Below are positions 1-64,000 of a DNA stretch of 64,000 nt, piece after piece. Made by a program: the position numbers and the translations under genes. The notes beneath the pieces are model-generated. The model did not search any database and was not told where the DNA came from. It saw nothing but the letters and a program-made list of their open reading frames with translations. The stretch covers positions 3,062-67,061 of the IMG/VR virus record IMGVR_UViG_3300036760_000681. The stretch is one strand, 5' to 3'. Source of the stretch: a virus. Position 1 is the stretch's first letter. Each line of letters begins with the position of its first letter.

Positions 1-626
1 AGCGCCAAGCGCTGTGCGGACGAGGACCAAAGGTACTCGCTCGGAACACGCTTCTCGTGGCTGAGTTTCCCCATGAGATCGACATCGCGCAGTTTGACCG
101 TGAGGGGATTCTGGTATCCTTTGCGCCCCACAAGTCCGTGGTCATACGCAATGCGGCGGCGTTTCACGGTCACGCCGCAGGTCGCGACAACGGACGCAAC
201 GATCTCGCTGTCCGCAGAACTGATCGTTGGGTACGAACCGCGAAAGCATCCGTCACCCAGTAGTAGTCCCATCAGGTACGGATCAAGAGGTAGCTCGCGT
301 TCCGGATACTGGGCTGGAGACGCGATTGGAATCCTCCAGGATAACTCTCGGTTCAACCCTTCAAGTTCCCGGGTCGTCGCGACGCGCCAGCCCCGACGAC
401 GATACGCATCCTTCTTCGATTGAACCACCCAGAGGTGGTCTCCGCTCGCCCTTGTCTGCGCGCCGTCGGCAAATCCGACCTCAAAAACTGGTATGGTGCC
501 CTGTGGAAACACGCCAATGACCGTTGTCGGCAACCCGTTGCTGCCCATGACGAGGTCGCCGATGCGTAGGTCTCCGATAGGCCGCCATCCGGTCGGCGTG
601 AGGACGGGTTCGTCGATTGGCTGGGC
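1..626 (-). mobile_element. Intein (Hint N-terminal part plus LAGLIDADG homing endonuclease), partial
   Basis: Block A AQPIDEPVLTPTGWRPIGDLRIGDLVMGSNGLPTTVIGVFPQG, block B TRASGDHLW, first LAGLIDADG helix LPLDPYLMGLLLGDG. Inserted right after the P-loop lysine. Confidence 0.9.
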
Positions 627-986
627 TTTCGAGGTGGTCGTTCCCGCGCTCACCGCACACGACTTCCCCGCGAAGATGGTTTCGAGCGCGGTGACGAGTG
701 GATCCGGGTCGCCGTCCCACAGGTGCGGCCGACCCTGGTTGCCGACGGCTTCGCACTGGGGGCAGTAGCAGCAGGCGTACTCGGGGTTCAGGCTCCAGCG
801 GATCGTCGGCTCGGGAACGTTGAGCTTGTTGACGATCCAGCCGACCGGGTCATTCGCGTACTCGACGTGCGCCCGGATACTCGATGCCCAGACGCCAGCA
901 CGCTTGCGGCGTTCCAGCTCGGCCTGCGCCTGGAGCTTGATGCGCTCCGATTCGGCGGCGCTGACGGTGGCTTGCGGGGCGGTCAC
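1..986 (-). CDS. terL: Terminase large subunit, N-terminal part with intein; runs off the left edge
   Basis: Manual translation of the minus strand (not in the ORF track). GTG at 986 overlaps the upstream TGA and the frame stays open to the edge: MTAPQATV...EYANDPVGWIVNKL...ETIFAGKSCAVSAGTTTSK, then the intein. Walker-A-like loop, same strand as and downstream of TerS. Confidence 0.75.
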   Translation of the reverse strand, partial: MTAPQATVSAAESERIKLQAQAELERRKRAGVWASSIRAHVEYANDPVGWIVNKLNVPEPTIRWSLNPEYACCYCPQCEAVGNQGRPHLWDGDPDPLVTALETIFAGKSCAVSAGTTTSKAQPIDEPVLTPTGWRPIGDLRIGDLVMGSNGLPTTVIGVFPQGTIPVFEVGFADGAQTRASGDHLWVVQSKKDAYRRRGWRVATTRELEGLNRELSWRIPIASPAQYPERELPLDPYLMGLLLGDGCFRGSYPTISSADSEIVASVVATCGVTVKRRRIAYDHGLVGRKGYQNPLTVKLRDVDLMGKLSHEKRVPSEYLWSSSAQRLA

Positions 987-1153
987 TTGTAGCGGGCGAT
1001 CGCTCCGATGCCCTTCATGGCCTTCTTCGCGCCACACTTGGCGCACTTCATGGCGCCGGCCTTCATCGGCATCCCGCACTGGGCGCACTCACCGGCCTCG
1101 GTGTCCTTCATGCCCTTCTTCTCGCCCGGCTCGCCCTTTTCCCACGGCTTCAT
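983..1153 (-). CDS. Small zinc-ribbon protein
   Basis: MKPWEKGEPG...CAQCGMPMKAGAMKCAKCG with two CxxC pairs; start/stop overlaps with both neighbours. Confidence 0.6.
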   Translation of the reverse strand: MKPWEKGEPGEKKGMKDTEAGECAQCGMPMKAGAMKCAKCGAKKAMKGIGAIARYK

Positions 1154-1380
1154 GGTCGCCCTCGGTGGTTGGTGACCGCCACGATGTGGCAGCAGTCTCT
1201 TCGCAACTCGCGCTTCTGACAACTACACCGATAATACTTTCCGTGGTCGGTGACAAGGTGGTCGAGCCCGTCCAGGTGTACGGTCCAGCGGTCGGGGAGG
1301 TCTTTGCGGGGCGGCCAGGCGGTAACGATGGGTCCGGGGAGATTCACCCCGGCGGGTTTCGAGAACGCCGACCAGGTCAC
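1150..1380 (-). CDS. SWIM-type zinc finger protein
   Basis: YRCSC-x9-CHIVAV matches the CxC...CxH pattern. Confidence 0.65.
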   Translation of the reverse strand: MTWSAFSKPAGVNLPGPIVTAWPPRKDLPDRWTVHLDGLDHLVTDHGKYYRCSCQKRELRRDCCHIVAVTNHRGRP

Positions 1381-1718
1381 GCCGCTTCACCGAAAACGGT
1401 GCAATCCTCCGCGTGCTCGAACGTGATCGCCGTGGCGCCCGGCGCGCGGCGCACCACGACTTTACACTTCCGGCAAGTGATGGTGCTATCGGTGATCTTG
1501 AGGTGGTGGCTCCGCGGCCGCCCGAAGGGCCGCTCGACATGGCGAACCTTGAGGGGAACCGGGGGCTTCTGGGGTGGGAGCAGCGGCGGCCCGGGCGCCT
1601 CGAAGTTCGGCGGGCGGTTGCCGAGACTCACAGCCAACTCTCCAATCTGGCGATTCGATGGCGGAGCGCCATCCACGCCCACGCCGGCATCACTGCACCG
1701 TCCGGCTCTGGCGCACAA
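1377..1718 (-). CDS. Hypothetical protein (start uncertain, probably near 1680)
   Basis: Stop overlaps the next start; contains CRKC...HAEDC. Confidence 0.45.
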   Translation of the reverse strand: MCARAGRCSDAGVGVDGAPPSNRQIGELAVSLGNRPPNFEAPGPPLLPPQKPPVPLKVRHVERPFGRPRSHHLKITDSTITCRKCKVVVRRAPGATAITFEHAEDCTVFGEAA

Positions 1719-1956
1719 TCGACATCCGCGGCTCCACCACAGCGCCCGTTAGGCCCTCGGCCTGATCCTCCTCGGCCTCCACGCGCTCCCGGTGCCGCGC
1801 ATCGCTCACCCCGGCCTCGTGACCGTAGGTGAACCCTTTCCTGTAACCACGCCCGAAGGCCGCCTCGATGGTCAGGGGCGTCCCCTTCACGCAGGCTTTC
1901 CAGCCGGCCACAAAGCAGGCGGCGCAAGCCAGGACGATGAGCAGGGCGTCGATCAC
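1690..1956 (-). CDS. Hypothetical membrane-anchored protein
   Basis: N-terminal hydrophobic helix, then FGRGYRKGFTYG; coupled to the VRR-NUC stop. Confidence 0.6.
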   Translation of the reverse strand: MIDALLIVLACAACFVAGWKACVKGTPLTIEAAFGRGYRKGFTYGHEAGVSDARHRERVEAEEDQAEGLTGAVVEPRMSIVRQSRTVQ

Positions 1957-2279
1957 GGCATCCCTCGAATTAGGGCTACTTGAGCCGCGGCGGCGGCCAG
2001 CCCGCCCACCACGAAGTCCTCGGAGCAGTTGCGGCAGAGGTTCTGGAAGTCCACCTGATCCTCGCTCAACTTCCCGCCCTCGCGCTTGACCTCGTGAAAC
2101 CAGAATGCGCCCCGGGCCGGCCAGAACACCAACAGATCGGGCAGGCCGAGCGCGACCTTCGAGCGGCGGGCTTGCGAGGTGCTGAGTACCCGGCAGCCAA
2201 CTGTCCGATAGAACTTGACGACGGCGCGCTGGACGTCCTTCTCCAGCGGCGCGGGCAACTTCGGCGTGCGGAGCTTCAC
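1953..2279 (-). CDS. VRR-NUC domain nuclease (resolvase-like)
   Basis: EKDVQ...GLPDL...FHEVKREGGKLSEDQ, a PD-(D/E)xK motif. Confidence 0.85.
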   Translation of the reverse strand: MKLRTPKLPAPLEKDVQRAVVKFYRTVGCRVLSTSQARRSKVALGLPDLLVFWPARGAFWFHEVKREGGKLSEDQVDFQNLCRNCSEDFVVGGLAAAAAQVALIRGMP

Positions 2280-2300
2280 CGCTTGCCTCGCCTCACGGAC

Positions 2301-2579
2301 TCACCTTTGATCGACCTTCACGGCGCGCCACTTCAGGCCGCCGTTGTGTTTCGTGCGCACGTAACTGATATCCAGGTCGGGGCCCTCGTAGCAGTCGATA
2401 AGCCGAACCTCCGGCATCATCGCGGTCGCGACCCGGATGGCTCCGGTCATGTCACAGCAGTTCCCTACGGGAAGGTGCAGCGCCATGTGCCGCTCGCCGA
2501 CCACCCTCCAGCAGATCCAGCAACACTGGAGCGTTTCGCTTCGTACATACGGAATCGCGGCCTCGAGGGGAATGGTCAC
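2301..2579 (-). CDS. Hypothetical protein
   Basis: GTG start overlapping the upstream TGA; MTIPLEAAIP...CCDMTGAIRVATAMMPEV. Confidence 0.55.
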   Translation of the reverse strand: MTIPLEAAIPYVRSETLQCCWICWRVVGERHMALHLPVGNCCDMTGAIRVATAMMPEVRLIDCYEGPDLDISYVRTKHNGGLKWRAVKVDQR

Positions 2580-2692
2580 CGCCGCTTGCCCCGCCTCTTC
2601 GCACGACGGCGACGGCGGCGAAGTTCGTCGGAGGCCAGAAACCGCAACTGTACCAACTCGCGCCACGTCAGGGTTTTGACGGTGATCTTCAC
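2576..2692 (-). CDS. Small basic protein (38 aa)
   Basis: Manual translation MKITVKTLTWRELVQLRFLASDELRRRRRRAKRRGKRR; GTGA overlaps at both ends. Confidence 0.5.
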   Translation of the reverse strand: MKITVKTLTWRELVQLRFLASDELRRRRRRAKRRGKRR

Positions 2693-3249
2693 CGCCCACC
2701 CCGCTTCTTCGGCTTCCATTCCGTGCGCCCGCGCTTCTTGAACTTCTTGATCTTCTCGGCATCGAAAGCGTCGATCATCGCCCCGTCGGACTCGGCGCGC
2801 GAGAGGCCCTTCTGCTCCGTCGCCTTCTGGGCGACGTGGTACGCTGCCGTCACCGCCGGCTCCTTAAGGAGTCTCGCGCCGAAGAACCGCTTGAACTCGC
2901 GGTGCATTTCCTCGCCCGTCGCCGGGTCGGGAACGAGATGCCCGTCCTCGATCTCCGCGTTGAAGGCAACCACGGCCTCGTCGAACCAGCGGCGAAAGTG
3001 GGGCAGGGCCACCAGGCTCGGCGGGAGGGACTGCGCCTGCGTCCACGCCTCCTGGCGCCAGCGTTCGCCGGCGGCGGCGATAGCCGCCGTCTCGCGGTCG
3101 CACTCCGCGTCGAATCGGTCGATCTCGTCTTCGCCGCCCCACTCGCACCAGTCCGTCCAGAAGGCGCGCTCCTGCTCGCTGAGCGTCTCGCGGTCAAACT
3201 CGACCGAGTGGATGACGCCGTGTTGGGTGATTTCGACGGTGATCTTCAC
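2689..3249 (-). CDS. Protein containing a paralog of the scaffold-protein core domain
   Basis: About 35 of 78 aa identical to part of 57420-58661, including EFKRFFG. Confidence 0.8.
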   Translation of the reverse strand: MKITVEITQHGVIHSVEFDRETLSEQERAFWTDWCEWGGEDEIDRFDAECDRETAAIAAAGERWRQEAWTQAQSLPPSLVALPHFRRWFDEAVVAFNAEIEDGHLVPDPATGEEMHREFKRFFGARLLKEPAVTAAYHVAQKATEQKGLSRAESDGAMIDAFDAEKIKKFKKRGRTEWKPKKRGGR

Positions 3250-3614
3250 AGCCCCAGCGCCCGGTTGAGTTCCTGCAAGCCGTCGAAGGCCTCATTCAGT
3301 TCGCGCCGAATCTCGCAATGGTTCCCCGTCACACGCGCGGAGAACGACGGCACGGCGCTCGCGGCGTAGTTGTTTCCGCGCGCTCCTTCGTCGGCCCTTT
3401 CCGGCCGCGGCATGAGTGTCCTGCTCAGAATGGTCTGAACGAAATTGGCCAGCTCGCCCGCCCTCGCGGCCAGCGCTTCGCTCTCCGTCGCGATCGACTC
3501 GAGTTCGCCGGGCGGGCGGGTGGCCGCGCCGAGACCTGGCGGCGCGGTGCGGGCCGTCATCTCGCTCTGTTGTCGGTAAAACTCGTCTTTGGTCTGGTAG
3601 GAGCGCTCGTTCAC
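3246..3614 (-). CDS. Hypothetical coiled-coil protein
   Basis: AGGAGG RBS before the GTG; first gene of a coupled run. Confidence 0.7.
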   Translation of the reverse strand: MNERSYQTKDEFYRQQSEMTARTAPPGLGAATRPPGELESIATESEALAARAGELANFVQTILSRTLMPRPERADEGARGNNYAASAVPSFSARVTGNHCEIRRELNEAFDGLQELNRALGL

Positions 3615-3670
3615 GAATCCTCCTGGTGGGTGCGCGGCAGGCCCGAACGGACCGGCGTCGCGAGGCTATC

Positions 3671-3890
3671 GTTATACTTTTTCTCTCTCCAGTCAATGTC
3701 GGCTCGGTGTCGCCAGTGTCGCGATATAGTGTATCGACGCCTCTTGACAAACCACGTCCACAGTGCGACAGTTACCTCCAGCACCCCACCTTCGGGTGGA
3801 TCACGCGAGCCCCACCAAATTCCTCCGCCAGGGGTTGTCCGGTGGGGCTTCGTGCGTCCCCCTCTTGCGTAAAAAAAGAAGCCGTGCAAG
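3671..3890. promoter_or_regulatory. Divergent promoter region
   Basis: Minus-strand TTGACT...TATAAC (3696-3671, short spacer), plus-strand TTGACA at 3744, TTGCGT...CAAGAT before 3901, and a long hairpin at about 3802-3854. Confidence 0.45.
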
Positions 3891-3900
3891 ATTGCCGTTC

Positions 3901-4179
3901 ATGACAAGCCCTGGCACGGTGTCTTCATTGCCCCCCGCAGTCCACGCGCCTTCCCCGGCCGCCCTCTTCGGCGGTCGTGACGACATCAGCGCCGTCCCAG
4001 GGACATCGCCAACCAGCCTGAACCTCGAGCCGCGCCGCGGGCCCATCAGCTACGGCTGCGGCCACACAATCGACGTCGGCTTCGGGCCAGCACGAACAGA
4101 CCGCGACCCCTGCGAAGCCTGCCACCGCGCCGCCGGCACCTGGCCGCGCGAAACCGTCATCCTGCCGAGGGGCGCGTGA
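3901..4179 (+). CDS. Hypothetical protein with CGH...CEAC metal motif
   Basis: ATG 3901; stop overlaps the DUF559 start (GTGA). Confidence 0.55.
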   Translation: MTSPGTVSSLPPAVHAPSPAALFGGRDDISAVPGTSPTSLNLEPRRGPISYGCGHTIDVGFGPARTDRDPCEACHRAAGTWPRETVILPRGA

Positions 4180-4793
4180 AGTCACGGCTCCATGCGCACG
4201 GAAGCCGGCGCAGTCCCTACGCGGACGGCCGGAAGCCGAGAACCGACGTCGAGCCGTGGTGGAACGCCATCGTCATCCCTGCGACGGGGCGCACCGCCAC
4301 CGTCACCGGTCGAGGAACGCAGCGGCACAAGAAGCAGCCTGCCCGGCCCCGCTCCGCGCGCCTCGGCAAGTCCGACGCCCAGTTCGCCCACGAGGCCGAG
4401 AACGCCCGCCGGCACGACGAAGCGCTCCGGCGCCGCGCGGCGAAGCAGATGGCCGAGCGACCCACCACGGCCCGGGGCGACAAAGAGGCGTTTCGGCAAC
4501 ACCTGATCGCCCACCCCACTCCAGCCGAGGCCGCGCTCTTCGCCCACCTCCAGGCGTGGGGGATCCCTTTCGAGTTCCAGCCGCTCGTCAAAGGCTACAT
4601 CCCTGACTTTCGGATCCTCCCAAGCCGCCTCCTCGTCGAACTCGACGGGCCGATCCACGACGCACAGCAAGACAAAGACCGCGAGCGCGAGGGCCATCTC
4701 ACCCGCCGCGGATGGCGGATCCTTCGCTTCACCAACGATGCCCTCTTCTTGAATCCCGACGCCGTGCGACGCGCCATCGCCGAGGCAGCCTAG
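4176..4793 (+). CDS. DUF559 / Vsr-like endonuclease
   Basis: TPAEAALF...YIPDF...LLVELDGPIH...DREREGHLTRRGWRILRFTN. Confidence 0.85.
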   Translation: MKSRLHAHGSRRSPYADGRKPRTDVEPWWNAIVIPATGRTATVTGRGTQRHKKQPARPRSARLGKSDAQFAHEAENARRHDEALRRRAAKQMAERPTTARGDKEAFRQHLIAHPTPAEAALFAHLQAWGIPFEFQPLVKGYIPDFRILPSRLLVELDGPIHDAQQDKDREREGHLTRRGWRILRFTNDALFLNPDAVRRAIAEAA

Positions 4794-5330
4794 CCGAACC
4801 CTGAGAGTCCGCAGCGAGAGTGGGCGGGGGGCAGGCGTCTGATGTTCAGCCCGAACGCCACGGCGGCAGGTTGTTTCGACCTCCGACCGAGCACCAGCCG
4901 AATCGAGAGGGGCGGCCTATAGACCCGGTACCGACCGGACACCGCCAGCCAGACCCCTACTCCGGCACCAGCGAAACCGCCACCGGCGAATACGTTTTCA
5001 AGGCTCTATGGTAAAAGTATTTAGGTGAGGTGCGTCCTCACTACATCCTCTGACTCTCGAGCAGAACTCACCTCCCGGCACACCGCTCGCGACCCCTTCC
5101 CCTGGGTAGCCCCGAGGGCGCTCTGACGAGTCCGAGGCACCAGAACAGTCGGCCAGAGGCACTCGGTTCTACCTACCAGCGATGAAGCCCGTTTTCTCCC
5201 AACCGCTGCGAAAAAAAAGAGCGCGCTGGCGTCCGGGGGACCCTACCCGGCATGGGGGTGTCGCCCGTGCAACATTTCAGAGGGAGCAAACCGATGCCCT
5301 GGCATAACCTTCAGGCCCGCGGACGGGCCA

Positions 5331-5420
5331 GCGTAACACCCGTAACACCACCTTCCGGTTTACCTCTTACGCGGGCGCGTATCAGAAGTAATACGGAAAG
5401 TGCCGTTACGCCTGTTACAC
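5331..5420. repeat. Imperfect ~90-bp palindrome with paired GTAAC/GTTAC iterons
   Basis: GTAAC at 5333 and 5342, GTTAC at 5405 and 5414, centre TACGCG-GG-CGCGTA at 5368-5381. Confidence 0.75.
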
Positions 5421-5841
5421 GCCTCTCGGTAGGGAAAAACGGCGCTACGGCGGCTACCGCGCTCAAGTCCGCGCGGAGGTCGTACACTTGGCGGCCCGGG
5501 GGGCCCCGCCGGGGTGGGGGCTGCTCAGTTGGTTGGTGACCGGTCGGTCGGTGGCTGCTCGCCTCTCATCGCCTCGCGCTGCGCCGAGCTCGCCCGCTGC
5601 GCGCCGCGGCCGCGCTTCCCTCCCCTCGCTACCTCCTTGCCTCGCGCTGCGCTGCGCTGGCCCCGCATCGCGTACCGCTACCGCGCTCGCCTCGCCCGCG
5701 CTGGCCCGCGCTGGCCAGGCATCGCACCCGGCCAGCCAGGTAGGCCAGGCATCGCCGGCCAGGGGTTGCCAGGGCGCCCCTGTTATGGGGCGATGGGGTC
5801 AGACGGCTAAGTGATGGGCTAGCAACGGGCTACGGAAGGTG

Positions 5842-5869
5842 ACTTCGTATAACTGGTCTTATGTTGAGC
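5842..5869 (+). other. XerC/XerD dif-like recombination site
   Basis: ACTTCGTATAA-CTGGTC-TTATGTTGAGC has the 11-6-11 layout and inner ATAA/TTAT boxes of dif/pdif sites. Confidence 0.75.
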
Positions 5870-5888
5870 GGCATAGCCCTATTTCGCG

Positions 5889-6551
5889 CTACGCGCCTCG
5901 CTGCGCCCCGCGCGTTTCGGTAGGCTCCGGGAGGTGGGTAGCAGGCTCCGGGTCGGCGGCGCTCGGCGTTCCTGGGGCATCTTGGGAGGTCACCAGCTCG
6001 GCCGGCTCGCCCGGCGGCGGATCCCCCTTGCCGAGCTGCGCGCGCTTCGGCGCGCCGTTGAGTACCGCCAAGACATGCTCACCGCGCGCCAGGCGCTCGA
6101 CCTGTTCGTCCCCCAGGCGGCCGATGTCCAGATGTGCGATAACCCCGCTCACGTCCACCCGGTCCGACCATCCCATGTTCTTGAGCCCGAAGATGGCGCC
6201 GGCGGCGGCCCCGCCGGTATCCGCAGAGCGGAGCGCCGCCTCATAGTCCTGCTCGATCAGAGAACGCGCCTGTTTGATGGCGGTGGAATACTCTGGGTAC
6301 GTTGATCCGTATTCGTTCAGTGCTTGCCGCCCCGACATGCCCAGGTAGAGGGCTAGTCCCGTCCAGAGAATCGGCGCCGGCGGGTCACAGGCCAGGCACT
6401 CGGCTACATACCGCTCGGCCAGGTCCACCAGCTCCGCCGGCGAGCTGATACTCCGCGGCCGGCCAGGTCGCCGGTTGGGGTTCGGATCGTTCGGGTCGAG
6501 TCCGGGGCCAGGCTGGTAGGGCGCGGCCGCGGCGCGGTGGGCGGCGGTCAT
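5889..6551 (-). CDS. terS: Terminase small subunit (P22 gp3-like)
   Basis: GRPRSISSPAEL...PILWTGLALYLG...YPEYSTAIKQARSLIE...AGAIFGLKNMGWSDR. Confidence 0.85.
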   Translation of the reverse strand: MTAAHRAAAAPYQPGPGLDPNDPNPNRRPGRPRSISSPAELVDLAERYVAECLACDPPAPILWTGLALYLGMSGRQALNEYGSTYPEYSTAIKQARSLIEQDYEAALRSADTGGAAAGAIFGLKNMGWSDRVDVSGVIAHLDIGRLGDEQVERLARGEHVLAVLNGAPKRAQLGKGDPPPGEPAELVTSQDAPGTPSAADPEPATHLPEPTETRGAQRGA

Positions 6552-6630
6552 GGCTGAAGGATGCAGCGGTGGGCCCGGAAACGCCAGAGGGGCGGCGTGG
6601 TGGCCGCCCCTCGCGTGGTTCCCGGTCTGG

Positions 6631-6897
6631 TCAGCGCGGCGGGATGGACAGGTAGATGCAGGCGTGCCCCGGTGGGCAGGGCGCCGGCGCGGTGCACACC
6701 TCCACCGTGGCGAGCGTCCGGCCGGTGGCGTTGTCGGTGAGCTGGCCGGCCGGCGTGCAGGGGTCAGTCGGGCCGGCGCAGGCGGCGAGGCACAGAGCCA
6801 GGGCGGCGAGGCTGGCCGCCTTGCGGAGCCGGGCGGCTTTGCGGGCGAGGTCGCGCGCGCGCCGGCTGGCGCTGCGCTTGGGGTCGGGGCGGTTCAC
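6631..6897 (-). CDS. Putative lipoprotein
   Basis: Basic N-terminus, hydrophobic stretch, lipobox LAAC. Confidence 0.6.
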   Translation of the reverse strand: MNRPDPKRSASRRARDLARKAARLRKAASLAALALCLAACAGPTDPCTPAGQLTDNATGRTLATVEVCTAPAPCPPGHACIYLSIPPR

Positions 6898-6991
6898 AGT
6901 CCACCGTCCGCGTCGCTCGAAACGGTGGTGCCGTCGAAGGCGCCGCCGAAGTCGCCGGTTTCGGTGCACTGGCCGCCGACGCGGGGCGCGC

Positions 6992-7192
6992 TCATATGAG
7001 CCCCGCGGCGACCAAGACGGACGGGCAACCGTGCTCGCAGTGGCCGTCCGGTTCAACTTCGCAGCCTTCCGAGCAGCAGGCCGGGCAGATACCGTCCATG
7101 CACTCTTCAAGGCTGAAGCCGGAATCCGCGAGCGCTTGGCGCGCGCTGATCCGGTACTCACCGCCGGCGCGGACCTTCACCGGCGCGCTCAC
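6992..7192 (-). CDS. Small Cys-rich phage protein
   Basis: CPACCSEGCEVEPDGHCEHGCPSVL motif. Confidence 0.65.
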   Translation of the reverse strand: MSAPVKVRAGGEYRISARQALADSGFSLEECMDGICPACCSEGCEVEPDGHCEHGCPSVLVAAGLI

Positions 7193-7374
7193 GCCGCACG
7201 CTCGGCACTGGAGACGGCGATGAGGGACGGCCAGAGGCAGCGGGACAGCGCCAGGCGTTGCGGTGATCCGGTCGCCCAGTAGGCGGCGCGGAACGTCGAG
7301 CCGGCGGCCCACAGCTCGGCGCCAGTCTCGAGCGCGGTGCGGTAGGCGCGGCGGTTGAGCGGTACAGTTTGCAT
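7189..7374 (-). CDS. Hypothetical protein
   Basis: GGGGAG RBS before ATG; minus-strand TTGACA at 7448-7443 upstream. Confidence 0.55.
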   Translation of the reverse strand: MQTVPLNRRAYRTALETGAELWAAGSTFRAAYWATGSPQRLALSRCLWPSLIAVSSAERAA

Positions 7375-7690
7375 AACTCCCCCGGTGAGACGGTGAACGG
7401 GCGGTAACATCGCCAGCAATGCGTAACACTATCGTCCGCGCTTGTCAAGTAGGCCCCCGCCGCCCATCCCGCGCCGAGCACGAGCGACCGCCCCGGTTCC
7501 CGATTGGCCCGGCTGATTTCGTTGGCTGAAAAGCCGCACCTGGCTACGTCAAGCCCCCAATTCCCGGACGCAGGTACGCCACGAAACGGCGACGGGCGGT
7601 CATTTCTGGCCGCCTAACGTAAAATCCATTCTTAGATTAGGTGTTGTCGGACGGATTCCCCGCCGACGGAAAACCCAGAGGAGGGGCAGA

Positions 7691-7885
7691 GTGAAAACGA
7701 TCACCGTACTACCCAGCACTAGCCGCCGGGCGCTGACGCTCACCGAGGAAATGGCGCGGGAACATCGCCGGGTGGCAAAGCTGACGCGGGAGCGGGACGC
7801 TATCGGGCGGCGCCTGGCGCGGGCCCGGATGCGTTACAGCGTACTGAAGCGCATGGCGAACGACGACGCGCGGCGGGCTCTATGA
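7691..7885 (+). CDS. Hypothetical protein
   Basis: GAGGAGG RBS; first gene of the + strand cluster. Confidence 0.6.
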   Translation: MKTITVLPSTSRRALTLTEEMAREHRRVAKLTRERDAIGRRLARARMRYSVLKRMANDDARRAL

Positions 7886-8224
7886 CCGACCTAACCGAAT
7901 GACCCGAGCGCCGGCCTCACGCCGGCGCAGGCGCTCGCCGTGCTGCGCGCCAGCGATCACGGCTACCTCTGGCCGGCGTGGGCCGTGGCGATTGGCGCGG
8001 CCTACGGGCTGGAGGTTGAGCCACAGCGCCGCCGGAATGACCCGGCCGCCTTCAAGGGGCTGGACGTGCCGGACACAGCGCCGGGCGCGCTGGTCGAGGG
8101 GTACGACGCCACCGACCTGGCCGAGCTGGTGGCGGGGCACCTGAGCGGCGGAGCCTTCCGTCAAATCATGAACGGCCGCGGCTCGCGGCTGCGCTATGCG
8201 TGCGACGTGATCGAACGGGCGTAG
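7882..8224 (+). CDS. Hypothetical protein, probable +1 frameshift near 7893
   Basis: The coupled ATG at 7882 is out of frame with the 94-aa ORF by one extra A (GAC CTA A CCG). Confidence 0.5.
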
Positions 8225-8275
8225 CGGAAGTGAGGGGCGGGACGGGCCGCACCGAAACGGGCCCGCCTCCCCCTC

Positions 8276-8305
8276 TTGACTTCCCGCCGAAGCCGTGGCA
8301 TATAT
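8276..8305 (+). promoter_or_regulatory. Sigma70-like promoter
   Basis: TTGACT-N17-CATATA(T) upstream of the early-gene run. Confidence 0.55.
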
Positions 8306-8355
8306 CCGGTGCGGTGAGACAGACCGCGCAGTATCACACACAGAAAGGCGGCAGT

Positions 8356-8688
8356 ATGGAAACCCGTAGGCGCCCACATTTCGAGCCGGACGCCGAGGCG
8401 TTCCCGGCCGAGCACTACACCGTCAGCGATTACCGGGGCGTGGCCGTCTACGTCCTGGGTTGGGAAACCGAGCCGGACGAAGAAACGGAATGGTCCGGGT
8501 ACGAGAACCGAACCGGCCGCGCCGTCTACGTCATGGTGGGCGACGACCGCCGCTTGACGTGCGACCCCGAGGACTTGGCCCCGCTGGCCGAGGATGGCTT
8601 TTGCCGCGGCTGTGGGCAAACCGGCTGCGGGCACAACGTCGTGGAGTTGGACGAGCCCGACGACTTCGCCCGCGTGGTGATGCCATGA
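8356..8688 (+). CDS. Conserved small phage protein (VMVGDD / CxxCGQxGC type)
   Basis: RBS and ATG 8356; YVMVGDDR...FCRGCGQTGCGH. Confidence 0.7.
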   Translation: METRRRPHFEPDAEAFPAEHYTVSDYRGVAVYVLGWETEPDEETEWSGYENRTGRAVYVMVGDDRRLTCDPEDLAPLAEDGFCRGCGQTGCGHNVVELDEPDDFARVVMP

Positions 8689-9005
8689 CCGCCCACACGC
8701 CGGGACCGTGGGGTGTCAGCGCGGAACTCCACAACCGAGACGAGCGATTCATCCTGTCCGACGGCGAAGGTGGCCCGGTCATCGCTGCGGTCTGGCCGAT
8801 GGGCGAGGACTTCGACGGCACGGACGACGGAACGCGCGAAGCCAACGCCCGCCTGGTCGCCGCCGCGCCGGAGTTGTTCGAGGCGCTGCGGGCAACCAGC
8901 GACGACCTCGCAGACTTGAGCGGCCTGCTGGCCGACAGACACGCGGTGGTGCTCAACACCATCCGAGACCGCATTGACGCCGCGCTGGCCAAGGTGACGC
9001 CATGA
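8685..9005 (+). CDS. Conserved phage protein (HTPGPW...ANARLxAAAPEL type)
   Basis: Both hallmark motifs are present. Confidence 0.8.
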   Translation: MTAHTPGPWGVSAELHNRDERFILSDGEGGPVIAAVWPMGEDFDGTDDGTREANARLVAAAPELFEALRATSDDLADLSGLLADRHAVVLNTIRDRIDAALAKVTP

Positions 9006-9184
9006 AACTGTGTAATCGCTGCCTCGCCGACCACACCGAAATTGACGACTGCGCGAGCGGCGCCGAGCGGTGCGGCAACTGTGGCAATCCCGACCTGATC
9101 GAACGCGGCGCCCGGCTGGTCTGTGAGGCGTGCGGCGCCACCTACACCCGCGCCGGCCGCTGGGCCGGCTGGGAGGAAGAGTGA
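9002..9184 (+). CDS. Small zinc-finger protein
   Basis: Three CxxC pairs; ATGA overlap. Confidence 0.65.
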   Translation: MKLCNRCLADHTEIDDCASGAERCGNCGNPDLIERGARLVCEACGATYTRAGRWAGWEEE

Positions 9185-9267
9185 AACACCCCGACCCCAA
9201 ACGCTCGCCGGCCCGCAAGGCCCGCGACCTGGCCCGCGCCACGGCGCGGACGCTGAAAGGGAAGTAA
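9181..9267 (+). CDS. 28-aa basic peptide
   Basis: MKHPDPKRSPARKARDLARATARTLKGK; GTGA overlap; similar to the N-terminus of 6631-6897. Confidence 0.55.
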   Translation: MKHPDPKRSPARKARDLARATARTLKGK

Positions 9268-9271
9268 CGTC

Positions 9272-9333
9272 GCCTCGCCGCGCCGCCTCGTTCTCGGATG
9301 GCGGCTGAGGGGTTCGACTCCCCGAGCGGGGCT
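9272..9333 (+). ncRNA. tRNA-like mini structure (acceptor-like stem, one hairpin, T-arm)
   Basis: GCCTCGC/GCGGGGC stem, GCCGCC/GGCGGC hairpin, GGGG-TTCGACT-CCCC. Confidence 0.4.
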
Positions 9334-9381
9334 TGCAGGACGGCGCCGGGCCGATCCCGGCAGACTGAATGGAGGCACCCT

Positions 9382-9837
9382 ATGTCCGTCCCGACGCTGC
9401 AAACACTGGCCGAAGAGGTCCGCGCCGGCTTCACGCTCGACAAGCGGACCGATGGGTCCGAGTACTGGACCCGGCGCGACAAGTCGGAGCGATGGATCAC
9501 CGACCTGTGCCACGAGGCGCACGGCGACATGATGCCCGACGACGTGCGATATGAGTACATCGTTGACGCGCTCGACATTATCGCCGAGCACGGCGACGAC
9601 GCCGACGCGGCGGAATCGCTCGACTCGAACGTGGACATCTACAACAGCGACCGCACCGCCTGGCTCGCCTCGCACAACGGCCGGCAGGAGTACGCCGATC
9701 GCGCCGTGAGTGACGGCCTGTGCGACGGCGCCGACATCATGCAGACACTCGGCTGCGCGCAGTACCTCGAACGGGAAGAGGTCTACGGTTCGGTGTTGGC
9801 GTCCTTGCAGGCGCAACTTGAAGAGGTCGAGGCATGA
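9382..9837 (+). CDS. Acidic protein, Ocr-like DNA-mimic candidate
   Basis: GGAGG RBS; D/E-rich; C-terminal half resembles T7 Ocr by eye. Confidence 0.55.
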   Translation: MSVPTLQTLAEEVRAGFTLDKRTDGSEYWTRRDKSERWITDLCHEAHGDMMPDDVRYEYIVDALDIIAEHGDDADAAESLDSNVDIYNSDRTAWLASHNGRQEYADRAVSDGLCDGADIMQTLGCAQYLEREEVYGSVLASLQAQLEEVEA

Positions 9838-10067
9838 CCCGCCCGACCTTCACCCCCGGCCGGCGCGTGGTGCTGCGCGCCGGCGCCCTGTTTGCCCGCG
9901 ACCAACGGAATCAGCGCGTCCAGAACGGCGGCCTCAGCGTGACCGTGACCCGCGCCCATCAGTCCTATTTGCCCCATGCCGCGTATGAGTGGGAAGGGCT
10001 CGACGCGCACGGACGCCCGATCCTGTTCATGGCGACCGACGCCGAACTCGTAGGTAACCTCCCATGA
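9834..10067 (+). CDS. Hypothetical protein
   Basis: ATGA coupling. Confidence 0.6.
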   Translation: MTRPTFTPGRRVVLRAGALFARDQRNQRVQNGGLSVTVTRAHQSYLPHAAYEWEGLDAHGRPILFMATDAELVGNLP

Positions 10068-10378
10068 CCCGCCTTACCTCCCGCGCCGCCACCCTGGCCG
10101 GCTACACGCTCGCCCGCACCGACAGCGGCCGGACGCGCGTGATCGGCCCGGACGGCACGAAGTACGCGCCGTGCGACCCCTCGCGCGCTACGCTGGTGAT
10201 CGTCCCCGGCGCCGCGGTGCCTGCCGAGCGCGACGCCGCCGGCAACTGCCGGACGTGCGGCGAGGCCGGTCGCTGCCCCGGCTGGCACGGGACGCCAGGC
10301 ATCCTCCCGCTGACCCTGAAGGCAACCGAAATGCCGGCGGCCCTGCTGCTGGCGCTCACCGAAAGGCGGAAGGTATGA
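10064..10378 (+). CDS. Hypothetical protein
   Basis: ATGA coupling; CRTCGEAGRCPGWH. Confidence 0.6.
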   Translation: MTRLTSRAATLAGYTLARTDSGRTRVIGPDGTKYAPCDPSRATLVIVPGAAVPAERDAAGNCRTCGEAGRCPGWHGTPGILPLTLKATEMPAALLLALTERRKV

Positions 10379-10545
10379 AGCCTCTCAAGATCGAATGCCC
10401 GCGCTGTGACGGCGACGGCGAAGAGCCCGGCGCCCCGGTTGATCTGGTAGACGGTACGGCGCTGTGCGGACTGTGCGACGGCCACGGTATGGTCAGTCAG
10501 GCGCGCGTCCGAGAGTACGAGCGGGAAGAAGGGGCGAGCGCATGA
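10375..10545 (+). CDS. DnaJ-type CxxCxGxG zinc-finger mini protein
   Basis: CPRCDGDG...CGLCDGHG. Confidence 0.65.
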   Translation: MKPLKIECPRCDGDGEEPGAPVDLVDGTALCGLCDGHGMVSQARVREYEREEGASA

Positions 10546-10826
10546 AACTCACCGGCAACCTGACCTGCGCGACGTGCGGCGAGCCGATCCGCGGCAGCGT
10601 CGAACGGCTGAACGGCTGCGCGTTGCTCGACGTGGACCCGAGCGGGGCCGCCGAGTACGCCGGGGAAACTGACGTGTGGTGGGACGAACAGCGCAGCGTA
10701 TCGCGCGACCCGCGCCGCCTCGTGGTCATCTGCCCGAACGCTCACGAGTGGACCGTGGGCGTCGAGCACGACGCGCCGCACCCCATCATGCGCGCCATTC
10801 TGGACGCTTCCGAGTCGCTCGCCTGA
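10542..10826 (+). CDS. Hypothetical zinc-ribbon protein
   Basis: CATCG...CPNAHEW; coupled. Confidence 0.6.
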   Translation: MKLTGNLTCATCGEPIRGSVERLNGCALLDVDPSGAAEYAGETDVWWDEQRSVSRDPRRLVVICPNAHEWTVGVEHDAPHPIMRAILDASESLA

Positions 10827-10996
10827 TGCCCTGCCCCCGCTGCCACTACCGCGCCGGCCATGCGCCGGGCTGCCTGGACGCGAGCCCGACCGCGGCCGGT
10901 TGCGGCTACTACGTCCTGCTGTTCGCCGTCACCCTCGCCGCGCTGGCGTGGCTGTACGGCATCCTGATTTCACCCACACAGCGAGGTTTCCGATGA
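10826..10996 (+). CDS. Small membrane protein
   Basis: CPRC...HAPGC followed by one TM helix. Confidence 0.55.
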   Translation: MPCPRCHYRAGHAPGCLDASPTAAGCGYYVLLFAVTLAALAWLYGILISPTQRGFR

Positions 10997-11250
10997 GCCC
11001 CACCGAAAAACAGATCGCCGCCCCGCGCTACCTCCAGAACCGCGTGACCTCCGTCACGCCCCGCACCGGCGCATTTGCCGGGCTGGAGGTGTTCACCAAC
11101 CGCCAGGGCGAGGGAATTTTTACCCGCCGGGCGGACGGATCGCACCAGCAACACACCGGCACCGGCCAGACCCCGGCGTTCCGCTCGTCACGGCAGTTGG
11201 CCGCGTGGTTGCGACGCCACTACGCCGGTTACGAGGTGTCCCATGTCTGA
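10993..11250 (+). CDS. Hypothetical protein
   Basis: GAGG RBS, ATGA coupling. Confidence 0.6.
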   Translation: MSPTEKQIAAPRYLQNRVTSVTPRTGAFAGLEVFTNRQGEGIFTRRADGSHQQHTGTGQTPAFRSSRQLAAWLRRHYAGYEVSHV

Positions 11251-11459
11251 CCTCACCGAACAACACAATGCGGGGAAACGGCATTGCCGTACTCGGCTAT
11301 GGCGCAACGCATTGCCCCAAGGGACACCCACACGGCGGATCGAACGCGTATCCGTCTGATGTTAGGGTGAACAATACTGCTTGTCGCGAATGCCGGAAGG
11401 CGCGCAACGCCGCCCGCCGCCGCAAGCGTCAACTGTCGAGACTGGAGGCCCCCCGATGA
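11243..11459 (+). pseudogene. HNH endonuclease C-terminal zinc module remnant
   Basis: NNTMRG...THCPKGH...CRECRK matches the tails of the HNH paralogs, but the HNH core is absent and the coupled ATG is out of frame. Confidence 0.55.
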
Positions 11460-11625
11460 CGGGCGACGAGGTACTCGTCTGCCTGCTCGGTATCGCTGTT
11501 CTGGCTAAGGCGTGGGACGCGATAGCGTGGTGGCGGGAACGGCGGTAGCCCACGCGGGCGGCTTCGCACTGAGCCAGGCCGCCCGCGCCACCTCCCACCG
11601 CAGCGCGAACAGAAGCCACTGCGCG

Positions 11626-12098
11626 TCAGTCGCGAGCAACACAGGATACCGCCCTTCTCTTCCGGTAAGACCGCGCCGCCGTGTTGGCGCACACGCGGCA
11701 TACCCGTCGGCCCACGCGCAATCTGCCGGGCTGAAGATTGTCCGCGGTAAGTTTGTGACTGCGCTTACAGTACGTCTGCGCAGCGCACGCTGACGTGACC
11801 GTATCTCCCCGGAGCACGTTTTCGCGAACGCTGACGGGTCGGACGTGGGCCGGGTTGCAACAGGCTTTCGCGCACCGTTCCGGCATCAGAAAATGGTCGA
11901 GGTGCATACCTGGCGGAACGGGACCGACCTCGCGCTCATACCTGACGCGATGCGCAAGGCGATTCACGCCGTCAGCGTCGCATAGCCCTTGCGGTTGATG
12001 GCCCCGACCCAGATATGACAGCCTGAACCGTCCTCGATCCAGCCGGGCGAGTCCTTCCGCCGAGGAGACGGGTTCCACGCCACGAACACGCCGGTCAC
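11626..12098 (-). pseudogene. HNH endonuclease with frameshift near 11975
   Basis: GWIEDGSGCHIWVGAINRKGY lies in a different frame from AHRVRYEREVGPVP...LDH...CCNPAH. The paralog at 24869-25369 has both parts in one frame. Confidence 0.75.
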
Positions 12099-12107
12099 TG
12101 TTGGCCC

Positions 12108-13046
12108 CTAACGAGGATCATCTTCGCTCCCGAGGTCACAGACAAATCCGCGCTCGCACCACAACCGAACCGTCCGGTCCCGCGCCGCGTCGAGCAGTCG
12201 GTGCTTCCGACAGGTTACCCGCATCACGTTCGGTTCCTCCAGGTCGCGCAGCGTTTGCCGACCGAGCCGGATATCCTTGAGGTTGATCTTCGCGTCGGCC
12301 CGGAGGGCGCGAGACAGTACGAGCACCACGTCGGCTTCTTCCGCAATCGCGGAGGTTTCTTTGATCCGGTCCAGGTGTGGCGCCGTGTAGCGGTCGAGCA
12401 CGTCATTCCCTGAGCGGTTGAGCTGCGCCGCGGCGATTAGGGCCACCTGGTACTCGCGCGCCAAGTCCTTCAAGGCCCGGCCCAGGTCGGTCCACTGCAC
12501 CCGCGCATCGTGGCCGCCGCTGATGGCGAGCCGGTGGATGTGGTCGAGCATGACCGTTGTGGCGCCGAAACTCTCGACGGCCCACTGGACCCCGGCGCGG
12601 ATCTGCTCGAACGTGCACCGCCGACCGGGAAGGAACTGCACCGGCTCCGCGAGTTGGTCCCACAACACCGCGTCGAACTCTTCTTGCGCGCCGCGGGGAA
12701 GGTCGGCCCACTTGTTCAGCGCAACGATTTCCCACGGCAGGCCGACGCGCAGGCAGGCCCATTGTCGCCTCGCCTGTTCCGGGTCAATCTCGAGCGGGAC
12801 GTAGAGGACGCCGACACCCTTGCGGGCCATATCGTCAAGCTGGGAAAGTTGCAGCGTGGACTTGCCCTGGCCTATGCCCGCCGCCAGTACGATCAGGTTG
12901 CCGGGCACCATCGGCCCTAGGAGTCGGTGCAGGTCGGGCCAGCGCCAACGGGGGCAGTGGGCATAGTCGCGGCCGCGCACGGCGCCGGCGGACGTCAGTT
13001 GATCCGAGGCGAGGGACCACGGGTCCTTGAGGTCGTCGGTCGTCAT
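12108..13046 (-). CDS. DnaB-like replicative helicase (C-terminal ATPase domain only)
   Basis: AAGIGQGKS Walker A, PLEID, MLDHIH, AAQLNR, IAEEADVV, KHR. Confidence 0.85.
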   Translation of the reverse strand: MTTDDLKDPWSLASDQLTSAGAVRGRDYAHCPRWRWPDLHRLLGPMVPGNLIVLAAGIGQGKSTLQLSQLDDMARKGVGVLYVPLEIDPEQARRQWACLRVGLPWEIVALNKWADLPRGAQEEFDAVLWDQLAEPVQFLPGRRCTFEQIRAGVQWAVESFGATTVMLDHIHRLAISGGHDARVQWTDLGRALKDLAREYQVALIAAAQLNRSGNDVLDRYTAPHLDRIKETSAIAEEADVVLVLSRALRADAKINLKDIRLGRQTLRDLEEPNVMRVTCRKHRLLDAARDRTVRLWCERGFVCDLGSEDDPR

Positions 13047-13116
13047 CGCACCTCGGTCAGCGTCAGGATCACCACGGTCGTTGGGGCTTTCTTCTGGGCA
13101 ACTGTTTTTGGGTCGC

Positions 13117-14448
13117 TCACCGAGAGTCCCCCTCCACCCGCTCGATGGCCCGGAAGATCGCCAGCGGTATCCAGGGCACGATGGCGTTGCCCACCAGCCG
13201 GCACCCCGCCGCCCGGTTGGGCATTCCCGAAACAACCGGCCATGAGGTCATCCAGCCTTCCGCTTCCGGCGCGAAGTCGGTCGTTTCGTGGGCGAGGTCG
13301 CCGGCCCTGAAGCCTCCTCCACCGCCGGACATTCGGTTGCCGCTTCCTCGCGGCGTGGCGTCGTGCGCTTGGGGCGTTGTCCACGGAACACCGGCTCGTC
13401 CAGCCAGTCCACCGGCAGGCCCATCAGCCACAAACCGAATCTGGGATTGTAGGCCGCCCGAGAGCCCGTCAACGCCCGCGCCTGATTTCCGATGCCCATC
13501 GTCTCCAGAACGGCATCCGGGTTCCCGGCTTTCTCCGCTCGGGTTCGATGCCCCCGATTCGGTGCGTCGGGGGCTGTGTCCGGCGTCGCCCATGCCTTCA
13601 CCTCGCCCGGCAGCAGCAGTTCTTCCCGCGTCTCCTGCCCCACCTGTCGGCGCCGCTCGCCGCTGAAGCCCGCTGGCGTCTGCCACGGCGTCACCGGGGA
13701 CGAGTCGGACGGTGCCATCGGCTCCCCGAACAGCGATGGCGTCGGACCAGGGTCGCCGAATTGGTTGGCCTGGCGTCCGAGTTGATCGTCCCGCTTCCGC
13801 AGCGATCCGTCCGGGTTCGTCGCTTCCACGGCCATCCCCGGCAAGTCTTTCCAGTCCCGCGCCGAGGGCGTGGCCCAACTCGCCAACGTGTTCGGCAAGT
13901 CGTTCTCCTCGCCCTTCATGCTGCGGCCCGATGGCCTCTTCCAGTCGCGGGCCTGCGGCGTCGGATAGATGAGCGACGATCCAGACCCGTTCTCTCTTGT
14001 GGGGGGCGCCCACATCGGCAGCGGCGACACGGAACCAGCTCGCATCGTACCCGAGGCGGGCCAGGTCTCCGAGTACTTCCCCGAAGGCAGCGCCTCCGTT
14101 GACTGAAAGAAGTCCGGGGACATTTTCGAGTAGCGCCCAGCGCGGTCGAAGCGCCCCAAGGCATCGTGCAACTTCGGGCCAGAGCCATCGCTCGTCCCCG
14201 GTGCCGCGTCGCCGGCCAGCGGTCGAAGCTGGCTGACAAGGAAATCCTCCAACGACGATATCGGGTCGCTCAACGTGACTCCAATCAATCAGCGTGACAT
14301 CGCCCAGGTTCGGCGCGTCGGGGAAGTGGTGCGCCATTGTCTTGCAGGCCCACGGTTCGATCTCGATGTAGGCCGTCGTCTGCCAGCCGACCCACCGGGC
14401 CGCCAAGTCGAAGCCTCCCAACCCGGAAAACAGGCTGAGAACTCTCAT
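13117..14448 (-). CDS. DNA (cytosine-5) methyltransferase, alpha chain
   Basis: FSGLGG (motif I), GGFPCQ (IV), ENV (VI), PHKRER (VIII), LVGNAIVP (X). Probable start MRVLSLF at 14448. Confidence 0.9.
   Translation of the reverse strand: MRVLSLFSGLGGFDLAARWVGWQTTAYIEIEPWACKTMAHHFPDAPNLGDVTLIDWSHVERPDIVVGGFPCQPASTAGRRRGTGDERWLWPEVARCLGALRPRWALLENVPGLLSVNGGAAFGEVLGDLARLGYDASWFRVAAADVGAPHKRERVWIVAHLSDAAGPRLEEAIGPQHEGRGERLAEHVGELGHALGAGLERLAGDGRGSDEPGRIAAEAGRSTRTPGQPIRRPWSDAIAVRGADGTVRLVPGDAVADASGLQRRAAPTGGAGDAGRTAAAGRGEGMGDAGHSPRRTESGASNPSGESREPGCRSGDDGHRKSGAGVDGLSGGLQSQIRFVADGPAGGLAGRAGVPWTTPQAHDATPRGSGNRMSGGGGGFRAGDLAHETTDFAPEAEGWMTSWPVVSGMPNRAAGCRLVGNAIVPWIPLAIFRAIERVEGDSR
13248..14123 (-). 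CDS. C5 methyltransferase beta chain in an overlapping frame (motif IX and putative TRD repeats); start could be 14288
   Basis: YNPRFGLWLMGLPVDW is motif IX; repeated (Y/W)xTP..RDWK units. Confidence 0.7.
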   Translation of the reverse strand: MSPDFFQSTEALPSGKYSETWPASGTMRAGSVSPLPMWAPPTRENGSGSSLIYPTPQARDWKRPSGRSMKGEENDLPNTLASWATPSARDWKDLPGMAVEATNPDGSLRKRDDQLGRQANQFGDPGPTPSLFGEPMAPSDSSPVTPWQTPAGFSGERRRQVGQETREELLLPGEVKAWATPDTAPDAPNRGHRTRAEKAGNPDAVLETMGIGNQARALTGSRAAYNPRFGLWLMGLPVDWLDEPVFRGQRPKRTTPRREEAATECPAVEEASGPATSPTKRPTSRRKRKAG

Positions 14449-14947
14449 CTCTCCACCCCGTGGGGCGCCGAGCAGGACGGAGAACGGGTCACGTTTCGAT
14501 CTCCATTTGTCCGAATGCGAATGATTTGCGACTTGTCGCGCGACCACGAGGATGGCTTGCCGTCCTTGCTGCGCCCCGTCACGACCCACCCGTCCGCCTC
14601 GCGGCTCTCGTCGCCCAACTGCTTCATGAGCGCGTACATCTCGTCGCTCCACGGCGTTCCCCATTTGGAAATCGGCGCCGCTTCGTCGGGACCGCCTGAC
14701 AGTCTCTGTAACGAGCGGACGCCACGCGGGAAGCGCGTTCATTTCCGCCATGCGCCCGCGCCACTCAGGCATCAGCTTCAGCAGTCGGTAACAGCGCCCG
14801 AAGTCACCACAGTCTGTAGGGCACGTCCTCGAGAGCGCCTTCCTCGGACAGCCCCATCATGACGCGCCAGATGGACTTACTCGACATGCCCGTATCGTCG
14901 CCCACAATCCAGGCGAGGGCCTTGCGTGAGGGGGTGCGGGGGGTCAT
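14445..14947 (-). pseudogene. Frameshifted conserved phage hypothetical gene
   Basis: WIVGDDTGMSSKSIW, DCGDFGRCYRLLKLMPEW and EMYALMKQ fall in successive different frames. Confidence 0.5.
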
Positions 14948-15087
14948 GGCTCCCCCACCCTCTCAGCCCGCCCTCGGGGCTGGTGTTCCCAGAAGCCGAT
15001 GCGCCCGAAGAAGTAGCCCCACGCGAAGCCGCCCACGAAGAACAGCGCGAAGCCGAACACCGCCACGAAGAAGGAAAACGGTTTCAT
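14944..15087 (-). CDS. Small membrane protein (47 aa)
   Basis: Manual translation MKPFSFFVAVFGFALFFVGGFAWGYFFG... Confidence 0.55.
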   Translation of the reverse strand: MKPFSFFVAVFGFALFFVGGFAWGYFFGRIGFWEHQPRGRAERVGEP

Positions 15088-16137
15088 CTACGGTTCCCCT
15101 TGGGGCGAAAGAGAGGGAACAGCGCTACCCAGAAGGGGCGCGAACAACGACCCCTGTGCCGCCGCGTCCGCGATGCGCTTCTCGGCCAGTGTGACGTAGG
15201 CGGGATTCAACTCGATGCCGACGAAGCGGCGACCGTGATTCACCGCGACCGCGCCCGTTGTCCCACTTCCGGTGAAGGGGTCGAGCACCGTGTCACCGAC
15301 CGCCGAGCCCGCGAGGATGCACCGCTCGGCCAGTTTCTCGGGGAAGGTGGCAAAGTGGGCTTCGGGATAGGGCTGGGTGGCGATGCTCCAGACCGTGCGG
15401 GCGTTGCGGGTGCCGCGCTCGTCACCGTCCGAGGCGTCCCACCGTGCGTTGAAGCCCGCATGGCGGCGACCGTGGCCGTCTTGTTTCAGCGCCCGCGCCT
15501 CGGCAGATTGCTGGCGTCCGTTGCCGTTCGTGCCCGTCTTGCCCTCGGTGAACGTGCTGCCCGCCGCGCCCTTGACGACGGGCTCCGCAATCGCCGCCGC
15601 ATCGTAGAAGTACCGCTCCCGCTTCGACAGCAGGAACAGGTATTCATGCGCCTTCGTCGGTCGGTCGGTCACGCTCTCCGGCATCGGGTTCGGCTTTGAC
15701 CAGATGATGTCGCTTCGCAGATACCAGCCGTCGGCTTGCAACGCGAAAGCCACGCGCCACGGGATGCCGACGAGATCCTTCGGCTTCAGCCCGGGCACTG
15801 CGGCACTTGGCCCGACGCTCAGGCTTCCGTGGTTTGACTGCTGCTTGTCGAACGGCGAGTCAACGGGATTGCCGCCCCGCCCGCCACCGCAGTACGAATC
15901 ACCAATCACCAGCCACAGCGTGCCGTCCTCGGCCAGCACCCGCCGCACCTCGCGGAACACCGCTACCAGGTTGGCGGCGTAAGCCTCTGGCGTGGCTTCG
16001 AGGCCGAGTTGTCCGCTCACCCCGTAATCCCGCAGACCCCAGTATGGAGGCGAAGTAACGCAGCAGCGGGCGCACCCATCGGGTAACGCTTTGAGCGAGA
16101 TCAGCGCATCGCCGCAGACCACGTCCCATTGCCTCAT
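15088..16137 (-). CDS. Site-specific DNA methyltransferase, N4-C/N6-A beta class
   Basis: N-terminal TSPPYWGLRDYG; HFATFP...VLDPFTGSGTT...GIELNP at the C-terminus. Confidence 0.92.
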   Translation of the reverse strand: MRQWDVVCGDALISLKALPDGCARCCVTSPPYWGLRDYGVSGQLGLEATPEAYAANLVAVFREVRRVLAEDGTLWLVIGDSYCGGGRGGNPVDSPFDKQQSNHGSLSVGPSAAVPGLKPKDLVGIPWRVAFALQADGWYLRSDIIWSKPNPMPESVTDRPTKAHEYLFLLSKRERYFYDAAAIAEPVVKGAAGSTFTEGKTGTNGNGRQQSAEARALKQDGHGRRHAGFNARWDASDGDERGTRNARTVWSIATQPYPEAHFATFPEKLAERCILAGSAVGDTVLDPFTGSGTTGAVAVNHGRRFVGIELNPAYVTLAEKRIADAAAQGSLFAPLLGSAVPSLSPQGEP

Positions 16138-16312
16138 GTGTTTTACTCCCCACCCGCAGAGACCGACCGAGAGGACGACAACGTGATGGGCGGCAGGCGC
16201 AACGCCGCACGCACGGCCAGCTCCACTTGCTGGTCATTGATGCACCGAATGCCGTTCAGCCACACCGGATAGCGGGCCACCTTCTTGCGTGGGGTGCGGG
16301 CCTTCGGGGTCA

Positions 16313-16612
16313 TCACGCGCCCGTAGACTCGGGAACCAGCAGCAACTCGCGTTCCCTGGCAACTGCCGGACGCGGGCCGTACTTGTACTGCATCTCCACG
16401 ACCTTGAGCATCTTGCCGCCCGCATTGCAGGCCGCCGCCCCGGTCTCGGGGGACACCCGCCCGCTGATGAGGTCGGCCATGAGCGCGGACATCATCTCCG
16501 CGAACTGATGGCCGGTGCGGACGCCGCGCTCGGCAATGGCGAGGCTTCGGGGCGTGTCCCGGAGAGCATCCGCTTCACCGCTCGCAGCTTCGATCTTCCG
16601 GCGCTGATCCAT
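16313..16612 (-). CDS. Hypothetical protein
   Basis: AGGAG RBS; helical protein overlapping the upstream gene's 3' end. Confidence 0.65.
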   Translation of the reverse strand: MDQRRKIEAASGEADALRDTPRSLAIAERGVRTGHQFAEMMSALMADLISGRVSPETGAAACNAGGKMLKVVEMQYKYGPRPAVARERELLLVPESTGA

Positions 16613-17019
16613 TGTGATTCTCCTTCAGGATTGAGTGGGCCTTCGTAGTACCAGCGGCGCAACAGTGCTTTGCGCTTCGCCTTGATGTCCGGTCGCTTGA
16701 TCCATTCACGCGCAAGGCCGTTGTAGTGTTCGCGCCGATGCTCGGCACAGAGTTGTCCGTAGACCGAACCGTTGCCCGCGTGGCGCACCATCCTTGCCGG
16801 AGCGCCGCAGACCTTGCACTTTCCGCTGTTCACCTTGCTGGCCGATCCGCGACCACGGGTCGCCACTCCCATTTCTTTCATGGCGCGTTCGACACTCTTA
16901 TGCGTGACGCCGAATACTTCGGCCATCTCCGGCAGCGTCATCTCGTCGCCCCAGTACATCGCCGTCAGCAACACCCGGTCGCGGGGAATGACGATGCCGT
17001 GATTGCCCGTCCTAGCCAT
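16492..17019 (-). CDS. HTH plus zinc-finger DNA-binding protein
   Basis: MTLPEMAEVFGVTHKSVERAM HTH; CKVCG...CAEH. Confidence 0.65.
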   Translation of the reverse strand: MARTGNHGIVIPRDRVLLTAMYWGDEMTLPEMAEVFGVTHKSVERAMKEMGVATRGRGSASKVNSGKCKVCGAPARMVRHAGNGSVYGQLCAEHRREHYNGLAREWIKRPDIKAKRKALLRRWYYEGPLNPEGESQWISAGRSKLRAVKRMLSGTRPEASPLPSAASAPAISSRR

Positions 17020-17037
17020 GGGTGCGGGCCTTCGGGC

Positions 17038-17541
17038 TCACAGGCCCAACGCCTTCATCGCCTCGGGCAGCGCCGCCACCGTCTGCGCCTTGCAGGCGTC
17101 GAGGTCAATCCCACCGCAGGCGTAGGCCAGCAGCCGACGAGATTGCCATGTTTTTTCAGCGGCCCTCGCATCGGCCCCAGCGCACCCCGCAGCCCACGCA
17201 GCGGCACTCGCAGTGGTCTCCGCAGCGGCCCACCCCGCAGCGGTCTCCGCAGCGGCCCACCACGCGGCCCTCGCAGCGGCCTCCGCAGCCCACACAGCGG
17301 CCCAGACGTTCGGGTTGACCAACTCGAAGGCGCGGGCGCGGGCGATGATGATGGCGGCGGATACCCGCTTGTCGTGCGCGTGATGCTTGACGTGCGCCGC
17401 ACAGTCGGCGGCGAACAGCCGCAGCGTCTGCTCGTTCAGGCCCGTCAGCCGTGGACCGATGCAGCCCGACCGCGCCACCACCTTCTTGTTGTCGGCCACC
17501 ACGATCTCTGGGTAGCCTTTGAGGTTCGGGGGGCGCGTCAC
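17038..17541 (-). CDS. Imm5-like protein with Ala/Trp repeats
   Basis: LRLFAADCAAHV...DKRVSAAI, a WAAA repeat tract, then AEKTWQ. Confidence 0.65.
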   Translation of the reverse strand: MTRPPNLKGYPEIVVADNKKVVARSGCIGPRLTGLNEQTLRLFAADCAAHVKHHAHDKRVSAAIIIARARAFELVNPNVWAAVWAAEAAARAAWWAAAETAAGWAAAETTASAAAWAAGCAGADARAAEKTWQSRRLLAYACGGIDLDACKAQTVAALPEAMKALGL

Positions 17542-18332
17542 CGGCTCACCAGGGCGCGACGCAGGGCCTCTGCGGTCTCGGGGCTCGGGTCGCCCCCGGC
17601 CGTCAACCTGAGTACGCTGTCGCCCTCTGGGGCGTCCCACGGCTCGGCGTAGTGCCGGTCCCGGCCGAAGAAGGTCGCGGCCATCTTGACGTACTCGGTC
17701 CCCTCCTTGTCGGTCGCCCGCATGAAGGCGGCGTAGCGCACGGTGCCGGCGGACATGATCGAAGCTTCATCAGCGCCGTACTGTGCCAGCCGGGCCCGCC
17801 ACTGCTTCAGGGCCGCGCCGCGGGAGTTGCCGCCGACGCGCTTGGGGTAGGCGGCCATCGCGGCAGCGAAGTCATCCGGTTCCTCGTCAGAGCGCGGAGC
17901 GCGAGAAGTAGTTGTAGTTACAGAAGTTGCAGAAGCAGAAGCAACTGCAATGCTAGGGCTACCCTTCGGCGTACCCTCAATTTCTACTACCGGCTCCGAC
18001 AAGGCTACCATTCGGCCACCCTTGGCACCGTGAAGGGACTGTTTGAGGCGGTACTGCTCCTGCTTGACCCGCTCGCGCTCCAGCCTCGGGTTGATCCGCC
18101 GTCCGTCGCTGGCCGGGAAGTGTGGCTCGATCTGGGGCCAGAGCCGGGCAAAGGCGGCCCGTGAGACGTTGAGGAGGCGCTGGAGGGTCACGACGTCGTC
18201 CGGGAGTGGCCCGTCGGCCCACTGGTGGCAGAGGAGCCGCAGGTAGCCGCCCTGGGCCTCGAGTGTGAGGTGCGCCGTCCCCATCGCCCAGTCGCGGGCG
18301 TAGAGCTGGAAAGCCGGAGGCTTGTTGGCCAC
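17538..18332 (-). CDS. DUF1376/YdaU-type replication initiator
   Basis: KPPAFQLYARDW...LTLEAQGGYLRLLCHQW; C-terminal YPKR...YVKMAATFF. Confidence 0.85.
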   Translation of the reverse strand: MANKPPAFQLYARDWAMGTAHLTLEAQGGYLRLLCHQWADGPLPDDVVTLQRLLNVSRAAFARLWPQIEPHFPASDGRRINPRLERERVKQEQYRLKQSLHGAKGGRMVALSEPVVEIEGTPKGSPSIAVASASATSVTTTTSRAPRSDEEPDDFAAAMAAYPKRVGGNSRGAALKQWRARLAQYGADEASIMSAGTVRYAAFMRATDKEGTEYVKMAATFFGRDRHYAEPWDAPEGDSVLRLTAGGDPSPETAEALRRALVSR

Positions 18333-18359
18333 ATCATGCAGCCTTTCCGGCAGGCACAA

Positions 18360-18515
18360 AGAGGAAGCGCCTGCTGATGGTTCGGGAGGCTTGATCCCCG
18401 CCGCTCGCCGTAAAGCGGAGACGGGGCATCCCGAGATCAGACAGGCGCTCGAACTGCGTCACCGAAGCAAGCACTCCGGCACTCCTCAATTTACGGGTAC
18501 AAGGTCTGGCGTCAA
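18360..18515 (-). promoter_or_regulatory. Promoter and long hairpin leader of the initiator gene
   Basis: TTGACG-N16-TAAATT (18515-18488); AGCGCCTG...CAGGCGCT closes a ~85-nt hairpin followed by a U-rich tail. Confidence 0.6.
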
Positions 18516-18614
18516 GAGTCTGCATCGGTGCCCCTCGCCGCGCGGATGAAATCGTCCGGCGCCGCATAAGACGCCAACCGTGATGCGATGCGGGCCTTCA
18601 GGTCGGCAAGAGAG

Positions 18615-19127
18615 TCAGTCATCCTTCAATCCTTGCTGTAGGCCGTTTAACGAAATGAGCGCGTAGTCGTAATTAGCGGCGATGGGGTCACCCCACGCGT
18701 CCTTGCCCACGAGACAGTCAGCGCAGAGGTACGCGGCCCGGTCGGCCCGCGCCTTGCCGCAGTAGACGCACCAGCCCGGCCCATTGACCCATACCCCATC
18801 CACCCACCGACCGCCCTTGTTGTCCGCGCCGTAATCGCAATAACGAACGAGGATATCCGACCAGTCGTCCTCGGAGCGGACCTGCGCGAGTGCCTCGGTC
18901 GCAACCATGGCCAAGTCGCGCATCTGCACGTCCAGTACGCAGCTGGTGACACGCAGCGACGACTCGCTCTTGCGGCAACTGACGGAAATCTCGAACCCCC
19001 GAACCTGCGTGTGACCACAAAGGCACCCATCGGAACCCATCAGGTCGCGCAGGCCGCCCGCCGTGATGAACCTCACGACCGCCTCGGCGTCCGATTCGTA
19101 ACCGGGCCGCTCCCCTTGGTCGCTCAT
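18615..19127 (-). CDS. Hypothetical protein with C-terminal CxxC pair
   Basis: ORF track; coupled start. Confidence 0.6.
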   Translation of the reverse strand: MSDQGERPGYESDAEAVVRFITAGGLRDLMGSDGCLCGHTQVRGFEISVSCRKSESSLRVTSCVLDVQMRDLAMVATEALAQVRSEDDWSDILVRYCDYGADNKGGRWVDGVWVNGPGWCVYCGKARADRAAYLCADCLVGKDAWGDPIAANYDYALISLNGLQQGLKDD

Positions 19128-19607
19128 GGCGTAGATGCCTCCTGAATACGCGCCGCGTGGCGACGTCGGGCATCCACGGCCTTAACGGCTTCCTCGAAGG
19201 GGTCGCTCATTCGGCCTCCCTGGTCGGGGACGCGAGCGCCGACAAGATGTCCGTCGCGATGCTCAGGAAGTCGTCGTCCTCCCACCACGATTCTCCGCGC
19301 GGGCCGTTTGGACCTTCGATTCCATGCAGGGAGGCCGCTCGCTCGTTGATGGCTTCCCACGCTTGCTGAGCACCACTGCAAGTGCTTCGGCCAGCCGTTC
19401 GCGGGAGAGCGCTGGAGCGCGCAACACATTTCCGCGTAGCCCAACACCGCCGCGAGATGGTCGCGTCCCGCATGAATAGCACGACGCGGGAGTCCCGACG
19501 CGCGCCGCTCGGCTCGCTCGACTTCATCGCCGCGAATCGAGCAGAGCACATGCGGCCCGACGCCACACACCGGACAGCCAACGCGCAGGGCGAGGTCGTT
19601 GTCTCGG

Positions 19608-19994
19608 TCAGCGGTCATCGGACAGCGCCTCCAGGATAGCGTCAACCAGCGACTTCGTGAGTGCGGGGATGTGAACGCCGAGCGCGGGAACGTTCGCCTG
19701 CATCCACAGAAATGTGACGTGTTCCACCGCCTCTCGCGACAGCGGGGCCACGGACTGGAATCGTGGCGACCAATACGGCGCATCGTCCCATTCGAAGGCG
19801 CTTCCGTCCGCGAACGAGGACGAGGACACCAGCAATTCGACAGTTGGGCCGCGACGCCGCGCGTCGTGAATCGTCAGGTCTGTCACGGCATCAAGTGGCA
19901 CCACCGCACGCCATCCCTTCGCCGCCATGTCTGCGACCAACTCCTGCGCGACCGCCAGAATCCGGAGCGGGGCTCGCTCGCCGGAAGCGGTCAT
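19608..19994 (-). CDS. Hypothetical protein (starts MTASG)
   Basis: AGGAG RBS; start lies within a partial repeat unit. Confidence 0.55.
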   Translation of the reverse strand: MTASGERAPLRILAVAQELVADMAAKGWRAVVPLDAVTDLTIHDARRRGPTVELLVSSSSFADGSAFEWDDAPYWSPRFQSVAPLSREAVEHVTFLWMQANVPALGVHIPALTKSLVDAILEALSDDR

Positions 19995-20116
19995 CGGGGT
20001 GTCTCCTTGGTGGCGATGTGGCCGCACAACGAGCAACCCTGCCCGAGATACTGGCCGTGCCAATCGTACAGCGGGCCGACGACACCGATGGCCCCGCACT
20101 TCTCGCAGGCGCTCAT
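19991..20116 (-). CDS. Small zinc-ribbon protein (41 aa)
   Basis: Manual translation MSACEKCGAIGVVGPLYDWHGQYLGQGCSLCGHIATKETPR. Confidence 0.55.
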   Translation of the reverse strand: MSACEKCGAIGVVGPLYDWHGQYLGQGCSLCGHIATKETPR

Positions 20117-20140
20117 GCTAGCCCTCCTCCAGGGAAGCGG

Positions 20141-20302
20141 TCATCGGGCCTTCCCGCGCATAGCAAGCAGCGCTGCGACGAGGGCCACACAGGCCATGAC
20201 GCCGGCCAGTACGCGCTCGCTGGTGCTGAGACCGAACGACCCCGCCGCAACCAAGGCGAGCACCACGGCACAGCACAACGGAATCATCGGATTGTCGCTC
20301 AT
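20141..20302 (-). CDS. Small two-TM membrane protein
   Basis: MSDNPMIPLCCAVVLALV...VLAGVMACVALVAALL. Confidence 0.6.
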   Translation of the reverse strand: MSDNPMIPLCCAVVLALVAAGSFGLSTSERVLAGVMACVALVAALLAMRGKAR

Positions 20303-20865
20303 GTTCCTGCCTCCGGCCGCTCGGGGGCGCTCGGGGGCTCTGCCGGAGACGCGCCACGCACACGGCCAGTTGCGCCACATCGCTCACATTGCTCCTGCCT
20401 TGAGTAGCCGTCATCGCTGGTCTGCAACCTGTACCAGCCAAAGCCGCCGCAGTAACTGCAAACCGCATACTCGGTTGTCCTCTCGGCTTGCGGCACCGAC
20501 CGCTCCTCGCCGCACGACTCGCAGACCTCGGGCGTGCCTGCCACCACGGGCGGCAACCAGTGATGCGTGTGCGGCACCGACCGCAGGGCGTCCGCCAGAA
20601 ACTCTTGAAGCATGTCGTGATACCGAAAGGCCCACATAGAGAGCCGAACGTCATCCCTGTCGTCGGGCAACTCATCTAACATGTCTCGCAAAGTCTTTGG
20701 CTTTGTCATCGCTCTACATCCCAGACCGCTGATAGGGAATGGTTCCGCGATAGAAACCGTGTTCCTCGCTGCTCGCTCCCACCCCCGACCGTAGCGACAA
20801 ATACAGCGGCAATGATGTATGCCGGCGACGACACCGATGGCCCCGCACTTCTCGCAGGCGCTCAT
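20299..20865 (-). CDS. Zinc-finger protein(s), probably two genes (second start 20709)
   Basis: MSACEKC... and MTKPKTL...CSYCGGFG...CERCGATG. Confidence 0.55.
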   Translation of the reverse strand: MSACEKCGAIGVVAGIHHCRCICRYGRGWERAARNTVSIAEPFPISGLGCRAMTKPKTLRDMLDELPDDRDDVRLSMWAFRYHDMLQEFLADALRSVPHTHHWLPPVVAGTPEVCESCGEERSVPQAERTTEYAVCSYCGGFGWYRLQTSDDGYSRQEQCERCGATGRVRGASPAEPPSAPERPEAGT

Positions 20866-20889
20866 GCTAGCCCTCCTCCAGGGAAGCGG

Positions 20890-21264
20890 TCATCGGGCGT
20901 TCCCCGCCGCCGTGCGCGCATCTCGAAACGCCTGCATCAAACCCACGGGCTCGGGCTTCGGCTCATCGTCGTCTACTAGCGAGTCGAGGCCGACGCTCAA
21001 CCCCGCTTGCGCCGCGACGATCATCGCGTTGAACTTCCCGAGCATCCGCGCCTCGTAGATGATGCGCTCGTACTCGGGTGAGCCTTCGCCGTAGTGTGTT
21101 GCCAACGCGGCAATGGCGCCTTTGAACTGCGGCTCGAAGTCCAGCACCGTCCAGTGATTCGCTGCCGCTTTCATTGCGGCTGCCACGTTCTCGGGCAGCG
21201 TTGCATCGGCCTTCAACGCCGCACGGGCTTCGTGAATCACCAAGGCTATCAGTGTGTCGCTCAT
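20890..21264 (-). CDS. Hypothetical protein
   Basis: GGAGGAGG RBS supplied by the repeat. Confidence 0.7.
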   Translation of the reverse strand: MSDTLIALVIHEARAALKADATLPENVAAAMKAAANHWTVLDFEPQFKGAIAALATHYGEGSPEYERIIYEARMLGKFNAMIVAAQAGLSVGLDSLVDDDEPKPEPVGLMQAFRDARTAAGNAR

Positions 21265-21419
21265 GCTAGCCCTCCTCCGGGGAAGCGGTCATCGGCTACC
21301 ACCACTTCCGAATGAAGTGAATCGCCACCCACGCCGCCGCGACAATCACCGCGAGGTAGACGACGACGACCGCGACGCTCACGCCTATGGCAGTCTTTTT
21401 GGGCATGGTCATTTTCATT

Positions 21420-21752
21420 TCAGTCCTCGTTTGGCGGGGGCGCAGAGCCCTCCGCGTTCGGGATCAACTTGTGGCGCGTCGCAAACTTCGCGGCGCATGA
21501 ATCGCACAGAAACAACTCTCGCTCGCCCACCCGACCCGCTCGGCCGGTGATGTACCGATAGGTGGCCCGGTGGGTGACGGTGCCGCCGACGCGCGACGTG
21601 CCGAAGCTCTGCGTCTCGACAACGTGCATACCTGGGCAACGCAGTCCGTTGGTGCAAGTCATCTCCGCGATTGTGTAGCCGCCCGACATGAAGTGATGGC
21701 TCGCCTTCTCGTCGGGCGCGACGGTTTCGAGGTGATGGCCCCATGCGCTCAT
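21420..21752 (-). CDS. Hypothetical protein
   Basis: GGAG RBS; YRYITGRAGRV...LCDSCA. Confidence 0.6.
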   Translation of the reverse strand: MSAWGHHLETVAPDEKASHHFMSGGYTIAEMTCTNGLRCPGMHVVETQSFGTSRVGGTVTHRATYRYITGRAGRVGERELFLCDSCAAKFATRHKLIPNAEGSAPPPNED

Positions 21753-22138
21753 GTCGTCTCCGCGTTCGGGGTGGACTGCGGGGTCTCCTTGGGGGACAGC
21801 GACGACGGGCCATATCGCCACTCGAAGTTTTCTTCGAGCCCGAAGCCGAGCAGCACGGGGCCGACGTGCAGGTAGACCGACAGCTCGGGCGGAAACCAGT
21901 ATCCAAGGCTCACCTCGACGCCAAGACCCCATCGCTTCCAGACAACTTCCCCGACCCACAGCCAGTGCCACCGCTTGCCGTAGCGTTCGGGCGGCAACGG
22001 CGTGTGATCGCCAGCCTCGTAGGCCGACCAGAAATCGGTGGACGTGGACGGCGACTCGTCGCGCGGCGTCCCTGGTTCCTGCCGTCCGTCCGTCGTGGGG
22101 GCGCTCATCGGGTCGTGGCTCCTTGAGGGGTTGGTCAT
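21749..22138 (-). CDS. Hypothetical protein
   Basis: ATGA coupling; Trp-rich. Confidence 0.5.
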   Translation of the reverse strand: MTNPSRSHDPMSAPTTDGRQEPGTPRDESPSTSTDFWSAYEAGDHTPLPPERYGKRWHWLWVGEVVWKRWGLGVEVSLGYWFPPELSVYLHVGPVLLGFGLEENFEWRYGPSSLSPKETPQSTPNAETT

Positions 22139-22473
22139 GCCACCGCCATCGCGTACCGACACCCGCACCGACACGCCTCCGTGGCGCGACCCAGGCCGTC
22201 CGAATCGAACCGCTTGAACTCCCGACACGTCGGACACCGCAACGTCCGATCCACGATGCCCGCGTTCGTCACGTTCGATGCTCGCAATCGCGCTGCCCCC
22301 ACCGGGCGGCCCTTGAGCTTGCCCGCCGCCTTCATCGCCCGAATCGTGGCCTTCATCCGGCACGACTGATTGCAATAGGGTGCGCCCGAGGCCCGCACGT
22401 CCTGCATCGTCCTGGTGGGCGCATCGCACCAGCCGCATGGCCCGACGACCTCCCGCATCACGGCAACGCTCAT
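22135..22473 (-). CDS. Zinc-finger protein
   Basis: CGWC...CNQSC...CPTC...CRCG. Confidence 0.55.
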   Translation of the reverse strand: MSVAVMREVVGPCGWCDAPTRTMQDVRASGAPYCNQSCRMKATIRAMKAAGKLKGRPVGAARLRASNVTNAGIVDRTLRCPTCREFKRFDSDGLGRATEACRCGCRYAMAVA

Positions 22474-22865
22474 GCCGCACCCGGCAGCGACAACTGCGGG
22501 CGGTATTGCCAATGATGCGTGAACGTCCGCAGACGTTCCTTCGTCCACATCGGGAAGGCGCTGTCCGCTGAGTCGGCACCGATTTCCATCGCGTGCTCCA
22601 GCTTCGCAAGCGTACCAGCTCGCCCGTAGTGAAACCGCAGACCGTTCGCGTGGGCGAGGTCGCACCACTCTTTCGCTTGCGCCTTGAACCCGTTGTCGCC
22701 GCCGAGGAAGATGCCCGCAAATCCATCAAGCACGGGTCGCACATCGGCCAGCGTCATGCCGTTTTGCACGGCCGCCCGGGCCGCCTGCCTGCGCACCAGC
22801 GCCCGGATACCGAGGCAGCACAGCGCCATGCCGACTAGGGCGTTGACGACGACGAGGCCCATCAT
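22470..22865 (-). CDS. TM helix fused to the C-terminal half of a TGT/DpdA-like barrel (possibly truncated)
   Basis: AVQNGM...IFLGG...FHYGRAGT...GADSADS pattern. Confidence 0.45.
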   Translation of the reverse strand: MMGLVVVNALVGMALCCLGIRALVRRQAARAAVQNGMTLADVRPVLDGFAGIFLGGDNGFKAQAKEWCDLAHANGLRFHYGRAGTLAKLEHAMEIGADSADSAFPMWTKERLRTFTHHWQYRPQLSLPGAA

Positions 22866-23374
22866 CCGTTCGCCAAGGCGGCGCGCAGGCGCTCGCCGTC
22901 CTCCTGGGTGAGCGTGACGGGCTCATGGCCGGCCACCTCGAAGGTGACCGACTCGACGCCGCTCCCCGGCTCCGGGGCGAGGTTGGCCGCCAACTCAGTG
23001 AGGCTCGGCAGCGCCGGCTGGTCGTCCAGCATCGGGGCGATGCGCGTCTGCACGTCCTCCGCCGTATCCTCGCACTCGATGGTCCAGTCCTCGCGGCCGA
23101 TCGCGGTGGCGGCGTTCGCCGCGGCCTTGAGCGCCGCGATGTAGAGCCCGACCGCCGTCCGAGCCAGGTCGCGCTGCTTGCCGCTGAACTCGCTGACGCC
23201 GGTGAAGTCGTCGATCTTCCGGGGCAGCACTTCGTCCAGCTCGCCGATGTCGGCCTGGACGACCTTCGCCGCCTTCGTCTGGTGGACCTTCTCGAGCGCC
23301 TCGGCCTTGCTCGTCAGGTTCCGGGACAGTATCCGCAGCGCCGTCTTGACGTGTTCGCGATCGGACAGATTCAC
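22862..23374 (-). CDS. Hypothetical protein
   Basis: GTGA overlap with YqaJ; helical protein. Confidence 0.65.
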   Translation of the reverse strand: MNLSDREHVKTALRILSRNLTSKAEALEKVHQTKAAKVVQADIGELDEVLPRKIDDFTGVSEFSGKQRDLARTAVGLYIAALKAAANAATAIGREDWTIECEDTAEDVQTRIAPMLDDQPALPSLTELAANLAPEPGSGVESVTFEVAGHEPVTLTQEDGERLRAALANG

Positions 23375-24066
23375 GGGACGATTCCTTGGTCGGGGAGGAG
23401 GCCGGTGAGGTCGATCTTCGGTGTGCCACTCTCGGCGGTGAGCAAGGGGATGATGGGGACGTATCCGGTCTTCAGGATGATCTCCTTGGCCTCGGCGAGC
23501 CGGTCGGTGAACTCCGAGAGCGCCGAGCGCAGGGCGGCGATGAACGGCTCGTCCCGGCCGAACCGCCGCTCGACCTTCGGCAGCACCGGGTTGAAGTACA
23601 GCCGGTCCCACCACTCGCGATCCGAGACGAGCAGGCAGCCCTGGATCTGTGCGCGGAAGTCTTCGTTGAGCGGGTCGAGAAGTTGCGCGACGTGGTTCTT
23701 CGCGTTCAGACATTTCACTTCGACCCCTCCGTCGTCGCCCACCAAGCCGTCCGGCGAGCAGCCGATCAGCCCGTCGTCGGTCGTCAAGAAACCCACCCGA
23801 TCCACGTCCACGTCATGGGTCATTTCATACCAAGAAATGGCATCGGGCTCAAGTTCTTTTCCGCGCTCCATGAACGTGCTCGACACGTCGTCTACGGGGC
23901 GCCCGAGCATCCATTCCGCGATCAGTTCCGCGAGGTAGTCGTCGGCCTGCGAGCTGAGTTTCATCGTCTTCTGGGTGACGATCTTCGAGAACCGCGAGGC
24001 CGTCGCGACGCCAAGCCGGGAAATGATCCACAGGGGGTCGCCCTGAACACAGTCGATCCGCTTCAT
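23371..24066 (-). CDS. YqaJ / lambda-exonuclease family recombination nuclease
   Basis: QGDPLW...TASRF...MERGKELEP...GCSPDGLV...EVKC...QIQG. Confidence 0.9.
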   Translation of the reverse strand: MKRIDCVQGDPLWIISRLGVATASRFSKIVTQKTMKLSSQADDYLAELIAEWMLGRPVDDVSSTFMERGKELEPDAISWYEMTHDVDVDRVGFLTTDDGLIGCSPDGLVGDDGGVEVKCLNAKNHVAQLLDPLNEDFRAQIQGCLLVSDREWWDRLYFNPVLPKVERRFGRDEPFIAALRSALSEFTDRLAEAKEIILKTGYVPIIPLLTAESGTPKIDLTGLLPDQGIVP

Positions 24067-24872
24067 GTGCCCTCCGAACGGTCGGCCTTCGCTTCTTTCG
24101 CCTTCCGCACCCGCTCCAGCTCGGCCAGCACGCCGTCGTAGCGCGCGGCCGGCAGGTCGGTCAGCTTCTCGACGCCGAGCCATTTCATGAACCGCGCCTT
24201 GTTCGTGCCGTTGCTCTCCATCACCTCGGCGATGGTGTCAGCCTGGTCCTGGGTGACGCGGGGGCTGTGGTCGATCGCCACGCCGTCGGTGTCCGGCTCT
24301 CCGGTCGTGATTCCGAGGCTCTGGCACAGCGTCTTGCGCTGGCCGAACGTCATCGCGGCGCCCACTTTCTGGGCCGGGGACATGGCGCTCGGGTTGTCCA
24401 CCGGCAGCACCGTGGACGACGGCACCGTGTGGCCGCTCCGGTGCCGGACGTGGCAGATCACGGTGAGATAGTTGCCCTCGATCTTCGTGTCCCACGAGTA
24501 CGACAGTCCGTGCTTGTGCAGGTAGGGCGCGACGTGCTTCGCGACCACGTCCAACTCAGCGTACTTGTAACTCATCTCGGCGCCGGACTTCGTCGCGAAC
24601 TTCGCCGTCTTGTTCTTCGGGGCGGGCGGACACTCTGCCTGGAACGCCGCCATCGCGTCGAAGAACTCACGGGCCGCATTGCGGTCTTCGACGTGCTCGC
24701 GCAGCGCGATCAACTCCTTCAGCTTGGCGATGTCGAGATCCTTGTCCACGGCCATCTGGAGTAGCACGTCGATGTCGTCGGCGTTGTGCGTCAGGGCGCG
24801 GGGGGTCGGCGCCACCAGCGCCATCGGCGCCTCGACGACGATTTCGTGGGGCTCTTGCTGCGTGTCGGTCAT
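24063..24872 (-). CDS. erf: ERF family single-strand annealing protein
   Basis: YKYAELD...HGLSYSW...HRSGH...QKVGAAMTFGQRKTL..LGI...DTDG. Confidence 0.85.
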   Translation of the reverse strand: MTDTQQEPHEIVVEAPMALVAPTPRALTHNADDIDVLLQMAVDKDLDIAKLKELIALREHVEDRNAAREFFDAMAAFQAECPPAPKNKTAKFATKSGAEMSYKYAELDVVAKHVAPYLHKHGLSYSWDTKIEGNYLTVICHVRHRSGHTVPSSTVLPVDNPSAMSPAQKVGAAMTFGQRKTLCQSLGITTGEPDTDGVAIDHSPRVTQDQADTIAEVMESNGTNKARFMKWLGVEKLTDLPAARYDGVLAELERVRKAKEAKADRSEGT

Positions 24873-25369
24873 GCTGCTGCCCTCCGGACCTTTCTGGCGT
24901 GGTATCCGGCTCGCGATGTGGCATTGTGACAGGTGCGGCAATACCGCTGGCCGCGGCGCAGGTTGGCCGGATCGAGGTTGTCGCCGGACAGCGAGTGGCC
25001 AGCGGGACAGTGCGTCTTCGCGGCACAGGCGGCGGCAACCGAGTTGCCCCGCAGGGTATTTTCGCGGTGCGTGACGGGGCGAACGTGGGCCGTGTTGCAG
25101 CAAGGCCGGTTGTCGCAGAAAAAGTGGTCCATCTCCATGTCGGGCGGGACTGGCCCGACCTCGCGCTCGTACCGCAGGCGATGAACCAGGTGCTTGCGTC
25201 CATTGAACCAGACGATCCCATAGCCGTCCTTGTTGCGCTGTCCCTGCCAGATATGGCACCCGCGCTCGTCTTCGACCCACCCGAGGCGGTCGGAGCGACG
25301 GAGTGACCCTTCTGTTCCGGTCAACCTGACGAGCCCCGTGCCGGGGCCGCCCAACTCTTGATCCTTCAT
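24869..25369 (-). CDS. HNH homing endonuclease
   Basis: GCHIW...GYG...HRLRYE...MDHFFCDNRPCCNTAH...THCPAGH...CRTC. Confidence 0.9.
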   Translation of the reverse strand: MKDQELGGPGTGLVRLTGTEGSLRRSDRLGWVEDERGCHIWQGQRNKDGYGIVWFNGRKHLVHRLRYEREVGPVPPDMEMDHFFCDNRPCCNTAHVRPVTHRENTLRGNSVAAACAAKTHCPAGHSLSGDNLDPANLRRGQRYCRTCHNATSRAGYHARKVRRAAA

Positions 25370-26034
25370 GATTCCAGCGCCTTTCGGAGATAGGGGTCCA
25401 CGTCGGGCTGGCGCAGAAACCAGTCCTTGTAGTCGCGCGGCACGTCGGCCATCGGCAGGCTCTTGTGCTTGCCCACGGGCATGATCGTCGGGACGCGCGC
25501 CACTTCGGACAGCGCCCACAGGTCGGCCCACGACTCGGGCTTGACCGGCAGGGTGTCCAGAATGTGGCCGAGAATGATGCGGCAGACGAACACGTCGTTC
25601 TCGGCGCTGTGGGCGCCCTTGAGCAGCGTCCGGGCGCTCGGGCGCTCCAGCAGGTAGAGGAGCGCGCCCTGCTTGTGCGAGTCCACGGCGGGCCACAGCG
25701 CGCGCGCCAGGGCGAGGGTGCAGATGCGCTTGATGTCCGGCTTGCCGATGGCGCCCCAGTCGAAGTCGATGTTGTGGCCGACGAGGTAGTCGCAGGCCGG
25801 TAGGGATGCCGACGACCACGGCTCGCACTCGGCCAAGTCTTCGTCCATGATGTGGTGCGTCGCCAGCGCGCCGAGGTCGATCGGTTTCGAGGGGCGATAG
25901 CGGTACGAGCGGATGGGGAGCTCGTCCCCAGCCTTGAAGTCGGCCAGTGGTGGCACGTAGCACCACGCCGCCTCGACGATCTCCGGCTCTTTCGTGCCGG
26001 TCGTCTCGCTGTCGAACAGGAGGGCGTCAGGCAT
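25366..26034 (-). CDS. DEDDh 3'-5' exonuclease (ExoX-like)
   Basis: FDSETTG, GHNIDFD, ICTL, AHSAEND, C-terminal MPVGKHK...PRDYKDW. Confidence 0.9.
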   Translation of the reverse strand: MPDALLFDSETTGTKEPEIVEAAWCYVPPLADFKAGDELPIRSYRYRPSKPIDLGALATHHIMDEDLAECEPWSSASLPACDYLVGHNIDFDWGAIGKPDIKRICTLALARALWPAVDSHKQGALLYLLERPSARTLLKGAHSAENDVFVCRIILGHILDTLPVKPESWADLWALSEVARVPTIMPVGKHKSLPMADVPRDYKDWFLRQPDVDPYLRKALES

Positions 26035-26233
26035 ACTTCACCAGCCGGTCGTCCGGCGGCCCGTTCTCGCCTTCGCAGGCGCGGCAGTCGTCGCCCTCGC
26101 GGTGGCTGGGTTTCTGCTGGCGACCGCAGGATGGGCAATGAAAGCCCCCGGATTCCGCGTCGTGCTCGGCGCTGATCGAACAGTTGCCGATGGGGTTGCA
26201 CCGGGCGCCACATTCCGCGCAATGTTTATTCAT
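26027..26233 (-). CDS. Small Cys-rich protein
   Basis: MNKHCAECGARC...CPSCG...CRAC. Confidence 0.55.
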   Translation of the reverse strand: MNKHCAECGARCNPIGNCSISAEHDAESGGFHCPSCGRQQKPSHREGDDCRACEGENGPPDDRLVKYA

Positions 26234-26681
26234 GCTGCGATTCTCCGGTAGTAGTAGCGCAGGGCCGCGGCTCGGTTGCATTCACGACAAAACACTTGAC
26301 GTGCAAGCGCCGCGCTTAAGGGTGTAGGTGTTCTCGTCGGAGCACGGGTGGCCGTTGCGACACTGACGCTTGTTCGCGTTGACGTTCCGGCCGCGCGCCA
26401 CGCAATCCCTGACGTTCTGCTTCTGCGTTCCCACGTAGAGATGCGCTGGATTTACACACGCCGGATTGTCGCAGTGGTGGCACACCTGGGGGCCTTTTGG
26501 CACGGGTCCGATGAAGTGCTCATAGGAGAACCGATGCGCCCCGACCTTCTTCCATGTGCCACGCACGCGCACATGGAAGATGCCGTAACCGAAGGCTGTT
26601 TTCCCGCGCGTCCACCGCCAGCAACCAGGGCTCGGAGACTTGGCGATCGCTCGCAGGAAACGGTCGATCGGCGGAACCATT
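26230..26681 (-). CDS. HNH endonuclease with its last CxxC out of frame
   Basis: GCWRW..GYG..AHRFSY..VCHHCDNPACVNPAHL..CRNGH. The final CRECNR lies in another frame after about 26290. Confidence 0.75.
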
Positions 26682-26688
26682 GGCTTGC

Positions 26689-26992
26689 TCAAAGAGTTAC
26701 GTTCGCGTTGATCGGGCCGACGCGCACGTCCGTCGCGCCCCTCGACCACGGCGTCGCTGTCGTGCTCGTCCTCGAGGTCGAGTTGGCCGACGCGCAACTG
26801 CACCGACAGGCCGGCGTCGTGCGCGACCTTCAGCGCCTCAGTCAGTTCACTGGCACACCGACGCACCCTCGCCGCCGCCTTCTTCGCCGAAGCGGTGGGA
26901 TCAGCCGCTTTGGCGCGCTTCGGCTCTGCGGTGGCGGTCTCGGCGGGCCGCTCGCCCCCTTCTGCCCAGGTCTTCTTCACATCGGTCTTCAT
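26689..26992 (-). CDS. Hypothetical protein, apparent G-run frameshift near 26740
   Basis: MKTDVKK...; removing one G from GAGGGG gives ...VEGATDVRVGPINANVTL* just before the HNH gene. Confidence 0.5.
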
Positions 26993-27234
26993 GCCTTCTC
27001 CTCGGGTGTCCAACTGCGTGAACCGTTGCGCGTCTGTCCCCTCAGTTTCGCGTTGCTCGCGTCGCGAATCCGCTGAATCTCGGCGGCGGGCAGTTTCATC
27101 GTCGCCGCGTAAATGGCCTTGATTGCGCGCCCGATCCGCACCGGGTCCGGACGGCGGTATCCCGCGGCGGCGGCGACCAGTTCGGGGGTTGGTGCGACGT
27201 GCAGCCGCGCCAGCGCCTTGCTGCTGTGGTTCAT
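26989..27234 (-). CDS. Hypothetical protein
   Basis: MNHSSKALARL...; coupled at both ends. Confidence 0.55.
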   Translation of the reverse strand: MNHSSKALARLHVAPTPELVAAAAGYRRPDPVRIGRAIKAIYAATMKLPAAEIQRIRDASNAKLRGQTRNGSRSWTPEEKA

Positions 27235-27553
27235 GCGAATGGCTCCCCGACCTGCTGATGGGTCTTCAGAATCGCGATCTCGTGATTGAGCGCACGGGCG
27301 CGCAGCACCAGGGCCGCGACTTCCGCTTCCTTCTGCACGATCGCCGCCTAGGTCGCCGATCCCGTTGCCGCCGGCAGCCTTGCCCTGCTCGCGCTCGAGA
27401 CGCTGGATGGCCTCGGGGCTCACGGTCATCTCCGCATCCTCTTTCCGGCTCATCGAATCCGTCCGAGCATGAACAGGACGAAAGCGGTGAAGATCGCCAA
27501 GAACATGACGATGGCCATGAGGCAGCCCGCGGAGCCCTTGATCTCGTCGTCGT

Positions 27554-27757
27554 TCATAGACCCCGGCACCGGATGCAGTTGAGCAGGTGTTCCGACGCCT
27601 CCCGATCGGACTGTTCCTGTCGCCAGAGTCGGGCTGCCGCCGCCTGATCGCGCAGCGCATCCTCACGCGCGCCACAGGCAATCATCGCCATACCCAGCGC
27701 GCCGACCGTAGCGCCGACGAACAGACCCGCGAGGAAGGTGGCCACTTTACGACGCAC
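27554..27757 (-). CDS. Small membrane-anchored protein
   Basis: FLAGLFVGATVGALGMAMIAC. Confidence 0.6.
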   Translation of the reverse strand: MRRKVATFLAGLFVGATVGALGMAMIACGAREDALRDQAAAARLWRQEQSDREASEHLLNCIRCRGL

Positions 27758-27938
27758 TCGCCTTCTTGATGGCCGCGTACCGCGCGATGATCTCGTCCAG
27801 GCTCATCGAGCGCAGGAGCAGGCTGTGGTCGCGTTCGCCGGTCGCCGCCGCCACGGCGCGGGCAGCCCGCTTTTCTTCGGGGGTGACGGCCAGGTTGATC
27901 CGGGCCGCGCGGGTTTCGTTCTTTGTTGCGGCGGGCAC
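27747..27938 (-). CDS. Ribbon-helix-helix-like DNA-binding protein
   Basis: RINLAVTPEEKRAARAVAAATG; AAGGA RBS. Confidence 0.55.
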   Translation of the reverse strand: MPAATKNETRAARINLAVTPEEKRAARAVAAATGERDHSLLLRSMSLDEIIARYAAIKKASAS

Positions 27939-27981
27939 AGGTGGTTCCTTTCGTTGGTGTCATGAACTACGCGACTGAGTT

Positions 27982-28258
27982 GGGTGCTTCCCTGTTGCTG
28001 CCGCCGTCCCGAGGACGCCCCGCAAACGTGGGCGCCGCGACGATTTCGCGCCGCGTCAGACTGATGGCGGATTTGAAGCCGCTTTCACCGTTCACCGTGT
28101 CACCGTTCAAAGCTTGAACGTTCACCGTTCAGCGCCTCAACTTTGAAGTGGTGGAGTGGGCGGCACTCCGGCTATTCCGCATGAGGCCCGTTCGACGGGC
28201 GGGAGTGGGGTTGCCCCCAAGGTGTTCGCGTTTCCTCGCTGCGCTACCGAAAGCACCC
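27982..28258 (-). ncRNA. Putative structured ncRNA with internal tandem 7-8 nt repeats
   Basis: 10-bp closing stem GGGUGCUUUC/GGAAGCACCC, several internal hairpins, repeat tract at about 28069-28148. Confidence 0.65.
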
Positions 28259-28266
28259 GTTGATCC

Positions 28267-28803
28267 TCAGACCACGACGTTGGTCGTGGCGTTCTTCAGC
28301 GACAACTGCCCGTCCAGTCCGCCCTTGATCGTTTCCAGCCGCTCGATTTCGTCGGCCAGCGCCTTTTCGTCGATGTTCACCAGCACATCCTGAAGGGTGG
28401 ACGCCGACTGGCCGACCGGCACGACGGTCATCTGCTTCTGCGCGCACTGCGCCCGCACCTGCTGGAGTTGGTTGCGGAGCTGCGTGTAGAACGCCTCGCG
28501 TCCCGGCAGCACTTCGCGCCGCCACGTCAGCCAGTCGGCTAGCGTCTTGGTCACGTCGCCCGCCGTGATCGTCGTCGCGTGGTTCACGGTCTGAATCGCC
28601 GCGCGCAACGCGACGATCCGCGACTCCAGGTCGGCAATCGCCTGCATCTCGCGGGCGATGAATCCCGCCGAGCCGCCCGACTCGCTGGCGAGCGGGTCCT
28701 TGAGCCCGTCCTGCCGCGCGACATACTGCCCGATGCTCGCGCGCTTCTTCACGATGCGCGCCTGTACGGTCTTGATCTCCGCCAATGCTTCGGTGATGGT
28801 CAT
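28267..28803 (-). CDS. DIP1984/DUF6847-like coiled-coil protein
   Basis: MTITEALAEIK...AAIQTVNHATTI...LDGQLSLKNATTNV matches the family's N-terminal, middle and C-terminal pattern. Confidence 0.7.
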   Translation of the reverse strand: MTITEALAEIKTVQARIVKKRASIGQYVARQDGLKDPLASESGGSAGFIAREMQAIADLESRIVALRAAIQTVNHATTITAGDVTKTLADWLTWRREVLPGREAFYTQLRNQLQQVRAQCAQKQMTVVPVGQSASTLQDVLVNIDEKALADEIERLETIKGGLDGQLSLKNATTNVVV

Positions 28804-28858
28804 GCCTTGGCCCTTTCGCTTCAGTATCATGAGTGTTGATGAGTAACACGAAGGCGCA

Positions 28859-28886
28859 AGTATAGCACCCGCGTTGCGGGCGTCAA
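28859..28886 (-). promoter_or_regulatory. Strong sigma70-like promoter
   Basis: TTGACG-N16-TATACT with extended TG; the spacer contains the inverted repeat CCCGC-aac-GCGGG. Confidence 0.75.
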
Positions 28887-28928
28887 TAGCGGGATGGTGT
28901 CGGGGTGGTGGCGAGAAGGTGACCAACG

Positions 28929-28951
28929 CAAACGCCCACCCGAAGGTGAGC
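28929..28951 (-). terminator. Probable terminator hairpin at the end of the late operon
   Basis: GCTCACC-TTCG-GGTGGGC-GTTT (UUCG loop, short U tail). Confidence 0.55.
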
Positions 28952-28957
28952 CGTTCA

Positions 28958-29041
28958 TGGAGCTGTGGGGAATCGAACCCCGTCCAATCGACGATCTGGT
29001 GCAGCGATACGAGCGTGGCCCTTTTACGTCCGGCCAGCCCC
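28958..29041 (-). ncRNA. 84-nt tmRNA-TLD / tRNA-Ala-like RNA
   Basis: GGGGCTG...CAGCTCC-A acceptor stem with G3.U70; GGAC-GGGG-TTCGATT-CCCC T-arm. Confidence 0.55.
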
Positions 29042-29046
29042 GTTCC

Positions 29047-29628
29047 CTACGGTAGCAAGTGCCCAGCAAGTACGCCAGCCCCGGCGATCGCCACGTCGAA
29101 CAGGACGGAATGGCCCGCTCGGAGGTGCGTCACGGCCCCGGCGAGCTGGAGGACGACGCGATCGCGCTGTGCGCGGGCCTCAGAAGCCTCTGCCAGCGCG
29201 TGACTTGTGGCCTCGCGGAGCACTAGAATCAGCCGACTGACGCTATCGGCGGCTACCGAGTCGTCATGGAGGTGGCCAGCCAAAGCCGAGCCAAACGCAA
29301 CCAAAGAGGCCCGGAGCGCCACCACGCCAGCCGAATCCAGGGTCAGAACGGTATCCACGGACGGTAGGAGGCCTGGCAAGGCGGCGCCTGACGCCTGCGC
29401 ACGGCCCTGCGCCCTGCCGGCCGCCCCAGCGGCCTCCGCGACCCTTGCCGAGTCGGCGAGCCTCTGGAGGTCAGCCAGACTATCGGAGACTTGGGCAGCC
29501 TCCCGGTCCATCGCCACGCTGTCGCGGTAGGCATCGCGGAGGTGGGCACTTCCCCGACCCCCCAACAGGTAGCCCGCGCCGAACAGGCCTAGGGCGAGCA
29601 GGACGGCCCCGACGACCGACAGCTTCAC
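29047..29628 (-). CDS. Rz/i-spanin-like protein
   Basis: N-terminal TM plus coiled coil, at the end of the lysis cluster. Confidence 0.5.
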   Translation of the reverse strand: MKLSVVGAVLLALGLFGAGYLLGGRGSAHLRDAYRDSVAMDREAAQVSDSLADLQRLADSARVAEAAGAAGRAQGRAQASGAALPGLLPSVDTVLTLDSAGVVALRASLVAFGSALAGHLHDDSVAADSVSRLILVLREATSHALAEASEARAQRDRVVLQLAGAVTHLRAGHSVLFDVAIAGAGVLAGHLLP

Positions 29629-29900
29629 TTCTTCCTTCGGATCGGGGTCACGCGCTCGACCACGTTCCGGTCGGCCCGCATCTGCTGGAACAGGTTGAGC
29701 TCGCAATTGTCCACATCAAGCCCCCGCCGGATGGCGTCCTCGCGCATCCGCTGCACGACGGCGATGCGGTTGAGTTCGGCGTCATGCCGGTCCTCGAGCG
29801 TGACCCGGTCGGCTTGCACCTTCAGCCAGGCGGTGCCCCAGACAAGGCCGGCACCAAGCAGGCCGCCCAGGAGCATCCCGCCGACCACCGTCGCGTTCAG
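29625..29900 (-). CDS. Membrane-anchored hypothetical protein (start uncertain)
   Basis: VVGGMLLGGLLGAGLVWG helix; stop overlaps the next start. Confidence 0.45.
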   Translation of the reverse strand: MNATVVGGMLLGGLLGAGLVWGTAWLKVQADRVTLEDRHDAELNRIAVVQRMREDAIRRGLDVDNCELNLFQQMRADRNVVERVTPIRRKK

Positions 29901-30097
29901 GTGCTCACCATTGGTGAGGAGTAGAACCGTTCGTAGAGGTGGCCCGGCTTCGGTGCCGCGTCCCACCCATCACAGGCGGCTTCTTGACATACATCGTGCG
30001 ACGGCTCGTAGCGACCCCGTTGAAGCTTCGGCCGGCCACAGACCCGACAGGTCGGGGTAGCGAAACACTTGGCGCCGCACCCCGCTTGCTGGCTCAT
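29897..30097 (-). CDS. Small Cys-rich protein
   Basis: ATGA coupling; CRVCGRPK. Confidence 0.5.
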   Translation of the reverse strand: MSQQAGCGAKCFATPTCRVCGRPKLQRGRYEPSHDVCQEAACDGWDAAPKPGHLYERFYSSPMVST

Positions 30098-30378
30098 CGC
30101 CCGGAGTCCGGCAGGAGGACGCCAGCGAACGCGCGAGTCGTCCAGCCGACGATGAACCGGGTCTGGCCGGGGTCCCGGGCGACGATCTTGGCGTACCGCT
30201 TCATCTGCTGCTCGGCGAGGCGGAAGAGGACGCGCTGTTCGGCAGCGCGGGCCCGGAGGCTGTCCACGACGAGGCGTAGACTGTCACAGGCGACGGCAAC
30301 CGTTGGCGGCGGGACGGGCCTCGAGCACGCGCCGAGGCCAGCCAGAAGCGCGAGTACGACCAGCACCCTACGCACCAC
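30094..30378 (-). CDS. Lipoprotein (o-spanin candidate)
   Basis: VLVVLALLAGLGAC lipobox with Pro-rich sequence after the Cys; directly after the endolysin. Confidence 0.55.
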   Translation of the reverse strand: MVRRVLVVLALLAGLGACSRPVPPPTVAVACDSLRLVVDSLRARAAEQRVLFRLAEQQMKRYAKIVARDPGQTRFIVGWTTRAFAGVLLPDSGR

Positions 30379-30772
30379 GGCGGGCCTCCTCCAAGAACTT
30401 CTTCGCGGTACCGACACCCTGATTAACCCCAATGTCATACGCCTTCTCGGCGATCATCTGGCTCGGCTCGCTGTCCAAGTCGAGCGGATCCCAGTAGCGG
30501 GCCTTGTAGAGCGCCGCCACCAGCTCGGCCAGCTTTCCGTCGGCCATGAGCGCGGCGTCAAGCCGCTGGCGGGCGGGCTTCGGGAGATCAACCGAACTCG
30601 CGTCGCCGATGACCTTCTTCTTCGCGGCGTCCACGATGGCCCAGCCGGGCCAGTCGGGCCAGTCGCGGCGAGTGATGCCGGCCCACGTTTCTCCACCACG
30701 GTCGATTCTGTCGTTTGCGTAGCCGGCCTCGTGCGCGCTCGTCTTGGTGTGGGCCTTGAGGAAGTCGCTCAC
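30368..30772 (-). CDS. Endolysin, glycoside hydrolase family 108
   Basis: HEAGYANDRIDRGGETWAGIT...YKARYW...DIGVNQG; no separate PG-binding tail. Confidence 0.85.
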   Translation of the reverse strand: MSDFLKAHTKTSAHEAGYANDRIDRGGETWAGITRRDWPDWPGWAIVDAAKKKVIGDASSVDLPKPARQRLDAALMADGKLAELVAALYKARYWDPLDLDSEPSQMIAEKAYDIGVNQGVGTAKKFLEEARRGA

Positions 30773-31233
30773 GGCGCGGCCTTGGCTTTGAGGAACGGGA
30801 TCCGGTCGATGATCTTGTCGATGAGGCCACCGAAACCGAGGAAGCGGAAGAACGCTTCGACTGGCTCCGGGTTGAGCAGGCCGACGCCGGCCAGGAGAAT
30901 CAACCCCGGCAGCACGAAGGCGACCATGTCGCCCCACACCATGCCGCGATCCGCCTTCAGGAGCCGACCGGCGAGCGCGACCTTCTCCTGCCAGAGCCAC
31001 ACGCAGCCACCCGCTGCCGCCGGCAGGCCGAGCAGGAAATTGCGCACAACTTTGACGACGAATGTCACGGTTGGGCTAACCCCCTCCTTCGCCTCCCGAC
31101 GCCGTTTGTTCGTCACGTTGATCGCCGCCTGCACCCGCGTTGCACCCTTCGCTTCGATGAGCGCCTGCATCTGCTGCTGTGTCCCGCTGCCACCGCGTTG
31201 CGTCAGGTTGGCATTGTCGTCGGCATCGCTCAT
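30769..31233 (-). CDS. Holin-like membrane protein
   Basis: Two or three hydrophobic segments, directly upstream of the endolysin. Confidence 0.5.
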   Translation of the reverse strand: MSDADDNANLTQRGGSGTQQQMQALIEAKGATRVQAAINVTNKRRREAKEGVSPTVTFVVKVVRNFLLGLPAAAGGCVWLWQEKVALAGRLLKADRGMVWGDMVAFVLPGLILLAGVGLLNPEPVEAFFRFLGFGGLIDKIIDRIPFLKAKAAP

Positions 31234-31544
31234 CGGTTCTCCTGCTGGCAGGCTGCGGCCTCGGTTGTCAGCATCCGCATCAGCGTCGGCTCGGCGGGTT
31301 TCGGCGTGGCCATGATGGCCAGCACGAGGCACTGCCGACGCGCGAACTTCAACTCCCACTTGGCTCGTACCGAGTCGCGGGCCGCCGCTTGGGCGACCGC
31401 CAGTTCGACGTTCGTCAGCCGACCACCCACGGCGAGCCGATCGGCCACGACCGCGCCCGTGATGCCCATCATCGCAATGAGCGTGGCGAGTGTGCGCAGC
31501 GCGTTGCCGCTGACCCTGAACCCTTCGGACGGTAGACCGACCAT
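31230..31544 (-). CDS. Membrane-anchored hypothetical protein
   Basis: TLATLIAMMGITGAVV helix. Confidence 0.55.
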   Translation of the reverse strand: MVGLPSEGFRVSGNALRTLATLIAMMGITGAVVADRLAVGGRLTNVELAVAQAAARDSVRAKWELKFARRQCLVLAIMATPKPAEPTLMRMLTTEAAACQQENR

Positions 31545-31618
31545 ACGTTCCCAGCCTTTCGAGACGCTCAATTACTCACCCGCGCGACCGGATTGTCCAT
31601 TAGGTAGTTGCCCTAGGG

Positions 31619-34600
31619 TCATCGGGCGAGCGCCGGAGCGCGGTACTTCTGGCGCTCGGCAACGCGCTTCAGTCGCAGCGTCCGCAGCCACAACTTCTGC
31701 TCGTCCGGCGTCCCCAGGCCGTAGATCTCCTCGGCCTCGTCGAGTGTCAGTTGCTTGAAGCGTCCCAGGGTAGGGTTCTCCCGGCTCTGGCGCCAGAGGT
31801 TCTGAGCCTGTACAGCGCTCATTTCGTGCGCCCGGACGGCGCGCTGGAGATCGGGTCGGCCCCGTGTCCCGCTGCGGAGCCCTTCGAGCATGTCGGTTCG
31901 GCGCTGTGCCGTGGCCTGTTCCTGCGGGGTGCGACCCTCCGCCCGACGCCCGCCGAGGTACTCCATCATGCGGTTCTGGGCGTCGGTGCGCACATCCTCC
32001 CGCCGGGCCGGCGTGACGCCGACGAAGGACGGCAGACCGCCCGCCACACCCCCGGTGCGGCGCTTGACCTCGGCCACGTTGCGGATGCCGATCGGTACGA
32101 ATTGAGTACCGATGTACTTGGCAACCTGCTCCGCCTGCGTCACGATCGGGTCGTGTTCGTTGCGAATCTTGTCGCCGTAGTAGTCCTGGTTCTGGAGCAT
32201 CCCCATAATCATCCCGATCTCGGGGTGCAACTTGTGCGTGACCGTGCCGATCGGATGGCGCGAGTAGGCGGCGATGTCCTTCATGTAACTCGGCAACTGC
32301 ACCCGCTCGATGTTGCCTTCGCGGTCCACTTGCCCGGTCGGCGGATAGAAGTAGTCCTTCAGCGTCTCCGGCCCGTGGCCCGTGTAGAGATAGGTCATGG
32401 TAGCGCCCATCAGGCCGACCGTGATGGGCAAGGCGAGCAAGTAATCGCTGCGCGAGCTCGCCTGAAGCCGAGCTAGGTCGAGCGCGCCGCCGCCGAGTTC
32501 CCTGATCGTACCCAAATTCCAGCCGACGGCGCGCACCGAGGCCATCGACAAGTCCTTCAGGGTCCGATTCCAGAACAGGTTGTCGTAGACCATCTGGCCG
32601 AGCCGGTTGTCCACCGAGTCCCAGGAACGCTGAAGCACCGCCTTGGCCTCATCCACCGTGGCGGTCGCCGGCAACTTCTCCATCTCGTAGCGCGCCAGAT
32701 CAAAGAAGACGCCGAGCTTCTGCCGCGGCACGGCATACTCCATGATCGGCCGCGCCAACTGCTCGAGCAGCGCGGGCCCGAACGCGCCCAGCGCCGCGCC
32801 GACCAAGGCGTTGCGTCCGCGATACTCTTCGTCTGAGGCGGCGCCGATGGCAGCGCCGGCGCCCGCGCGGACAGCCAGTGCCTTGAGTCCCTTGCCGGTG
32901 CGCACCGCTTCCAGGAGCGTATGACCGGCATCGGTGCGGTAGAAGGTGTCCATCTTCACCCGACCGCCGGCCAACTCAAGCGAGTTCACCGCCTCGGCAA
33001 GCGCCTGGTCTCCGGTGCCACGCAGGTAGGCCTTCAGCAATCGGTCGCCGCGAATCAGGTTGGTGAGTGGCGCGACGGGAGTCGAGAGCGCCGTCACGGC
33101 CGCACGCAGCGGCTCGCCGCCACGCAGTTGCCGGATTCCGAGCGCCATGCGTGAAGTCGCCGCGTCCACGGAGGTAAAGCCCAAGTGGAACGCCGACAAG
33201 CCGAGTTGTGCCTGGTTCAGTGTGTTGCCGAGTCCCATGTAGGCGTCGTAGATCGGGTTGCCGCGCAGCCCCGGCGAGAGGTGGTTGTTCAGTACGTTCG
33301 CCACGGCCTCCGGCGCCCAGTATTCGCCCATGATCCGCCGGCCAGGCACCGTGACCTCGCCCGGCTCGATGTTCGCGCCCTCGGGCAAGGTCACCGCGCC
33401 CTCGCGGGGGCCGAACACGGTGGCGATGGAATCGTTGATGCGAGCGTAGCCGTCGGGAATGGTCCCGCCGGCGCGGACGTAGCGCAGGAGCCCCTGCCCT
33501 TTCAGTTCCGCGAAGGTGCGCTGCGCCATCAGGTAGCGGCGCATCTCGCGGATCTTGAGCATCGTGAGGTCGAGCGGATTCGTCGTAACCGGCGTCAGGC
33601 CGGCCGCCACGCCGTCGGCCGTGGTCGGAATGGTCCGCTGCTTCAGGAACGCCCGCGAGCCCTGCAACGGCCGGCGACTGAGGATCTGCGCGACCACCCC
33701 GCCCGCCCGATCCGGCTGCTCCCAGATGTGCGGGAAGTAGTGCTCGATGAAGTTCTCGAGTTTGCCGGTGCCGAGTTGCTGTATCTGGACCCGCGCCCGG
33801 TCGAGTTCGACGCGAATGTGGTTGGCCGCCGGCTGCAACGCCTTCGGCAGCGCGGCCACCTGGTTCGTCTCAATCGCGTCGATGAAGGCGTAGCGTTCGG
33901 TGTCGTGTAGCGGCTCGACGACCTGTCGGAACGTCCGCAGCGCCTCGGCCACGCGCTCTATGTCGTGCGCCTGAGAGCCGAGTTGCGCCCGGAGCGTCCG
34001 CGCGGCCATCGCCGCCTCGGGCGAACGCAACTGCGGGGCCAAGGTCTTGGCGATGCTCTGGCCGACCCGCGACACGCCGAAGCGTTCAACGCCGGCCCGG
34101 AGGATGCCCGGAGCGTTGGCGAGCCCGGCGCCGGCCAGCGCGCCCAAGGCCGCGCCGCGGAGCGGGTCATCCTTGTTCGTGACTGCCCCAACTGCCGCCC
34201 CACCCGCCGCGCCCGCGAGGGTGCGCAGCACGACCGGGTGCGCGCCGCCCGTCTCGTCCGGCGGCCCAGCGGACGATTGCTCGGCGTCGCCCAGAATCGA
34301 CTTGATGCTCGCATCGGCCATGTGCGCGGGCGCTTCCCAGCGACCGATCCGGTAGCCGGTCTGCGTGTCGATCACGTCAGACTCGGCGGCGCGGAATAGT
34401 TCGCCGCGGGCGTCCTTGTAGAGTTCGTAACGCTGTCCGGCGGCGTTCGTGAAGAAGGCGACGTGGCCCTTCGACTTCACCGGCTCGGCGGTGGCCTGCG
34501 GCGTCAACTCCAGCGGCGTCTCGCCCGCCGGCGTCGTACTCGGGCGCTCGGCAGCCAGTCGCGCCGTCTCCTCGGGCTGAATCTTCCCGGCCTTCAAACG

Positions 34601-37600
34601 CTCGGCGGGGCGCCCGGCGCTCTCGGGCAAGAGGCTCGTCTGTTCGCGCCCGATCCGGGCGTCCGGGCCGAGAAGATCGGTCTGGACGGCGAAGTTGTCG
34701 TGCGGGGCGCCGGCCTCGACGTTGGTCGCAGTCGGCTCCATCGCCGCCAACTTCGCCTTTGCCTCGGCTAGTCCGGGCACCGTGAGGCCTTGACCGGAGG
34801 CAGCTTCCATCATGCGGACGCGAGCCGTGAGCCCTTCGAGGTCGTCGGGGAGCGGCGAGCGGACGGGTGGGGGCTCGCTGCGGGCGACGGCAGTGCCGGG
34901 GGCCGCCGCGGTAGCACGGTGTGCACGGCCAGCCTGTTCGGCCCCGAGCGCCATCATGTCGGCCTTCTCTTCGGCCGTCAACTTGCCAATCTTCGCGAGC
35001 GTGGCGCGCATCTCACTGATGTCGGCGTCCGTCAGTAGCCGGACGTTTACTTCCGGGTCGGACGGGAGGTAGATCGGCTCCTCATTCTGACCCTGGGTGC
35101 GCACTTCGATGCCAGCCTCGCGCGCCTGCTTGTTCACGCGGGCGACGGACAACTCGTCGAGCGCCACGCCGGGTGCCGGGGTGGGTGCGGCTGGTCTGCT
35201 CTCAGGGCGCACGACGGGCTCAACCGCCGGTTCCTGCAAGAGAGGGGCTCGGCCCACGTCCGGCTGGTTCCCGGTGGAACTCGGTACACCACCTGAACCG
35301 AAATCCTGAGCGACGACACGCTGACGGTCTCCCCAAAGCCTGTCGGGCACCTGTTTCGTGGCCTGGGCAATGGCCGTCGCTTCCTCTGAGGTGACGAACC
35401 TGCCCCGATCGGTGACGTAGCCGCTTTCCATGCCCTCAGGGATGAGGCCGTCGGGCTGGGCATCCTGCGCCTTGGTCATCGCCTCGACGTGAATCTGGCC
35501 CTCGTAAACGGTGCCATCGGCGAGTTTCACGGCGGCTGACCTGATACGTTCGCCGCCAATCGGCGCGGACGTTTCAGGAACAGGCACCGGGGTCTGCGGT
35601 GCCCCGAATATGCCTTCCTGTGCGGGGTCGATGAACGGCGGGGCTACGGCTTCGGAGTTTTCGCCTGCTCCAGACTTTGCAGGTACAGCCGCGCCGCCCG
35701 CGCCGCTTGCTCCCAATCCACCGAGGTCGAGTTCGGCTCGGATGACGCCGGGGATTTGTTTGTGGGCATCGCGGACGATGTCGGCGAAATTGGCTTCTCC
35801 ACTGGCGAATCTCCTCGCGCTGTCGGTTATCAGCGTACTCATGGGGCCACTGCGCGTATAGGAACGCTGGAACATCTCTTCCAGAAGCGCGGACTGTTCC
35901 GCCGTCGCCTTCGCGGCGTCCACGTCAACGAACGACTGTCCGATCTTGCCCACATCCTCAGCGTGCGTCCCGCGCGTGAGGTAGGTGGCGAGGCGCTTGT
36001 CGGCGAGAATCCGGTTTCTCAGGGCATCGACGATTTCCGCCTTGGGGCCGACCAAGGACAACCGTTCGGCCGCGTCGTTGAAGATGACGCCCTGGTCGGT
36101 ATCGACCGGAGCAGCGACGGTCTCCTCGGCGCGGAACTGGCGGGCGATCTCTCGCATCTGGCCGTCCGTGTACTTCCGCTTCGTCTTCCGGGCGTAGGCA
36201 AGCGCCTGCCGCTGGAGGTCGGGGGCGCTCGCCAGCTCGTCGCCGATGGCGATGGCCCAACCTTCGGGCAGTTTGCCGCTCAACGCCTGCGCGTACAGGT
36301 CCGGCGTCAGGCCAGCGAGGGCACTCCCATCCCGGCCCAGGGCGTCCTTCACGTTCACGCCGAGGTCGGCAAGATCCTGCCGCGTCCGGCCCGTCTCGCG
36401 CATCCACGCCGCCATGTCGAACGGCGTTCCGTTGCCTTGGGCGATGTTGATGAGTGCGCCCGCCGCCTTGGCGTCCGCTGCCGTGGCCACCGGCAGCCGG
36501 AAGACGTTCGCGTGCGTCTGACCGAGCCGCTGGGAGTTGTTGGCGCGATTGTTCCCGTTCACGACGTATTCGTAGCCGTCGGCCGGGTCGATCCAAGTCG
36601 CCAGATTCTCGCTCGCGCCGACCAGTTGGTTGTACCGCGAGACGCCGGCCATCCGGTTCTTCTTGTCTCGACGCCACTGGAACCGCGCTTCGTCTACCCG
36701 GATGCCGTTCGGGTCGTACCAGGCATAGGGCCGCTGGACGACGGGAAGCAGGCCTACATCCTCCACCCGGAACGGCGCGCCCGGCGCCCGGCTCGGCACC
36801 TCGGGCGTCGCCATGACCCGCGCCCGCTCGGCTTCGATCTGCTGGCGCTCGGCGAGGACGTCGGGGTTGAGACCCGGCTCGGCTGGCCTGGCTGGCGGCG
36901 CGCCCTCGGGCCGCTGGATGAAGGACGGAATCTCGACGGGGGTTTCGACCACTGTCGGCCCGTAGTCCGCCAGAACGCCCGATGCCGCCGTTTCGCCGGT
37001 TCTCTGGTTCCTCCAGAGGTCGCCGTCGGCCCGTTGCCACCGACCACTGAGGGCCGGTGAGCGGGGCGCCTGCACGTCAACCGTCGTGCCGCGCGGCAAG
37101 TCGGCGAGGGCCACGGGTTCCTGTGGGGCCGCTGGACGCACGGGCTCCACGGCGGAGGCCGATGGCCTGACGAGGGGCTCGGGGGCCGCGGCGGGGCGGG
37201 TAGGCTCACCACCGCCGCCACCGCCACCGCCTCGGAACAGGCGCGCAGCCAGACCCGGAACTTCCCCGGCCGCCCCGAAAGCGCCACCCATCTCGAGTCC
37301 GGCCCTCATGCCGCCCGTCATCCGTTCGGGAATCTGCTCTGGGCGTCCTTCGGCGACCGCTGAGCCCGTCTCGAAGGTGCCGAACTTGGCGGCGTCCGTC
37401 AGGGCGCGCTCGCCCACCCGACCGATCGCCCCAAGGACGCCCGGCACGCGACCAACGAAGCCCGGAGACTTGTTCAGAACGGATCCGCCTGGCACCGCCG
37501 AGGCGGCCGTCCACCCACCCGCCAACTCGGTGAGGCCGCCGATAGTGGAACCGACGGTGCGCATCGCACGGCCGATAGGCCCTTCGTTCTGACCCGCCGC

Positions 37601-38287
37601 TGCTTCTTGTTCGGCGACCGCTTCCTTGCCGTACGCCTCCCCGGCCAAGGTGCGGTCAATGGACTCGACGATCGGGGTTGCCAGCCTCCGACCAATGGCC
37701 GACACGATGCCTGATCCTGGAATAGCGTTCGCGATCGGCGACGCCTCCACGGCCTGTCCGGCGGCGACTGCGGCCCGCGCGGGGAGGCCCACAAACAGGT
37801 CGCGGACCCCGCGGACACCGCCGGCCACGAACCTGACTGGCAGGTTACCCGAGAGGCCTGTCTCGAACTCCCGTGCGCTGGCCTGTTCCGGCGTCTCGGC
37901 CACGGCGCCGACGTTGGGCATGGCCCGTGATGCAGCGGCCACTTCCGCGTTCCCGGTGAAGTTGCTGCGCGCGAGGTCGCGACGGCGCCGGAACTCGGCG
38001 CGCGCCGCCTCATCGGACAGGCCCGAGGCGACGAGTTGGCGAATCTGATCGCCGCCGTACGGCGTGGGATTCAAGTCAACCGAGGCGGCGTCGATGGTCG
38101 GACGCGCGACGGTCAGCGCGGGGAACGAGGCAACCTGCGTCGGGGCGATTTCCCGTACCGGACCCTTGCGGACGCGGGCGAGAACGGCGAGCGGATCCTC
38201 GTCTTCCGGCGACGGCACGGCGCTGCGCTGCCGCACCCGTCTCAGAACATCGAGCGGGGACTCTTCCTGGTAATTCTGAAACGCCAC
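31619..38287 (-). CDS. Giant internal virion / ejection (large polyvalent-type) protein with a ParB-like domain
   Basis: 2222 aa, last of four internal virion genes; ParB-like segment (RFQW...W.DP.DG.EYVVNGNNR); glycine-zipper motifs. Confidence 0.75.
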   Translation of the reverse strand: MAFQNYQEESPLDVLRRVRQRSAVPSPEDEDPLAVLARVRKGPVREIAPTQVASFPALTVARPTIDAASVDLNPTPYGGDQIRQLVASGLSDEAARAEFRRRRDLARSNFTGNAEVAAASRAMPNVGAVAETPEQASAREFETGLSGNLPVRFVAGGVRGVRDLFVGLPARAAVAAGQAVEASPIANAIPGSGIVSAIGRRLATPIVESIDRTLAGEAYGKEAVAEQEAAAGQNEGPIGRAMRTVGSTIGGLTELAGGWTAASAVPGGSVLNKSPGFVGRVPGVLGAIGRVGERALTDAAKFGTFETGSAVAEGRPEQIPERMTGGMRAGLEMGGAFGAAGEVPGLAARLFRGGGGGGGGEPTRPAAAPEPLVRPSASAVEPVRPAAPQEPVALADLPRGTTVDVQAPRSPALSGRWQRADGDLWRNQRTGETAASGVLADYGPTVVETPVEIPSFIQRPEGAPPARPAEPGLNPDVLAERQQIEAERARVMATPEVPSRAPGAPFRVEDVGLLPVVQRPYAWYDPNGIRVDEARFQWRRDKKNRMAGVSRYNQLVGASENLATWIDPADGYEYVVNGNNRANNSQRLGQTHANVFRLPVATAADAKAAGALINIAQGNGTPFDMAAWMRETGRTRQDLADLGVNVKDALGRDGSALAGLTPDLYAQALSGKLPEGWAIAIGDELASAPDLQRQALAYARKTKRKYTDGQMREIARQFRAEETVAAPVDTDQGVIFNDAAERLSLVGPKAEIVDALRNRILADKRLATYLTRGTHAEDVGKIGQSFVDVDAAKATAEQSALLEEMFQRSYTRSGPMSTLITDSARRFASGEANFADIVRDAHKQIPGVIRAELDLGGLGASGAGGAAVPAKSGAGENSEAVAPPFIDPAQEGIFGAPQTPVPVPETSAPIGGERIRSAAVKLADGTVYEGQIHVEAMTKAQDAQPDGLIPEGMESGYVTDRGRFVTSEEATAIAQATKQVPDRLWGDRQRVVAQDFGSGGVPSSTGNQPDVGRAPLLQEPAVEPVVRPESRPAAPTPAPGVALDELSVARVNKQAREAGIEVRTQGQNEEPIYLPSDPEVNVRLLTDADISEMRATLAKIGKLTAEEKADMMALGAEQAGRAHRATAAAPGTAVARSEPPPVRSPLPDDLEGLTARVRMMEAASGQGLTVPGLAEAKAKLAAMEPTATNVEAGAPHDNFAVQTDLLGPDARIGREQTSLLPESAGRPAERLKAGKIQPEETARLAAERPSTTPAGETPLELTPQATAEPVKSKGHVAFFTNAAGQRYELYKDARGELFRAAESDVIDTQTGYRIGRWEAPAHMADASIKSILGDAEQSSAGPPDETGGAHPVVLRTLAGAAGGAAVGAVTNKDDPLRGAALGALAGAGLANAPGILRAGVERFGVSRVGQSIAKTLAPQLRSPEAAMAARTLRAQLGSQAHDIERVAEALRTFRQVVEPLHDTERYAFIDAIETNQVAALPKALQPAANHIRVELDRARVQIQQLGTGKLENFIEHYFPHIWEQPDRAGGVVAQILSRRPLQGSRAFLKQRTIPTTADGVAAGLTPVTTNPLDLTMLKIREMRRYLMAQRTFAELKGQGLLRYVRAGGTIPDGYARINDSIATVFGPREGAVTLPEGANIEPGEVTVPGRRIMGEYWAPEAVANVLNNHLSPGLRGNPIYDAYMGLGNTLNQAQLGLSAFHLGFTSVDAATSRMALGIRQLRGGEPLRAAVTALSTPVAPLTNLIRGDRLLKAYLRGTGDQALAEAVNSLELAGGRVKMDTFYRTDAGHTLLEAVRTGKGLKALAVRAGAGAAIGAASDEEYRGRNALVGAALGAFGPALLEQLARPIMEYAVPRQKLGVFFDLARYEMEKLPATATVDEAKAVLQRSWDSVDNRLGQMVYDNLFWNRTLKDLSMASVRAVGWNLGTIRELGGGALDLARLQASSRSDYLLALPITVGLMGATMTYLYTGHGPETLKDYFYPPTGQVDREGNIERVQLPSYMKDIAAYSRHPIGTVTHKLHPEIGMIMGMLQNQDYYGDKIRNEHDPIVTQAEQVAKYIGTQFVPIGIRNVAEVKRRTGGVAGGLPSFVGVTPARREDVRTDAQNRMMEYLGGRRAEGRTPQEQATAQRRTDMLEGLRSGTRGRPDLQRAVRAHEMSAVQAQNLWRQSRENPTLGRFKQLTLDEAEEIYGLGTPDEQKLWLRTLRLKRVAERQKYRAPALAR

Positions 38288-38290
38288 GGT

Positions 38291-39130
38291 CTACCTGACC
38301 GTGAAATAGCGTTGGGCGTAGGGCCGCCCCGAGTCCGCCACGACCTTATCGTACTCGTCTTGACTGACGGGAATCAGTCCTGAAGTCGGTGCCGCGCCGC
38401 CACGAGTCAGCGCCTCCTGCCGGGCCGCGAACCGCGCGTCCACGCCCTGCAACGAGTCGCGGCGCATGACCTGAGTCGAGTCTTGGGCCGTCGCAACGTC
38501 GGGAAGTGTGGCGCCCGCGCCATACGTCCGATCAAGGCCAGCGGTGACCCCGCTCAAAACCCTGGCGTTGTCGTCGCGCTGCGTCGAAATCCGCTGGAAC
38601 TCGCGCTGCTGCTCGGCGGTGAGGCGAGCGCCGATGTTCCCGACCCCGCGAAAGCGCCGGTTCGCTAGGTCAGCGTAGGCGCGTTCGCGCTCGGTCTGCG
38701 CAGCCGCGCGGGCCGCCTCGGTGTTACGATAGGCGATGTCGGCGGCGTTCTCCGGCCGCAGTTCAGGGCGCTGGACGTACGCCCGGCCACCGGCCACGGA
38801 GACGTAATCCGGGTTGGGACCGGCGGCGACGCCCGCAGATGGCGGTGCCACGTTGATGTCGGAATCCAGCGCGCCAACCGTCGCTTCGTTCGACATCGTT
38901 CCGGGCAGGGACGGGATGGCTGCCCGCGTGGGAATCGAACCCATCCCGCCGCCGCGCTCGGCGACGGTGAGCGAGAGCGTGTCGTCAAGCCCCCGACGGC
39001 GCAGCGCCTCCTCGGCGTCGTAGCGCTTCTGCTCCTCGCTCTGCGCCCGCTGGCGCGTGAGGAGGGCCCCGATGTTCTCCAGCCCGCTCCCGGCGGCTCG
39101 CCACGCGAGCGCCCTGCCCATGCTGCCCAT
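38291..39130 (-). CDS. Internal virion (ejection) protein
   Basis: Position and Ala/Arg/Gln-rich helical composition. Confidence 0.65.
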   Translation of the reverse strand: MGSMGRALAWRAAGSGLENIGALLTRQRAQSEEQKRYDAEEALRRRGLDDTLSLTVAERGGGMGSIPTRAAIPSLPGTMSNEATVGALDSDINVAPPSAGVAAGPNPDYVSVAGGRAYVQRPELRPENAADIAYRNTEAARAAAQTERERAYADLANRRFRGVGNIGARLTAEQQREFQRISTQRDDNARVLSGVTAGLDRTYGAGATLPDVATAQDSTQVMRRDSLQGVDARFAARQEALTRGGAAPTSGLIPVSQDEYDKVVADSGRPYAQRYFTVR

Positions 39131-39139
39131 GACGACCCC

Positions 39140-39904
39140 CTAGTACAGTGGTGCGGCGCCCGGGGCGCTGCGAGTGGCCTGCCAGTCGGCGAAACGCGGC
39201 CGCGGTGTGAGCCGTCGCCGCTGAAACTCCTCATTCAGTGCCGCTTGCCGGTCGAGAACTTCGCCTTCCTGTTGCCCGCTGTAGATGTTCGCGACCTGTC
39301 CGGCCGCGCCCAGAACCAACGGCGTGTTCTTGGGGTTGGTCAGGAAGCGGCCAACGCCAGCGAGCGACCGACCGGCCGGGGCCGTGACCGTACTGAGGCC
39401 CGGGCCCGTGCCGCCGACGAGCGAGTTGAAGGCGAGTTTGCCGACGCCGCCCAGCGCTCCGCCACGCAGCGCCGCACCAGTAATCGGCGTCTCGTCGAGG
39501 CCCGTGGCTGACTCCAGCCCGCCGATACCGGCACCGATGGCGCCAGCTGCGATCGGGCCGATGCCGGGGATGAACGCCGCAGCGGCCGGCGCCAACTTCG
39601 CCAGTGTGCCGCCCGTCCAGTCCTTGTGTGTCGCCTGCGCCTGCTGCGACAGGGATTGAGCGCGGCCCTGGTCGCCGTTCAGGAGCGCCTGAGCGTAGGC
39701 CCGTGTCGCGGCCATCTCGGCGGCCTTGTGTGGGTTCCCGAAGTCGGCTTCGCCGTTGATGCCGAAGTAGCGCTTCGAGTCGGCGGCGGTCATCCGGCCA
39801 CCAGCGGCGATCCGCCCGAGGACGTCGCGCGGGAGGCTCTCCATCGCCGCGAAGACCGACGGATTTCCAGATGGACTTTGAGAATGCCTTCCGAAGAGAC
39901 TCAT
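39140..39904 (-). CDS. Internal virion (ejection) protein
   Basis: LAPAAAAFIPGIGPIAAGAIGAGIGG glycine-zipper segment. Confidence 0.65.
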   Translation of the reverse strand: MSLFGRHSQSPSGNPSVFAAMESLPRDVLGRIAAGGRMTAADSKRYFGINGEADFGNPHKAAEMAATRAYAQALLNGDQGRAQSLSQQAQATHKDWTGGTLAKLAPAAAAFIPGIGPIAAGAIGAGIGGLESATGLDETPITGAALRGGALGGVGKLAFNSLVGGTGPGLSTVTAPAGRSLAGVGRFLTNPKNTPLVLGAAGQVANIYSGQQEGEVLDRQAALNEEFQRRRLTPRPRFADWQATRSAPGAAPLY

Positions 39905-39925
39905 GGCGTTACCTTTCTTGCTCGC

Positions 39926-41827
39926 CTACGGAGTATAGTACCCGCCGAGCATGTTCTGTGGGTTCAGCGGAACCGAAGTCGCTCCGTTGCCGCCCGGCAC
40001 GACGCCGTTGCGGATGTAGGCGTCCCACTCGGGCGCGGTCCACTGGCCGGAGTTCGGCGGAAGCGCGCCGCGACCGCTCGTCTGCCACCACATCGTGTAC
40101 TGCCCCGGGTTCCAGCCCGTCGTGTCGGGCAGTTGTGGCTGTCCCGGCTGTCCCGGCTGCGGCGGCGGCGTGACCGGTCCACCCGGAGGAGTCGGCGGCT
40201 GAGGCGGCGGGGTAAAGGGTGGCGGCTGGTTTGTCGCATCGTCGGCCGCCTTCTTTTTCGCAGCATCTTCTGCCGCTTTCCGCGCTGCCTTTTCCGCGTC
40301 CGTCTCGTCTTTGTAGTTTCGCGCCGGATCGGTCTCCACGACCCACTTCCTGAAGTCGAGATCGGCGTCGAACTGCCGCTTCTGCTCGTCGAGTTGCCGC
40401 TGAGAGTACGACAACTGCGCTGTCCGATACGCTTGGTCAAGCGACATGCCCTGCTGGGTGAGCATGTTGGCTTCGGCGCGGAACTTCGCATCCTGGGAGA
40501 GCGCCGCGTACTTGTAGGCGTTGTCCTGGCTCATGCCCTGCCGCGTGAGGTCCTGCGCCGACTGCGTGAGCATCCGCTCCTGATCGAGACTCGCCTGCCG
40601 GAACGCTTGGTCGGCCGACATCCCCTGCTGCTGGAGGTCGAGCGCCCGGCTGCGCAGGCCAGCGTCCACCGCGGCCCGGGCATTCTCGGACTGGAGCGCG
40701 GCGGTGAACTGCTGGTTCTGTTGCATCCGCACCATCATCTGCTCGCCAAAGGTCTTGGCGAACTGGTCCTGCTGGGCGAGGAACTGCTGCTGGTTCAAGC
40801 CCATCGTCGCGGCGAACTGCGCGGCCCGCTGGTCGAGTTCGTTGGACTGAAGCCGAACCTGCAAGGCCATACCCTCGCGGGCGAGGTCGGCCTGTGCCTG
40901 ATTCTGCGCCTCCTGAATGTCCATCGAACGCCCGGCCTGCGCCGCCTGTTGCTGAATCTGCTGGGCGCGCTGGTCGAGATCCTGCTGGCTGATGTTGAGC
41001 GTCTGAGCGAACTGGCTGCCCTGCTGCGTGAGCCGCTGCTGCTCGAGCGCTTGCGTGGCCTGGTCCCGGGCCTCGGTGATGTCAAGTTGACGGCCCTGTA
41101 AGGCGGCGTCCTGCTGCAACTGTCGCGCTTTGAGGTCGATCTCCTGCTGCGTGAAACCCGTCGTCGCGCCGAACTCGCGCTTCTGTTCGGCGAGTTTGGC
41201 TTCGTCGAGCGCCTGGGCGCGGGCCGGAAGGCCAGCGTTCTCCCCCGAGGCGACCGTCGCGAGGCCGGTGTTCGCGGCGCTCTGCCGGTCCAGGGCGTTG
41301 GCGTTGGCGACCATCGTCAGGAGGTCGGCCTCCTGTTGCTGCCGGTTCCGCTGAAGGTCGGACTCGAGGTTGCGAACCTGTTCCCCTTCGTAACTGGAGC
41401 CAATGAGGCCGCGCGACTGCGCCCACTCGCCGATACCGCGCTTGGCGTCCGCTTCGGCTTTGGCGAGTCGGGAATCCCCGGCGGCGCGCACCGCAGCGGG
41501 CACGTCGGCCAGGAAGCGGTTCGGCTGGTTCAGGCCCTCGCTGGCGAACTGATTCACCTGACCGCGCAGGGCGTTGAGGTCGGGTGGCGTGGGCGGTGGC
41601 ATCGGCGGCGGCGGCGCCACGCCCGAGGGAATGCCGTAGGACGAGGTCTTCGGGGCGGGCGAGGCCGCGCCGGTCGGCACGTCAGGCGCGTTCGCGGTCG
41701 GTGAGCCGGGGGCCGCGCCGCTGGGCGACGTGCCGCCCGCCCCGCCCTGGGCGGCGTCGGCAGCCTGCTGGTCCTCGAGCAACTTCTTCTGCGCTGTCTC
41801 TTCGGGCGTCATGTACGATGCGGTCAT
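39926..41827 (-). CDS. Gln-rich coiled-coil internal virion protein
   Basis: Repeated QQGMS.D.A units and Pro-rich ends. Confidence 0.65.
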   Translation of the reverse strand: MTASYMTPEETAQKKLLEDQQAADAAQGGAGGTSPSGAAPGSPTANAPDVPTGAASPAPKTSSYGIPSGVAPPPPMPPPTPPDLNALRGQVNQFASEGLNQPNRFLADVPAAVRAAGDSRLAKAEADAKRGIGEWAQSRGLIGSSYEGEQVRNLESDLQRNRQQQEADLLTMVANANALDRQSAANTGLATVASGENAGLPARAQALDEAKLAEQKREFGATTGFTQQEIDLKARQLQQDAALQGRQLDITEARDQATQALEQQRLTQQGSQFAQTLNISQQDLDQRAQQIQQQAAQAGRSMDIQEAQNQAQADLAREGMALQVRLQSNELDQRAAQFAATMGLNQQQFLAQQDQFAKTFGEQMMVRMQQNQQFTAALQSENARAAVDAGLRSRALDLQQQGMSADQAFRQASLDQERMLTQSAQDLTRQGMSQDNAYKYAALSQDAKFRAEANMLTQQGMSLDQAYRTAQLSYSQRQLDEQKRQFDADLDFRKWVVETDPARNYKDETDAEKAARKAAEDAAKKKAADDATNQPPPFTPPPQPPTPPGGPVTPPPQPGQPGQPQLPDTTGWNPGQYTMWWQTSGRGALPPNSGQWTAPEWDAYIRNGVVPGGNGATSVPLNPQNMLGGYYTP

Positions 41828-41849
41828 CTATCGCTCCTCGCCAGCCAAT

Positions 41850-42989
41850 CTAGGGAATCGTCTGCAACATGCCACAGCTACCGGCCTTCACCGTCACGGT
41901 GCTGGCGTTGATCTCGCTTCGCACGCGCGCCTGCAAGGTGCCATTCGCGCTCGGCGTACACTGTCCGCTGATGATGGCGAGGTAATTGGTGTTCGCCGCC
42001 TGAACGCCCGTGCCGATCACTAGGTCGTCGCTCGCCGTGATCCAGCCCTGCCACTCGCCCGCGGCCGCATCGGCGGCAATCGGGATCAGCGCTTTCGCCG
42101 CGAAGACCGTCATCGCCGGGAACGTGACGGACAACCCGATGCCCGTGGTGGTGGCCGCGCTCTGGAAAACGATCCGAAACTCGAAGGCGTAGGTCACGCT
42201 GGCCGTCAGGGCGAAACTCAACCCGGCGATGTCGCTCGGCGTGGTACTGGAACTGTTGGCCGTGTCGCCCGTCGCACGGCAGGTTGCCGGGCCGCCGGGG
42301 CCGGCTGGCCCCTGAATACCTTGCGTCCCCTGCGCGCCAGCGTTGCCCTGTATCCCCTGCGGTCCCTGCGGTCCCTGCGGTCCCGGTACGGTCGAGTCCG
42401 CGCCGGCTGGACCCTGTGGACCTGTCGTTCCGACCGCGCCGTCCGAACCTGCTGGTCCCGTAGGACCGGCCGGGCCTTGAACCCCTTGGATGCCCTGCGC
42501 TCCCGCGGCCCCCGCAGTTCCTTGTGCACCGGCGGCGCCGGCTGGCCCTTGGGGACCCGGAACGACCGAGTCGGCCCCTGCGGGCCCCTGGGGCCCTTGC
42601 GCACCGACCGGCCCCGTAGCGCCATCGAGCCCGGGGGCGCCCGGACTTCCAGCGGGTCCCTGTGGACCTTGCTGGCCCAGTGCGCCGTCGGAACCTGAGA
42701 CGCCTTGAGGGCCCGCGTCTCCGGCCGGACCCTGTGCACCGACAGAGCCGGGAGGTCCCTGTGGTCCAGTGGACCCATCGGCGCCGGGCGGTCCGGAGAT
42801 ACCCTGCGGACCTGGCGCCCCATCGGCCCCTGTGGGGCCTTGTGGTCCGACCCCTCCCGCGCCCCCAGAGCCCGAACAGATCGCCTTCAGCGCATCGTAT
42901 CCCTGAATGGGTAGGTAGACGACCTCGCGCTCGATGGACCCGCCGCCTGACGGCATGATGAAGATTCGGATGAACCGCGTGTCGTCCAT
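41850..42989 (-). CDS. Collagen-like fibre protein
   Basis: About 60 contiguous G-X-Y triplets and a C-terminal beta-rich head. Confidence 0.85.
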
Positions 42990-42991
42990 GT

Positions 42992-43591
42992 TCAGCTCAC
43001 ACTCACGCCCGTCGCGTTCGCATTGACGACGGTAGCGTGGATACGACAGGTATGATTGGCACTGGCGCCACTGCCCTTCGTGATCGTCACCTTGACCGTG
43101 AAGCTGTTGCTCGCGCCCACGGCGCCCACAACCGCCGACATCGCCGCGGTGACCGTGATCGTCGCCCCGCCCGCCACCACCGCGCTCGCGGCGCCGTAGG
43201 CCGCCGAAATGCCGGCCACTGCGTTGACGCCCGCTGTCCGGGCGATGGCGATGTCGTAGGCCACGACGCCGGTCGCCTCGTTCGCCCCGATCGCGCCGCC
43301 GGCGCCGAGCGAGCCTGCGAGCATCACCCGCACCAGGGCGCTGTGCGCCGCGTTGGGCACGGTGATCGTCAGGACATCCGTGGCCGTGGCGTCCGCGATG
43401 GCGGTGACGGCCTTGGTCAGTTCGGCCTTGCTGGTCACCGCGCCGGAGAGGCCGCTGAGGATCTGCGTCCGAAGCTGCGCGACGGTCGCCTTCTTGGTGA
43501 CGGCGGCGTTGTTGTCTACCGGCAGCACGGCGGTATCGTCGAGCGCCGCCGCCAGCACGGCGACAAGGCCGGTGATGGTTACGTCCGCCAT
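42992..43591 (-). CDS. Virion structural / fibre-associated protein
   Basis: MADVTITGL...TKKATVAQL fibre-type N-terminus. Confidence 0.6.
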
Positions 43592-43592
43592 G

Positions 43593-44096
43593 TCAGGCTC
43601 CGCTCAGGGCCAGCCGGCGCCCCGTGTCGGTGGTCAGGAACGCGGCGGTGTCCGTGAGCAGGCTCCCGCTGTCCCACACCTCAGCATCCGCCAGCCACGG
43701 CATCAGGATCGCCATGTTGTCCGGGCGACCGTTCTGACCATCGAAGAGCACGGTGTTTCCCGCGCCGTCCTTCGCCCACGGAACCAGGAACACGACGTAG
43801 CCGGTGCCCGCGGTGACCGGGATGATGCGATCCTGAAGCCGGTCGGCCCGGCAGTCTACGAGGTCGCTCGAGACGTAGAAGTTCGGGTCGTACGTCATCC
43901 CGCCTTCCCCGGCATCGCTCGACTGGACGTGGACCTGCACCTTCTCAACACCGAGCGGCGCACGAAAGCGCACCCGGAGCGTCACGCCATCGCTCCCGAC
44001 GCCGACGATCGTCGGCTCGCGGCGACCGAGTTCGGCGTTGAGGTATCCGACCAGGTAGGTCAGGTAGGCGTCGCCGGCGGGCGGCTGGCGCAACAT
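43593..44096 (-). CDS. Hypothetical structural protein
   Basis: ORF in the tail module. Confidence 0.6.
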   Translation of the reverse strand: MLRQPPAGDAYLTYLVGYLNAELGRREPTIVGVGSDGVTLRVRFRAPLGVEKVQVHVQSSDAGEGGMTYDPNFYVSSDLVDCRADRLQDRIIPVTAGTGYVVFLVPWAKDGAGNTVLFDGQNGRPDNMAILMPWLADAEVWDSGSLLTDTAAFLTTDTGRRLALSGA

Positions 44097-45754
44097 CAGG
44101 CGACCTGCTCACGCAAGAGTTCGGCGGTGATCCCGATCAGCGAGATTTTGATATCATCCGTGGTCTTCACCGTGACCTGGGGCGTGTCGGACTTGAAGTC
44201 CGCCGCCGTGCTGGCCCGGAACGCCGAGCCGTCCGTCGAAGCGTTGATGGCGACCGTGCGCGTCGTGTTGCCGATCACCACGGTCACCGTCGCGGCGGCG
44301 TCGGCAATCGCGGCGATGTGCAGCCGCCGCGTCCGCTTCCTCTGGCGCGGGCGGCCCATGATGAACGGCCGAGTGATGATCTGCATTTCCACGGGCACGC
44401 CGCCGGTGCCGTCGCTCACCGTGTCGTCCGTGTCCACGCCATCGTGGCGCCGCACAAAGCCATCGTAGCCGGCCGAGTACAGCACGCTCGGGCGATCGGC
44501 GCTCGGCGCCGTGAACAGGGTGGCGGGAGTGGTGTCGTTGAAGGCGCTCTGGAGGTAGCCGTCGGCGTCCTCCGACAGCGAGACGCCATTGCCGACCGTC
44601 GAGGCGATGACCAGATAGCCGTCGGCGTCGTCGTCGGCGTCGTTCCCGACCCCGGCGGCCGCCGTCAGGTAGCCATCGGCGTCCACGGCAAGCAGGAGGT
44701 TGGTCGAGGAACCCAGGTAGCGGTCCACCGCGCTCGCCGAGCGCGGGCCGCGACGCTGATACTGCGCGTTCTGGAGAAGGTTCTGCACCAGCACTCGGTT
44801 GTTGCGGACGCCGTTGGTTGAGAGCGCGACATGATAGTTCTGCTCGATCGCGTCATAGGCGCCGCTCGGCAGGCCCGGGTTGGTCGCGAGGCTGGCCCAG
44901 TCGAGGCTCTGCATGAAGACCGGGATGTTCCGGCTGATGTTGACGATGCCTGCGCCCGCCGAGTAGTACTCAACGCCACGCTTGGAGAGCCAGCAGGCAC
45001 CGGTGTCCCCCACGGGGACGGCGGTGCGGAAGAAGGGGCAGCCGACCGAGCGCGAGAACCCCGTCGCGCCCACGGCGACGACCACGGTCTGTTCGCCGAA
45101 GCCATCGGTGTAGGCCGTTTCGTCATCCGAGAACACGAGGAGATGCGCACCGACCTGAAGCATCCCGGTCGGGGGCCGCAAGACCTGGATCGTCAGGCCA
45201 TCCGGCGAGGCCCACGTCGCCGGGTCGGCAATCGCGCTGGCCTGCACCAGAACGCCGCTGTGGCCGCTCGCGTAGAGCCGCCCGTTGAACGCCTCGACGT
45301 ACTTGACCCCGGCGGGCGGTCCCACGAGGTCGGTGAGCGTTGTGCCGTTCCAGTCCTTGACCGAGGTCTGGCCGTTCGCGCAGTACAGGTGGTTCGTCGC
45401 GCCGACGCGCATAAAGGCGAAGTCGTAGTACGCCGACGCGAGCGTGAGGCCGTTGGTGATGTCGGTCCAGTTCGCGCCCTGGTCGCTACTCATCCATGCC
45501 GTCGCGCCGAAGAACACGATCATCTGCTTTGTGCCGCCCGCCGTGACGAACTCCGAGGCGCCGTAGCCGATGCTGGCATTCAGCAGCGTCGGGTGGGTCC
45601 GAATCGAACCGTGCCGGCGGCCAGCGGTCGAGTCGGGCTCGAGGCGCGCGTTCAAGAGGCTGCTGACCGCGTTCTTGGGCATGGCAGTCGGCGCCGCGCC
45701 GTCAACCATGCCGAAGCTCAGGTCCACGGTTTCCTCGTGCAGCAGCTGCGCCAT
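44096..45754 (-). CDS. Tail nozzle / tubular protein B-like (P22 gp10-type)
   Basis: 552 aa, beta-propeller-like; LLNARLEPDSTAGRRHG, FNGRLY, SAIADPATW. Confidence 0.65.
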   Translation of the reverse strand: MAQLLHEETVDLSFGMVDGAAPTAMPKNAVSSLLNARLEPDSTAGRRHGSIRTHPTLLNASIGYGASEFVTAGGTKQMIVFFGATAWMSSDQGANWTDITNGLTLASAYYDFAFMRVGATNHLYCANGQTSVKDWNGTTLTDLVGPPAGVKYVEAFNGRLYASGHSGVLVQASAIADPATWASPDGLTIQVLRPPTGMLQVGAHLLVFSDDETAYTDGFGEQTVVVAVGATGFSRSVGCPFFRTAVPVGDTGACWLSKRGVEYYSAGAGIVNISRNIPVFMQSLDWASLATNPGLPSGAYDAIEQNYHVALSTNGVRNNRVLVQNLLQNAQYQRRGPRSASAVDRYLGSSTNLLLAVDADGYLTAAAGVGNDADDDADGYLVIASTVGNGVSLSEDADGYLQSAFNDTTPATLFTAPSADRPSVLYSAGYDGFVRRHDGVDTDDTVSDGTGGVPVEMQIITRPFIMGRPRQRKRTRRLHIAAIADAAATVTVVIGNTTRTVAINASTDGSAFRASTAADFKSDTPQVTVKTTDDIKISLIGITAELLREQVA

Positions 45755-45758
45755 CGGG

Positions 45759-46169
45759 TCAGCCCTCGTCCATCAGGTACAGCGGTCCGAGGTCGGCGAC
45801 GATCGCACCGAGGGCCGTGCAGTTGGCGCCGCCCTCTTTCCCGGCGCCCTCTTTTGGGAGGTCTGTTTCCCGCAAAGCGAACTGCATCGGCAGTTCGACC
45901 TCGATCTCCTCATTGTCCACGGCGGTCTGCGCCGATGCGATGCGCATGGCCATGATCTGTTCCTGCGTCCCGGTCAACTCGGTGCCCTCGGGCAGCGCGT
46001 CGATCAGCGCCAGCGCGACCTTGCGCTTCACGTCTTCGAGCGGCTCGACGAGCGGGGCCAGGACGCGCAGCAGTCGCGCGACCTTGAGGTCCGCGCCGAG
46101 GTTCGCCATGCGGCGGTTGCCGAGCATCACCAGCGCGGTCCGGATCCGTTGCAGTTCACCGTTCGTCAC
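45759..46169 (-). CDS. Hypothetical protein (fibre chaperone candidate)
   Basis: AGGAG RBS, GTG 46169; directly after the fibre gene. Confidence 0.6.
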   Translation of the reverse strand: MTNGELQRIRTALVMLGNRRMANLGADLKVARLLRVLAPLVEPLEDVKRKVALALIDALPEGTELTGTQEQIMAMRIASAQTAVDNEEIEVELPMQFALRETDLPKEGAGKEGGANCTALGAIVADLGPLYLMDEG

Positions 46170-46182
46170 TTGCTCTCCTTGG

Positions 46183-47319
46183 TCATGGGGCGCTGAGAAC
46201 GCCATTGGCGTCGGCGACGACGGTGCGAGAGCCGGAGCCAGCCAGGCTGGCCCAGGCCGGCGAGCCCGTGATAGCGGCCGGCATGGCCAAAGTACCGACG
46301 AGCGTTGTCGTGGTGCCAACCAGAGTCACCAGGACTGTTCCGCCAACCCTGAAGGTGTACCTGGGATTCGTACCAACCGCGTCCAAGGTGACGGCACCCG
46401 TTGACGAGTTCTTGAGGTCGAGATGGTTGCTGCCATCATACTGAAAGGCGGAATTAATTGCCCCCGTCGTCGTGACGACCAGCGCGTTTGTTGTCGAACC
46501 AGCGCCAATGGCTAGCGCGGTTAGCGTCCCGACGCTTGTGATCGCCGCCTGCGCGGCCCCTGTTACCGTGGCGGCGCTGCCCGAGACGTTCCCTGTGACG
46601 TTCATGACCTGCGCACTGGACCACGTCGGCGCGCCGGTGATCGTCGCGCCCGTCAGCGTCAGCGTCTGGCCGCTGGTGACCGTGAGTCCCGCGTTGGCGG
46701 AGAGGAGGGCACTGAACGCCCCCGTCGTCGCCGTGAGTGCGCCCATCGAGACGGCGTTCGCAAATGTCGCCCCAGTCGCCGTAAGCGCCAGCACTCGCGT
46801 TGCGCCGACGACCAAACCGTAGGTTGAAGTAAACGTCACATCGTTGTTGCCACCGATGGTCACGCCGTAGGCGGTCAGGCTACCACTCAGCAGCCCGCCG
46901 CTGAATGTCCCTGTCGTCGCCGTGAGCGCGCCCATTGTGATCGCGACACCCGTCGCTGTGAGCGTCCCCGTGATCGTCGGACTCGCCAGCGTCAGGCCCG
47001 CGAGCGTCGAGGCCCACTGCGGCACGGTGCCGCTGGACTGAAGCACGGTGTTCGCCGCGCCGATCGCCAGCGAGTCGAGACGCTTGACGCCCGTGACCCC
47101 GCCGGCAACGGCGTACAGGATGTCACCTGCCGTCAGCGCCGCCGAGTAATACTTGCCGTTGAGGTCCACCGCCGCCTTGCGCGCGGCCGTGGTCGGGCCG
47201 TTGAGCACGTCGAGCAGCAGCTTGTTCGCCGACGAGCGCGCGGATAAGAACGAAAGTGTATGCGGCTTATCTTCGTTCGAGCTCTGCTGTTGAGCGCTGA
47301 TTCCGTAGAGTAATGCCAT
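46183..47319 (-). CDS. Tail fibre-like protein
   Basis: Thr/Ala/Gly-rich; GDILYA...LAIGAANTVL; repeated MGALTATTG; AITSVGTL. Confidence 0.7.
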   Translation of the reverse strand: MALLYGISAQQQSSNEDKPHTLSFLSARSSANKLLLDVLNGPTTAARKAAVDLNGKYYSAALTAGDILYAVAGGVTGVKRLDSLAIGAANTVLQSSGTVPQWASTLAGLTLASPTITGTLTATGVAITMGALTATTGTFSGGLLSGSLTAYGVTIGGNNDVTFTSTYGLVVGATRVLALTATGATFANAVSMGALTATTGAFSALLSANAGLTVTSGQTLTLTGATITGAPTWSSAQVMNVTGNVSGSAATVTGAAQAAITSVGTLTALAIGAGSTTNALVVTTTGAINSAFQYDGSNHLDLKNSSTGAVTLDAVGTNPRYTFRVGGTVLVTLVGTTTTLVGTLAMPAAITGSPAWASLAGSGSRTVVADANGVLSAP

Positions 47320-47322
47320 CAG

Positions 47323-47351
47323 TTGACTCCTACCGCATATTGCGGTAGATT
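47323..47351 (+). promoter_or_regulatory. Promoter with operator palindrome
   Basis: TTGACT-N17-TAGATT; CTACCGCA-TAT-TGCGGTAG at 47330-47348. Confidence 0.8.
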
Positions 47352-47357
47352 CGTGGC

Positions 47358-47495
47358 ATGAAGAAACTCGCCACTAGTTACCGTCTCAGCCCTGAGTGCC
47401 TTCGCCTGATCCGACAACTCGCGAAGAAGCTCGGGCTGTCCCAGTCGTCCGTTGTCGAGACCGCCGTCCGCGCGCTGTCCGAGAAGGCGCGCTAG
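47358..47495 (+). CDS. Ribbon-helix-helix (CopG-like) regulator, 45 aa
   Basis: Manual translation MKKLATSYRLSPECLRLIRQLAKKLGLSQSSVVETAVRALSEKAR. Confidence 0.8.
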   Translation: MKKLATSYRLSPECLRLIRQLAKKLGLSQSSVVETAVRALSEKAR

Positions 47496-47498
47496 CCC

Positions 47499-48113
47499 GT
47501 GTTCGACCTCGACCGACTGCCCGAGCGGTTCCGTAGCAAGTTCGTTGTCAATCGAAAGACCGGATGTTGGGACTGGGCCGCCGGTAAAACGGCGGAGGGT
47601 TATGCCGCTTACTATGTCGGTGGAGGGAGAGCGGCTGCGCGACACGAATTGGGTCATAGATTTGTGTATGAATGCCTGGTGGGGAGAATCCCCAAAGGAC
47701 TCACGCTGGACCACTTGTGCCGAAACAGGGCTTGCGTGAATCCGAAGCATCTTGAACCCGTGACCCATCGCGTCAATATCCTCCGAGGTACTGGTGCCTC
47801 GGCCAGGAACGCTCGCAAGAAGCAGTGCAAGTACGGACACCCCTTCGTCGGGAAGAACCTCGTGTTCGACAGTTATGGACGCCGTCACTGTCGAATCTGC
47901 GACCGTCGGGCCAATGCGAAGCGTGGCGCGAGGTATCGAGGAAGCGCGCTCGGCGTCGCGACGCGCAAGGCGTACCATGCCCGCACAGTTCTCCGCCGAC
48001 GCAGGTATCACCAGCGGTATCGTGCGAAGAATCTCGCCCGCATACGGGCCTACAAGCGCGACTGGCAGCGCGCTCATCGCGCACGCCAGAAGGCCAAGTC
48101 GAAGCAACCGTAG
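47499..48113 (+). CDS. HNH homing endonuclease
   Basis: GCWDW...HRFVY...LDHLCRNRACVNPKHLEPVT...CKYGH...CRIC. Confidence 0.9.
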   Translation: MFDLDRLPERFRSKFVVNRKTGCWDWAAGKTAEGYAAYYVGGGRAAARHELGHRFVYECLVGRIPKGLTLDHLCRNRACVNPKHLEPVTHRVNILRGTGASARNARKKQCKYGHPFVGKNLVFDSYGRRHCRICDRRANAKRGARYRGSALGVATRKAYHARTVLRRRRYHQRYRAKNLARIRAYKRDWQRAHRARQKAKSKQP

Positions 48114-48128
48114 CGTCACGTCAGCCTC

Positions 48129-48464
48129 CTACTTGGTCAGCAACTTGACGACCCGAGCCGCGCCCTCGGCAGACCCGGACACCAGTTTGATGTACGGGAA
48201 CGGAGCTAGGGCGTCCGCTTCGGCGCCCGAGAGCCCGTAGCCACGGCTCGCCGCGACGGCGACGGACACGGCAGTTCCATCGCTGTCGTAGATCGGCACG
48301 AACGTTCCCGTGGCAGTGTCACAGCCAGTGAACGTGATGGTTGTGCCGGTCAATGCGGCCGGGGTGATAAGGCCGACGATGAACTTCCCGCCGACACGCA
48401 ACGCCTGAGACGTAGTACCGCCGCTGGCGATGTTGGCGCTCTGGGACACGGGCTTCGGGTACAT
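48129..48464 (-). CDS. Virion structural protein
   Basis: GGAG RBS; beta-rich, 111 aa. Confidence 0.7.
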   Translation of the reverse strand: MYPKPVSQSANIASGGTTSQALRVGGKFIVGLITPAALTGTTITFTGCDTATGTFVPIYDSDGTAVSVAVAASRGYGLSGAEADALAPFPYIKLVSGSAEGAARVVKLLTK

Positions 48465-48473
48465 GATCTCCTC

Positions 48474-48890
48474 CTAGTAGCCCATGCGCCGCAGGCGCCG
48501 GGTGATACTGGTACTGCCGAACACGCCAACGACATTCGATGCCTCGCCGGCACTGGCGCCGCCGACCACGACGATGCGATAAGCATAGCGATGCTTCGCG
48601 GTGAAGGGACCGGCGTCGCCGGTGTAGGATTCCACGTCGGCCGCGACGGTGTCGATCTCGGCGAACGCGCCGCCAGCCGTCACGTCGCGCCGCTCGATGG
48701 AATACCCGGTTTCGTCTCCGACGCTCGTCTGGGACCAGGTCAGGTTAACCTGGGGTCCGGCAACAACGATCGCCGACAAGTTGACCGGAACAGGAATGAC
48801 GAAACCAGTGCCCGGTACGATGGCCCACGAACCGAACCCGAACCCGACTGCGCCAGCCCCTACCGGGGTTCCTCGAAAGGTGACGATCAC
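48474..48890 (-). CDS. Fibronectin type III domain protein
   Basis: PVNLSA...VNLTW...ETGYSIER...YAYRI...SN. Confidence 0.75.
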   Translation of the reverse strand: MIVTFRGTPVGAGAVGFGFGSWAIVPGTGFVIPVPVNLSAIVVAGPQVNLTWSQTSVGDETGYSIERRDVTAGGAFAEIDTVAADVESYTGDAGPFTAKHRYAYRIVVVGGASAGEASNVVGVFGSTSITRRLRRMGY

Positions 48891-50194
48891 GCCTGAACGG
48901 GCGCCAGGAAGATGATGTTCGGCACCGCACCAGCCGCTGTGAACCTCAAACCCACGGCGTCTGCGTTGAGATCCGCCGCCGCGAGGTCGATCACGTAGAC
49001 GCCCGTGGTTCCGATTTCAGCCACCGCGTTAGCACAACTGCCAAACGCCGCGCCGGCCAGCGACCGAGTCGCGGTAACGGTGAGTCCCGTTTTCAGAGTC
49101 GTGGGGTCCGTGCCGTCGTACATCGGGAACGTGAAGTCGGCAAAGGCTGTGTTCTTCTTGATGCCCTGTACGTTGCCGAGAAGCGCGGTCGCCTTGTGCG
49201 TCGCCGGATCGTAGCCCGTGTCGGCGAAGTCCTTGAGGTCGGTTGCGCTCTGCGCGCCGCCCAGCATCCACCGCAGATCGGCGGGGATCGGGCTGGAGAC
49301 AGAGCCCGGTGCCGTCGCGTAGACGATGTACTTGATCGTCCCGGTCGGCGTCTGCGTCCACGCATCCACCAGCGCCGTGTCGGTGCTGCTCACCCAGTCG
49401 GTGATAATGCGCCGCTCGTGGAAGCCGTTGGTCGAGGAATAGACGTGGACGGTCGCGCCGATGATGACGTCGTCCGTGATGGCCGTCGCCGCCGCCAGTT
49501 GGATGTGCGTGGCATCCACACTCTGCGCCGTGCCGATCGCGACGATGCCCAGCAAGTCGTAGATATCATCGGCAATCGCGGTGCCATTCCATGCCGTGGC
49601 GTTGGCCTTCGCAGCCACCACCAGGAGATCGGTCTGGAGAATGTCGTAGGTCGTGTCGGTGCTCGGCGTCGTCTCCCAGTTCGGGATCACGGTGAACGCA
49701 CCGCTCGATACGGTGTGTGTCGCGATAACCCGCGCCTGGTTGTTCGCACCACCCGTGCCGCCGCCACCCGTGCCGCCTGTGGTGCGGATGATCGCACCGA
49801 CGAGGCTGTAGCCTGGCAAACCGCTGGCCTGCAACGTCCCACCGCCTGCACTGCCCGCCGCCAAGGTGCCGGTACTCAGGATCGGCAACTCGCGCGGGTA
49901 CAATTCCAGGCTCGTTGGCAATGCGCCGGTGCTGCCGAGATAATAGCCAACGACGCTGCCGTTGGTTTCGGCGCCCGTGAGCGTGATGATCCCGCTGCCG
50001 CGATTGGTGCCGGCGGACGTCAGTTCTTCCGCGCAGTCCGCGAAGTTCCCGTTGTCCAGCGAGAACTCGGAATCCGGCGTACTGGGCGCAATGAGCGTCC
50101 CATCGGTCGCGCTCCTCAGCACGGGGCACTGGAACGTGAAGCGCGCGTTCTTGACCGGATAGGGCAGACTCGCGTGGGATGCATGAACGGCCAT
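48887..50194 (-). CDS. Virion structural / fibre protein
   Basis: Two internal repeats (TxxxG..QARVI...W.TTP..DTTY); C-terminal GVYVIDLAAADLN. Confidence 0.7.
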   Translation of the reverse strand: MAVHASHASLPYPVKNARFTFQCPVLRSATDGTLIAPSTPDSEFSLDNGNFADCAEELTSAGTNRGSGIITLTGAETNGSVVGYYLGSTGALPTSLELYPRELPILSTGTLAAGSAGGGTLQASGLPGYSLVGAIIRTTGGTGGGGTGGANNQARVIATHTVSSGAFTVIPNWETTPSTDTTYDILQTDLLVVAAKANATAWNGTAIADDIYDLLGIVAIGTAQSVDATHIQLAAATAITDDVIIGATVHVYSSTNGFHERRIITDWVSSTDTALVDAWTQTPTGTIKYIVYATAPGSVSSPIPADLRWMLGGAQSATDLKDFADTGYDPATHKATALLGNVQGIKKNTAFADFTFPMYDGTDPTTLKTGLTVTATRSLAGAAFGSCANAVAEIGTTGVYVIDLAAADLNADAVGLRFTAAGAVPNIIFLAPVQA

Positions 50195-50213
50195 GATTCA
50201 ACTCCTCTGAGCG

Positions 50214-50858
50214 TTAACGCCCGCTGTGTACGATCTGCCCGCTGTGCCGCAATCGACCGGGAACCACAACCAACTTCGGGCTAAACGAGGCCGCCGGATC
50301 AGATGCTGACCAGGTGTCGAGTGTCCGTGAATTGGACGCGGCACCGTACCGCGTGAACACACCCGCATAGCCCTTACCGCTGTGCGCGGAATCGGTGACG
50401 CTGATCCGCTGCACGCCCCCGATATGCACCGAAATCGTCGTGCCCGAAAACCGCAGAATGACCGTGCGGGATGTCGTCGGATTGTCCCCGACATAGTTCC
50501 CCAACGTCGTGTAACTGCCCGAGACGCGCTTCCACAGTTCCCAGCCGGTCGCGTTGTCAATGTAGTACGCCCCGTACCCATCGCCGCTCGTGGTCGTCGT
50601 CATCCGCCCCATGATGCCAGGCATCGCGGAATTGCCGGCCGTGGCATCGAAAATGGTAGCCTGCACGTCGTAATCGGCGTTCGTGGCTTGGGCCGCGTTC
50701 CAGGCATACGCCCCGAAACTGCCGGTGTTGGTCGCCCGGACGGCGTTGCTGATGATCTGCATTTGTTCCACGGCCCCAGCGTCCCGCGTCCAGTTCGCGC
50801 TGTACGTGGGCAGCACGTTGCCATCGGTGCCGGTGAAATTGTCAGAGGCCCAGCTCAT
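50214..50858 (-). CDS. Beta-sandwich (lectin-like) virion protein
   Basis: SDNFT...ADYDVQA...VTDSAHSGKGYAG. Confidence 0.65.
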   Translation of the reverse strand: MSWASDNFTGTDGNVLPTYSANWTRDAGAVEQMQIISNAVRATNTGSFGAYAWNAAQATNADYDVQATIFDATAGNSAMPGIMGRMTTTTSGDGYGAYYIDNATGWELWKRVSGSYTTLGNYVGDNPTTSRTVILRFSGTTISVHIGGVQRISVTDSAHSGKGYAGVFTRYGAASNSRTLDTWSASDPAASFSPKLVVVPGRLRHSGQIVHSGR

Positions 50859-53009
50859 TTAGTATGGGCTCCCGTTGCCAAGCAGGTTCCAGATGTAATG
50901 CGTCAGCGTCTCGCCGTTCGCGCAAAAACCCCGCGTCGAGTCGGCCCGCATGGCGGTGCGGATGGCTGTTTCGTTTGGCCACGGCCAGAGATTCGTGCTG
51001 CCGAGCGTGTCGTAACCCGCATCATCGGCGCAGTAACCATCCGTGCCGTACCGCTTTTCGATGGTGGCGCCGATATCCGAGCCACTGAGCCCCGCCCCTT
51101 TCAGCGCCGAAGCGGCCTCAATGCGGAGCGGGTAGAGCAGCGAATGCGGCGTACCGTCGTTCAACGGATCAGTCGTGACGGCATTGGTCGCGGTCGCCTG
51201 CAAGTAGCCGCTGGACCATGTGCCGTACACGTCTACATAATCCGCCGCGAACACGCTGTTGATGTGCGAGCGCCCGGTGCCACGCACGACCACATTGCGG
51301 ACGTAACCCGTCGCGGTCGGGGCTACCCGCAGGCCATCCACGCTGTTGTTCTGGCCGATGATCGTCACGCGGTTGACGCGAATGTCTTCCGACGTGTTCA
51401 GGTCGCCGAAGTTGACGCCATTGGCCGCCGAGTTCGCCGCGACGAAATCGGTCATCGTCCACATGGGCGTCAGGAGTGTCCCGGCGTTATCAGCTTCGTG
51501 TGTGTGGGCCGAGTCTTCGGAGGCGATAGACCCGCAACCCAACAGGGCGTTCTGGCCGAATGTCTGCCCCGCCGTATGATGCGCACAGGCGAAGTCAGCA
51601 TAGGGCGAACCACTCGCCAGCACTCGGTCGAGGCTGAAGACGTTTTCCAGCGCCACACCCGAGGACTCGTAAACCGTAATCCCCACGCACGGCGCGCTCG
51701 GCCCAAATACATAGCCGCCGTCGCCACGGATCAGCACCCGGCGCCATACGCTGTTGTGCGCACGGTAGTTGATGGCGATCAGTCGTTCAGCACCCCACAC
51801 CCAACAATCCTCGATCAGGTTATAGGTGTTGCCCCAACTCCCGTCGCCCGTGCCCACGCCAAGCACGTTCCCGCTGCCGCTCGATGCCGAACGGAACCCG
51901 CAGTCCTTGACGTAGCAATAGGAGGTGTTGTAGAGGTTCCCCGCGCCGCCAGTCGCGCCGTGGTCAAATGTGATGCCCCGAATCGTCGCATAGGATTGTT
52001 TGGTAGACGACGAGCCGAGCCACAGGAACGGCAACGTCACATAGCCGGGGCCATTGACCGAGGTGACGAGCGTTCGCGCGTTTTTCGATGCACCGTTCGG
52101 CGGATGGCCGCTCTTGGCATCCGCATTGCCGGCGCCGTCAATGGTGCCGTTGGTCGCCACCGTGTAGGTGCCATCCAGCAAGCCTAACGTCTGGCCCGCC
52201 GACAACTGACTGAAGGCATACGCGAAGGTCAGATAGGGCGCACCGATGGTTCCCGCCGCCCCGTTGTTGCCGGTGGGGCTGATGTATTTGTCTGCGGTGA
52301 CGGGGTAGACACTGGCGCTCGTCACCGTGAACGTGGGCATCGTCGTCGTCACCGCCTGACCGCCGATCGTGGCGCTCATCGTGGTCGCGGTGCCTTCGGT
52401 CGTCGGGGTCACGGGTGCGGTATACGTCCCATTCCCCACATCGGTCGTGCTGCCCACGGTGATGACGGACGTGCCGCCGCTGTGACCGAACACCACCGTC
52501 GAGCCGCCTGCCGTCAGGTTGTTGCCCGCCGCGTCCTTGCCCTGCAACGTCACGGTGGCGTTCGACCCGCCCGCTGCAACGGAAGCCGCCGACAGCGTAA
52601 CCGTACTCACCGTGCGGTCGATCGCGCCCGGCGTCACCGAGCAGGAGGTCGAGCTACCGGCGGGGGTGCCATCCAGTGTCATGTTCAACGTCTGAGCGGT
52701 GCCGGCCAGTATACCCGTATAGGTACAGGTATAGGTGCCGTTGTTGTTGTTCGTGACCGCAGACAGCGTACCCGTCGAGGTGCCGCCCGCCTTGGTCGCG
52801 GCCACGGTCGTCACGCCGCCGGAGTCGGAGAGGTTCTGCCCGGTGGCGTTGCGGAGTTGCAGGGTCAGGGTGATGGCCGCACCCGATGCGACCGTCGCCG
52901 CCGACCGGGTGACGACCGACATGCTGGCATCTGCGCCAGCCGCAACCGCTACCGCGTCGGGTGTGCGTGACTTGGGCGAGGCCGGGCCGCCGCCGACGAG
53001 GGCGATCAC
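50859..53009 (-). CDS. Invasin-type Ig repeats plus parallel beta-helix (adhesin/depolymerase-like)
   Basis: Two Ig units with NNNGTYT/VGNGTYT; YISPTGNNGAAGTIGAPYLT...LLDGTY beta-helix cap. GTG 53009 overlaps the upstream stop. Confidence 0.75.
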   Translation of the reverse strand: MIALVGGGPASPKSRTPDAVAVAAGADASMSVVTRSAATVASGAAITLTLQLRNATGQNLSDSGGVTTVAATKAGGTSTGTLSAVTNNNNGTYTCTYTGILAGTAQTLNMTLDGTPAGSSTSCSVTPGAIDRTVSTVTLSAASVAAGGSNATVTLQGKDAAGNNLTAGGSTVVFGHSGGTSVITVGSTTDVGNGTYTAPVTPTTEGTATTMSATIGGQAVTTTMPTFTVTSASVYPVTADKYISPTGNNGAAGTIGAPYLTFAYAFSQLSAGQTLGLLDGTYTVATNGTIDGAGNADAKSGHPPNGASKNARTLVTSVNGPGYVTLPFLWLGSSSTKQSYATIRGITFDHGATGGAGNLYNTSYCYVKDCGFRSASSGSGNVLGVGTGDGSWGNTYNLIEDCWVWGAERLIAINYRAHNSVWRRVLIRGDGGYVFGPSAPCVGITVYESSGVALENVFSLDRVLASGSPYADFACAHHTAGQTFGQNALLGCGSIASEDSAHTHEADNAGTLLTPMWTMTDFVAANSAANGVNFGDLNTSEDIRVNRVTIIGQNNSVDGLRVAPTATGYVRNVVVRGTGRSHINSVFAADYVDVYGTWSSGYLQATATNAVTTDPLNDGTPHSLLYPLRIEAASALKGAGLSGSDIGATIEKRYGTDGYCADDAGYDTLGSTNLWPWPNETAIRTAMRADSTRGFCANGETLTHYIWNLLGNGSPY

Positions 53010-53689
53010 CAGTGGTTCCCGAAACGCGCGGCCTTGGCGAACTGCCGCGGCTGCTTGGTCTGTCGCGCGATGCCGCGCACCCGCTCGCGCCACCGCATTA
53101 ACGCTACCTCAATCTTTCGCTCCATTGCGTTGTCTCCAGGCAACCAATTTTCCGCCATTGCCAGGTTGGCTGCCTCGGCCACGATCAGGTAGCGGGCGTC
53201 GAGCGGGAAGTCGATCGTGGTACTCGCGTTCCACACGGGATGCCGATAGTGGTAGTCCAGGTACAGCGTCGTCGGCGGGGTCGCCTGGCGGCCGAGCCAC
53301 AGTTGCTCGCCGCGAACGTAGATGGCGTTGCCGCGCATCGTGCCGTCATCGTCGTCGATCAGCGTGCCCCATCGGTCGCCGTTGGCCTCGACGAGCGGCG
53401 AGACGCGGTTGTTGCCGAAGGCGCGGAGGAAGTCAGTCGGTAGGGCCACGTAGCGCCCCCCGTCCGCCGCGTCTGTGCCGCTGAACGTGAGGGCGGCGCT
53501 GCGCTGCCGCCACCCTCCGTAGCCCATCTTGAGCATCCACCGTTGCGCGTCCCGACAGCCCATCGTCAGGAACGTGTAGACCACGTCATCCACCGCCTCG
53601 CCGTGTGCGACGAGGGCCGGGTCATCGGATTCCGTCCCGGTGAGCCGGTAGAAGGCGTCTACCGCCTGGTCAACGGTGGTGATGTCCAC
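53006..53689 (-). CDS. Head-tail adaptor / tail tubular protein A-like
   Basis: YVALPTDFL...LYLDY...LIVAEA pattern and position. Confidence 0.6.
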   Translation of the reverse strand: MDITTVDQAVDAFYRLTGTESDDPALVAHGEAVDDVVYTFLTMGCRDAQRWMLKMGYGGWRQRSAALTFSGTDAADGGRYVALPTDFLRAFGNNRVSPLVEANGDRWGTLIDDDDGTMRGNAIYVRGEQLWLGRQATPPTTLYLDYHYRHPVWNASTTIDFPLDARYLIVAEAANLAMAENWLPGDNAMERKIEVALMRWRERVRGIARQTKQPRQFAKAARFGNHW

Positions 53690-53695
53690 GTCGCC

Positions 53696-54343
53696 CTAGA
53701 TCTCCGGGGTCGCTTCGGCGTCGGCCTTCGCGTCGGCCTTCGCCTCGTTCATGGCCTTCTGGGCCTCGCCGGCGGTCACCTTGTTCCCCTTGAACACCGA
53801 GCCGTCGGAGAGCCGGAAGTTCTGTCCGGCGATGTGCACCGGGTACTGCACGGCCTCCACGGGCTCCGGGGCTGACACGGGAACGACCGGCACGGCCGCC
53901 GTGAACGTGGCGGTGGGCGCCGGCGCGAGCCGGGCGATCACGTCGTCCACGGAGAGACCGCGGTCCACCAGGGCCTCGGCCAGCGCCCCGCCGCCCATCG
54001 CGGTGACCTTCTGCGCGCGCTCGGCGGCCTTGAGTTCAGCCTCGGTCGGGAACCGGAACGGCATCTTCTCGACGTTGCCGTTCATCTGATCGACGAGGGT
54101 GAACATCTCCTCGTGCTGGAAGACGACCGGCTTGCGCAGCGGCACAAGCGGCTCGGCGTTCAGCGGATTCTTCCGCCACATCTGCTCGCCGGTCTCGGGG
54201 TCGATCTTCGGCTCCGACCGGCTGCGTGTCGTGGTCATCGTGTAGATCTGGCGCCCGTCCGGCGTGATGCCGGCTGCCTTCGCGCCCAGCGGGGGAATCA
54301 GGTCCGCTCGGATCGGCTTGGTAGGCTGCAACGTCCCTCTCAT
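53696..54343 (-). CDS. Hypothetical virion-associated protein
   Basis: RBS and coupling; C-terminal YPVHIAGQNFRLSDG..KG. Confidence 0.65.
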   Translation of the reverse strand: MRGTLQPTKPIRADLIPPLGAKAAGITPDGRQIYTMTTTRSRSEPKIDPETGEQMWRKNPLNAEPLVPLRKPVVFQHEEMFTLVDQMNGNVEKMPFRFPTEAELKAAERAQKVTAMGGGALAEALVDRGLSVDDVIARLAPAPTATFTAAVPVVPVSAPEPVEAVQYPVHIAGQNFRLSDGSVFKGNKVTAGEAQKAMNEAKADAKADAEATPEI

Positions 54344-54918
54344 GACTGCTCCTTGGTAGCGGCCTCGGGGCCGGCGCCGGACGGCGCGGACTGACGAAAC
54401 CGTGTGCGAATGTCTTTCAGCACCCCGACGAAGGGGATACCGAGAACCGACCGGCGCTTATCCAGTGCCATGTCGCGGGCGCCTGCGCGAGCTTCAGTGC
54501 GCGTCTTCTCGCGCACGGCGGCGTTGGCGTCCTGTGTCTTCTGGAACTGCTCGGACAGGGACGCGAACTGGCCGCGGCCCCACATGTTGCCCTTTTCCAG
54601 GAACTGCTTCACGCCGCCCGACCCCAGGGCCTCGAGGTCGTAGGGAGCGTAGCCGCCCTTGCCGTCCGGCTCATGAAGCCAGACCTGTTCGACCGGCGGC
54701 TCGTCCACCTTGCCCTGCTTGAACAGGCCGAGCCGGGGGTCGTCGTCCCGCAAACTGAGGCGCACCGTCCACGTCCCGGCGGCGATGCGCCCGTTCAGAA
54801 AGCGCGTCGGGATGAACCGCACGGTCGCGTGACGGCCATGAGCGCGGGCGTACAGCTCGACTTCGTCCGCGATCTCGACCGGCGCGACCGGCAGTCCATC
54901 CCGACGAAAGGCGATCAT
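54340..54918 (-). CDS. Hypothetical protein
   Basis: TGATG coupling; MIAFRRDG... Confidence 0.65.
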   Translation of the reverse strand: MIAFRRDGLPVAPVEIADEVELYARAHGRHATVRFIPTRFLNGRIAAGTWTVRLSLRDDDPRLGLFKQGKVDEPPVEQVWLHEPDGKGGYAPYDLEALGSGGVKQFLEKGNMWGRGQFASLSEQFQKTQDANAAVREKTRTEARAGARDMALDKRRSVLGIPFVGVLKDIRTRFRQSAPSGAGPEAATKEQS

Positions 54919-55904
54919 CAGGCGCCCGGTACCTGGATGGACTGGCCATCCGGCGAGTAGGTCGCCTTGACGACGGTGCTGTTGTTGTACCAGACGTCGC
55001 CCGTGCCCGGACGGTAGTCCGTGGTATCGTATAGCCCCATCATGACGTTCTCGGTCACGACGTTGCCGACGCCGGTGTTCAGGTCCACGTAGAGCCCGGT
55101 GCCCTTCACGGTGCCGAACGTGTTGCCCTTGAGGAGCGAGCCGTTGAGCGCCATGACGATGTGACGCTCGTTGCCTTCGGTCGAGCAGTCGGGCTGGAAG
55201 AAGTTGTTGAGAATCCGCCACCGGCGCGTGGCCGCGACCCCGGTGTTCGCCACGGTGATGAGGCCGGCCGCGCTCGTGGTGGCGTCGAGCGTCTCGAAGA
55301 CGCAGTCCTTGACCGTGACGTTGAACGTTCCGTCACTGTCCTCGATGCCCCGCAGTCCGTTGCGGAAGTCGCAGTTGGCGATGATGGCGTGCCCGGCGTC
55401 GTACTCGGAGGTGCCCGAAGACGAGTTGCGGACGAGCCGGATCGCGGCGGCATCCACCGGCGCGTCGAACAGGATGTTGTGGAACTGCCAGCCGCGGCCC
55501 CGTACGCTGATGAGCGGCGTGACGGCGGTCGGTGAGGCAGGCGGGCGGATGCAGGCCGAGCCGGGATGGTACGCCGAGGTCGGCTGGTCGGGGTGGTGCT
55601 GGCCGCCGACGCCGATGATCTGGACGTCGAACTTGAGGTTCGAGCAGATCAGCCCCTCTTCCCGAATGTTCCCGGTGATGAAGATGCGGTCGAGCGTGTT
55701 GCAGACCGCGAGGGCCTCGGCGAGCGTGCGGAACGGCCGATCATCCGACTTGCCCACGCCCCACTTCTTCTTGGGCACGAACACGTCGGCGTTCGGGTCG
55801 ACGAACCAGTCCTGGCCCACCGTCGGGATCAGCGCGCCGCCATAGACGGGGACGCCGAAGGCGATCAGGGGCTCGGTGCGGATACGTGTGCGGTCGCGTG
55901 CCAT
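54918..55904 (-). CDS. Beta-helix virion protein (capsid decoration / spike candidate)
   Basis: WFVDP...GKSDDRPFRTLAEAL...DRIFI; directly after the capsid gene. Confidence 0.65.
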   Translation of the reverse strand: MARDRTRIRTEPLIAFGVPVYGGALIPTVGQDWFVDPNADVFVPKKKWGVGKSDDRPFRTLAEALAVCNTLDRIFITGNIREEGLICSNLKFDVQIIGVGGQHHPDQPTSAYHPGSACIRPPASPTAVTPLISVRGRGWQFHNILFDAPVDAAAIRLVRNSSSGTSEYDAGHAIIANCDFRNGLRGIEDSDGTFNVTVKDCVFETLDATTSAAGLITVANTGVAATRRWRILNNFFQPDCSTEGNERHIVMALNGSLLKGNTFGTVKGTGLYVDLNTGVGNVVTENVMMGLYDTTDYRPGTGDVWYNNSTVVKATYSPDGQSIQVPGA

Positions 55905-55999
55905 GTGGCAATCCTCCTCGTGAGGCTCGGGGCTGCTCTGTGCCCGTCAACGCCTCGGTGCTTTCGCGGGACGATTCCCGCCCTTCAGGTGGTCCGGAT

Positions 56000-56019
56000 G
56001 GCGGGGCCGAAGCCCCGCC
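56000..56019. terminator. GC hairpin downstream of the capsid gene
   Basis: GGCGGGGC-TTCG-GCCCCGCC on the minus strand; no U tract. Confidence 0.4.
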
Positions 56020-56066
56020 CTCGGGTCGTACGCTACGCTGCTAAGTCGTTATATATCAACGACTTA

Positions 56067-57386
56067 TCAGTAATTCGGAACCGGCGAGAAATCGGCCGTT
56101 GTGAGATCGGTCGTGATGCCCGTCAGCGCGCCGTTCACGCCGCGGTTCGTGCAGAACGTCTGCATGTACTCCGCGACGAACGCTTCCTTGCCGTCGAAGT
56201 CGGCGATGCGCGCCCACTGGTTGCCATCTTCGGCCCAGAAGTCGGCTTCGCCGCCCAGGTTGGCGCGGACGAGGTTGTCCTTGCAGATCGTCATCGCGAC
56301 GTCGTGATAGAAGTTGCCGTCCGCGACGAGCGGCAGGCCGGAGACGGTGACGCCCGAGTACCCACCCAGGAGATCGCCGCCGGTGTACGCCTGCTGCTGG
56401 TAGCCCATCATGCCGCGCGCGACCTGCGCAATGGCCGAGGGGAAGGTGATGAGGACGTCCGTGGCCGGTGTCACCGGGAAGCCGCGCTTCTGGCCCAACT
56501 GAAGCCAGTGCTCGGTCAGTTCGAGGTGGTCGAAGGTCACCGACGCCTTGCGGAACGGCTTGCTCCGCGGGTACGTCGCTTCGGCGATGTTGAACACCGT
56601 CGAGAGCGCAGCGGACGGATCGACGATCGTGCCGAGACCGTTCGGGCCGAGGTTGCGCTCGAGCTCGAAGTAGTCGCGGGTGATGACGCTGGTGGTGGCG
56701 AAGTACACCAGATCGTCGGCCACGGCGGCCGGCGTACCGGATTCCGTCTCCCACGACGCGACCATCGTGATTGCGCGCGTCGAGTAGTTGATCGAGGAGA
56801 TCACGCCCGCGCCGCCGACGGCCGACGTCGAGACGTCATACCAGCCGATGATCGACCCTTCCGCTAGCATCGTGAGCGGGTCGGTGTCGGTGTTGCCGTA
56901 GGCGTCGTTGATCGTGAAGACCGTCGTGCTCGTCCGGGTCTCCACCTTGCCGATCAGGGCCGAGCTGGCGCCGATCGAGTGGCGGATCTCCATGTACTTC
57001 CACGAATCCCAGAGGATGTCGTAGAGCCGCGTGCCGAAGTCGGCAAACGCGCCGGGACCGGACGCCTGCTTCTCGATCAGGCTGTCGGCCGCGATGCGCC
57101 GGTAGCGCCGGATCGGGGTGATGCGCCCCTGCACCGGGTCGAGACCCTGGTGGTCGGGGATCATGCCGCTGGTGGCCATGCCACCGGTCGGGTGTCGGAA
57201 GTCGGCGGCGAAGACCATGTGCTGGCCTTCGAGCCGGTATTCCTTCGGGCCGGCGTTGCGGAACAACTGCGAGGCCGGTGATTCGACCCGCACGTTCGGC
57301 AGCACCTTGCCTACGAAGATGTCGTGTGTCAGACCCGTGAGGTCGGTCATCGCCTCAAGGTTGGTCTGCTGAGAACCGAGTGCCAT
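56067..57386 (-). CDS. Major capsid protein
   Basis: 439 aa, after the portal and scaffold; GAGGAG RBS; GPNGLGTIVD; C-terminal NRGVNGALTGIT. Confidence 0.8.
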   Translation of the reverse strand: MALGSQQTNLEAMTDLTGLTHDIFVGKVLPNVRVESPASQLFRNAGPKEYRLEGQHMVFAADFRHPTGGMATSGMIPDHQGLDPVQGRITPIRRYRRIAADSLIEKQASGPGAFADFGTRLYDILWDSWKYMEIRHSIGASSALIGKVETRTSTTVFTINDAYGNTDTDPLTMLAEGSIIGWYDVSTSAVGGAGVISSINYSTRAITMVASWETESGTPAAVADDLVYFATTSVITRDYFELERNLGPNGLGTIVDPSAALSTVFNIAEATYPRSKPFRKASVTFDHLELTEHWLQLGQKRGFPVTPATDVLITFPSAIAQVARGMMGYQQQAYTGGDLLGGYSGVTVSGLPLVADGNFYHDVAMTICKDNLVRANLGGEADFWAEDGNQWARIADFDGKEAFVAEYMQTFCTNRGVNGALTGITTDLTTADFSPVPNY

Positions 57387-57419
57387 TGTATGCTCCTCGC
57401 CGGCTCAAGGCCGGCGCTG

Positions 57420-58661
57420 CTAGCGTCCTGGGTAGCGCCGGGCGGATTCCTCCGCCACGCTGTCCCGTATCTGTCGGCGAACCTGCGTGGCAGGCGTTCC
57501 GGCGGGGACGGCGTCCCGGCCCTCCGCGCTGCCTGGTGACGTGGGACGCTCGCGGCCGGCGGTGGGCAGGCTTCCCAGCGGATGCGGGGGCGCCCCTCCA
57601 CGCTTGGCGGCAAGGTCTTTCATGTGCTGCTCGACGGCATCCTTGCGGATGCGTTCGACTTCGGCGGCCTTGGTCGCGGCCTCGTTGGCGGCGGCCTGTT
57701 GGCGCTGCTGGTCCCGGGCCTCGAGGCCGGCGTAGGCGTCCCGAACGGACGGCTGCGCGACCAACATGGAGCCGAAGAACCGCTTGAACTCGGTGTGCAG
57801 ATCGTCACGGTTCTTGGCGTTGGGGAAGTGGCCCAACTCCAGTTCGGAGTTGAACGACTCCACGGCCGCCTCGAACCACTGGTTGAACCCGGGCAGTGCG
57901 GTGACGTGCGCCGGCATCGTCTTCGCCTCGGCGTACGCCTCGCTCTTCCACGCCTGACCGGCCTGCTCGACCTCCTGTGCCTCGATGGTGCCCAGGCGCC
58001 CATCGTAGTCCTCGCGGGCCACTTGGTCCATCTCGGCCTTGACGCCCGCCCGGTAACGATCGGCGACGTCCTGGCCGTAGGTCTCGAGGAGTTCGGTGTA
58101 CTTGGCCTCGGCCTCGGCGAACTTCGGGTCGGCGGCGAGCTTGTCGCGGGTGCTCTCGCGGGACTGGAGTTCGATCACCTGGCGCTGGAGGTCATGCGAG
58201 CGCTGGCGCTCGGTCTCGAGTTCCTGCCGGCGGGTGAACGAGGTGCCATTCAGCACGGTGCGGAGAAACTGCTCCTCCTCGGCCGTGGCCGCCGTGAGCG
58301 CGTCGAGTCGCTGGCCGGGGCGCAGCGCGGGATGGTTCGGGTCGATCGCCACGCGAATCGGCGCGGGCGCCGTGACTTCGGGCGCCGCGGCGACGGGCTC
58401 CGTGGCGGGCGCCTCGCCCGGCGTCGGCTCCGTGACTGCCGGCGCGTCAGCCGCAGCCTGCGCCTCGCTCGCCTTCTCGATGGCCCCGATCACCTGGTCA
58501 CGCGCATCGCGCCGGGACAGGGGGCCGGTCTTCGCCGGTTCAGTCGCCGCGGGCTGCTCGGGCGGGATGGCCGGAGCGACAGGCGCCACCGTGGTCGTCG
58601 CGGGCGGCGCCGGCGGCGTGGCGGTGGTATCGACTGGTACGGCAACGGCTGGTGCGGTCAT
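57420..58661 (-). CDS. Capsid scaffolding protein
   Basis: Between the portal and capsid genes; Pro/Ala-rich N-terminus and acidic coiled coil. Confidence 0.7.
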   Translation of the reverse strand: MTAPAVAVPVDTTATPPAPPATTTVAPVAPAIPPEQPAATEPAKTGPLSRRDARDQVIGAIEKASEAQAAADAPAVTEPTPGEAPATEPVAAAPEVTAPAPIRVAIDPNHPALRPGQRLDALTAATAEEEQFLRTVLNGTSFTRRQELETERQRSHDLQRQVIELQSRESTRDKLAADPKFAEAEAKYTELLETYGQDVADRYRAGVKAEMDQVAREDYDGRLGTIEAQEVEQAGQAWKSEAYAEAKTMPAHVTALPGFNQWFEAAVESFNSELELGHFPNAKNRDDLHTEFKRFFGSMLVAQPSVRDAYAGLEARDQQRQQAAANEAATKAAEVERIRKDAVEQHMKDLAAKRGGAPPHPLGSLPTAGRERPTSPGSAEGRDAVPAGTPATQVRRQIRDSVAEESARRYPGR

Positions 58662-58730
58662 CGTGTTCCTCGTGCGTTCAGGCTGACCCAGCGCGGCATT
58701 CGCGGCGCTCGGCGCAGGCCCGGTGAATCG

Positions 58731-60998
58731 TCAGCGCGCGGTCGCGGCAATGGACGGCGCGCCGCCGTCTTCGTTCGGCTGTCCCTGTGGCTGCTGGCCC
58801 TGACCGCCCCGCATCAACTGGAGCGGCGCGCCCGGCTTCTGGGCGGGCCCGGGCAACCCGGGCGTCTGAGCCATCATGGCCTGCCACTGGAAGTACATCT
58901 CCTGGCGCATCCCAGCGGCGGTGCGGGCGATGATGTCGGCCGACTCGTCCTGGGTGACCTCCGACAGGGCGCCGAGGTGGGCTTCGAGGTCGTCGTCGCG
59001 CAGCCGGCGATACTTGGTGTCGATGTACTGGAACAACTGCTGCGCCGCCTGCTGGACGGCGGGGCTATTGGGGTCAGTCTCCTGCAAGCCCGACTGCTCC
59101 CGGAACTGCCGGGTGAGGTCGTGGAACGCTTGGGAAATCGTCCGGGCCCGACGGCGCTGCACGGCCTTGGGGTTCCCGGCGACATCAAAGACCATCGGGT
59201 TCGGGTAGAGCCGCCGCGCCTCTTCGGTGAGCAGGAACGGCTGGCCGTCCGCGCCGCGGGTCTGCATGAGTTCGAGCACTTCTTGAGCGCGCAACTCGGG
59301 ACTCGGCCCGAAGGCGTTGACGAGCTTGTAGTTCGGCGGGCCGTCCGAGACCTTGGTGTTGTCGATGTAGCCGTCGGCCAAGTAGCCGTACTCGTCACTG
59401 GCGATCGGGACGAGCCACGCCACGTCGCCGTAGCGCTTGAACTGCTTCCAGCACCCCCGCATGAAGTCGCAGGCGGCGCGACGGAAGCGCATGTTCACCG
59501 GACCGTGGATGGTGTTGTCGGCCTGCTGGAGCGCCACGATGGCCCGGTAGGCCATCCGGCTTCCGGGCGACTCGCCTCGGGACACGGCCTGGTAGCCGCC
59601 GCCGGTGTAGATCGAGCGCCGGAGGTCTTCGATTTCCTTGTCGAGCCCCTGGAGGATGTAGGCCGGCCATTCCATCGGCCGCGGCCTCACGTTCCCCATT
59701 GAGGGCTCGATCTCCATGACGTTGTAGCCGCCCACGTCCATCATGTCCGAGTCCAAGGCACCGCAGGGAATGATGATCGGGGCCTCGATGCCGCGGTTCA
59801 GGTACTCCCAGCGCTTCGAGCGGGCGAGGTTCAAGTCCACCTGGATCGGGTCAATGTCCTCGATCCACGGCTTGCCGTGCACGTCTTCGCCGCGGTAGCC
59901 GGAGTAGAAGTTCGTGAAGGAGAAGTCGCCCGCCGGGAGCGGCTGCTCGACGAGCAGGACGGCGTTGCCCTCGCCAGTCTGGCCGGTGCGCAGGTCCACG
60001 GCGCCCGGCAGAGCGGCCAACCGCAGGAGGCCCTCGGGCCAGTCCGCATCGACGCCCGGCAGCACTTCCTGGCAGAGCAGGACGATCAACTCCTCTTCGC
60101 CCTCTTCGTGGCGGCGGCGGTCGATCACGCCCGAGCCGTGGATGCCGAGGCCGGCGCTGTTCCAACTCTGGGCGATGCGCTGGAAGTTGGCCGCCGAAGG
60201 GATCCGCGTGGACCCTTCGAGTTTCTCGGCGCCGGCGACGTGGCCGAAGGCCGAGCGCACCAGTTCGGCGGGCAAGACGCGGGTGTAGGAGGCCCGGTGG
60301 ATCGAGCCGCGCTTGGCGGCGGCGTCGAACACGGTATCGAAGGGGTTCCCGACCCAGCAGTCGAGCATCCCGGGGGTCGGATTGAGCGCCCGGCCGATCT
60401 GACCCTCGTCGCTGTCGGCGGCGCCGTACTCGACCGACTCGTACTGGTCGTGCCGGTCGTCGCGCCAGTAGCGGTGCATCGGGCAAAAGCCCGTCGCCAT
60501 CGACATATACAGGGCGTCGGCAAAGAGGCCGTTCAGGTCTTGCTGGTCGGCGATGTGGTTGGCCAGGATGGTGTCGATCACCGCCCGCTCGCGGGAGCGG
60601 CGGTCCGACAGGGCTTCGGAGAAGTACCGCAGCGCCATCGTCGTGTGGTGGGCTACTGCGTTGTCTACGACGAGCCGGAGCAGGTTCTCTGTTTTCCGGA
60701 ACTCCGAGAGTATCCGGGGAATCTCGACCCGCTGGCCCCGGAAGATGTCGGCCCACTGGAAGTCGCCGGTGCCGTCGATGTGAATGAGGAGCTTTTCGGA
60801 GAGCAGGTCGCGTTGCTGCCGAGCTCTCAGGCCGGCGACATGCATCCGCACCATGCGCTGCGCCGCGTCGGTGCGGGAGCGGCGCTGCTGGGCGAGGGCG
60901 TCAACTTGATTGGTGGCGGGAAGGGGCGAAACGACGGGCGTCGGCGCCGACATGGTGGCCCCGTTGAAGGGCATAATCATCGCTGGCGCTGCGGTCAT
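58731..60998 (-). CDS. Portal protein
   Basis: 755 aa, first structural gene; ENLLRLVVD; DIDPIQVDLN...; Gln/Pro-rich tail. Confidence 0.8.
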   Translation of the reverse strand: MTAAPAMIMPFNGATMSAPTPVVSPLPATNQVDALAQQRRSRTDAAQRMVRMHVAGLRARQQRDLLSEKLLIHIDGTGDFQWADIFRGQRVEIPRILSEFRKTENLLRLVVDNAVAHHTTMALRYFSEALSDRRSRERAVIDTILANHIADQQDLNGLFADALYMSMATGFCPMHRYWRDDRHDQYESVEYGAADSDEGQIGRALNPTPGMLDCWVGNPFDTVFDAAAKRGSIHRASYTRVLPAELVRSAFGHVAGAEKLEGSTRIPSAANFQRIAQSWNSAGLGIHGSGVIDRRRHEEGEEELIVLLCQEVLPGVDADWPEGLLRLAALPGAVDLRTGQTGEGNAVLLVEQPLPAGDFSFTNFYSGYRGEDVHGKPWIEDIDPIQVDLNLARSKRWEYLNRGIEAPIIIPCGALDSDMMDVGGYNVMEIEPSMGNVRPRPMEWPAYILQGLDKEIEDLRRSIYTGGGYQAVSRGESPGSRMAYRAIVALQQADNTIHGPVNMRFRRAACDFMRGCWKQFKRYGDVAWLVPIASDEYGYLADGYIDNTKVSDGPPNYKLVNAFGPSPELRAQEVLELMQTRGADGQPFLLTEEARRLYPNPMVFDVAGNPKAVQRRRARTISQAFHDLTRQFREQSGLQETDPNSPAVQQAAQQLFQYIDTKYRRLRDDDLEAHLGALSEVTQDESADIIARTAAGMRQEMYFQWQAMMAQTPGLPGPAQKPGAPLQLMRGGQGQQPQGQPNEDGGAPSIAATAR

Positions 60999-61009
60999 GC
61001 CTCTCCCTG

Positions 61010-61149
61010 AAAAGCGAAAAACCCGGACATCCCCTCGTGGTGAGGCGATCTCCGGGTATCGTGGCGCTCCCGACCGTCCGGGTGCCCGATGGGCCCGACT
61101 ACACGACTGCTCTGCGCGAAGTTAGGGAGAAGAGAGCACTTCGCGCAAG
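61010..61149 (-). promoter_or_regulatory. Promoter-like sequence and terminator-like leader before the portal gene
   Basis: TTGCGC-N18-TAACTT; ACCCGGA...TCCGGGT-TTTTCGCTTTT hairpin ending about 12 nt before the ATG. Confidence 0.5.
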
Positions 61150-61196
61150 ATGAACGCGAGAGAGCGGCGCTGGGTCTATTTCACTGTAACAGATTG

Positions 61197-61219
61197 ACCG
61201 CCCCCAAATTGGGGGCGGT
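61197..61219. terminator. Perfect inverted repeat after the toxin gene
   Basis: ACCGCCCCCAA-A-TTGGGGGCGGT. Confidence 0.55.
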
Positions 61220-61501
61220 TTAGGAGGATGGCTCGGCTAGGATAACAGAATGGAGCGTTACCGTGTCCTCGTTGAAGGTGTAGTAGATCACCACCCCCGG
61301 AGCACCCGGCCAAGGCTCGGTGGGCAGAGCGAACACCCCGTCCACGCCCGTCACCCTACCCGCTTTCCCAGGCTCTCGGCAGAGCGCCCAGGTGACCCCT
61401 CTCATGACCTCATCCCAACGGGCGATGTTGGGCAAGATCGCATCCCTCTCCCGCTTGAACTGCGCTGACTCAATGATCGTGCGGTGTGTGGTGACGGTCA
61501 C
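61220..61501 (-). CDS. RelE/ParE-like toxin
   Basis: 93 aa; IIESAQFKRE...VVIYYTFNEDTVTLHSV; coupled to the antitoxin stop. Confidence 0.65.
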   Translation of the reverse strand: MTVTTHRTIIESAQFKRERDAILPNIARWDEVMRGVTWALCREPGKAGRVTGVDGVFALPTEPWPGAPGVVIYYTFNEDTVTLHSVILAEPSS

Positions 61502-62028
61502 TAGATGGCCAGGGTCAGCGCATGTGCGATTTCGGACTCCGTCAGTTTGCGGTCATCAACGAACACGGATTCCAAAGGGATGTCCTCCCCATCGTGGGCG
61601 AGTTGCCACGCACTGGTCCGGTGGGAGAGTTCGCTTACTTCCGTGGCGTTCCCATCCCACAGGTCCTTGATGGTCCGCTGAACCAGCGCGATTTCTTCTC
61701 CGGTAAACGCACTAAGGTCAGCCACGCGCAGCGCGATAGGGCGCTCCTGCTTATTGCCGCCGTAGTCCCTGGTCTGAATCGCCAGAGCCTCCGCGTCCTT
61801 CAGCGCGTTTCGAACCGGCAGCAAACGCCGTGGCGCCGGTCCCCATTTCAGCCGCTGATACGGCTGCCCGGTGATCGACTTCCCGGTCTGACCGTAGGCT
61901 ATGAAGTCAGACCAGAAAAGGATCTTGTTCAGCTTGGTCGCGCCGTACCTCGGATCATCTTCGGATTGCGCCGAGATGTAGAGGATCAGCTCGCCCAACT
62001 TGTCGTCGTTCGGTCGCTCGTTTGCCAT
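61501..62028 (-). CDS. Panacea (DUF4065) domain antitoxin
   Basis: TKLNKILFWSDF...G.SITG..Y.RLKWGP...VSELSH...W. Confidence 0.85.
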   Translation of the reverse strand: MANERPNDDKLGELILYISAQSEDDPRYGATKLNKILFWSDFIAYGQTGKSITGQPYQRLKWGPAPRRLLPVRNALKDAEALAIQTRDYGGNKQERPIALRVADLSAFTGEEIALVQRTIKDLWDGNATEVSELSHRTSAWQLAHDGEDIPLESVFVDDRKLTESEIAHALTLAI

Positions 62029-62124
62029 GCCGTCCTCCACGCTCGGGTAACCCCCCAAACATAAACCAAACGGGGGCGAGCGGACAATCCGCTGCGCCTC
62101 GGTGGCCTCGAAATCCCATGCTAT

Positions 62125-63027
62125 GTGCTGGACAATGGCATGCGGGTTCTAGTTCAGCGCGGCCTGCAAATAGGCATCGGGATGTCCACAAGCGGCGGAA
62201 GCGGCGGTGCGCATCGGCTGGCGCGTTTTGTAGAGTCCCTTGAGGCAAAAGGGCTGGCGACAAACGACTTAGCCTTGCGCATCAGTAACCCCACCGTCTT
62301 TCGGGTTCCTGGATTGCCGAAACCGGCCTATGGGTATGAGGCAACGATCGTCCCGGAGATTTGCAACGCGATTGTGGACGCGGGCAAGAAGGACCTCCTG
62401 ATCGAGAGTCAGAAGAAGTACGCGGTCCAGTGTGAGCATTTCGTGCGGGCGTTGGCCGACAAGGGCATCACCGCGCTGGTGGATGAAGTCACCGGGTTCA
62501 AGGAAGAATCCGATCAGATTGAGATTGCAAAGTTCCTGAAGATTTACGTCAACAAGGAGCTGCGGCAGTGGGTAAGCAAGTTCCCGCGTTCGTTCTTTGA
62601 GCAATTGTGCCGGCTACGCAATGTGCCCTTTCCCAAGGAGAACATGCGCCTGCCACAGTACTTTGGCGATATCGTCAACGAGTTGGTCTACACTCGTATC
62701 GCGCCTGGGGTATTGCCGGAGTTGCGGGTGGTGAATCCCGTTATCGCGCCAAAGGGTAGGCGTAAGGCGAAGCATCACCAGTTCATGACCGACAACGCTG
62801 GCAACCCGAAGTTGCTCAACCTTGTCGGCCGACTTGAGGGCATTGCATACACCTTTGGCGACGGAGAATACGACGCCTACAAGGCTGCGGTAGATCGCCT
62901 GATTCCTAACTATGGAATGTTGCCGCTGTTCAAGGCGGCAGAGATACCGAAGATGATCGAACAAGCGAATTCGCGGGTGGCCATACCAGCCCCGGCAGAA
63001 CCCAAACTGCTTTTATCCGCCAGCTAG
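62125..63027 (+). CDS. P63C domain protein
   Basis: VLDNGMRVL...GYEA...GITALVDEVTG...WVSKFP..FF...KHHQF. Confidence 0.85.
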   Translation: MLDNGMRVLVQRGLQIGIGMSTSGGSGGAHRLARFVESLEAKGLATNDLALRISNPTVFRVPGLPKPAYGYEATIVPEICNAIVDAGKKDLLIESQKKYAVQCEHFVRALADKGITALVDEVTGFKEESDQIEIAKFLKIYVNKELRQWVSKFPRSFFEQLCRLRNVPFPKENMRLPQYFGDIVNELVYTRIAPGVLPELRVVNPVIAPKGRRKAKHHQFMTDNAGNPKLLNLVGRLEGIAYTFGDGEYDAYKAAVDRLIPNYGMLPLFKAAEIPKMIEQANSRVAIPAPAEPKLLLSAS

Positions 63028-63179
63028 GATTGGCGAGGCTTCCGGTTCGGGCGGGGGCGGCGCTTCTTGGGCGTCGCCTTTGCCTTTGGTGGGGTGGTGC
63101 CGGTCAGGCGGTTCACCACGTCGTATGCGGCCACTACCGGATCACTAGAAGGACGCTTCTCGCTTGAGCGTTTAGGCAT
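63024..63179 (-). CDS. Small basic protein (51 aa)
   Basis: MPKRSSEKRPSSDPVVAAYDVVNRLTG... Confidence 0.5.
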   Translation of the reverse strand: MPKRSSEKRPSSDPVVAAYDVVNRLTGTTPPKAKATPKKRRPRPNRKPRQS

Positions 63180-63192
63180 GGGGCTAGTGTAA

Positions 63193-63999
63193 TCAAGATT
63201 TGGCTTCCGTGCCAGCCTCAAGAAGGCCGAGAAGTTCTTCCCGCAGTATCCGGTGCAAGCCGAAGCTCCGCCCGAAGCTCTGGGCTGGCGTCACGTTGGC
63301 TTTGATCTCGAATGCAATGACACCCTGCGAATACCAAGTAAACGTCAATTGAACGGTGAAGTACTTCGCGGGAGTCTGTCGGCCGATGACCGAGACCCTT
63401 AACGGCATACTGAAGTCACCCTTTTCCCCGTCGAACTGGTCATCAGCGGAACGTCGATAGATCGACTCATCGAACACACGATCAAGGGTCGGGGAAATCG
63501 GCGAGGCAATGGCCAGCCTGATAGTTGGCGGGGCATCGCCCGTCGCCCCATCAACCGAATAGCCAAAGACGCGAAGTACCTCTCCGCTGGTTCCAAAAAT
63601 GGTGCGGTGCTCGCCCGCACTGTCGCGCCAGGGGAGTGCTCTCGGGTAGTCGTCTAGGTGCAAGAATATGGGGCCATGCAACTGAACCTTGAAATCGTCG
63701 CTCTCCCCTTGGTTCACGATGAATAGCTCAACTCTGTCCGGCCTCACCCAAGGCAGCACAACGAGATTGAAGCCCCTGCGTTCCCGCCAAGCGCGAAACC
63801 GAATGACAATGTGGCCAACGGCGGCAGCCACCAAGAACCCAAACCCAACCGCGACGGTTAGCTGACTGAAGAGCGGAAGGTTCTGGAGTACCTTCCACGC
63901 ACCAGCCCAGCTGAACCCAAACGCGGCAAGCACTAGACCGACCCGCCCGAGCAGGGACAGAAAAGTGTCGGCCTTGCCATACTGATCGAGCGCCGAAGT
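63193..63999 (-). CDS. Membrane protein, 5' partial
   Basis: Frame is open to the right edge; two TM helices followed by a beta-rich domain. Confidence 0.65.
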   Translation of the reverse strand, partial: TSALDQYGKADTFLSLLGRVGLVLAAFGFSWAGAWKVLQNLPLFSQLTVAVGFGFLVAAAVGHIVIRFRAWRERRGFNLVVLPWVRPDRVELFIVNQGESDDFKVQLHGPIFLHLDDYPRALPWRDSAGEHRTIFGTSGEVLRVFGYSVDGATGDAPPTIRLAIASPISPTLDRVFDESIYRRSADDQFDGEKGDFSMPLRVSVIGRQTPAKYFTVQLTFTWYSQGVIAFEIKANVTPAQSFGRSFGLHRILREELLGLLEAGTEAKS

Positions 64000-64000
64000 C

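Follow-up and report, generated by a model that had tools for sequence, protein, structure and literature searches.

Background

Scaffolding proteins are extended and fast-evolving and are seldom traced in structures, and hence they are hard to study. Nested scaffold genes, such as herpesvirus UL26/UL26.5 and lambda C/Nu3, encode two proteins that share a scaffold segment within one reading frame; the shared sequence is identical and the coat-binding end is kept. Truncated P22 scaffolding fragments, studied in vitro and used as encapsulation tags, show that part of a scaffold still engages procapsids, and these fragments keep the C-terminal coat-binding helix-turn-helix. The likeness of the protein CpmB to a scaffold reportedly lies in its coat-binding C-terminus. 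In the passages of PMC5644958 that concern SaPI1, CpmB is a small protein that competes with the 80alpha scaffolding protein in capsid assembly, and in those of PMC3012670 on the internal proteins of T4, a capsid targeting sequence directs these proteins into the scaffolding core.

Here we analyze a window of 64,000 nucleotides (bases 3062-67061 of a 67,061-bp IMG/VR record of an uncultured sediment phage) that carries, in addition to a probable scaffold gene, a second and much shorter gene for the central part of the same protein:

2689..3249, minus strand: ORF186, which encodes the stand-alone scaffold core (186 aa, GTG start; ORF listing)
57420..58661, minus strand: gene of P0005, a probable scaffolding protein of 413 aa, flanked by the portal and major capsid genes

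ORF186 differs from each of the described systems. Unlike the products of nested scaffold genes, it is encoded by a separate gene about 11 kb off, is only 37% identical to the scaffold and has no coat-binding end; whereas the P22 fragments keep the C-terminus, ORF186 keeps the middle, and the families are unrelated in sequence. CpmB is satellite-encoded and acts at the coat-binding site, whereas ORF186 lies in a 67-kb record with its own terminase, portal, probable scaffold and capsid genes, and the CpmB type of C-terminal sharing is absent, as homology stops before the linker and last helix and covers the central core instead. The likeness to CpmB (PMC5644958) is that of a small alternative protein set against a resident scaffold, an action that ORF186 may share. 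The T4 internal proteins are likewise accessory proteins brought to the prohead via the scaffolding core, a route by which ORF186 might be packaged; the signal described in the pertinent passages of PMC3012670 is a short conserved targeting sequence and not, as in ORF186, a scaffold paralogue. A separately encoded, diverged scaffold-core paralogue within a phage genome was not found described in the open-access literature. By examining homology, gene order, related genomes and the phylogeny of the core, we tentatively hypothesize that ORF186 is a real, lineage-specific accessory gene encoding a mini-scaffold that acts via the shared core.

Homology between ORF186 and the resident scaffold

The homologous part of the resident protein, and a short stretch of identical DNA within it, are located as follows:

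57594..57983, minus strand: the stretch of the scaffold (residues 227-356) with homology to ORF186 (BLASTP, phmmer, profile)
57771..57792, minus strand: 22 nt that are identical to 2878-2899 and encode EFKRFFG (DNA comparison)

A sequence-only reading of the window had taken ORF186 for a free-standing paralogue of the scaffold core. Pairwise BLASTP bears out a partial, separately encoded paralogue of the protein in the portal-capsid slot, with 46 of 126 aligned residues identical (37%), 58% positives and an E-value of 5e-24. Its hand count of about 35 identities proves to be exactly 35 in the 78-residue stretch, and the 22-bp identity that it noticed between 2878-2899 and 57771-57792 is exact and maximal at 22 nt. 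Residues 53-172 of ORF186 are matched by a profile of 78 full-length family sequences with an E-value of 1.6e-37 (in a search space of one), and only profile positions 244-365 of 427 take part in the match. Identical aligned residues of the two proteins use the same codon in 31 of 43 cases, compared with 23.9 expected from codon usage; the 22-nt identity is largely accounted for by homology of a conserved motif together with strong codon bias.

Relative to the family, ORF186 is tripartite:

3094..3249, minus strand: codons 1-52, acidic N-terminal part (net charge -10, GC3 0.90)
2734..3093, minus strand: codons 53-172, helical core and following long helix (scaffold-family profile positions 244-365)
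2689..2733, minus strand: codons 173-186 and stop, end of the Lys/Arg-rich tail (alignment, charge)

The acidic N-terminus and Lys/Arg tail remarked on earlier are evident from the charges, a net -10 over residues 1-52 and a net +10 over the last 23 residues (164-186), and the tail stands in place of the family's PPHPLG linker and C-terminal helix. No homologue of codons 1-52 was detectable, the family profile matching residues 53-172 only. In the AF2 model (mean pLDDT 83.5; 91-98 in the core, and mostly 83-98 over residues 53-172) the N-terminal part is a low-confidence beta-hairpin that leads into the start of a long helix, and the helix pattern is that of scaffold residues 197-356 in the AF2 model of the scaffold. 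The idea that this hairpin corresponds to a hairpin segment of the scaffold was ruled out, the family profile finding no second matched stretch. GC at codon positions 1/2/3 is 0.67/0.45/0.90 for the gene as a whole, and 0.63/0.38/0.90, 0.73/0.48/0.89 and 0.56/0.46/0.90 for codons 1-52, 53-145 and 146-186; the novel ends thus show the composition of established coding sequence.

ORF186 has no named family in Pfam, PHROGs, NCBIfam or PADLOC, and an ESM Atlas search with it returned no usable match. The 413-aa protein matched no Pfam, PHROG or NCBIfam family at the thresholds used; when 78 family members were scanned singly, no named family was matched by more than two of them, and their profile found nothing in the PDB below an E-value of 0.075. 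Foldseek searches of the PDB and BFVD with the models of ORF186 and the scaffold gave no match at E<=1e-3. Among the 50 best BFVD rows for the scaffold model, six carry the name scaffold or scaffolding protein, with E-values of 0.04-0.6, a hint of scaffold identity at most. The AF2 model of the 413-aa protein (pLDDT 82.9) has a disordered Pro/Ala-rich N-terminus, very long helices and a small helical core, after which come a further long helix, a disordered linker and a short terminal helix. The portal-capsid slot holds a gene of this family here and in the relatives G001, L009 and L011, whose gene orders were read. From gene order and predicted shape, the 413-aa protein is probably a scaffold.

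The scaffold-like family and its stand-alone forms

A phmmer search with ORF186 against 1.84 billion cluster representatives returned 93 proteins with E-values of 1e-3 or lower, and for 26 of these the E-value was at most 1e-10. The shared module might have been a widespread one unrelated to scaffolding, the case named beforehand as refuting the proposed relationship; it is confined to one scaffold-like family (these 93 matches), since 79 of the 93 are at least 350 aa long and the domain lies at a fixed distance from the C-terminus. In the long proteins the match falls at about residues 200-400, and in nearly all family members the core ends some 75-105 residues before the C-terminus, compared with 41 in ORF186. 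The core consensus, W..EAW...LP...LP.F..WF..A..F...GH.P...H.EF..FF..RL...P.V, is present in ORF186.

This unnamed family (P0002, P0003, P0005 and about 90 more clusters) has the helical core and the following helix, of which ORF186 keeps most, in common with ORF186. Compared with its members, ORF186 has neither the Pro/Ala-rich N-terminus, the HP..R..MG / EER..RALLNG segment and the first coiled coil, nor the PPHPLG motif and the basic C-terminal helix that lies some 90-100 aa beyond the core; the family's genes occupy the portal-capsid slot, whereas ORF186 lies between terS and terL. By full architecture ORF186 falls outside the family, and by its core domain it falls inside.

Stand-alone forms account for two of the 93 matches, ORF186 and P0004, the latter a 142-aa protein on a 1,669-bp contig with a short N-terminus, the core and a basic tail, its final 16 residues having a net charge of +7. 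When a word-indexed collection was searched with a joint profile of the two, no additional short form came up, and a word-indexed homologue search with ORF186 returned ORF186 itself only. A common N-terminus of ORF186 and P0004 was considered and rejected as not detectable, 236 of 2000 shuffles reaching the observed score.

Genomic context

The genes around ORF186, and the head genes with which it is compared, are:

5889..6551, minus strand: small terminase gene terS (PF16677 GP3_package, E 3.2e-10; phrog_606)
4176-4793, opposite to the minus-strand series: DUF559 endonuclease, between terS and ORF122
3246..3614, minus strand: ORF122, upstream of ORF186, with its stop overlapping the start of ORF186; matched no family
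2576..2692, minus strand: orf38, a 38-aa ORF with an Arg-rich tail, whose start overlaps the ORF186 stop (ORF reading)
2301..2579, minus strand: orf92, a Cys-rich ORF of 92 aa, its GTG start overlapping the stop of orf38 (ORF reading)
1953-2279, minus-strand series: VRR-NUC nuclease, followed by three small ORFs and then terL
3..1088, minus strand: 5' part of the large terminase gene terL (974 aa as a whole), which runs off the window start
58731..60998, minus strand: portal (weak P22_portal and phrog_156 matches)
56067..57386, minus strand: major capsid protein gene (family scans)

The placement of ORF186 among packaging genes, claimed from the window alone, is correct: it lies between terS and terL on the same strand. 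The 55 kb said to separate it from the scaffold gene, by contrast, are an artefact that reflects the point at which the record happens to be cut. Rated 100% complete and with a G+C content of 66.5%, the record has a direct terminal repeat, its first and last 127 bases being identical; because of this repeat in the 67,061-bp record, the two genes are about 11 kb apart on the circular map (10,962 bp across the record junction). Beyond the junction the minus-strand series goes on with an accessory island, the portal, the gene of the 413-aa protein and the major capsid gene, and ORF186 belongs to the same strand and series as terS, terL, and the portal, scaffold and capsid genes.

Negative bit scores ruled out that ORF122, orf38 or any other neighbour is a scaffold remnant. 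A search for ORF122 homologues gave no credible match in any of five relatives, the one match obtained (E 0.008) having an internal stop. Rfam, promoter and terminator scans of the ORF186 region found nothing above background.

Possible role in capsid assembly

The sequence-only reading had suggested four candidate functions: tuning of capsid size, coupling of scaffold exit to packaging, poisoning of a competitor's procapsid and decoying of a host sensor. From its place in the late series, ORF186 would be made late, together with the head genes. Its product would keep the scaffold's one compact folded unit, the helical core with a flanking stalk helix, while a short acidic part replaces the scaffold's N-terminal half. 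It could then join, or compete for, the contacts that the core of the full-length scaffold makes, whether in self-association or with a procapsid partner, and the basic tail may make up for the lost C-terminus in a crude electrostatic way or may bind nucleic acid. By analogy with P22 and, in the relevant passages of PMC5644958, with 80alpha, the C-terminal helix of the family is likely to be the coat-binding element. Without this helix ORF186 would be unable to act as a complete scaffold, and we infer that it would instead modulate procapsid assembly or ride along with it. We therefore favour, with some reserve, a putative role in the phage's own assembly, as a functional modulator or as a passenger. 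A complex prediction for scaffold residues 125-360 with ORF186 (score 0.00, mark 0.32) is counted neither for nor against binding.

Gene boundaries, relatives and constraint

The strongest alternative is that ORF186 is a selectively neutral by-product, a scaffold piece captured in frame into a small gene within the recombination-prone region between terS and terL. We regard this as rather unlikely, and the evidence that bears on it comes from the gene boundaries, the related genomes and the pattern of substitution.

The GTG start of ORF186 overlaps the ORF122 stop as GTGA, its stop overlaps the orf38 GTG likewise, and with the orf38 stop overlapping the orf92 GTG the genes form a chain of stop/start overlaps. 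At both ends of ORF186 the overlap lies within a direct repeat:

3231..3254, minus strand: left copy of the 24-nt direct repeat, spanning the ORF122 stop and ORF186 start
2674..2697, minus strand: right copy of the 24-nt direct repeat, spanning the ORF186 stop and orf38 start

The two copies are identical at 22 of 24 positions and contain an exact 15-mer, GTGAAGATCACCGTC, which brackets ORF186 and includes its start codon; as the right copy covers the orf38 start, orf38 also begins VKITV. The exact 15-mer occurs at just these two sites in the 64-kb window (0.10 matches expected by chance, at <=2 mismatches) and in none of the relatives' loci. The repeat has the look of a scar, left when short-homology recombination or a duplication either created the 557-bp gene unit or moved it. 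Exact repeats of this kind are typical of illegitimate or short-homology recombination, which would suit a neutral origin, but the boundaries are exactly those of a gene unit, with stop/start overlaps on both sides, which argues against it. In the reads of one run, which cover the whole stretch and may come from the source sample, a sediment metagenome, there was no deletion variant between the repeats and no corresponding joint; a second sequencing run contained just short, unlike pieces and again no joints or deletion variant, and neither run is RNA.

Six related IMG/VR records were retrieved with a capsid-protein profile (capsid identity 59-78%). Each has exactly one match to ORF186, and this lies inside a 414-486-aa frame that is the relative's own scaffold. 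A second copy of the core is thus found in none of the six, including the two rated 100% complete (G001, 52,271 bp; G005, 67,951 bp); in the other four the absence is weak evidence because they are rated 19-62% complete. The terS-terL interval of G001 holds entirely different genes, with ORF122, ORF186, the VRR-NUC nuclease and the small ORFs all unmatched. Given this absence and the different G001 interval, ORF186 is specific to its lineage and lies in an accessory region of variable content. It is dispensable for the group, none of the six relatives having a second copy, and the suggestion that it is a conserved component of assembly is on the same count not supported. The rarity of stand-alone forms (two among 93 matches), the absence from all six relatives and the wholly different gene content of the region in the nearest relative are each what a neutral by-product would predict. 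Against this stands the finding that an unrelated contig encodes a second protein with a core and a basic tail, P0004.

Wider searches for close relatives gave little. A tblastn search of 50,697 phage records with ORF186 and the scaffold returned no match, IMG/VR scans with single proteins (the scaffold, ORF186, P0004 and ORF122) found no relatives, and a scan of GTDB genomes found none either; in JGI metagenomes, a four-sequence alignment hit a single locus, where part of a scaffold precedes a capsid gene.

With regard to constraint, of the 23 columns with a family conservation of 60% or more ORF186 keeps 21, while the 94 other aligned sequences, nearly all of scaffold length, keep 77% on average (sd 11%); the conserved positions are mostly aromatic or aliphatic determinants of the fold. 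Within the core, ORF186 has 14 lineage-specific changes and its own genome's scaffold 13. Retention of the conserved core positions speaks against neutrality, but recent capture from an unsampled donor scaffold would show the same retention as long-term purifying selection. Residues 138-172 are strongly diverged and hold 16 of the 30 lineage-specific changes of ORF186, and this divergence of the flanking helix favours a neutral piece. So does the ratio of nonsynonymous to synonymous change relative to the resident scaffold (dN 0.64 and dS 0.81 by NG86; dN 0.63 and dS 1.00 by LWL85), which at about 0.6-0.8 is not low and would give no sign of strong constraint, although dS is saturated and compressed by codon bias. 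Open frames are cheap at 66.5% GC. All three parts of the gene, including the non-homologous N-terminus and tail, combine a GC3 of about 0.90 with a low GC2 (0.38-0.48), which speaks against a neutral by-product.

Origin of the core

A maximum-likelihood tree built on 101 columns of the domain in 96 rows pairs ORF186 with a foreign full-length scaffold, P0002, with support of 98/86, in a tree that is weak overall (43 of 93 inner branches open). The end branch of ORF186 (0.79) is not far above the tree median (0.62), and that of P0002 measures 0.22. ORF186 is 47-49% identical to P0002, compared with 37% to its own scaffold, and in a three-way comparison 14 sites are shared by ORF186 and P0002 only, five by ORF186 and its own scaffold only, and 30 by the two scaffolds only. 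AU tests, however, reject neither a grouping of ORF186 with its own scaffold (p 0.357) nor one with P0004 (p 0.294). Among the 96 proteins of the family, the motif EFKRFFG is found in two, the resident scaffold and ORF186, and the 22-nt stretch that encodes it is in no relative's locus. This sharing would count against a foreign origin of ORF186; it could be the remnant of an in-genome duplication, a short conversion tract or chance. On these sequence comparisons we lean slightly towards capture from a P0002-like lineage, with duplication within the genome neither favoured nor rejected.

A second alternative casts ORF186 as a weapon against competitors: a dominant-negative subunit that, through putative co-oligomerization with the scaffold of a co-infecting related phage or satellite, would poison its procapsids while sparing the more diverged resident scaffold. 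The grouping with P0002, the higher identity to it and the 14 versus five shared sites all fit such a role, as do the missing C-terminal module and a position in an accessory region, where conflict genes are at home. The AU test nevertheless does not reject grouping with the resident scaffold, EFKRFFG and the 22-nt identity are common to ORF186 and that scaffold only among the 96 proteins, and no precedent was found in the open-access literature; we consider this role quite improbable.

Other alternatives and significance

Very unlikely, in our view, is a third reading in which ORF186 is a candidate packaged protein, the core serving as a capsid-targeting module and the tail binding packaged DNA, with the product perhaps delivered to the next host. 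The tripartite build, with an acidic head, a scaffold core and a tail of net charge +10, would suit a cargo protein, and the T4 internal proteins (PMC3012670) offer a functional analogy; against it, family scans and the ESM Atlas search recognized no effector domain in the N-terminal part, and the gene is absent from all six relatives. A decoy for a host immune sensor that recognizes the scaffold core can be set aside as barely credible, for it has in its favour an accessory-region position and mimicry of a structural protein and nothing else, while PADLOC gave no defence or anti-defence family match and a literature search on scaffolding proteins as triggers of defence showed no such sensor.

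In a bolder scenario, the core, perhaps taken from a competitor lineage, may have become a separate late gene whose product infiltrates scaffold assemblies, either as a dominant-negative subunit directed at the procapsids of co-infecting relatives or satellites or as a natural capsid tag that brings a DNA-binding passenger into the phage's own head; we think this unlikely.

Whatever its role, a natural core fragment marks an autonomous folded unit of the scaffold family and gives a handle on what that unit binds. If ORF186 acts on assembly, a phage too, and not satellites alone, would deploy scaffold mimics, and the gene would offer a natural design for cargo loading. If it is inert, it would be a clear case of short junction repeats shuffling gene pieces into a terminase-gene accessory region.

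Three other short proteins among the phmmer matches differ from the two stand-alone forms. The 90% cluster of P0006 includes a protein of 421 aa, and P0007 and P0037 keep the family C-terminus and come from contigs of less than 2 kb; we read all three as N-terminally cut scaffolds.

Terminase gene insertion and nucleases

The large terminase gene (terL) encodes 974 aa in this phage, against 607 aa in the related phage G001, with roughly 370 additional residues placed after the nucleotide-binding loop region. The PHROG matches of this insert fall into families with several unrelated roles (terminase, helicase loader and primase), a mixture that resembles the matches of inteins, and we read the insert as a putative intein; this is a reading rather than a match, because a Pfam search found no family at E<=0.01. 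Taken with a DUF559 gene and the VRR-NUC nuclease gene in the interval between the small terminase gene (terS) and terL, the insert suggests a hotspot for mobile nucleases.

3-1088 and past the window start (genome 1225-4149), minus: terL
4176-4793, plus (opposite strand, within the terS-terL interval): DUF559 gene, with a Vsr-like endonuclease fold
5565-5663: 31-nt repeat, two copies 84% alike, spacing 68 nt (repeat families D3, D8 and D20), in the interval from the DUF559 gene to terS

Small ORFs and junction repeats

Downstream of ORF186, the stand-alone scaffold-core gene, lie two stop/start-overlapping ORFs.

2576-2692, minus: 38-aa ORF
2301-2579, minus: 92-aa Cys-rich ORF

The 38-aa peptide begins with VKITV, as does ORF186, and ends in a run of Arg; no family was found for either this peptide or the Cys-rich protein. 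A repeat search identified three 24-nt stretches (family D1; 2271-2294, 2574-2597 and 2684-2707), 72-75% similar and located at or near gene junctions, each of which encodes a K/R-R-G-x-R end followed by GTGA. The C-terminal end of P0004, a stand-alone core protein from another contig, is likewise RKRGRG. The likeness among the D1 stretches may reflect junction-mediated shuffling, or merely similar coupling signals.

Large ORF, lifestyle and accessory island

A 2222-aa ORF, which gave glycine-zipper matches only, and weak ones, probably encodes a large virion or injection protein.

31619-38287, minus: 2222-aa ORF

IMG/VR lists one related record, G004 (locus L014/L017; 68,820 bp and 62% complete), as a provirus, and therefore some phages in the group may be temperate.

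Between terL and the portal gene, this phage carries an accessory island; in the relatives G001 and L009 only one small gene separates the two.

61220-63933: accessory island, including a 246-aa ORF
61220-61501: 93-aa ORF, abutting the SocA/Panacea-domain gene
61501-62058: SocA/Panacea-domain protein
62125-63027, plus: P63C-domain protein

What the first reader, a model, noticed from the sequence alone, without database searches (positions are those of the whole stretch)
27982..28886. Candidate new RNP system: DIP1984-like coiled-coil gene followed by a closed ncRNA displaying about 10 tandem repeats
Seen: a near-consensus promoter drives a 178-aa coiled-coil gene. Eight nt after its stop, a 277-nt element begins, closed by a 10-bp stem GGGUGCUUUC/GGAAGCACCC; its G.U pair works only on the minus strand. 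The 5' domain has GGGG-GCAA-CCCC, GCCCG/CGGGC and CACUCC/GGAGUG stems. The 3' domain has CGCGGCG/CGUCGCG and CGUCC/GGACG stems. Between them is the tract UUCAAAG UUGAGGCG CUGAACG GUGAACG UUCAAGCU UUGAACG GUGACACG GUGAACG GUGAAAGC GGC UUCAAAUCC. Known: oligomeric proteins such as TRAP and Hfq bind periodic short RNA repeats, and type III toxin-antitoxin and sponge RNAs use repeats. Inference: the RNA templates or titrates an oligomer of the adjacent protein, as a protein-RNA toxin-antitoxin pair, a scaffold, or a switch for the early operon that continues downstream. I know of no described function for this pairing.
Basis: partly seen in the sequence, partly recalled or inferred. Interest (0 to 1): 0.85.

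Follow-up and report, generated by a model that had tools for sequence, protein, structure and literature searches.

The report
Phage protein–RNA module with heptad loop
A small helical phage protein is always encoded next to a previously undescribed, intricately folded ~280-nt RNA that holds out a loop of about eleven 7-base repeats, which looks like a new kind of viral RNA-protein particle whose job is still unknown.

Summary
The window is a complete 67-kb phage genome. Promoter TTGACG-16-TATACT (28886-28859, minus) drives a 178-aa gene (28803-28267). AlphaFold confidence for the protein is pLDDT 96, and its only structural relative is 3KDQ, a C. diphtheriae protein of unknown function. Eight nt after the stop lies a 277-nt RNA (28258-27982, minus).

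Protein relatives were followed by the same RNA in 66 of 68 viral loci and 12 of 14 MAG loci. All four misses are contigs that end too early. No other neighbouring gene is shared.

On 55 distinct RNAs, 35 pairs in 6 helices are 91% paired, against 63% when shuffled and 36-46% when slid. A pseudoknot and a GNRA-capped hairpin also covary.

The core closes a length-conserved, unpaired 77-81-nt tract of U-N-A-A-(A/C)-G-(C/U) heptads with period 7. In 21 of 62 elements a complete tRNA of varying identity is inserted at one fixed site.

Rfam 15 has no match, and my literature searches found nothing. The protein is predicted to form a homodimer.

Best reading (about 0.55): a two-part RNP in which the protein assembles on the heptad loop. 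Its cellular role is unknown. It is not a type III toxin-antitoxin pair, not an RHH operator array and not a known RNA family.

The parts
28859..28886 (-). Sigma-70-type promoter TTGACG-16-TATACT (extended -10 TG) that drives the module.
   Evidence: 10 of 12 matches; 2 sites found against 0.2 expected in shuffles
28267..28803 (-). Gene for the 178-aa four-helix protein with a beta-hairpin. It is a distant relative of DIP1984/DUF6847 and is predicted to form a homodimer.
27982..28258 (-). The whole 277-nt structured ncRNA, a member of a family of at least 55 distinct aligned sequences.
   Evidence: 3'-domain model R1 hits 28087-27981 at 81 bits
28243..28258 (-). 5' strands of closing helices P1 (GGGUGCUUUCG) and P2 (GUAGC).
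   Evidence: helix 1: 12 pairs, 9 with changes on both sides, 90.7% of cells paired
28230..28242 (-). Conserved junction J (family consensus GCGAAGUGAGAAA). Its GAGGA (28237-28233) is the 5' strand of the pseudoknot.
28150..28229 (-). Variable insert domain. Here it holds small hairpins. In 21 of 62 relatives it holds a complete tRNA.
28071..28149 (-). Unpaired tract of about 11 heptads, U-N-A-A-(A/C)-G-(C/U), ending in UUCAAAU. It is 79 nt here and 77-81 nt in 47 of 55 relatives.
28001..28070 (-). 3' domain:
- P3: CCGCC 28070-28066 with GGCGG 28005-28001.
- P4: GUCU 28061-28058 with GGAC 28009-28006.
- Hairpin a: 28055-28036, with GNRA loop GAAA at 28047-28044.
- Hairpin b: 28035-28015.
- Pseudoknot 3' strand: UCCUC 28015-28011.
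27982..27998 (-). 3' strands of P2 (GCAAC) and P1 (AGGGAAGCACCC).

Best explanation
This is a self-contained two-part phage module: one protein gene and one non-coding RNA, transcribed together from a strong promoter.

The RNA folds into a compact core made of closing helices P1/P2, a pseudoknot between the 5' junction and the 3' domain, helices P3/P4 and a GNRA-capped hairpin. That core ties together the two ends of a single-stranded tract of fixed length, about 77-81 nt, made of roughly eleven U-N-A-A-(A/C)-G-(C/U) heptads. One fixed site in the core tolerates cargo and often carries a full tRNA.

Shown here: the RNA family, its structure, the heptad periodicity and the strict coupling to the protein.

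Inferred: the protein, predicted to be a symmetric dimer of four-helix bundles, is the ligand of the heptads. Several copies would line up on the loop, about one binding site per 7 nt, to give an RNP of defined size.

The RNP's role is unknown. The module sits in accessory regions next to tRNA genes, and it occurs in phages found in MAGs assigned to many bacterial phyla. This makes a host-directed role (anti-defence, or interference with tRNA or translation) more likely than a role in virion structure.
For: 1. Coupling.
- 66 of 68 viral loci found through the protein carry the RNA on the same strand. The 2 misses hold only 238 and 24 nt downstream.
- 57 of these hits are full length (54 distinct sequences) and 9 are partial.
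- 45 of the 66 start within 45 nt of the end of the protein match, 19 start 82-464 nt downstream, and 2 lie upstream.
- 12 of 14 MAG loci carry it; the 2 misses hold 0-4 nt downstream.
- Among same-strand ORFs of 70 loci (68 viral loci, the pVp-1 locus and the window), only this protein family is shared, in 69. The next family occurs in 6.
- In an RNA-first scan with a 15-mer, 6 of 80 fetched loci held the RNA, and all 6 had the protein next to it. Five of those six contigs were already known.

2. Structured RNA.
- 35 pairs are 91.1% paired against 62.7% when shuffled (0 of 500 shuffles reach it) and 36-46% when slid.
- The covariation score is 0.775, against 0.226 shuffled and at most 0.142 slid. 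31 of 35 pairs change on both sides.
- The pseudoknot is 91.6% paired, against 81.7% shuffled and at most 66.9% slid.
- Conserved U.G pairs (45 of 55 at columns 19/491) fix the strand.

3. Heptads.
- Autocorrelation peaks at lags 7, 14, 21-22 and 29, and the tract is 77-81 nt in 47 of 55.
- There are 372 sites in 55 RNAs, and the spacing is exactly 7 in 174 of 317 neighbouring pairs.
- Positions U1, A4 and G6 are kept from 36% to 66% GC. A3 was fixed by the site-picking matrix.
- The tract is unpaired in the consensus fold.

4. Protein self-association.
- The homodimer scores ipSAE 0.76 against a best control of 0.00. That mark was reached by 20 of 30 proteins solved as pairs of one chain and by 1 of 23 solved as single chains.
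- The runs agree in at least 98% of contacts, and the partner's pLDDT is at least 92.
- The pass could reflect the model's memory of the related entry 3kdq.

5. Conserved basic residues K11, R16, K20, R62, R95, R96 and R117 are not named in the predicted dimer interface.

6. One 229-nt contig from a metatranscriptomic library lies wholly inside the RNA, 93% identical over 27992-28171. This is a weak hint only, because the library may contain DNA.
Against: - No binding evidence of any kind exists; the link is genomic only.
- The protein family is near neutral (median pI 7.8, median net charge +1). No RNA-binding domain was found by Pfam, NCBIfam, PHROGs or Foldseek.
- A two-fold symmetric dimer does not obviously match an odd count of about 11 repeats.
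- In 2 loci the RNA lies 0.9-1.5 kb upstream of the gene, and in 19 it is separated from it by 82-464 nt, in some cases by a small ORF (seen). Tight translational or cis coupling is therefore not required.
- Position 2 of the heptad is free and position 5 drifts with GC content.
- The heptad sites were picked with a matrix learned from the same data, which is partly circular.
- Co-inheritance would also arise if the two parts acted on one common host target without touching each other.
Confidence: 0.55

Rival explanations
1. Decoy or sponge for a host factor. The heptad loop would titrate a host RNA-binding protein, an RNase, or a defence nuclease that targets tRNA. The neighbouring protein would act beside the RNA, for example as a chaperone, stabiliser or effector, and would not be the ligand of the repeats.
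For: - Repeat-bearing sponge RNAs are an established kind (CsrB/RsmZ, CrcZ; recalled).
- The module lies among tRNA genes in several relatives: 14 of 62 loci have further tRNAs within 2.5 kb, and the pVp-1 locus has 4 tRNAs just upstream.
- In T5-like phages the tRNA region holds anti-defence genes (10.1101/2023.03.15.532788, sections 3-4 read).
- The protein is not basic.
Against: - A sponge for a host protein would not need a strictly co-inherited phage protein.
- The module occurs in MAGs of at least 7 named higher taxa, so the host target would have to be nearly universal.
- The heptads lack the GGA motif of CsrA sites and do not form contiguous A-R-N triplets as Hfq sites do (the motifs are recalled).
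Confidence: 0.2
2. Stable RNA of the phage tRNA apparatus. The element would be a carrier or processing scaffold that ensures expression and maturation of a tRNA or tRNA-like cargo, or that acts on translation. It would be comparable to the stable RNAs found in phage tRNA clusters, or to GOLLD with its linked tRNAs. The heptads would be processing or ribosome-contact sites.
For: - 21 of 62 distinct elements embed a full tRNA of at least 11 different identities at one fixed site. Several others keep T-arm-like hairpins there.
- An 87-nt tmRNA-like tRNA-like domain lies 70 nt upstream of the promoter.
- L060 has a tmRNA about 2.2 kb upstream.
- GOLLD and ROOL are phage RNAs near tRNA islands, and tRNAs sometimes sit in the GOLLD linker (10.1101/2024.12.08.627333, passages).
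Against: - About two thirds of the elements, including the window's, carry no ARAGORN-called tRNA. This phage has no tRNA gene at all.
- The conserved parts are the core and the heptads, not the cargo.
- This reading does not explain the obligatory protein.
Confidence: 0.1
3. Cis-acting 3'-UTR or operon element. The RNA would autoregulate or stabilise the protein's mRNA, or control read-through into the early genes downstream (RHH, HNH, exonuclease, Erf).
For: - The element lies inside the leftward operon, between the first gene and the RHH gene, and no terminator follows it in this window.
Against: - Two relatives read by eye (L008 and pVp-1) have a terminator-like hairpin right after the element.
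- Downstream genes are not conserved.
- In 2 loci the RNA is upstream of the gene.
- A pseudoknotted core with a GNRA hairpin and a cargo site is more than a typical UTR element would need.
Confidence: 0.07
4. Type III-like toxin-antitoxin pair: the protein would be a toxin that the repeat RNA neutralises.
For: - It is an adjacent pair of a protein gene and a repeat RNA.
Against: - The gene order is reversed: the RNA is downstream in 64 of 66 viral loci.
- The repeats are 7 nt long, not about 34-45 nt (the sizes of known units are recalled).
- The protein is a helical bundle with no nuclease family hit and no PADLOC hit.
- The repeats sit inside a single large structured RNA with cargo.
Confidence: 0.04
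5. DNA-level element: the heptads would be operators for the RHH protein (27747-27938), or iterons or a centromere, as with the omega or ParG heptad/octad arrays.
For: - RHH proteins such as omega bind contiguous 7-bp repeats (recalled).
- An RHH-like gene starts 133 nt downstream of the repeat tract (NikA-like, E 0.031).
Against: - The RHH gene is not a conserved neighbour.
- The tract is embedded in a strand-specific covarying RNA with conserved U.G pairs.
- No promoter-like site overlaps the tract.
- There is no second cluster in the genome.
Confidence: 0.02

Closest known systems
TRAP bound to the trp leader RNA (Bacillus)
   Same: A single-stranded array of about 11 short, regularly spaced sequence repeats is the proposed docking site for several identical protein subunits. 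This is what the module may work like.
   Different: TRAP sites are (G/U)AG triplets with 2-3-nt spacers in an mRNA leader, and TRAP is an 11-mer beta-sandwich ring (recalled). Here the repeats are heptads inside a dedicated, pseudoknot-closed ncRNA, the protein is a helical bundle predicted to be a dimer, and no attenuation target is evident.
Sponge RNAs CsrB/RsmY/RsmZ and CrcZ
   Same: These are ncRNAs whose function lies in many copies of one short motif that sequester a protein.
   Different: Their motifs (GGA in hairpin loops; A-rich A-R-N runs) are absent here (motifs recalled). Their ligands are host global regulators encoded elsewhere, whereas this RNA is inherited together with its neighbouring gene.
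GOLLD and ROOL phage RNAs
   Same: They are large, ornate, covarying ncRNAs of phages and prophages with unknown function, often near tRNA islands. tRNAs sometimes sit inside GOLLD (10.1101/2024.12.08.627333, passages).
   Different: Neither Rfam model matches. This RNA is smaller at about 255-375 nt, has a repeat tract, and has an obligatory protein neighbour. The cited paper reports no protein partner for ROOL and homo-oligomeric RNA cages for both.
Type III toxin-antitoxin systems (ToxIN, CptIN, TenpIN)
   Same: A protein gene sits next to a tandem-repeat RNA, and the systems are phage-related.
   Different: Gene order, repeat length, protein fold and RNA architecture all differ (see the membership test).
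DIP1984 / DUF6847 ('putative septicolysin') proteins; PDB 3kdq
   Same: It is the only structural relative (Foldseek probability 1.0, TM 0.52-0.59). Atlas structure neighbours are labelled DIP1984 or septicolysin (TM 0.54-0.69). Cellular DUF6847 genes also have a conserved non-coding stretch downstream.
   Different: Sequence scores fall below the curated cutoffs. The phage proteins are about 25 aa longer. The cellular downstream stretch is not matched by the phage RNA models. No function is known for either: searches for DIP1984, DUF6847 and septicolysin (search listings only) showed no functional study in the titles and abstracts listed.
tmRNA and bacterial Y RNAs (YrlA)
   Same: These are modular RNAs that join a tRNA-like module to a second functional module, closed by pairing of the 5' and 3' ends.
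   Different: There is no Rfam match for the element. It has no tag reading frame, and no Ro/TROVE or SmpB partner was seen. The tRNA module is optional cargo here.

Membership tests
Any Rfam 15 family (4227 models) | Score at or above the family's gathering threshold over the element. | tested here: not met
   - Whole window at gathering threshold: 0 hits.
- 27900-29100 at E<=10: nothing on the element better than E 2.
- 20 related loci: only tRNAs and one tmRNA.
Type III toxin-antitoxin | The repeat RNA is encoded upstream of the toxin gene. | tested here: not met
   The RNA is downstream of the gene in 64 of 66 viral loci and in 12 of 12 MAG loci.
Type III toxin-antitoxin | Repeat units of tens of nt that each fold and bind one toxin. 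| tested here: not met
   The unit is 7 nt and is unpaired in the consensus. The size of known units is recalled.
Type III toxin-antitoxin | The toxin is a ToxN/AbiQ-type endoribonuclease. | tested here: not met
   No such Pfam, NCBIfam or PADLOC hit. The fold is a four-helix bundle whose only PDB relative is 3kdq.
Type III toxin-antitoxin | The protein is toxic and the RNA neutralises it. | not testable with these tools
   Needs expression tests.
TRAP-type RNA binding | (G/U)AG triplet repeats and a TrpBP-fold 11-mer. | tested here: not met
   The heptad matrix is U-N-A-A-(A/C)-G-(C/U). There is no TrpBP hit and the fold is helical.
CsrA/RsmA sponge RNA | Multiple GGA motifs presented in hairpin loops. 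| tested here: not met
   The heptads lack GGA, and the tract is unpaired in the consensus.
DIP1984 family (NF038048) / DUF6847 (PF20935) | Whole-protein score over the curated cutoff. | tested here: not met
   18.2 bits against a cutoff of 70; 18.7 against 27.
DIP1984 family (NF038048) / DUF6847 (PF20935) | Same fold as the solved member. | tested here: met
   Foldseek hit to 3kdq_A: E 2.8e-3, probability 1.00, TMq 0.52, TMt 0.59, over 177 columns at rmsd 9.1 A. This is a loose match. Atlas neighbours agree. That 3kdq is DIP1984 itself is recalled.
RHH operator / heptad centromere (omega- or ParG-like) | The repeat array co-occurs with the RHH gene and overlaps its promoter. | tested here: not met
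   The RHH gene is not shared between loci, and no promoter-like site lies in the tract.
GOLLD / ROOL | Match to RF-model consensus structure. | tested here: not met
   No hit.

The most novel reading that the evidence does not exclude
The RNA would be a molecular template. A pseudoknot-locked loop of about eleven heptads would nucleate a closed or length-limited assembly of the DIP1984-fold protein. This would resemble a TRAP ring or a viral nucleocapsid, but with the RNA setting the stoichiometry, and it would give a new class of phage RNP that can also carry a tRNA.

By extension, the whole DIP1984/DUF6847 ('septicolysin') superfamily, cellular members included, would consist of RNA-partnered proteins. 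Fourteen cellular genes examined also have a conserved non-coding stretch downstream (13 of 14 with the full 3' block).
Probability: 0.3. Interest if true: 0.92.

Novelty: categorically new. Interest (0 to 1): 0.85.

Why it matters
If the reading holds, this is a new, widespread class of structured viral RNA with an obligatory protein partner.

- Scale and spread. At least 992 protein clusters match the family. It occurs in phage contigs and in MAGs assigned to Proteobacteria, Chloroflexota, Planctomycetota, Acidobacteriota, Gemmatimonadota, Armatimonadota and Clostridium.
- A function for an orphan family. It would give the first functional handle on the DIP1984/DUF6847 protein family, whose crystal structure has had no assigned function since 2009.
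- A new RNA design principle. The RNA has a rigid pseudoknotted core that displays a length-fixed loop of heptads, plus a site that accepts whole tRNAs.
- A directly testable system. The module is only two parts and about 0.9 kb, so it can be synthesised and expressed in a laboratory strain. Binding, stoichiometry, structure by cryo-EM, toxicity and anti-defence activity all become testable.
- A practical use. As a natural RNA scaffold with a cargo site, it may also interest RNA nanotechnology.

Tried and rejected
- Coding repeat. Rejected. A 7-nt period is not a multiple of 3, the autocorrelation has no 3-nt signal, and the flanks covary as RNA.
- Rad anti-retron protein of T5 (10.1101/2023.03.15.532788). 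It is a different protein: 189 aa and described as TOPRIM-like. My tblastn found only 5 Vibrio phage records and no T5.
- DNA similarity to cultured phages. None found.
- PDB sequence search with the protein profile. Nothing below E 0.077.
- PADLOC. No hit.
- Vibrio phage pVp-1. By eye the 367-nt gap after gp069 has the same layout: closing stem, junction, about 12 heptads, AAAAUCCCAG...CUGGGCUGC, then a terminator. It folds with a 14-bp closing stem, z -2.2. Neither nhmmer (which hit only a tRNA) nor the 3'-domain model R1 detects it, so I count it as a probable diverged variant and not as a member.
- Divergent loci L057, L066 and L078. They have only partial nhmmer hits in the heptad region and no R1 hit. 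L050 and L058 have weak R1 hits (26.6 and 20.7 bits).
- Cellular DUF6847 loci. Neither the phage nhmmer profile (a tRNA-part hit only) nor R1 matches. RNAalifold on a MAFFT alignment gave 8 pairs with 1 covarying, so a structure is not established.
- Sequencing runs. DNA runs X2 and X3 held only short, unrelated-looking fragments at under 90% identity, and nothing is concluded from them. Uncovered parts in the RNA run X5 are not evidence of absence.
- Supplementary files of papers were closed. A motif listed only in a supplement of an RNA-discovery paper (for example PMC5737381 or PMC8040213, seen as search listings only) and never deposited in Rfam would have been missed.
Full report
**What the window is.** The window is bases 3062-67061 of a 67,061-bp virus record with direct terminal repeats, rated complete. 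Nearly all genes lie on the minus strand. PHROG hits place virion and lysis genes to the right of the finding: portal-like 58731-60998, tail fibre 41850-42989 and endolysin 30368-31000. Recombination and replication genes lie to its left: HNH 26282-27013, DnaQ-like exonuclease 25366-26034, Erf-like annealing protein from about 24063, and a methyltransferase at 13117-14772. The finding is therefore the first unit of a leftward block that starts at its own promoter.

**The observation.**
- The promoter TTGACG-16-TATACT with an extended -10 lies at 28886-28859.
- The gene 28803-28267 encodes 178 aa.
- Eight bases after the stop, a 277-nt element (28258-27982) is closed by GGGUGCUUUC/GGAAGCACCC. 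Its one U.G pair exists only on the minus strand.
- The minus strand folds 2 sd better than shuffles (z -2.0) and the plus strand does not (z -0.74).
- The repeat tract is real. It holds 8 strong heptads at spacings of 7-8, or 15 where a weak unit lies between, and it is the densest such cluster in the 64 kb.

**The protein.**
- Sequence matches to DIP1984_fam, DUF6847 and DUF4407 all fall below their cutoffs.
- PHROG 1491 matches at E 5e-16. Its label 'tail fiber protein' may trace to one RefSeq annotation of Vibrio phage pVp-1 (my inference).
- AlphaFold2 on 59 relatives gives pLDDT 96 and pTM 0.80, with four helices and a beta-hairpin.
- Foldseek finds only 3kdq, a Corynebacterium diphtheriae protein of unknown function: E 2.8e-3, probability 1.0, TM 0.52-0.59. 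Every other hit has E of at least 0.66.
- The ESM Atlas places the protein in mostly viral clusters. More distant structural neighbours are labelled 'DIP1984 family protein' or 'putative Septicolysin'.
- The family is large: 992 clusters at E<=0.001 among the 8000 candidates scored. The listed members are almost all unnamed or 'hypothetical protein'.
- It is near neutral, with median pI 7.8.
- A homodimer is predicted: ipSAE 0.76, best control 0.00. The mark was reached by 20 of 30 proteins solved as pairs of one chain and 1 of 23 solved as single chains. The runs agree in at least 98% of contacts and the pLDDT is at least 92. Because a related structure is solved, the pass may reflect likeness to it.

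**The RNA is a family.** Downstream of all nine first relatives I saw the same layout by eye.
- A profile scan gave 68 viral loci.
- An iterated nhmmer profile then hit 66 of the 68 on the gene's strand. The two misses are truncated contigs. Of the hits, 57 are full length (54 distinct) and 9 are partial.
- 45 of the 66 begin within 45 nt of the protein match, 19 begin 82-464 nt downstream (small ORFs intervene in those inspected), and 2 lie 0.9-1.5 kb upstream.
- In 14 MAG contigs from very different phyla, 12 of the 12 with downstream DNA carry the RNA.
- No other gene family is shared among the loci.
- A weak RNA-first check with a 15-mer scan found 6 RNAs in 80 fetched loci, all next to the gene. 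Five of those contigs were already known.

**Structure.** On 55 distinct sequences (A2), RNAalifold predicts six helices: P1, P2, P3, P4, hairpin a and hairpin b. It leaves the tract unpaired.
- Counting gives 91.1% of cells paired, against 62.7% in shuffles (0 of 500 reach it) and 36-46% with slid partners.
- The covariation score is 0.775, against 0.226 shuffled and at most 0.142 slid. 31 of 35 pairs change on both sides.
- Hairpin a is capped by GAGA, GAAA, GUAA or GCAA with covarying closing pairs, so it is a GNRA tetraloop.
- I then noticed that junction bases GAGA(R) can pair with (Y)UCUC inside the 3' domain. This pseudoknot is 91.6% paired, against 81.7% shuffled (0 of 500) and at most 66.9% slid. 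At one position the pairs are A-U:30, G-C:15 and G-U:8. The window itself shows the compensated form GAGGA/UCCUC.
- The two ends of the repeat tract are therefore clamped by a compact, knotted core.

**The tract.**
- Its length between fixed alignment columns is 77-81 nt in 47 of 55 sequences. Self-similarity peaks at lags 7, 14, 21-22 and 29.
- The learned matrix is U(0.88)-N-A-A(0.86)-A/C(0.74/0.20)-G(0.73)-C/U. A3 was already near-fixed by the seed. There are 372 sites, and 174 of 317 neighbour spacings are exactly 7.
- U1, A4 and G6 persist from 36% to 66% GC, while positions 2, 5 and 7 drift. The site picking is partly circular.

**Cargo.** At one site between the junction and the tract, 21 of 62 distinct elements hold a complete tRNA: Arg, Ile, Thr, Ser, Leu, Val, Glu, Gln, Lys, His or Tyr. 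Others keep T-arm-like hairpins there. The window has small hairpins there and no tRNA anywhere.

**Not a known family.** Rfam 15 gives nothing on the element in the window, either at gathering threshold or below it down to E 2. In 20 relatives it finds only tRNAs and a tmRNA. Literature searches for DIP1984, DUF6847, septicolysin, heptamer-repeat phage ncRNAs and phage RNA-motif surveys (listings and abstracts only) returned no description. Supplements were closed.

**Expression.** One 229-nt contig of a metatranscriptomic library lies entirely within the element (27992-28171 at 93% identity, then a diverged insert domain). Nothing from that run was laid on the flanking genes. This is a weak hint at most, since such libraries can hold DNA.

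**Interpretation.**
- Shown: a two-part module made of a protein gene and a pseudoknotted ncRNA that displays about 11 unpaired heptads. It is inherited as a unit across very diverse phages.
- Inferred: the protein binds the heptads as an array of dimers or a larger assembly. Co-inheritance with nothing else, the fixed tract length and the predicted self-association favour this. The neutral charge, the lack of any RNA-binding signature and the odd repeat count argue for caution. I put it at about 0.55.
- Rivals are a host-factor decoy (0.2), a tRNA-apparatus RNA (0.1), a cis element (0.07), a type III-like toxin-antitoxin pair (0.04) and DNA operators (0.02). The reasons are given under each.

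**Verdict.** I rate the novelty as categorically new, because neither the RNA nor the pairing fits any described family or system that I could test. The general idea of a repeat RNA organising a protein has precedents (TRAP, Csr).

Noticed in passing
window 28955-29041 (-), with hairpin 28951-28934 (-): An 87-nt tmRNA-like tRNA-like domain matches RF00023 at 26.7 bits, below the gathering score of 47 (E 9e-9). It has acceptor stem GGGGCUG/CAGCUCC with a G3:U70 pair, T arm GGGGUUCGAUUCCCC, and no tag region. It is followed by a terminator-like hairpin and lies just upstream of the module's promoter. ARAGORN does not call it. It could be a minimal alanine-type tRNA mimic or an attP-like remnant.
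   Followed up: partly
L187-L200 and L202 (cellular genomes), about 1-260 nt after the stop of each DUF6847 gene: 15 of 301 sampled genomes of one phylum carry a canonical DUF6847 gene. In 13 of 14 genes examined, the downstream 200-260 nt share these blocks:
- GGUAGC
- GGCGAGYAC
- a T-arm-like hairpin in some
- ACUACC..CUGA
- GUGAGGGYGGG-N3-4-GGGG
L202 lacks the last block. There is no Rfam hit and no match to the phage models. Covariation is not established. This may be a second, cellular RNA partnered with the same protein superfamily.
   Followed up: partly
L079 3619-3985 (Vibrio phage pVp-1, NC_019529 46286-46652): The unannotated 367-nt gap after gp069, which is labelled 'tail fiber protein' and is 28% identical to the window's protein, has a 14-bp closing stem, about 12 UUAAGUA-like heptads and a terminator. 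It is probably a diverged version of the module in a cultured T5-like phage. Four tRNAs lie just upstream. The RNA models do not detect it.
   Followed up: partly
L060 1-287: A bona fide tmRNA (72.9 bits, cut by the locus end) lies about 2.2 kb upstream of the module in a 132-kb viral contig.
   Followed up: no
L040 (= L008) 208-6133: The module sits inside an array of 17 tRNA genes in this relative.
   Followed up: no
window 31619-38287 (-): A 2222-aa ORF whose only PHROG match is a 200-residue stretch (529-725) to a 'portal protein' family. The rest is unassigned.
   Followed up: no
L048 and L071: In these two loci the RNA lies 1.5 kb and 0.9 kb upstream of the protein gene instead of downstream. 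The two parts can therefore be rearranged and still stay linked.
   Followed up: no
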